Shown: piece after piece, positions 1-15,957 of the stretch
Layout: every line of letters begins with the position of its first letter
Position numbering within the stretch: the first letter of the stretch is position 1
Assembly: GCA_016838845.1 (NCBI GenBank)
Contig: JAEHKV010000156.1
Coordinates: 1-15,957 of the forward strand
Length of the DNA stretch: 15,957 bases
Reading direction: 5' to 3'
Origin: Nitrosopumilales archaeon
Lineage (GTDB): Archaea > Thermoproteota > Nitrososphaeria > Nitrososphaerales > Nitrosopumilaceae
Position numbers and translations under genes: made by a program
Notes under the pieces: generated by a model
The model's input: only the letters and a program-made list of their open reading frames with translations
What the model was told of the DNA's origin: nothing
The model's database searches: none

Positions 1-188
1 GTAAGGCATTTTTGTCCAGGTTCCAATGTTCCTAGTCGCCCATCCATGAGTCCTCCTTGAACAGCCATCCCATCTTCATCATATGTCTCGGGGGCAGTAA
101 TTTCAGCAACTGAATATTTTCTAACTTCAGTTGGAGACCAAACTGAGAATCTTATCGAATCGATTGCTTTAACAGTTTGAACTGACAT
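1..188 (-). CDS. rpoA1: DNA-directed RNA polymerase subunit A' (Rpo1N), N-terminal fragment; gene continues beyond the window start
   Basis: The minus-strand ATG at 188-186 overlaps the rpoB stop (TAATG). My translation is MSVQTVKAIDSIRFSVWSPTEVRKYSVAEITAPETYDEDGMAVQGGLMDGRLGTLEPGQKCLT, with no stop before position 1. It resembles the conserved archaeal A' N-terminus and follows the canonical rpoH-rpoB-rpoA1 order. It is absent from the ORF track because it is open-ended. Confidence 0.88.
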   Translation of the reverse strand, partial: MSVQTVKAIDSIRFSVWSPTEVRKYSVAEITAPETYDEDGMAVQGGLMDGRLGTLEPGQKCL

Positions 189-3100
189 TATACCTTCTCC
201 TTTATCATAAGTCTTGGGGCAATGTTAAGACTTTGCATCTCCTGTAAAAGCAGTTTAAACGCATATGCTACAGAAACTGATGATACCTTAGCTTTGTCGC
301 CACAAACCCTACAAACATACTTTCTTTGTTTGACATCATGATATGCAACCAAGCCACATCTTTCACAGACAAAAATATCAGATTTATCAGATTCGTCTAG
401 TAATCGATCTTTTAGAATCATAGAGGCCCCATAAGCTATCAAACAGTCTCTTTCCATCTCCCCAAATCTTAAACCGCCACCGCGAGCTCTTCCCTCAGTA
501 GGTTGTTTTGTTAACATTTGAACTTGACCTCTTGCCCTAGCATGGATTTTATCAGCTACCATATGGTGTAATTTCTGATAATATACAACTCCAATGAAAA
601 CTTCAACTGGGAAAGATTTTCCAGTTCTTCCGTCGTACATAACTTCTTTTCCTGAATATTTGAAACCAGCATCTTCCATTACATTTTTGACTGCATCAAT
701 TTTTTCTCCTACAAATGCGGAGGCATCAATTTTTCGTCCCCGCAACGCAGCGGCTTTACCAGTAATTGATTCCATAAACATTCCCACAGTCATTCTTGAT
801 GGAAATGCATGTGGGTTGATCAAAACGTCTGGGACAACTCCATCAGCAGTATATGGCAAGTCTTCATTCTTTGCTAAGATTCCAAGAACACCCTTCTGAC
901 CATGTCTAGAAGCAAACTTGTCACCAATTTCTGGAATTCTCATATCTCTAACTCTAATCTTATACATCTTGCCGCCTTCATTGGATTGAGTCATTACGAC
1001 AGTATCAATAACACCAGTTTCTGATGGTCTAACTCCGATTGAGGTATCCCGTCTGTATGGACCGGTGGTCTCAAACTCCCTATATTCTTCCATAAATCTT
1101 GGCGGACTAGTTTTTCCCAGCAAGATATCGCCACCCAGAACTACAGATTCTGATGCAACTACACCATCATCTTCCAACAAACGGTATGCTTTTTCTCCTT
1201 TGTAGCCTCTAATGTTATCTTCAGCATTGGGAATTTCAAACTTGTCACGCATTCCACCAGGATATTGTTTAGCTTCTGCATCATAGATTCTATAAAAGAA
1301 GGTTCTTCCAAGACCTCTATCAACAGCTGCTTGACTCAAAACAATAGCATCTTCAATGTTATATCCATCAAATGGTAAAACTGCAACAACACAATTTTGT
1401 CCAGCAGGCCTATCTTCTAAACCCAATAATTTCATTGCTTTAGTAGAAACAATGGGCGTTTGAGGATAAAGCATGAAATGTTGTCTCACATAAGTGCTAG
1501 TATTCATCATAGGGGTAGAAAATCCTAAACTTTGTTTTGCCATAGCAGATTCATATGTATTTCTTGGAGATTGGTTATGTTCCGGATATGGAATAATTGA
1601 TGCACCAGCGCCCAGAATTGCAGAAGGGAATATTTCCAAATGAGTGTGTTTTTTTGTTTCTTTTTCATCTAGAGTAATATAACAATTTTCTTCTTCATTT
1701 GCATCAATTAGTTCGATGATTCCCATCCTAAGTAGATCATTCCAAGAAAGTAATTTTTTGGTAACTTTACTTAATAATTCTTGAGAAAGCAATGATTTGT
1801 TTTCTTTAATTATGATTAAAGGTCGTAATACTCTTCCAGCATTACAATTTACATAAAGTCTTTTTGTAGCACCTATAATTTCTGATTTGTAAAATGAGAT
1901 TCCTACATGTGGATGAATTTTTGAGCTCCTTCTAAGTTCACGAAGTGACTCGGCTAGTTTTTCGCCTTCTTTATAGTAGCCAATTAATCTTCCATCTACA
2001 AAAACTCTAGTTGCATCTTTTTTTATCTCTTCTTTTGCGTCTAAAAAATGAACTGTGCCCAAATCAAATAGTTTTTCAACAATTTCTTCAGAAGCGACAT
2101 TTACTGAAATTATCGCTGAAAGCGCCAGGTTTTTTACTAATCCACAATTCGATCCCTCTGGAGTTTCACTAGGACAAATTCGTCCAAAGTGTGTAGCGTG
2201 TAAGTCTCTTGCTTCAAAATTAGGTTGTGTCCTACTAAGTGGGGATTGGATTCTTCTCAAGTGACTGATTGTTGAAAGGTAATTGGTTCTATCAAGGAGT
2301 TGAGTAACACCGACTCTACCTCTACCCCAGTTTCCGGTGGCGATTGCATTGTTTAGCTTATCTGAAACAATTCCTGGTCTTATCGCTGCAGCTACTGCGT
2401 TAATTCCACGTTTTTGTCCAGATCGTTCAAGTTGATATTTCATATCTCTAACCAAGTTTCTAAAAGCTGTTCTAAACAAATCAGCTAACATTTGACCTGC
2501 AAATTTGATTACTTTATTTCCATAATGATCTTTATCATCAGGATAAACCCAACCAAGTTTTAATTCAAGTAATTTGCAAGCAGCTTCACCGAGAAATTGC
2601 GCCTTTTCTTTTCTATTCTCTGGATGCTTTCCTAAGTGAGGTAACAAACCCCAGTCCAATAATGTTTCAGCTCTTTTAATTTGGAATTCTTCCAGCATAC
2701 CCGGCGCAATTCGTTTACTAATGTAGACTGTTGCGTCCTTTGCTGTTGGAACATCACCCGCTTTTTCAAAAGAAGCTTCTAACTCATCTTGAATTTCATC
2801 CACAAGTGAAACTGAAGCTGCAATTTCTTTGTCAGATTCTAAACCAAGTGCTCGCATTAAAGTTACAACGGGTATATCTACAGGAGACCCAGGTATTCTT
2901 GCAACAATAAGACCATCATGTTTCATTACTAATTCTAATTTTGCACGATATCCAACAATTGAAGAATAAACTTTGGCTTTGTAAACTATGTTGCCTCCAA
3001 CTGTTTCTTTATCAACAATAATTTTATTATAAGAAAGATCCTCCAATCCAACAATTACTCTTTCTGAACCATTGATTATGAAATATCCACCTGGATCATT

Positions 3101-3535
3101 TGGATCTTCTCCGTGTTCAACAAGCTTTTGAGAAGGGAAATTATGTAAGATACAAGCATTTGAACGCACCATAACTGGAATGTCGCCAATATGAACAAAT
3201 CTAGATTCTAGAATTTTGCCATCTTCAACCACGCTAGCTTCCATCATTACAGGTGAGGAATACGATACATTTCGCAATCTTGCTTCTGCTGGAGTGATGT
3301 GTGTAATGGAACCATCAAGTTCCATCATTCTAGGTTGTTGTAATTTTACTTTACCAAGCTGAATTTTATAAGGATATTCTGCATTTTCAATTTCAATTTG
3401 AGCCACTTCGTTAATGATGCTTTGGAATCCCCTTTCCAAAAATTCGTCAAATGAATTCAAATGTTGACGGGCTATACCTTCTCTTTTAAGAATATCTTGA
3501 ATAATTGCCCATCTTTTGTTTGCTGATTCTGCCAA
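188..3535 (-). CDS. rpoB: DNA-directed RNA polymerase subunit B (Rpo2), unsplit
   Basis: 1115-aa ORF with hallmark second-largest-subunit motifs (SRHGQKG, GGLRFGEMERDCLIAYGA) and a C-terminal Zn-ribbon (CERCGL...CRVCG). It is a single polypeptide rather than B'/B''. The start is TTG at 3535-3533, directly abutting the rpoH stop (TAA TTG). Confidence 0.97.
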   Translation of the reverse strand: MAESANKRWAIIQDILKREGIARQHLNSFDEFLERGFQSIINEVAQIEIENAEYPYKIQLGKVKLQQPRMMELDGSITHITPAEARLRNVSYSSPVMMEASVVEDGKILESRFVHIGDIPVMVRSNACILHNFPSQKLVEHGEDPNDPGGYFIINGSERVIVGLEDLSYNKIIVDKETVGGNIVYKAKVYSSIVGYRAKLELVMKHDGLIVARIPGSPVDIPVVTLMRALGLESDKEIAASVSLVDEIQDELEASFEKAGDVPTAKDATVYISKRIAPGMLEEFQIKRAETLLDWGLLPHLGKHPENRKEKAQFLGEAACKLLELKLGWVYPDDKDHYGNKVIKFAGQMLADLFRTAFRNLVRDMKYQLERSGQKRGINAVAAAIRPGIVSDKLNNAIATGNWGRGRVGVTQLLDRTNYLSTISHLRRIQSPLSRTQPNFEARDLHATHFGRICPSETPEGSNCGLVKNLALSAIISVNVASEEIVEKLFDLGTVHFLDAKEEIKKDATRVFVDGRLIGYYKEGEKLAESLRELRRSSKIHPHVGISFYKSEIIGATKRLYVNCNAGRVLRPLIIIKENKSLLSQELLSKVTKKLLSWNDLLRMGIIELIDANEEENCYITLDEKETKKHTHLEIFPSAILGAGASIIPYPEHNQSPRNTYESAMAKQSLGFSTPMMNTSTYVRQHFMLYPQTPIVSTKAMKLLGLEDRPAGQNCVVAVLPFDGYNIEDAIVLSQAAVDRGLGRTFFYRIYDAEAKQYPGGMRDKFEIPNAEDNIRGYKGEKAYRLLEDDGVVASESVVLGGDILLGKTSPPRFMEEYREFETTGPYRRDTSIGVRPSETGVIDTVVMTQSNEGGKMYKIRVRDMRIPEIGDKFASRHGQKGVLGILAKNEDLPYTADGVVPDVLINPHAFPSRMTVGMFMESITGKAAALRGRKIDASAFVGEKIDAVKNVMEDAGFKYSGKEVMYDGRTGKSFPVEVFIGVVYYQKLHHMVADKIHARARGQVQMLTKQPTEGRARGGGLRFGEMERDCLIAYGASMILKDRLLDESDKSDIFVCERCGLVAYHDVKQRKYVCRVCGDKAKVSSVSVAYAFKLLLQEMQSLNIAPRLMIKEKV

Positions 3536-3787
3536 TTACACTTCCACCACATATCTGTAGTACAAACTGTGGCCAGCAGTACTACTTTTTCTTGTAATTT
3601 TGATCATGTCACCCGGTTTAACGCCTTGACCAATGATTGCAGGATCAGTAACAAAAATCAATGGAAGTTCGGTAAGTTTACAATTGAATTTTATTAAAAT
3701 TTCTTCAGCTTCTTTTTTAGACATTATTTCATGTTTTGGAACATATACATGGTCTGGAACTAGAATGGGGTTTTTTTTAGAGGCCAT
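3536..3787 (-). CDS. rpoH: DNA-directed RNA polymerase subunit H (Rpo5)
   Basis: MASKKNPILVPDHVYVPKHEIMSKKEAEEIL...GDMIKITRKSSTAGHSLYYRYVVEV fits the RpoH/Rpb5 C-terminal-domain pattern, and the gene sits immediately upstream of rpoB. I prefer the ATG at 3787 (83 aa) over the track's 3811, because the only TATA-like box (3815-3825) lies 27-30 nt from 3787 and only about 3-6 nt from 3811. Confidence 0.88.
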   Translation of the reverse strand: MASKKNPILVPDHVYVPKHEIMSKKEAEEILIKFNCKLTELPLIFVTDPAIIGQGVKPGDMIKITRKSSTAGHSLYYRYVVEV

Positions 3788-3814
3788 GTGATAAAACCTC
3801 AAAACTAACATTAG

Positions 3815-3825
3815 CTATAATATAA
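3815..3825 (-). promoter_or_regulatory. Putative TATA box of the rpoH-rpoB-rpoA1 operon
   Basis: The minus strand reads tctattatattatag and ends 27-30 nt upstream of the ATG at 3787. Confidence 0.4.
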
Positions 3826-3929
3826 TAGAGAACAAACAAACAGAAAAAAATCACCGAGAGGTTAATATATATCTAATCTGGCAGCCAGCCAAAAATTCAT
3901 TTTTTTGGTCAAGATTATTTTTCACAACC

Positions 3930-3937
3930 TTAAATAA
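3930..3937 (+). promoter_or_regulatory. Putative TATA box, PEFG paralog 1
   Basis: TTAAATAA, followed by 22 nt and then the ATG at 3960. Confidence 0.4.
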
Positions 3938-3959
3938 TATTAATTGGGGCGTTATCACA

Positions 3960-4775
3960 ATGAGATCTCATTTTCTTGTATTTGCTTTAACTACAATCTT
4001 AGTTCTAAGTATTGGGGTTTCTTCAACATTTGCACTAGAGGAACTAATTGTTGTTACAACTGATAAGACCTCTTATGCTGAAGGAGATACCGTCATAGTT
4101 TCCGGAGAAGTGAGGGAGATTTTGACTGGTTTTCCTGTAACTCTTCAGGTAATAGCTGCTAATGGAAACTTGGTGACTATTGAACAGCTTCAAGTTGGTG
4201 CAGACAGAATGTTTAGCACTACATTAAGTGCTGATGGACCCCTTTGGTCTTCACAGGGCACTTACACTATAAAGGTCCAACATGGAACTGATGCTAGAAC
4301 TGCTGAAACAACATTTGAGTTTGGAGGAACAACAGGTACCGGAACAACGCCAACATTTGGACAATCATTGACTGAGGGGGAATTCGGCTTGACCTATCAA
4401 ATAACTGGTGGGAGTGTTGTTAGTATCATTCCAGATGTTGATCAAAGTTCATTAATTATCGTAATAGAAGCATCAGACGATGGTGAATTAACAATCACAT
4501 TGCCAAGAGAAATAATTGATGCAAAAATTGGTGATGCTGATGATGACTTTTTTGTTTTAGTTGATGCTGAAGAAGTAGACTTTGATGAAATAGTAACTGA
4601 AACTGATAGAACCCTAACAATTGGATTCCTTGCTGGCACTGAAGAAATAGAAATAATTGGCACTTTTGTGATTCCAGAATTTGGTACTATTGCAGCCTTG
4701 ATTCTTGCAGTGGCGATTATATCAATAATTGTGGTTTCTGCCAAGACAAGATTAAGCATAATGCCAAAATACTAG
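3960..4775 (+). CDS. Secreted PEFG-CTERM sorting-domain protein, paralog 1 (N-module + C-module + PEFG anchor)
   Basis: Signal peptide MRSHFLVFALTTILVLSIGVSSTFA. About 90-aa module at aa 28-121 (TDKTSYAEGDTVIVSGEV...NGNLVTIEQLQVGADRMFS...GPLWSSQGTYTIKVQHG). Second module at aa ~141-237 ending EIEIIGTF. C-terminus IPEFGTIAALILAVAIISIIVVSAKTRLSIMPKY, i.e. PEFG, a hydrophobic helix and a basic cluster. Confidence 0.85.
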   Translation: MRSHFLVFALTTILVLSIGVSSTFALEELIVVTTDKTSYAEGDTVIVSGEVREILTGFPVTLQVIAANGNLVTIEQLQVGADRMFSTTLSADGPLWSSQGTYTIKVQHGTDARTAETTFEFGGTTGTGTTPTFGQSLTEGEFGLTYQITGGSVVSIIPDVDQSSLIIVIEASDDGELTITLPREIIDAKIGDADDDFFVLVDAEEVDFDEIVTETDRTLTIGFLAGTEEIEIIGTFVIPEFGTIAALILAVAIISIIVVSAKTRLSIMPKY

Positions 4776-4783
4776 ATCATCAA

Positions 4784-4799
4784 ATTTTTTCATTTTTTT
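4784..4799 (+). terminator. Oligo-T tracts downstream of PEFG paralog 1 (putative archaeal intrinsic terminator)
   Basis: ttttttcattttttt lies directly after the stop codon. Archaeal RNAP terminates at oligo-T runs. The tract overlaps the next gene's upstream promoter region. Confidence 0.35.
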
Positions 4800-4814
4800 A
4801 AATATACATAAATA
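4797..4814 (+). promoter_or_regulatory. Putative BRE/TATA region, PEFG paralog 2
   Basis: TTTAAATATACATAAATA ends 25 nt before the ATG at 4840. It lies within the duplicated block. Confidence 0.45.
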
Positions 4815-4839
4815 CCCTCGTTGTTGCATCTTTGATAAG

Positions 4840-5694
4840 ATGAGTCTTAAAAGACCGACAACGATGTTCGCATTTTTCTTGCTGAGTGTGTCTATCCTTT
4901 CAGGATTTGCATTTCAAGATTTCGCATATGCAGAAACTGGTATGGAAGTATCAGTAAATGCTGATGAGGGCTCTACAACTATTTCAGTGAGTGGCCATAC
5001 AAGTGTTGGAAATAACGACATTACTATTAGGATCCAAGCACCGAATGGCAACATAATCTCGGCATATCAAGTATCACCTAATGCAGATGGTGACTTTATG
5101 AAGGATGTGCAAATAGGTGGTAAGTTATGGAGCCAGGATGGCATGTATACTATAAGAGTTCAACAAGGTTCAAGTTCACTATACAGTTTTAACCTACAAG
5201 CTGAGGTGAATGGGGGAACTACTGTTACAACTTCTGTTTCTGAATCAACACTAGAAGCAGGATTTACTGCTGGAGTTGGTCCCATAATAGGTGGTAAAGC
5301 AGCTACTGGTTTGACAATTGAAGCTGATGCTGTCGAAGGATCAATTACAATAACCATCAATGGTCATACTGATCGTTCTGGTGCAATAACCATTCAAGTA
5401 ATTTCACCAAATGGAAATAGAGTTGATCTTGCTCAAGTAATGCCTGACGCAGATGGTGACTTTACGGCAGAATTTCGTACCGATAGTCCGCTATGGAATC
5501 AAGATGGAGATTATACCATAAATGTACAACAAGGATCAGGTTCGGCATACCAAGATTCAGTAGCAGTGCTAGTTGTTGACGGTGCGGTAATTCCAGAATT
5601 TGGTACTATTGCGGCCTTGATTCTTGCAGTGGCGATTATATCAATAATTGCGGTTTCTGCTAGGACAAAACTAAGCATAATGCCAAAATACTAG
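4840..5694 (+). CDS. Secreted PEFG-CTERM sorting-domain protein, paralog 2 (two tandem N-modules, no C-module)
   Basis: Signal peptide ending FAYA. Two copies of the module: aa ~35-122 (ITIRIQAPNGNIISAYQVSPNADGDFMKDVQIGGKLWSQDGMYTIRVQQG) and aa ~158-246 (ITIQVISPNGNRVDLAQVMPDADGDFTAEFRTDSPLWNQDGDYTINVQQG). C-terminus IPEFGTIAALILAVAIISIIAVSARTKLSIMPKY. Confidence 0.85.
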   Translation: MSLKRPTTMFAFFLLSVSILSGFAFQDFAYAETGMEVSVNADEGSTTISVSGHTSVGNNDITIRIQAPNGNIISAYQVSPNADGDFMKDVQIGGKLWSQDGMYTIRVQQGSSSLYSFNLQAEVNGGTTVTTSVSESTLEAGFTAGVGPIIGGKAATGLTIEADAVEGSITITINGHTDRSGAITIQVISPNGNRVDLAQVMPDADGDFTAEFRTDSPLWNQDGDYTINVQQGSGSAYQDSVAVLVVDGAVIPEFGTIAALILAVAIISIIAVSARTKLSIMPKY

Positions 5695-5703
5695 ATCATC
5701 AAA

Positions 5704-5719
5704 TTTTTTTTATTTTTTT
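5704..5719 (+). terminator. Oligo-T tracts downstream of PEFG paralog 2
   Basis: ttttttttattttttt after the stop codon, duplicated with the element at 4784-4799. Confidence 0.35.
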
Positions 5720-5734
5720 AAATATACATAAATA
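5717..5734 (+). promoter_or_regulatory. Putative BRE/TATA region, PEFG paralog 3
   Basis: An identical TTTAAATATACATAAATA ends 25 nt before the ATG at 5760. Confidence 0.45.
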
Positions 5735-5759
5735 GAGATGGTGCTAAAACGCAAATAAG

Positions 5760-6629
5760 ATGAATGTTCATACCTCGTATGTTTTAATTGCTATTCTGGC
5801 CGCAGTTGCAACCATGTCAATCTCATCTGCTTTTGCACTTGAACAGGCATTTCCTGGTTCCGTAGAAGAAGGAACAATAACAGCTCAACAAACTTTGCTT
5901 GATGAAATACCCATATCTGTTTGGACTGATAGTTCAATCTATGATCATGAAACGGCTATTAATGTTCAAGGCAAAGTAGCTAATACTGGATCAGGCAATG
6001 AAGTTACCTTAAGGGTAATTAGTCCATCTAATAATATAGTTACAGTTGCTCAGCTATCTGTTGATAACAACGGAATGTTTAGTATAACCTTGAGTACTGC
6101 AGGCAACTTGTGGAAATACGATGGTGTTTACACTATTAAAGTTCAGTATGGAGGCGAAGCAGTAAACAACAAAGTTTCTGTGGAACTAACGGGTGGAATT
6201 GCTTATGCTCAAACTACTTCAGAACCAACAGTTGGATGTGGATCTTCTGAACTATCTGCAACTGGAGCTTGTGTGCCTTTCAGCATTTCTGGGGCTACAG
6301 TAACAGGTGCATGGTTTAGTACAGATACAAATTCGCTTACTGTAAAACTCGGAGGAGTTGATGAGGGTATACTCACCGTGGATCCATCAAGCGATGCGAT
6401 TAGAGGCATATTCATGGTTCTAGTTGATGGTCAAGAGTGGGATGATGTAGACATTAATGGAAACGAAGTAACTGTGATGTTTCCAGCTGGAACTGAAGAA
6501 ATCGAGATCATAGGTACTTTCGCAATACCAGAATTTGGTACCATTACAGCCTTGATTCTTGCAGTGGCAATTATATCAATAATTGTGGTTTCTGCCAAGA
6601 CCAGACTAAGCGTAATGCCAAAATTCTAA
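5760..6629 (+). CDS. Secreted PEFG-CTERM sorting-domain protein, paralog 3
   Basis: Signal peptide ending SSAFA. N-module at aa ~51-143 (VTLRVISPSNNIVTVAQLSVDNNGMFSITLSTAGNLWKYDGVYTIKVQYG). A Cys pair (VGCGSS...GACVPF). A divergent C-module ending GTEEIEIIGTF. C-terminus IPEFGTITALILAVAIISIIVVSAKTRLSVMPKF. Confidence 0.85.
   Translation: MNVHTSYVLIAILAAVATMSISSAFALEQAFPGSVEEGTITAQQTLLDEIPISVWTDSSIYDHETAINVQGKVANTGSGNEVTLRVISPSNNIVTVAQLSVDNNGMFSITLSTAGNLWKYDGVYTIKVQYGGEAVNNKVSVELTGGIAYAQTTSEPTVGCGSSELSATGACVPFSISGATVTGAWFSTDTNSLTVKLGGVDEGILTVDPSSDAIRGIFMVLVDGQEWDDVDINGNEVTVMFPAGTEEIEIIGTFAIPEFGTITALILAVAIISIIVVSAKTRLSVMPKF
6525..6629 (+). repeat. Repeat copy C (coding part only) of the sorting-signal block
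   Basis: ataccagaatttggtaccattacagccttgattcttgcagtggcaattatatcaataattgtggtttctgccaagaccagactaagcgtaatgccaaaattctaa is highly similar to 4671-4775. Similarity to paralog 1 extends upstream to about 6486 (GTEEIEIIGTF codons). The downstream intergenic region is not shared. Confidence 0.75.
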
Positions 6630-6669
6630 CTATTCCTTTTTCTATTTTTCAAATCATGCAATAGTAAAG

Positions 6670-6677
6670 GAAATATA
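6670..6677 (+). promoter_or_regulatory. Putative TATA box, PEFG paralog 4
   Basis: GAAATATA, followed by 21 nt and then the GTG at 6699. Confidence 0.3.
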
Positions 6678-6698
6678 CAATTTCCATTCACTCTCCTC

Positions 6699-7505
6699 GT
6701 GAACTCAAAAATTTTCTTTTTTGTGATTATATTGTTTTTTTTCACAACCCCAAGTTTTGCTCAGGAACCTATACTTTCAGTTAATGTATCAAATGATTCA
6801 TTTGAAGAGGGAGATACAATTGTTATTTCTGGAAAAGTATCTATTATTATTCTTGAAACGCCAGTTACCATTCAAATTTTTAATGAAGGCAATCTAATTG
6901 AGATAGCACAGATTGTTGTTGCTCAAGATGGAAGCTTTACACACACTATACTTGCTGAAGGACAATTATGGCAAAATGAAGGCAATTATACGGTTAGAGC
7001 AGCTTATGGAGAGGGCAATATAGCAGAAGCAAGTTTTGAATTTTTTAAACAAATAGCAATTACTGATACGTCAGAATTTTTTGAAGTTGATGCTGGTAGT
7101 TCTGGAACTTTTGATGTTGAATACATCATCAGAGGAGGTACAGTGAAAGATATGATTGTGGATCCAGAAATCTTTGCTCTTATTGTAATTATTGAATCAA
7201 CTGGTGATGGCAGTTTGACACTTGATCTTCCCAGAGTATCAATTGATGCAACAAAGTCAGATGGGTCTGATGATCTTTTTATAATTTTAATTGATGGTAT
7301 TGAAGTTATTTATGATGAATCTATAACTAACGAAAAGACTAGAACAATAACAATTCAATTTGAACAGGGAGATTCAGATATTGAGGTTATTGGTACTTTT
7401 ATTATTCCTGAATTTGGAACAATAGCATCTTTGATTTTAGCTGTGTCTATTATTTCTGTAATTATTTTATCTGCAAAGAAAAAAATGCAAATAGGATTTA
7501 ATTAA
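6699..7505 (+). CDS. Secreted PEFG-CTERM sorting-domain protein, paralog 4 (most divergent)
   Basis: GTG start. Signal peptide MNSKIFFFVIILFFFTTPSFA. N-module at aa ~25-116 (VTIQIFNEGNLIEIAQIVVAQDGSFTHTILAEGQLWQNEGNYTVRAAYG). C-module collinear with paralog 1 (GGTVKDMIVDPE...LTLDLPRVSIDAT...DDLFIILIDGIEV...DIEVIGTF). C-terminus IPEFGTIASLILAVSIISVIILSAKKKMQIGFN. Confidence 0.8.
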   Translation: MNSKIFFFVIILFFFTTPSFAQEPILSVNVSNDSFEEGDTIVISGKVSIIILETPVTIQIFNEGNLIEIAQIVVAQDGSFTHTILAEGQLWQNEGNYTVRAAYGEGNIAEASFEFFKQIAITDTSEFFEVDAGSSGTFDVEYIIRGGTVKDMIVDPEIFALIVIIESTGDGSLTLDLPRVSIDATKSDGSDDLFIILIDGIEVIYDESITNEKTRTITIQFEQGDSDIEVIGTFIIPEFGTIASLILAVSIISVIILSAKKKMQIGFN

Positions 7506-7529
7506 TTAAAAATAAGATTATTGAGATAA

Positions 7530-8330
7530 TCAATCCGCAATTACATTAATCTTCCCTGGTCTATATCCTTCAGGATCAGCAATAACTGATGTAAATCCAA
7601 ATTGTTTTAATTTTGAGTATATTGTATGGAGTATTTTTTTGTTTTTTAATAGGTCTAAGTCGTCTTGCAAAAGTTCTATCTTTGCAATTCCATTGAGATC
7701 TCTTACACGTATATGGTTAACGTTAAGTGTTTTTTTCACAAATTGTTCACTAATCTCAATTCTTAAAAGACGTTCTTGAGTTACACTTTGACCCCAAGGA
7801 ATTCTAGAAGCGAGACAAGAATTTGACGGCTTATCAAAAATTGTCAAACCTACTGTTTTAGCTCCATCTCTTACATCCTTTTTAGAAAATTTAGTCTCAA
7901 CTAGAGGACTTTGAATTCCATTATCTTTCATTGCATTAATTCCTGGACGATAATCATTCAGGTCATCTAGATTGGTTCCATCAACAATTACATCGACTTG
8001 AATTTCTTTTGCAAAATTGTTAAGATGATAAGCAAGCTCGCTCCTACAATGGAAACATCTATTCTTATCATTTCTCACAAAATCCTCATTTTCTAATTCA
8101 TTATATTCAATAGTTTGATGAGAAATACCAATTTCACGACATACTTTTTTTGCTGTGTTTAGTTCTTCTTGAGACAAAGTTTTGTAATCAGCAGTTACTG
8201 CAATGGCCGATTTTCCTAACTTTTGAAATGCTGCATAAGCAACCAAAGCACTATCTACACCACCAGACAAGGCTATGATGACTTTATCTTTATTTTCAAA
8301 CCAGTTTATCAATTCATTTAATTTATTCAT
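7530..8330 (-). CDS. larE: NPN-cofactor biosynthesis sulfur transferase LarE (PP-loop ATP pyrophosphatase family)
   Basis: PP-loop SGGVDS at aa 22-27. LarE-like blocks RCFHCRSEL, DGTNLDDLNDYRPG, SPL and SCLASRIPWG, the last holding the Cys equivalent to the sulfur-donor Cys. 266 aa. The start overlaps the larC stop (ATGA). Confidence 0.85.
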   Translation of the reverse strand: MNKLNELINWFENKDKVIIALSGGVDSALVAYAAFQKLGKSAIAVTADYKTLSQEELNTAKKVCREIGISHQTIEYNELENEDFVRNDKNRCFHCRSELAYHLNNFAKEIQVDVIVDGTNLDDLNDYRPGINAMKDNGIQSPLVETKFSKKDVRDGAKTVGLTIFDKPSNSCLASRIPWGQSVTQERLLRIEISEQFVKKTLNVNHIRVRDLNGIAKIELLQDDLDLLKNKKILHTIYSKLKQFGFTSVIADPEGYRPGKINVIAD

Positions 8331-9553
8331 GTGGAATCCAACTTTTTCTTTACTTGGAATTTGATTAATTCCCCAGTTTCTCTGAAAGATTTATTCAACA
8401 AATTTGAAATTTGTTTTACATCATCAAATTCTAGCTTAAAATTCTTAGAGTCCTTATTAGCAGTTTTATAGTGTATAGTGAAATTTTGGCCATCAATAGT
8501 TACAGGAATTGATTCTAATGATCTTGGTACTATGAAACGTTCTGATGTGCGGACTCGTACGCCCAAAGTTCCTGTTTCACTAATTAACAAATTCATAATA
8601 TCATGAACAGAATTTGAATCACAAATGACAGAAACTAGATTTGTCGGTCTTCCTTTTTTTGTGATTGCATATGAAATTGTGACATCTTTAGCACCTTTAG
8701 ACATTATCTTTTCAATTAAATTTCCTAAAATTTCACCTGATACATCATCAACATTTGTTTCTAAAACTTTTACAGAGTCTTTGACTAGAATATTGGTTTC
8801 TATACCTTGAACTATTTTTAAGACGTTTGAAAATCCTTCAAAGTCTTTTTTTCCAGCTCCATAACCAATTGATTTTACTGTTAGGGAAGGATAAAATTCA
8901 GAACATTCATTTGTTAAACTTACCAACAAGCTTGCACCGGTTGGAGTTGTTAGTTCTTCTTTTGCATTTCCACCATAAATTATAATATTTGAATTTCTAA
9001 AAATTTCAAGAATTGCGCTTGCAGGATTTGAAGTAGTTCCATGAGAGAAAGTAATAGTTCCACCACCTACCGCAACTGGTGATGTAACTATATGATCGTC
9101 AAAAAATTTTAAATCATCTAAAGCAATTGCAGTTCCAATAATATCTACAACAGTATCAATACTTGAAGCTTCATGAAAGTGTACAGACTCTAATGGATAG
9201 CCGTGTATTTTGGATTCAGCTTGCATAAGAACATCAATACTGGATATAGCAAAATTCTTTGCTTTTTCTGAAAGGGTTAGTTTTTTCATAGAATCCTCAA
9301 TGCATTTTTTTATGTCAGCTCCTTTTCTTTCGTGAACTTTTTCATCCACCTCTAGAACAAGTGTTGTGGCCTCAGTTCCATGTTTTTTTACACTTTCAAA
9401 ATCAATTTTTTTAATTTCAGAACCATCTAGAAATTTTTCTGCAGTTTTAATTCCATCAATTATTTTTGATTTATCTGCACCTAAATTTACCAATGCGGAA
9501 AGTAGCATGTCGCCAGAAATACCAGCTATTTGTGGATCTATAACAATTACCAT
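8327..9553 (-). CDS. larC: NPN-cofactor nickel insertase (cyclometallase) LarC, DUF111 family, single unfused-frame ORF
   Basis: N-terminus MVIVIDPQIAGISGDMLLSALVNLGAD is the typical DUF111/LarC opening. 408 aa. Adjacent to and translationally coupled with larE. No frameshift is needed, unlike the split larC1/larC2 of Lactobacillus plantarum. Confidence 0.85.
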   Translation of the reverse strand: MVIVIDPQIAGISGDMLLSALVNLGADKSKIIDGIKTAEKFLDGSEIKKIDFESVKKHGTEATTLVLEVDEKVHERKGADIKKCIEDSMKKLTLSEKAKNFAISSIDVLMQAESKIHGYPLESVHFHEASSIDTVVDIIGTAIALDDLKFFDDHIVTSPVAVGGGTITFSHGTTSNPASAILEIFRNSNIIIYGGNAKEELTTPTGASLLVSLTNECSEFYPSLTVKSIGYGAGKKDFEGFSNVLKIVQGIETNILVKDSVKVLETNVDDVSGEILGNLIEKIMSKGAKDVTISYAITKKGRPTNLVSVICDSNSVHDIMNLLISETGTLGVRVRTSERFIVPRSLESIPVTIDGQNFTIHYKTANKDSKNFKLEFDDVKQISNLLNKSFRETGELIKFQVKKKLDST

Positions 9554-9575
9554 AGAAGGAAATTCAGTAAAAATG

Positions 9576-9583
9576 AATATAAA
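9576..9583 (-). promoter_or_regulatory. Putative TATA box, larC-larE operon
   Basis: The minus strand reads TTTATATT, followed by 22 nt and then the ATG at 9553. Confidence 0.4.
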
Positions 9584-9615
9584 TTCTATTGAAAATTATC
9601 TGACTGTTCATTAGA

Positions 9616-9623
9616 TTTAATTA
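9616..9623 (+). promoter_or_regulatory. Putative TATA box, mdh
   Basis: TTTAATTA, followed by 22 nt and then the ATG at 9646. It sits back-to-back with the larC box inside the 92-nt divergent intergenic region. Confidence 0.4.
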
Positions 9624-9645
9624 TTAATAATTCAGACCGCACTTC

Positions 9646-10560
9646 ATGATTACAATTATTGGTGCTGGGAAGGTAGGTGGGGGTGCTGCATTATTCTCTG
9701 CACTCAGAAATTTAGATGATCAAATTCTTTTGCTGGATATTGTTGAGGGCTTGCCTCAGGGCGAAGCGATGGACATTAACCATGCACTTTCTGAGCAAGG
9801 TATTGATGTTGAGATTAAAGGTTCGAACGATTATTCAGATATGAAAGGCTCGAACATTGTTGTAGTTGTTGCTGGCTTGGGAAGAAAACCTGGAATGACA
9901 AGAATGGATCTCTTGCAAAAAAATGCTGGGATTGTAAAAAGTGTTGTTGAAAATATAAAAAAATATGCAGATAACTCTATGATTATTCCTGTTACAAATC
10001 CTCTTGATCCCATGACCTATATCTGTTACAAGGTTTCCGGTTTTGAAAGAAACAGAGTGTTTGGAATGGGAGGAATGTTAGACATATCTAGATTCAAACA
10101 ATTTATTCATGAAGCAACAGGGCATTCCCGTCATTCAATTCGTGCTTTAGTTATTGGTGAGCATGGTGAAAACATGTTACCGTTACCAAGATTTTCAAGT
10201 GTGTCTGGAATTCCTTTAACCTCATTATTGTCTAAAGAAAAACTTGATGAATTGGTTCAGAATACCCGCAATGTTGCAGCTAAAGTAATAGAACTTAAAG
10301 GAGCAACAGTTCATGCACCAGGCAATGGAATTTCAGCTATCATTGATTCTGTTGTGAATGACAAAAAGCAAGTTTTGCCAATAGCTACCTATCTTGATGG
10401 AGAGTATGGATATTCTGATGTAACTATCGGGGTACCAGCTGTGATAGGAAAAAATGGTGTTGAGAAGATTATTGAATTAGATTTGAACGATGAAGAGAAA
10501 GAGATGTTCAACAAAGGGATTGAAAGTGTCAAAAACGCCATCTCAGGTATTAAAATCTAA
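9646..10560 (+). CDS. mdh: Malate dehydrogenase, LDH-like (NAD-dependent) family
   Basis: Rossmann motif [22 protein letters not shown]. Substrate loop [15 protein letters not shown], with Arg at the position that separates MDH (Arg) from LDH (Gln). NPLDPMTY. Catalytic-His block IGEHGENM. 304 aa. Confidence 0.9.
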
Positions 10561-10564
10561 TTAG

Positions 10565-10572
10565 ATATTTAT
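10565..10572 (+). promoter_or_regulatory. Putative TATA box, larB
   Basis: ATATTTAT, followed by 23 nt and then the TTG at 10596. It lies in the 35-nt mdh-larB spacer. Confidence 0.3.
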
Positions 10573-10595
10573 CCAAAAAGTAGTTAGAGTTTACG

Positions 10596-11375
10596 TTGGA
10601 ATTAGATGAAATTTTAGATTCTGTAAAGGCTGGAAAAGTTTCTAGTGCAAAGGCTCGCAAATTATTGTCATTATATTCAATACAAAAAATTGAGAATTTT
10701 GCTCAGATCGATATTGACCGTAAAAAACGACGTGGAATTCCAGAGGTAGTCTTTGCACAAGACAAACAATTATCTGAAATTAAAAAAATTATTCAAGCTG
10801 TATTAAAAAAATCAAATTCTATTTTGGTTTCAAGGTTGAAGAAAAAAGATGGTGCCAAAATAAAATTATATGCTAAAAAATTAAATCTAAAAATAGATAC
10901 TGGAAAAAAATCTAGCTCGATTCTTTTATACAAAAAACCAATAAAGAATTCTGGTGGCAAAGTAGGAATTCTAAGTGCAGGTTCCTCAGACATTGGTGTC
11001 GCTGAAGAGGCCAGATTAATGTGCCGTGCTATGAATTGTGAATGCGTTTGCAGCTATGATGTTGGAGTAGCTGGCATGCACAGGCTTTTTCCTATACTTA
11101 AGAAGTTCATTTCTAATGATGTTGATTCTGTAATTGTAATAGCTGGAATGGAAGGAGCTTTACCAACATTGGTTTCTTCATTAGTGGATATTCCTGTAAT
11201 TGGAGTTCCAACATCGATTGGTTATGGATATGGGGAAAAAGGAATTGGGGCTTTAGCTGCAATGTTACAAAGCTGCTCATTGGGGTTATCTGTTGTGAAT
11301 ATAGATAATGGAATTGGGGCAGGAGCAGTGGCTGCGAACATAGCTAATAGAGCAAATAGAAATAGAATAAAATAA
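10596..11375 (+). CDS. larB: NPN-cofactor biosynthesis protein LarB (NaAD carboxylase/hydrolase, PurE-like)
   Basis: PurE/AIR-carboxylase-like core (GKVGILSAGSSDIGVAEEARLM...VIVIAGMEGALPTLVSSLVDIPVIGVPTSIGYG), preceded by the ~110-aa N-terminal extension typical of LarB. TTG start; there is no in-frame ATG near the N-terminus. Clustered with larC/larE. Confidence 0.82.
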   Translation: MELDEILDSVKAGKVSSAKARKLLSLYSIQKIENFAQIDIDRKKRRGIPEVVFAQDKQLSEIKKIIQAVLKKSNSILVSRLKKKDGAKIKLYAKKLNLKIDTGKKSSSILLYKKPIKNSGGKVGILSAGSSDIGVAEEARLMCRAMNCECVCSYDVGVAGMHRLFPILKKFISNDVDSVIVIAGMEGALPTLVSSLVDIPVIGVPTSIGYGYGEKGIGALAAMLQSCSLGLSVVNIDNGIGAGAVAANIANRANRNRIK

Positions 11376-11408
11376 TTTTCAACAAAATAGCACTTACACA
11401 GACCTTCA

Positions 11409-11414
11409 TTTTTT
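11409..11414 (+). terminator. Oligo-T tract downstream of larB
   Basis: A T6 run 34 nt after the larB stop codon. Confidence 0.25.
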
Positions 11415-11480
11415 AGAGTCGAGTTATCAAAAATAAAATTCAGAATATTATGAAAAATAAAAAAATCTTCTCGTAAACGA

Positions 11481-11487
11481 TATATAG
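11481..11487 (+). promoter_or_regulatory. Putative TATA box, radical SAM gene
   Basis: TATATAG, followed by 25 nt and then the TTG at 11513. Confidence 0.35.
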
Positions 11488-11512
11488 TATACTTAAAGGA
11501 ATTGAGTTAATA

Positions 11513-13081
11513 TTGGCTGGAAAAAGAATTGTTTTAACTGCAGATCGTAGTTTGATGACAAATTATAGAGGCAATTTCCTATATGGTTTCATAGCATGTG
11601 GGCCATACGACGTTCTACCAGAATGGGTTTTTGACAAGGTCTTTTGTCCTCCAGTGGAAACTGATCCCAATACCGGAGAAGTAAAGGTTGCACAAGTAGG
11701 TTTGAGGAGGGTTGAGAGTGCTTTGTTACAAGGTTACAAACGAGATGAGGTTTTTTTAGCTAGTCCTGATTATCTTGAAAAATCTGTTGGGAGTGACACA
11801 AAAGTAGTTGGAATAAATGTTATGGATCCATTAGGGATGGCTCCAGTAACTACCACCATGTCTCCAGAAAGATTATCCTATGTGGCTATGAAGTTCAAAA
11901 AAATGTGTGCACAAATAATTCAGTTGAAAAAGAAATACAATTTTCATGTCGTTGTTGGAGGAAATGGTGCTTGGGAATTAGCGAAGACAGATAGAATGAA
12001 GATTCATGGAATTGATACAGTTGTTGTTGGTGAGGCAGATGAGTTAGCATTAGATTTGTTTAATGATTTAGAAAAAAATGATGCCCCTGAACTAATGCAT
12101 TGTTTTGTAAAAAATATTCAAAATATTCCAATTATAGAAGGACCAACAGTGAATTCATTAATTGAAGCTATGCGAGGTTGTGGAAGAGGCTGTGACTTTT
12201 GTGATGTTAATAAAAGATCCAAGAAGGATCTACCTTTAGAAAGACTTCAGCATGAAGCAAGGATAAATTTGGATTATGGATTTGATTCAATTTGGTTGCA
12301 CTCTGATGAGATGCTACTTTATGGGTGCGATAATAAAGACTTCCAACCAAATTATGATGCAATAATGGAATTATGGAAGGGACTTAAAGGAATTGGCGCA
12401 AACTTTATTGGAACTACACATATGACATTTTCTGGAGTAGTTGCTGACCCAAAACTCATACAGGATATGTCTGAAGTGAATGAAATGCACAATAATGGCA
12501 GATGGCTTTCAACTAATTTGGGAATAGAAACAGTAGCACCTAGAATGGTGGACAAACATCTTGGTGTTAAAACAAAACCATTCTCAAATGATGAATGGGG
12601 ATGGGTTGTAAGAGAGGGCGCTAAAATCTTAAATGAAAATCATTGGTTCCCAGCTGCTACAATCATTATTGGGTGGCCAGATGAAATGCCTGATGAAGTA
12701 CAATACACAATTGATATGATGGGTGACTTTAGAGCAACTAACTTCAGAGGGCTTGTAGCTCCATTGCTCTACCAAGATTTTGGCGAAAAAAATTCCATGC
12801 ATTTTGGTAATCTGAATGAAGCACAGTTTACGCTCTTTTGGAAATGTTGGGAGAATAATTTGAGAGTAATTAATGATATCATTCCAATTATTCTTCGAAA
12901 CAAGACCTATGGGCCACCGATGAAAGTGTTTATGTATGGAATTCTTAAAGTTGGTACTTGGGCAATCATGCGATATTTACGAGGATTGTGTAAAGATCTT
13001 TTCAATGGAAGGACTCCTGATGAGATTATAGAGAAATATGCAAGGAGTCGTTCTGTAACCGCCCCAGTATATACAAAATAA
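11513..13081 (+). CDS. Radical SAM enzyme with N-terminal Rossmann/B12-binding-like domain, substrate unknown
   Basis: CX3CX2C motif CGRGCDFC at Cys223/227/230 (nt 12179-12202). It is preceded by an alpha/beta-like region (KVVGINVMDPLG, HVVVGGNGAWEL, VVVGEADE), as in class-B-like radical SAM proteins. 522 aa, TTG start. No C-terminal SPASM-like Cys cluster. Confidence 0.8.
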   Translation: MAGKRIVLTADRSLMTNYRGNFLYGFIACGPYDVLPEWVFDKVFCPPVETDPNTGEVKVAQVGLRRVESALLQGYKRDEVFLASPDYLEKSVGSDTKVVGINVMDPLGMAPVTTTMSPERLSYVAMKFKKMCAQIIQLKKKYNFHVVVGGNGAWELAKTDRMKIHGIDTVVVGEADELALDLFNDLEKNDAPELMHCFVKNIQNIPIIEGPTVNSLIEAMRGCGRGCDFCDVNKRSKKDLPLERLQHEARINLDYGFDSIWLHSDEMLLYGCDNKDFQPNYDAIMELWKGLKGIGANFIGTTHMTFSGVVADPKLIQDMSEVNEMHNNGRWLSTNLGIETVAPRMVDKHLGVKTKPFSNDEWGWVVREGAKILNENHWFPAATIIIGWPDEMPDEVQYTIDMMGDFRATNFRGLVAPLLYQDFGEKNSMHFGNLNEAQFTLFWKCWENNLRVINDIIPIILRNKTYGPPMKVFMYGILKVGTWAIMRYLRGLCKDLFNGRTPDEIIEKYARSRSVTAPVYTK

Positions 13082-13083
13082 AT

Positions 13084-13407
13084 CTATAATTTTTCTAGTG
13101 CTGCGTCTGCTATGGTATTTCTTTTTGGCGTAATACAGACAAAATAGTTCTTATCTGCTCTTTCAATAGAATCAACTTTTTTGTATGTCTTTGAATTCAT
13201 ATCAAATTCATATATTCCATTTTCAAGATCACCTTTTACATAAATCATCAAATAGCTATCTCCAGTTGCGGGACTCAATGGAATGAATGCCATAACAAAA
13301 CCCTTGTAAGAGTTGACGGGCATCGTGTTTTTCATTGGGGGGGCAGCTGCAGACATGTACATAAAAATATCTTCAATTGTTTCAAATTCCTCATATTCAA
13401 CATGCAT
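13084..13407 (-). CDS. Hypothetical small cytoplasmic protein (107 aa)
   Basis: ORF with no signal peptide or TM segment and no motif I recognise. It lies 53 nt downstream of the CFI-box protein gene on the same strand, and its stop is 2 nt from the convergent radical SAM stop. The coding call rests on ORF length and position only. Confidence 0.45.
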   Translation of the reverse strand: MHVEYEEFETIEDIFMYMSAAAPPMKNTMPVNSYKGFVMAFIPLSPATGDSYLMIYVKGDLENGIYEFDMNSKTYKKVDSIERADKNYFVCITPKRNTIADAALEKL

Positions 13408-13460
13408 TATAATTATTGAATTATTTTGGATATAATAACTTACGGCGTTGTTGATAGATT

Positions 13461-14491
<1,031 letters not shown>

Positions 14492-14646
14492 TAAGTGAAA
14501 GAAAATTTGACATCATAATGTCTTGATTAAAACTTCCTCTCGTTTTTAAGTAAAAACAAAAAATTTGAAAAGATGATCCTCAAACAGAGAATTTTTTGAA
14601 TTTACCCATACTAGTAATAGTCAGCAATTCCATAAAACATGAAGAA

Positions 14647-15957
14647 ATGTCCATATTTGTTAATAGAACCAAAGTTCTGAAGATTTCTCTTTTTGCAATA
14701 CTTTCGGCTTTTGTAGTGGAATTTGTTTTTGGGGTTTTCACAAATAGTTTAGCGCTTGTTACAGATAGTATTCATGCACTCTTAGATTGTGTTGTGACGA
14801 TTGTTTTGTTAGTAGCTGCAAAAATGGCGATCAAACCTCCTGATGCTGAACACACCTATGGACATGGAAAGGTTGAATCACTTGGTGGTTTGATTGGAGG
14901 AATAGCGATATTGCTAATTGCTGGATTTTTTATTTATGAATCAATTAATAGAATTCAGAGTCCGCCTCCAACTCTATTACCTGGTCTTATTGCCTTAACT
15001 GCTGGATTTTACACCATAGGTGTCGATGTTTTTAGAATCATCCTTCTAAGGAAATCTATCAAAAAAATAGGAGGCACCACGCTTAAAGCTGATTATTACC
15101 ACGCGTTCATGGATTTTGGGTCTACAATGATCGCAATCGTTGGAATAGCTTTAGTTTCATATGGCTTCTATTTGGGAGATTTCATTGCTGCATTAATTCT
15201 TGGAGTAGTTTTAGCTATTCTAAGTTTGAAGCTAATCTATACAGCTGGAATGGATTTGACAGACATTATTTCTCCTGAATTAGTAAAACAGGCAAGACAA
15301 ATTGTTACAAATACTGAAGGGGTTATAGAACTAGGCCCCATACTAATGCGAAGATCTGGCGATACAGTTTTTGCGGATATAACAATATCATTACGAGCCG
15401 ATGTTAGTTTTGATAAAGCACATGAAATTAGTAACAATGTTGAAACTAACATTAAAAATAAAATTCCAAATGCTGCAATTACAATTCATTTCGAACCAAA
15501 TTGGAAAGGAGTGCCACGAAATTCAAAAGTTAATGATATTGTATCATCTATAGATGGGGTGAAAGAGGTTCATAACATCAGTTCCTACAGTTCAGAAGGA
15601 AAGGTCTATCTTAGTTTACATGTAATGGTTGATCAAAAAATTAATCTTGATTCTGCTCATAAAATTTCTGAAATTATAGAAGATAAGATCCAAAAAGCGA
15701 TACCAGAAACTGAACATGTGACTATACATCTAGAACCATTTGTGACTATTCCTAAAAATCTTAAAGTTGAAAGCAAAAAAACGGGTGAGCAAATAAATAA
15801 ACTACTTAATGAATTTGAAGAAATTAAAAAAATTGGAAGAATTGTTACATTGAATTTTAAAGATGTTTTAAAAATTGATATTGATATTTCGTTTGAAAAG
15901 AACTTGTCAATTGAAGAAGTACATGATTTAACTTCTCAGATTGAGCGAAAAATTCGA
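14647..15957 (+). CDS. Cation diffusion facilitator (CDF) family metal transporter, 3' end beyond the window; three tandem cytoplasmic C-terminal domains
   Basis: My translation from the ATG at 14647 is open for 437 codons to the window edge. It is not in the ORF track because it is open-ended. TM2 reads LVTDSIHALLDCV and TM5 reads ADYYHAFMDFGST, the CDF metal-site H/D-xxx-D pairs. HTYGHGKVE loop. These are followed by three collinear ~75-aa CTD-like repeats. Confidence 0.88.
   Translation, partial: MSIFVNRTKVLKISLFAILSAFVVEFVFGVFTNSLALVTDSIHALLDCVVTIVLLVAAKMAIKPPDAEHTYGHGKVESLGGLIGGIAILLIAGFFIYESINRIQSPPPTLLPGLIALTAGFYTIGVDVFRIILLRKSIKKIGGTTLKADYYHAFMDFGSTMIAIVGIALVSYGFYLGDFIAALILGVVLAILSLKLIYTAGMDLTDIISPELVKQARQIVTNTEGVIELGPILMRRSGDTVFADITISLRADVSFDKAHEISNNVETNIKNKIPNAAITIHFEPNWKGVPRNSKVNDIVSSIDGVKEVHNISSYSSEGKVYLSLHVMVDQKINLDSAHKISEIIEDKIQKAIPETEHVTIHLEPFVTIPKNLKVESKKTGEQINKLLNEFEEIKKIGRIVTLNFKDVLKIDIDISFEKNLSIEEVHDLTSQIERKIR

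Follow-up and report, generated by a model that had tools for sequence, protein, structure and literature searches.

What would the nickel-pincer (NPN) cofactor be made for in an archaeon that encodes its biosynthetic enzymes LarB, LarC and LarE around a malate dehydrogenase (MDH) gene, and does the MDH have any part in its use? The window, by which we mean the whole 15,957-nt stretch of a Nitrosopumilales MAG contig, was described in an earlier note as an orphan NPN cluster with malate dehydrogenase where larA would be. We followed up this description by computation on the sequence, which shows directly what the genes are, which motifs they carry, how their order is kept in relatives and how the promoter boxes are conserved. 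The coordinates and gene calls given before for larE, larC, mdh and larB all hold, with scores exceeding the curated family cut-offs, and the features discussed below are as follows:

7530..8330, minus strand: larE, sulfur insertase (ATP-dependent) of the NPN pathway, predicted [4Fe-4S] (CxxC...C) type
8327..9553, minus strand: larC, CTP-dependent nickel insertase, LarC1 and LarC2 parts fused in one frame
9554..9645, no strand: divergent control region of 92 nt, two back-to-back BRE/TATA-like boxes (larC-larE side and mdh side)
9646..10560, plus strand: mdh, predicted LDH-like NAD-dependent L-malate dehydrogenase with a putative promoter box of its own
10561..10595, plus strand: mdh-larB spacer of 35 nt, conserved T-rich BRE/TATA-like box
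10596..11375, plus strand: larB, NaAD C5-carboxylase/hydrolase giving P2CMN, first step of NPN biosynthesis; TTG start
14569..15957, plus strand: truncated gene for a CDF-family divalent-metal transporter (PF01545, PF16916), running off the window end

Identity of the lar genes and of the enclosed mdh

LarB scores 245.7 bits against NF033503 (cut-off 175) and just 38.6 against PurE, matches Lactiplantibacillus plantarum LarB (7mj0) at E 1.2e-44 (phmmer), and keeps the active-site cysteine (Cys227), its motif MLQSC aligning to MLNSC of the L. plantarum enzyme. LarC matches PF01969 (363 bits), TIGR00299 in its LarC1 part (171.7 bits, cut-off 90) and NF052512 in its LarC2 part (107.6 bits, cut-off 50), as well as the full-length LarC 12bi (E 4.8e-46, phmmer) and the LarC2 structure 6bwo. 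LarE reaches 264.7 bits against TIGR00268 (cut-off 150) and carries the PP-loop motif SGGVDS at residue 22 together with Cys92, Cys95 and Cys172. Identity as PurE, PP-loop or DUF111 paralogues was rejected, because all three proteins beat the curated cut-offs and possess the signature residues; the earlier statement that all three NPN biosynthetic genes are present has passed this HMM check with no reassignment, and on these matches LarB, LarC and LarE can be taken as bona fide members of the NPN biosynthesis families.

The best solved relative of LarE is 8cnz (E 9.5e-36), with which the CxxC and the third cysteine align. The LarE proteins of Thermotoga maritima and Methanococcus maripaludis (8cnz) have the three cysteine positions and the PP-loop SGGxDS in common with the window protein, and in T. 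maritima LarE the cluster is bound via Cys92/95/172 (PMC9283937). In contrast, L. plantarum LarE has a single sacrificial Cys176 and no CxxC at the aligned position; the window protein matches 5udq at E 9e-32. Because its CxxC...C motif matches that of the cluster-dependent enzymes, the window LarE is predicted to be of the [4Fe-4S]-cluster type and not of the sacrificial L. plantarum type. The L. plantarum larA-larB-larC1/C2-larD-larE operon encodes the same three biosynthetic enzymes as the window, but in the window neither larA nor larD nor a nickel importer gene adjoins them, LarC is encoded in a single fused frame instead of as larC1/larC2, and the genes are split into divergent, apparently separately promoted units with mdh between them.

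The MDH scores 396.4 bits against PRK06223 (cut-off 283), matches both PF00056 and PF02866, and aligns over its full length with Aeropyrum pernix MDH 2d4a (E 2.6e-92, phmmer); its best PDB matches (E 7e-93 to 3e-92) are to well-characterised NAD-MDHs, and it bears no unusual insertions. The cofactor-site motifs GAGKVG and LLDI (Asp for the adenosine ribose) are present, as are the catalytic and substrate motifs GRKPGM (Arg102; MDH residues 79-84), TRMDL (Arg109), LDISR (Asp168/Arg171) and GEHG (His195), which bears out the MDH-specific arginine motif reported previously. The tetrameric LDH-like MDHs of A. pernix (2d4a) and Chloroflexus (1guy) likewise share the GRKPGM arginine, the same catalytic residues and GxGxxG plus Asp; there is no difference at the sequence level, and the conserved position between cofactor genes alone is unusual. 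The window MDH appears to be an ordinary NAD-dependent enzyme. Describing it as standing "where larA would be" reads too much into the layout, given that all NAD-binding and catalytic residues are retained and that mdh and larB carry separate promoter-like boxes.

Transcription units and conservation of the linkage

As had been noted, the larC stop overlaps the larE start (ATGA; minus strand CACATGAATAAA), so that the two are predicted to form one operon, and a 92-nt divergent region separates larC from mdh. The back-to-back TATA boxes seen there are conserved beyond AT-rich chance: in about 80-90 related loci anchored at their start codons, the mdh-side box TTAGATTTAATTA and the larC-side box GAATTTATATGCATTTTT recur at about -33 to -15 from the starts, within a gap of 87-92 nt in most Nitrosopumilaceae, and because the boxes sit about 15-33 nt from the start codons, leaderless or short-leader transcripts are suggested. 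The mdh-larB gap measures 32-48 nt in all related loci, and between about -30 and -22 relative to the larB start it shows the consensus TTTTTTtAt (TTAGATATTTATC in the window). This T-rich box is likely to be a separate larB promoter, an oligo-T terminator of mdh, or both. Separate conserved BRE/TATA-like boxes precede mdh, larC, larB and the downstream radical-SAM (rSAM) gene; we infer from their conservation that they function as promoters, so that larC-larE, mdh and larB would be transcribed separately, as three or more units, and mdh-larB read-through may occur.

Among the Nitrosopumilaceae species loci, mdh and larB are adjacent in all 77, larC and mdh (divergently) in 67 of 69, and larB and the rSAM gene in 56 of 58, while larB, larC and larE are conserved in essentially all sampled species of the family. 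The earlier note had proposed testing this adjacency in relatives, and it is kept across the Nitrosopumilaceae and in some Nitrososphaeraceae-type contigs, one of which holds the complete four-gene larE-larC<>mdh-larB block amid entirely different flanks. The block is probably ancient and was passed down within Nitrososphaeria. Two loci have mdh-larB upstream of rpL18-S5-L30-L15-secY, larC-larE having moved away, and in two from another archaeal lineage, with a separate LarB lineage, mdh is co-directional with larC, which it overlaps in one of them, and larB is separated. Spacing between mdh and larB of about 33-37 nt is kept across orders. In some 60 further larB loci from other prokaryotes, larB has no neighbouring mdh. 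The adjacency is gone from two lineages or more, namely some Nitrososphaeraceae (two loci) and an AOA-related lineage (one locus), and two Nitrosopumilus chromosomes have mdh-larB but no larC-larE in the approximately 9 kb of sequence covered on the upstream side of mdh. Since the mdh-lar linkage survives several rearrangements, it exceeds simple inertia and hints at a functional tie.

As to the wider surroundings, mdh-larB abuts a ribosomal-protein/secY array in Nitrososphaerales-type loci and lies near rpoH-rpoB in Nitrosopumilaceae. It can also be observed that mdh stays with larB when larC-larE leave, and stays with larC when larB leaves. A NifS-type cysteine desulfurase gene follows larE in 63 of 78 evaluable loci, which fits a [4Fe-4S]-type LarE; it is missing after larE in the window, the partner having been lost in the window's lineage. 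The cysteine desulfurase genes of T. maritima are remote from its larE (PMC9283937), whereas most Nitrosopumilaceae have the gene directly after it.

The user of the cofactor

The absence of a LarA-type gene from the window was borne out by Pfam scans and by tblastn searches that used five members of the LarA superfamily as queries, and tblastn found no LarA-like gene within 10 kb on either side of the lar loci in 80 related species. The word "orphan" is nevertheless too strong, as a remote LarA-like thaumarchaeal group encoded elsewhere is already in the literature for ammonia-oxidising archaea (AOA): Group 12, comprising Nmar_0290, NKOR_01295, NSED_01400, CENSYa_1687 and Ngar_c34640 (Desguin et al. 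2020, PMC7583248, Dataset S2). The NPN enzyme of AOA was earlier called an open question; AOA are not strictly LarA-less. Typical AOA genomes hold no relative of the LarA superfamily other than Group 12, which would be their sole sequence-related candidate; a more LarA-like protein is reported as confined to sediment AOA clades (Kerou et al. 2021, PMC8397731), and larB and larC in AOA were annotated in the same study. Group 12 genes are absent from the window and lie away from the lar genes in an unrelated nuo/pyrE/M50-protease context. Their products are homologous to LarA in the C-terminal domain only (hhalign 93.5%, E 2.3e-7; PF21113 E 1.3e-3), have no Pfam Lar_N match, and retain D72 while lacking the known catalytic and NPN-binding residues (R75, H108, H174, K184 and H200); the N. 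gargensis member (Ngar_c34640/LarAH12), which had been refolded, showed no activity in seven assays, and malate racemase activity was not seen (PMC7583248). NCBI annotates Group 12 as "transcriptional regulator".

That the MDH itself is a non-LarA client, NPN replacing or supplementing NAD(H) in hydride transfer on malate, seems to us scarcely credible. LarA and MDH both perform hydride chemistry on 2-hydroxyacids, and mdh fills the larC-larB slot in many lineages. Non-LarA NPN-binding proteins have moreover been postulated (PMC11796402). Against this, the protein has kept its full dinucleotide signature, including the aspartate for an adenosine ribose that NPN does not contain, and its full catalytic set, it closely matches NAD-MDHs, and larB is retained in lineages where mdh and the lar genes have separated. 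We find it possible, while leaning against it, that the linkage is functional in another way, with NPN serving an enzyme of malate, oxaloacetate or a related 2-hydroxyacid that works with MDH (for example a malate or 2-hydroxyglutarate racemase-like activity of Group 12 or of an unrecognised protein) and selection keeping the genes together. The four contexts in which mdh adjoins a lar gene (Nitrosopumilaceae; Nitrososphaeraceae-type; mdh-larB without larC-larE; mdh-larC), the constant spacing and the specificity relative to other prokaryotes all point this way; malate racemases form the most populous group within LarA (PMC11770544), and Desguin et al. 2020 predicted substrates from genomic context in the same manner. 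The losses of adjacency, however, count against such selection, as do the flanking ribosomal-protein/secY or rpoH-rpoB regions, which keep unrelated housekeeping genes linked, and the separate box of each gene; MDH adjoins biosynthetic genes and no candidate NPN enzyme, and Group 12 lacks all catalytic residues, its N. gargensis member, though tested as a refolded protein, having shown no malate racemase activity.

Very unlikely, in our judgement, is the reading that the Lar homologues make no NPN here, being relics or producing another dithiocarboxylate pyridinium (metal-free or with another metal) or a different thio-cofactor. Most AOA have no known canonical client, nifS has gone from beside larE in the window's lineage, and two chromosomes have mdh-larB without a nearby larC-larE; but the three proteins are intact, with equivalog scores and active-site residues, they are conserved almost throughout the Nitrosopumilaceae, and cyanobacterial homologues from LarA-less genomes do produce NPN (PMC11796402). 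The locus is a further member of the recognised class of larBCE genomes without canonical larA (about 15%), which includes Synechocystis sp. PCC 6803 and most cyanobacteria and implies, in cyanobacteria as in AOA, a further NPN-dependent protein (PMC11796402). NPN synthesis has been demonstrated for the cyanobacterial genes and is predicted for the AOA set; AOA differ also in holding Group 12 and in linking lar genes to mdh.

The explanation we regard as probable is that genuine NPN genes surround an ordinary MDH in an inherited block, with the user of NPN encoded elsewhere; the survival of the mdh-lar linkage through several rearrangements counts against it. LarB would carboxylate and hydrolyse NaAD to P2CMN, a [4Fe-4S]-type LarE would insert two sulfurs catalytically, and the fused LarC would insert nickel; in most relatives the NifS-type desulfurase encoded right after larE would feed it sulfur, and since this gene is absent there in the window, a desulfurase gene at another place in the genome would have to provide the sulfur. 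On this view mdh would specify the organism's ordinary NAD-dependent LDH-like MDH and no LarA substitute, and the NPN-using enzyme would be encoded away from the lar locus.

Neither a nickel transporter nor a regulator had been reported in the window. No regulator gene was found in it, in agreement with that report, but the transporter part is inexact, as the CDF metal transporter gene (PF01545 147 bits, PF16916 145 bits) stands at the right edge. It is not of a known nickel importer type and would be a candidate member of the system at most, a syntenic neighbour that lies downstream of larB in 33 of the 39 Nitrosopumilaceae loci with more than 8 kb of flank.

Gene layout and identity of the lar genes

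The 15,957-bp window, a contig from a Nitrosopumilales MAG whose G+C content lies at 31-40% when read in 1-kb windows, carries the genes for nickel-pincer (NPN) cofactor synthesis together with a malate dehydrogenase gene (mdh) and the following neighbours.

Features of the window (coordinates, strand, description)
188-3535, -, rpoB
3536-3811, -, rpoH
3960-7505, +, four PEFG-CTERM paralogues
7530-8330, -, larE
8327-9553, -, larC
9646-10560, +, mdh
10596-11375, +, larB
11513-13081, +, radical-SAM gene
13084-13407, -, 107-codon ORF with no family match
13461-14453, -, CFI-box-CTERM protein
14569-15957, +, truncated CDF metal transporter, running off the window end

All three lar products score above their curated equivalog cut-offs, and the identities proposed in the earlier note are upheld; assignment to PurE, PP-loop, or DUF111 paralogues was rejected, as the equivalog models score higher by wide margins. 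LarB, the P2CMN synthase, reaches 245.7 bits with NF033503 (cut-off 175), as against just 38.6 with the PurE model TIGR01162 (cut-off 149.6), and aligns with Lactiplantibacillus plantarum LarB (7mj0) over residues 5-251 (E 1e-44). It has both the PurE-like C-terminal domain and the N-terminal extension, and keeps the active-site cysteine (Cys221 in L. plantarum LarB) in the motif MLQSC, compared with MLNSC in 7mj0; this residue is invariant among 12 distant LarBs. LarC, the nickel insertase, has its two domains in a single frame, namely LarC1 (TIGR00299, residues 78-248, 171.7 against a cut-off of 90) and LarC2 (NF052512, residues 262-380, 107.6 against 50), with PF01969 spanning residues 4-392 (363 bits) and the full-length LarC structure 12bi matched at E 4.8e-46.

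LarE, the sulfur insertase, scores 264.7 bits with TIGR00268 (cut-off 150), carries the PP-loop motif SGGVDS, of the SGGxDS class, at residue 22, and has the cluster-type enzyme 8cnz as its closest solved relative (E 1e-35), with which its Cys92, Cys95, and Cys172 align as a CxxC pair and a distal cysteine. In Thermotoga maritima LarE, a [4Fe-4S] cluster is bound by Cys92, Cys95, and Cys172 (PMC9283937). The three cysteines and the kinship with 8cnz, set against an L. plantarum LarE that has no CxxC, place the protein by motif in the [4Fe-4S]-dependent, catalytic, non-sacrificial type, cluster binding being predicted. The sacrificial subclass was rejected on the same ground, the query reading CFHC where L. 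plantarum LarE reads WYYAKK, so that the word "sacrificial" in the NCBIfam product name is not transferable to this protein.

The genomic context of larE in most relatives fits a [4Fe-4S]-type LarE that is fed by a desulfurase: a NifS/IscS-type cysteine desulfurase gene (TIGR03402, 517 bits) directly follows larE in 63 of 78 evaluable relatives, as in the larC-larE-nifS operon of the related locus L001 (nifS at 12021-13181). No nifS-type gene follows larE in the window itself, where the gap is 7506-7529, and it is also missing beside larE in five Nitrosopumilaceae loci (L003, L012 from Nitrosopelagicus, L015, L093, and L095) and in the Nitrososphaeraceae-type locus L086, and is frameshifted in L002.

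The ATGA overlap of larC and larE and the 92-nt spacer between larC and mdh were both found as described. When start codons were aligned across ~80-90 related loci, conserved BRE/TATA-like boxes appeared ~15-33 nt upstream of mdh (TTAGATTTAATTA), larC (GAATTTATATGCATTTTT), larB (TTAGAT(A/T)TTTATC, within an mdh-larB gap of 32-48 nt), and the radical-SAM gene (AAACGATATATAG), and this start-codon-anchored conservation supports the back-to-back TATA boxes that had been read between larC and mdh. It also points to a separate promoter for each of mdh and larB, leaving larC-larE as the sole clear operon. Rfam and tRNA searches of the window returned no matches.

The thaumarchaeal PEFG-CTERM sorting signal stands at the end of four window proteins, the tandem secreted paralogues of 268-289 aa encoded at 3960-7505 (+), in a slot whose copy number and content differ among relatives.

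LarA-like proteins and flanking genes

The LarA superfamily (PF09861 Lar_N and PF21113 LarA_C) has no Pfam match among the window ORFs. In tblastn searches with L. plantarum LarA and groups 11, 12, 13, and 14 of the superfamily as queries (E<1e-3), the 10 kb on either side of larB contained no LarA-like gene in any of 80 Nitrosopumilaceae species; apart from the Group 12 locus L083, there was no match in the window or in ~170 related loci, a set that includes no canonical LarA as control. The description of the cluster as "orphan" is overstated: for ammonia-oxidising archaea (AOA), a remote LarA-like family, Group 12, had already been published (Nmar_0290, NKOR_01295, NSED_01400, CENSYa_1687, and Ngar_c34640; Desguin et al. 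2020, PMC7583248, Dataset S2).

Group 12 is a degenerate relative. At the positions corresponding to D72, R75, H108, H174, K184, and H200, the Nitrosopumilus proteins have D, I, L, D/N, T, and A, which means the loss of the two histidines used in catalysis, of the lysine that tethers the cofactor, and of the histidine that binds nickel; the refolded N. gargensis protein showed none of seven activities (Desguin et al. 2020). Its match to PF21113 (E 1.3e-3) falls under the cut-off, Lar_N of Pfam is not matched, and phmmer relates it to Mar2 at E 0.037, with profile-profile comparison giving 93.5% probability (E 2.3e-7) over the C-terminal domain only. Among the best 120 of 1442 matches (P0121-P0240), identity within Nitrosopumilus is 86-96%, and NCBI names the protein a "transcriptional regulator". 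The gene lies far from the lar genes, in a nuo/pyrE/M50-protease context (L083:10001-11083, a Ca. Nitrosopumilus koreensis contig) that agrees with the 361-aa arCOG02046 protein in the tables of Kerou et al. 2021. AlphaFold2 gave a pLDDT of 35 from a shallow alignment of 20 sequences 86-94% identical to the first.

A more LarA-like protein, with 32% identity to L. plantarum LarA, is reported only from sediment AOA clades, and larB and larC have already been annotated in AOA (Kerou et al. 2021, PMC8397731); COG3875 is published for 3 of 13 Nitrososphaerota, and soil AOA MAGs are published as being without Lar. In some 15% of genomes larBCE occurs where larA is absent, and such genes from cyanobacteria make NPN (PMC11796402). 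Taken with the Group 12 literature, this places the AOA in the recognised class of "larBCE without canonical larA", to which the present locus adds another member, although the AOA differ from other such genomes by their degenerate LarA-like family.

No canonical lar operon, with larA and nickel uptake or regulator genes beside larBCE, is present in the window. The earlier claim that the window lacks a nickel transporter stands as far as the known nickel importer types are concerned; a statement that it has no metal transporter is inexact, because a truncated CDF gene (Cation_efflux and ZT_dimer), the sole metal-related neighbour of the lar genes, lies on the right edge. This gene is syntenic in 33 of 39 Nitrosopumilaceae loci with enough flank, 6.3-8.4 kb from larB, the distance being merely 3.2 kb in the window and in the related locus L027. 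For lack of evidence it was not counted as a component of the lar system, being syntenic but at a variable distance from larB. In L001, a gene of ~1064 aa lies between the CDF and CFI-box genes.

The radical-SAM protein (522 aa, TTG start, CxxxCxxC at CGRGCDFC) is 83-90% identical across Nitrosopumilaceae genera, at 85-90% in most loci, and 75% identical in the distant locus L171; it has weak NCBIfam matches, including weak similarity to TIGR04013, and no PDB homologue at E<=0.01. Its gene adjoins larB in 56 of 58 Nitrosopumilaceae loci but not in Nitrososphaerales-type loci, for which reason it too was excluded from the lar system. Convergent with it is the 107-codon ORF, whose position and sequence are kept across Nitrosopumilaceae (59-83% identity). 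The CFI-box-CTERM protein that follows has a long (PE)n repeat, whose coding DNA is itself a simple repeat, and diverges fast (37-68% identity among relatives) between conserved adjoining genes.

The malate dehydrogenase and its linkage to lar genes

The assignment of the gene between larC and larB to LDH-like malate dehydrogenase, made on its MDH-specific arginine motif, is confirmed by the presence of GRKPGM and by a PRK06223 score of 396 bits (cut-off 283); with TIGR01763, a stricter bacterial equivalog model, the score is 332, slightly under the cut-off of 351.85. The motifs GRKPGM, GEHG, LDISR, TRMDL, GAGKVG, and LLDI are all present, the residues kept being Arg102, which marks an MDH rather than an LDH, and the catalytic Arg109, Asp168, Arg171, and His195. 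The NAD-binding GxGxxG reads GAGKVG, and the acidic ligand of the adenosine ribose is the Asp of LLDI. The protein aligns end to end with solved NAD-dependent MDHs, and nothing in its sequence is unusual.

In a survey in which each species of Nitrosopumilus, Nitrosarchaeum, Nitrosotenuis, Nitrosopelagicus, and Nitrosotalea was represented by one genome, the conservation that the earlier note had proposed checking was found: mdh adjoins larB in all 77 evaluable Nitrosopumilaceae loci, and larC and mdh are divergent neighbours in 67 of 69. Since the whole region is syntenic within the family, adjacency there says little by itself. Two complete Nitrosopumilus chromosomes (L025, OZ253552.1; L069, OZ244155.1) keep mdh-larB-rSAM intact and have no larC-larE in the ~9 kb upstream of mdh.

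Contexts beyond the family were reached through distant LarB representatives and by scanning metagenomes with a profile built from distant LarBs, a neighbour-joining LarB tree and the neighbouring genes serving to assign taxonomy to metagenomic loci. In a Nitrososphaeraceae-type contig, larE-larC<>mdh-larB is flanked by an acetyl-CoA carboxylase/AhpC region on one side and an rpL18-S5-L30-L15-secY array on the other, and no further gene is shared with the window; two other loci (L090 and L091) have mdh-larB-rpL18 and onward without larC-larE. The mdh-adjacent larB genes all fall in a single, AOA-type clade of the tree. Two related archaeal contigs from outside it, L087 (labelled "Nitrososphaerales archaeon") and L168 (with a TackOD1 protein), have the arrangement glyA<-larC<-mdh divergent from larB, with mdh co-directional with larC and then glyA (SHMT) at L087:3648-5802 and L168:7670-9840; in L087, the overlap of mdh and larC is 11 nt long, and ETF alpha/beta and ETF-QO-like genes separate this unit from larB, 4 kb away. 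No mdh lies near larB in ~60 other prokaryotic loci, and neither mdh nor further lar genes lie near it in Methanomethylicia and another archaeal locus. Another Nitrososphaeraceae lineage, where larB adjoins rpL18 without mdh, no longer has the linkage, having lost it, and the same loss is seen in the AOA-related L171, which has purK-purE<>larB. The latter locus (L171:4150-16801) also carries a PEFG-type protein, rpoH/rpoB at 66-75% identity, with rpoB split into two ORFs, and, 3 kb downstream, the same radical-SAM gene. The block is ancient, and through several rearrangements mdh stayed beside one or other lar gene, a persistence that is suggestive; our literature search found no paper tying mdh to lar genes in archaea.

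Readings of the locus and their consequences

On sequence grounds, the genes probably make NPN by the established route through LarB, LarE, and LarC, with LarE of the cluster type, and mdh would be an ordinary enzyme of the TCA cycle embedded in an inherited block. That the lar genes instead have a role apart from NPN, or are relics, we consider very unlikely, all three products scoring above their equivalog cut-offs. That the MDH is itself the NPN client is less credible still: its NAD-binding and catalytic residues and the Asp that binds the adenosine ribose are all kept, and NPN contains no adenosine.

If NPN were functionally tied to the metabolism of malate or 2-hydroxyacids, this would account for the persistence of mdh beside a lar gene through several rearrangements of the block, but the region lies near arrays of information-processing genes, a separate promoter box precedes each gene, and some lineages dispense with the linkage; we regard such a tie as a less likely but live alternative. 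In a more specific and doubtful form, the linkage would have been kept since before the AOA radiation because NPN serves a non-canonical malate, oxaloacetate, or 2-hydroxyacid enzyme, which could be Group 12, with a new mode of cofactor binding, or an unrecognised protein acting with MDH. Were this so, such an enzyme would be a major cellular use of nickel in urease-negative AOA, which count among the ocean's most abundant microbes, as AOA do among those of soil.

NPN synthesis by AOA, if real, would imply that they need nickel and have an enzyme activity, both of which stand outside every AOA metabolic model; the basic picture of NPN biosynthesis is left unaltered. Which protein uses NPN in the genomes with larBCE but without LarA is a question that the field already asks, and the locus offers leads to it: the conserved mdh linkage and the larC-larE-nifS operon of most relatives, both modest and new, and Group 12 as a candidate client.

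At two archaeal loci from outside the AOA that show no LarA, a DUF362 protein (PF04015, in the Pfam clan to which LarA's N-terminal domain belongs) is encoded at most ~4 kb from larB, at L168:13618-14709 (-) and L169:7945-8838 (+); in L169, an HTH-fused CDF transporter is encoded as well, at 1.6 kb from larB.
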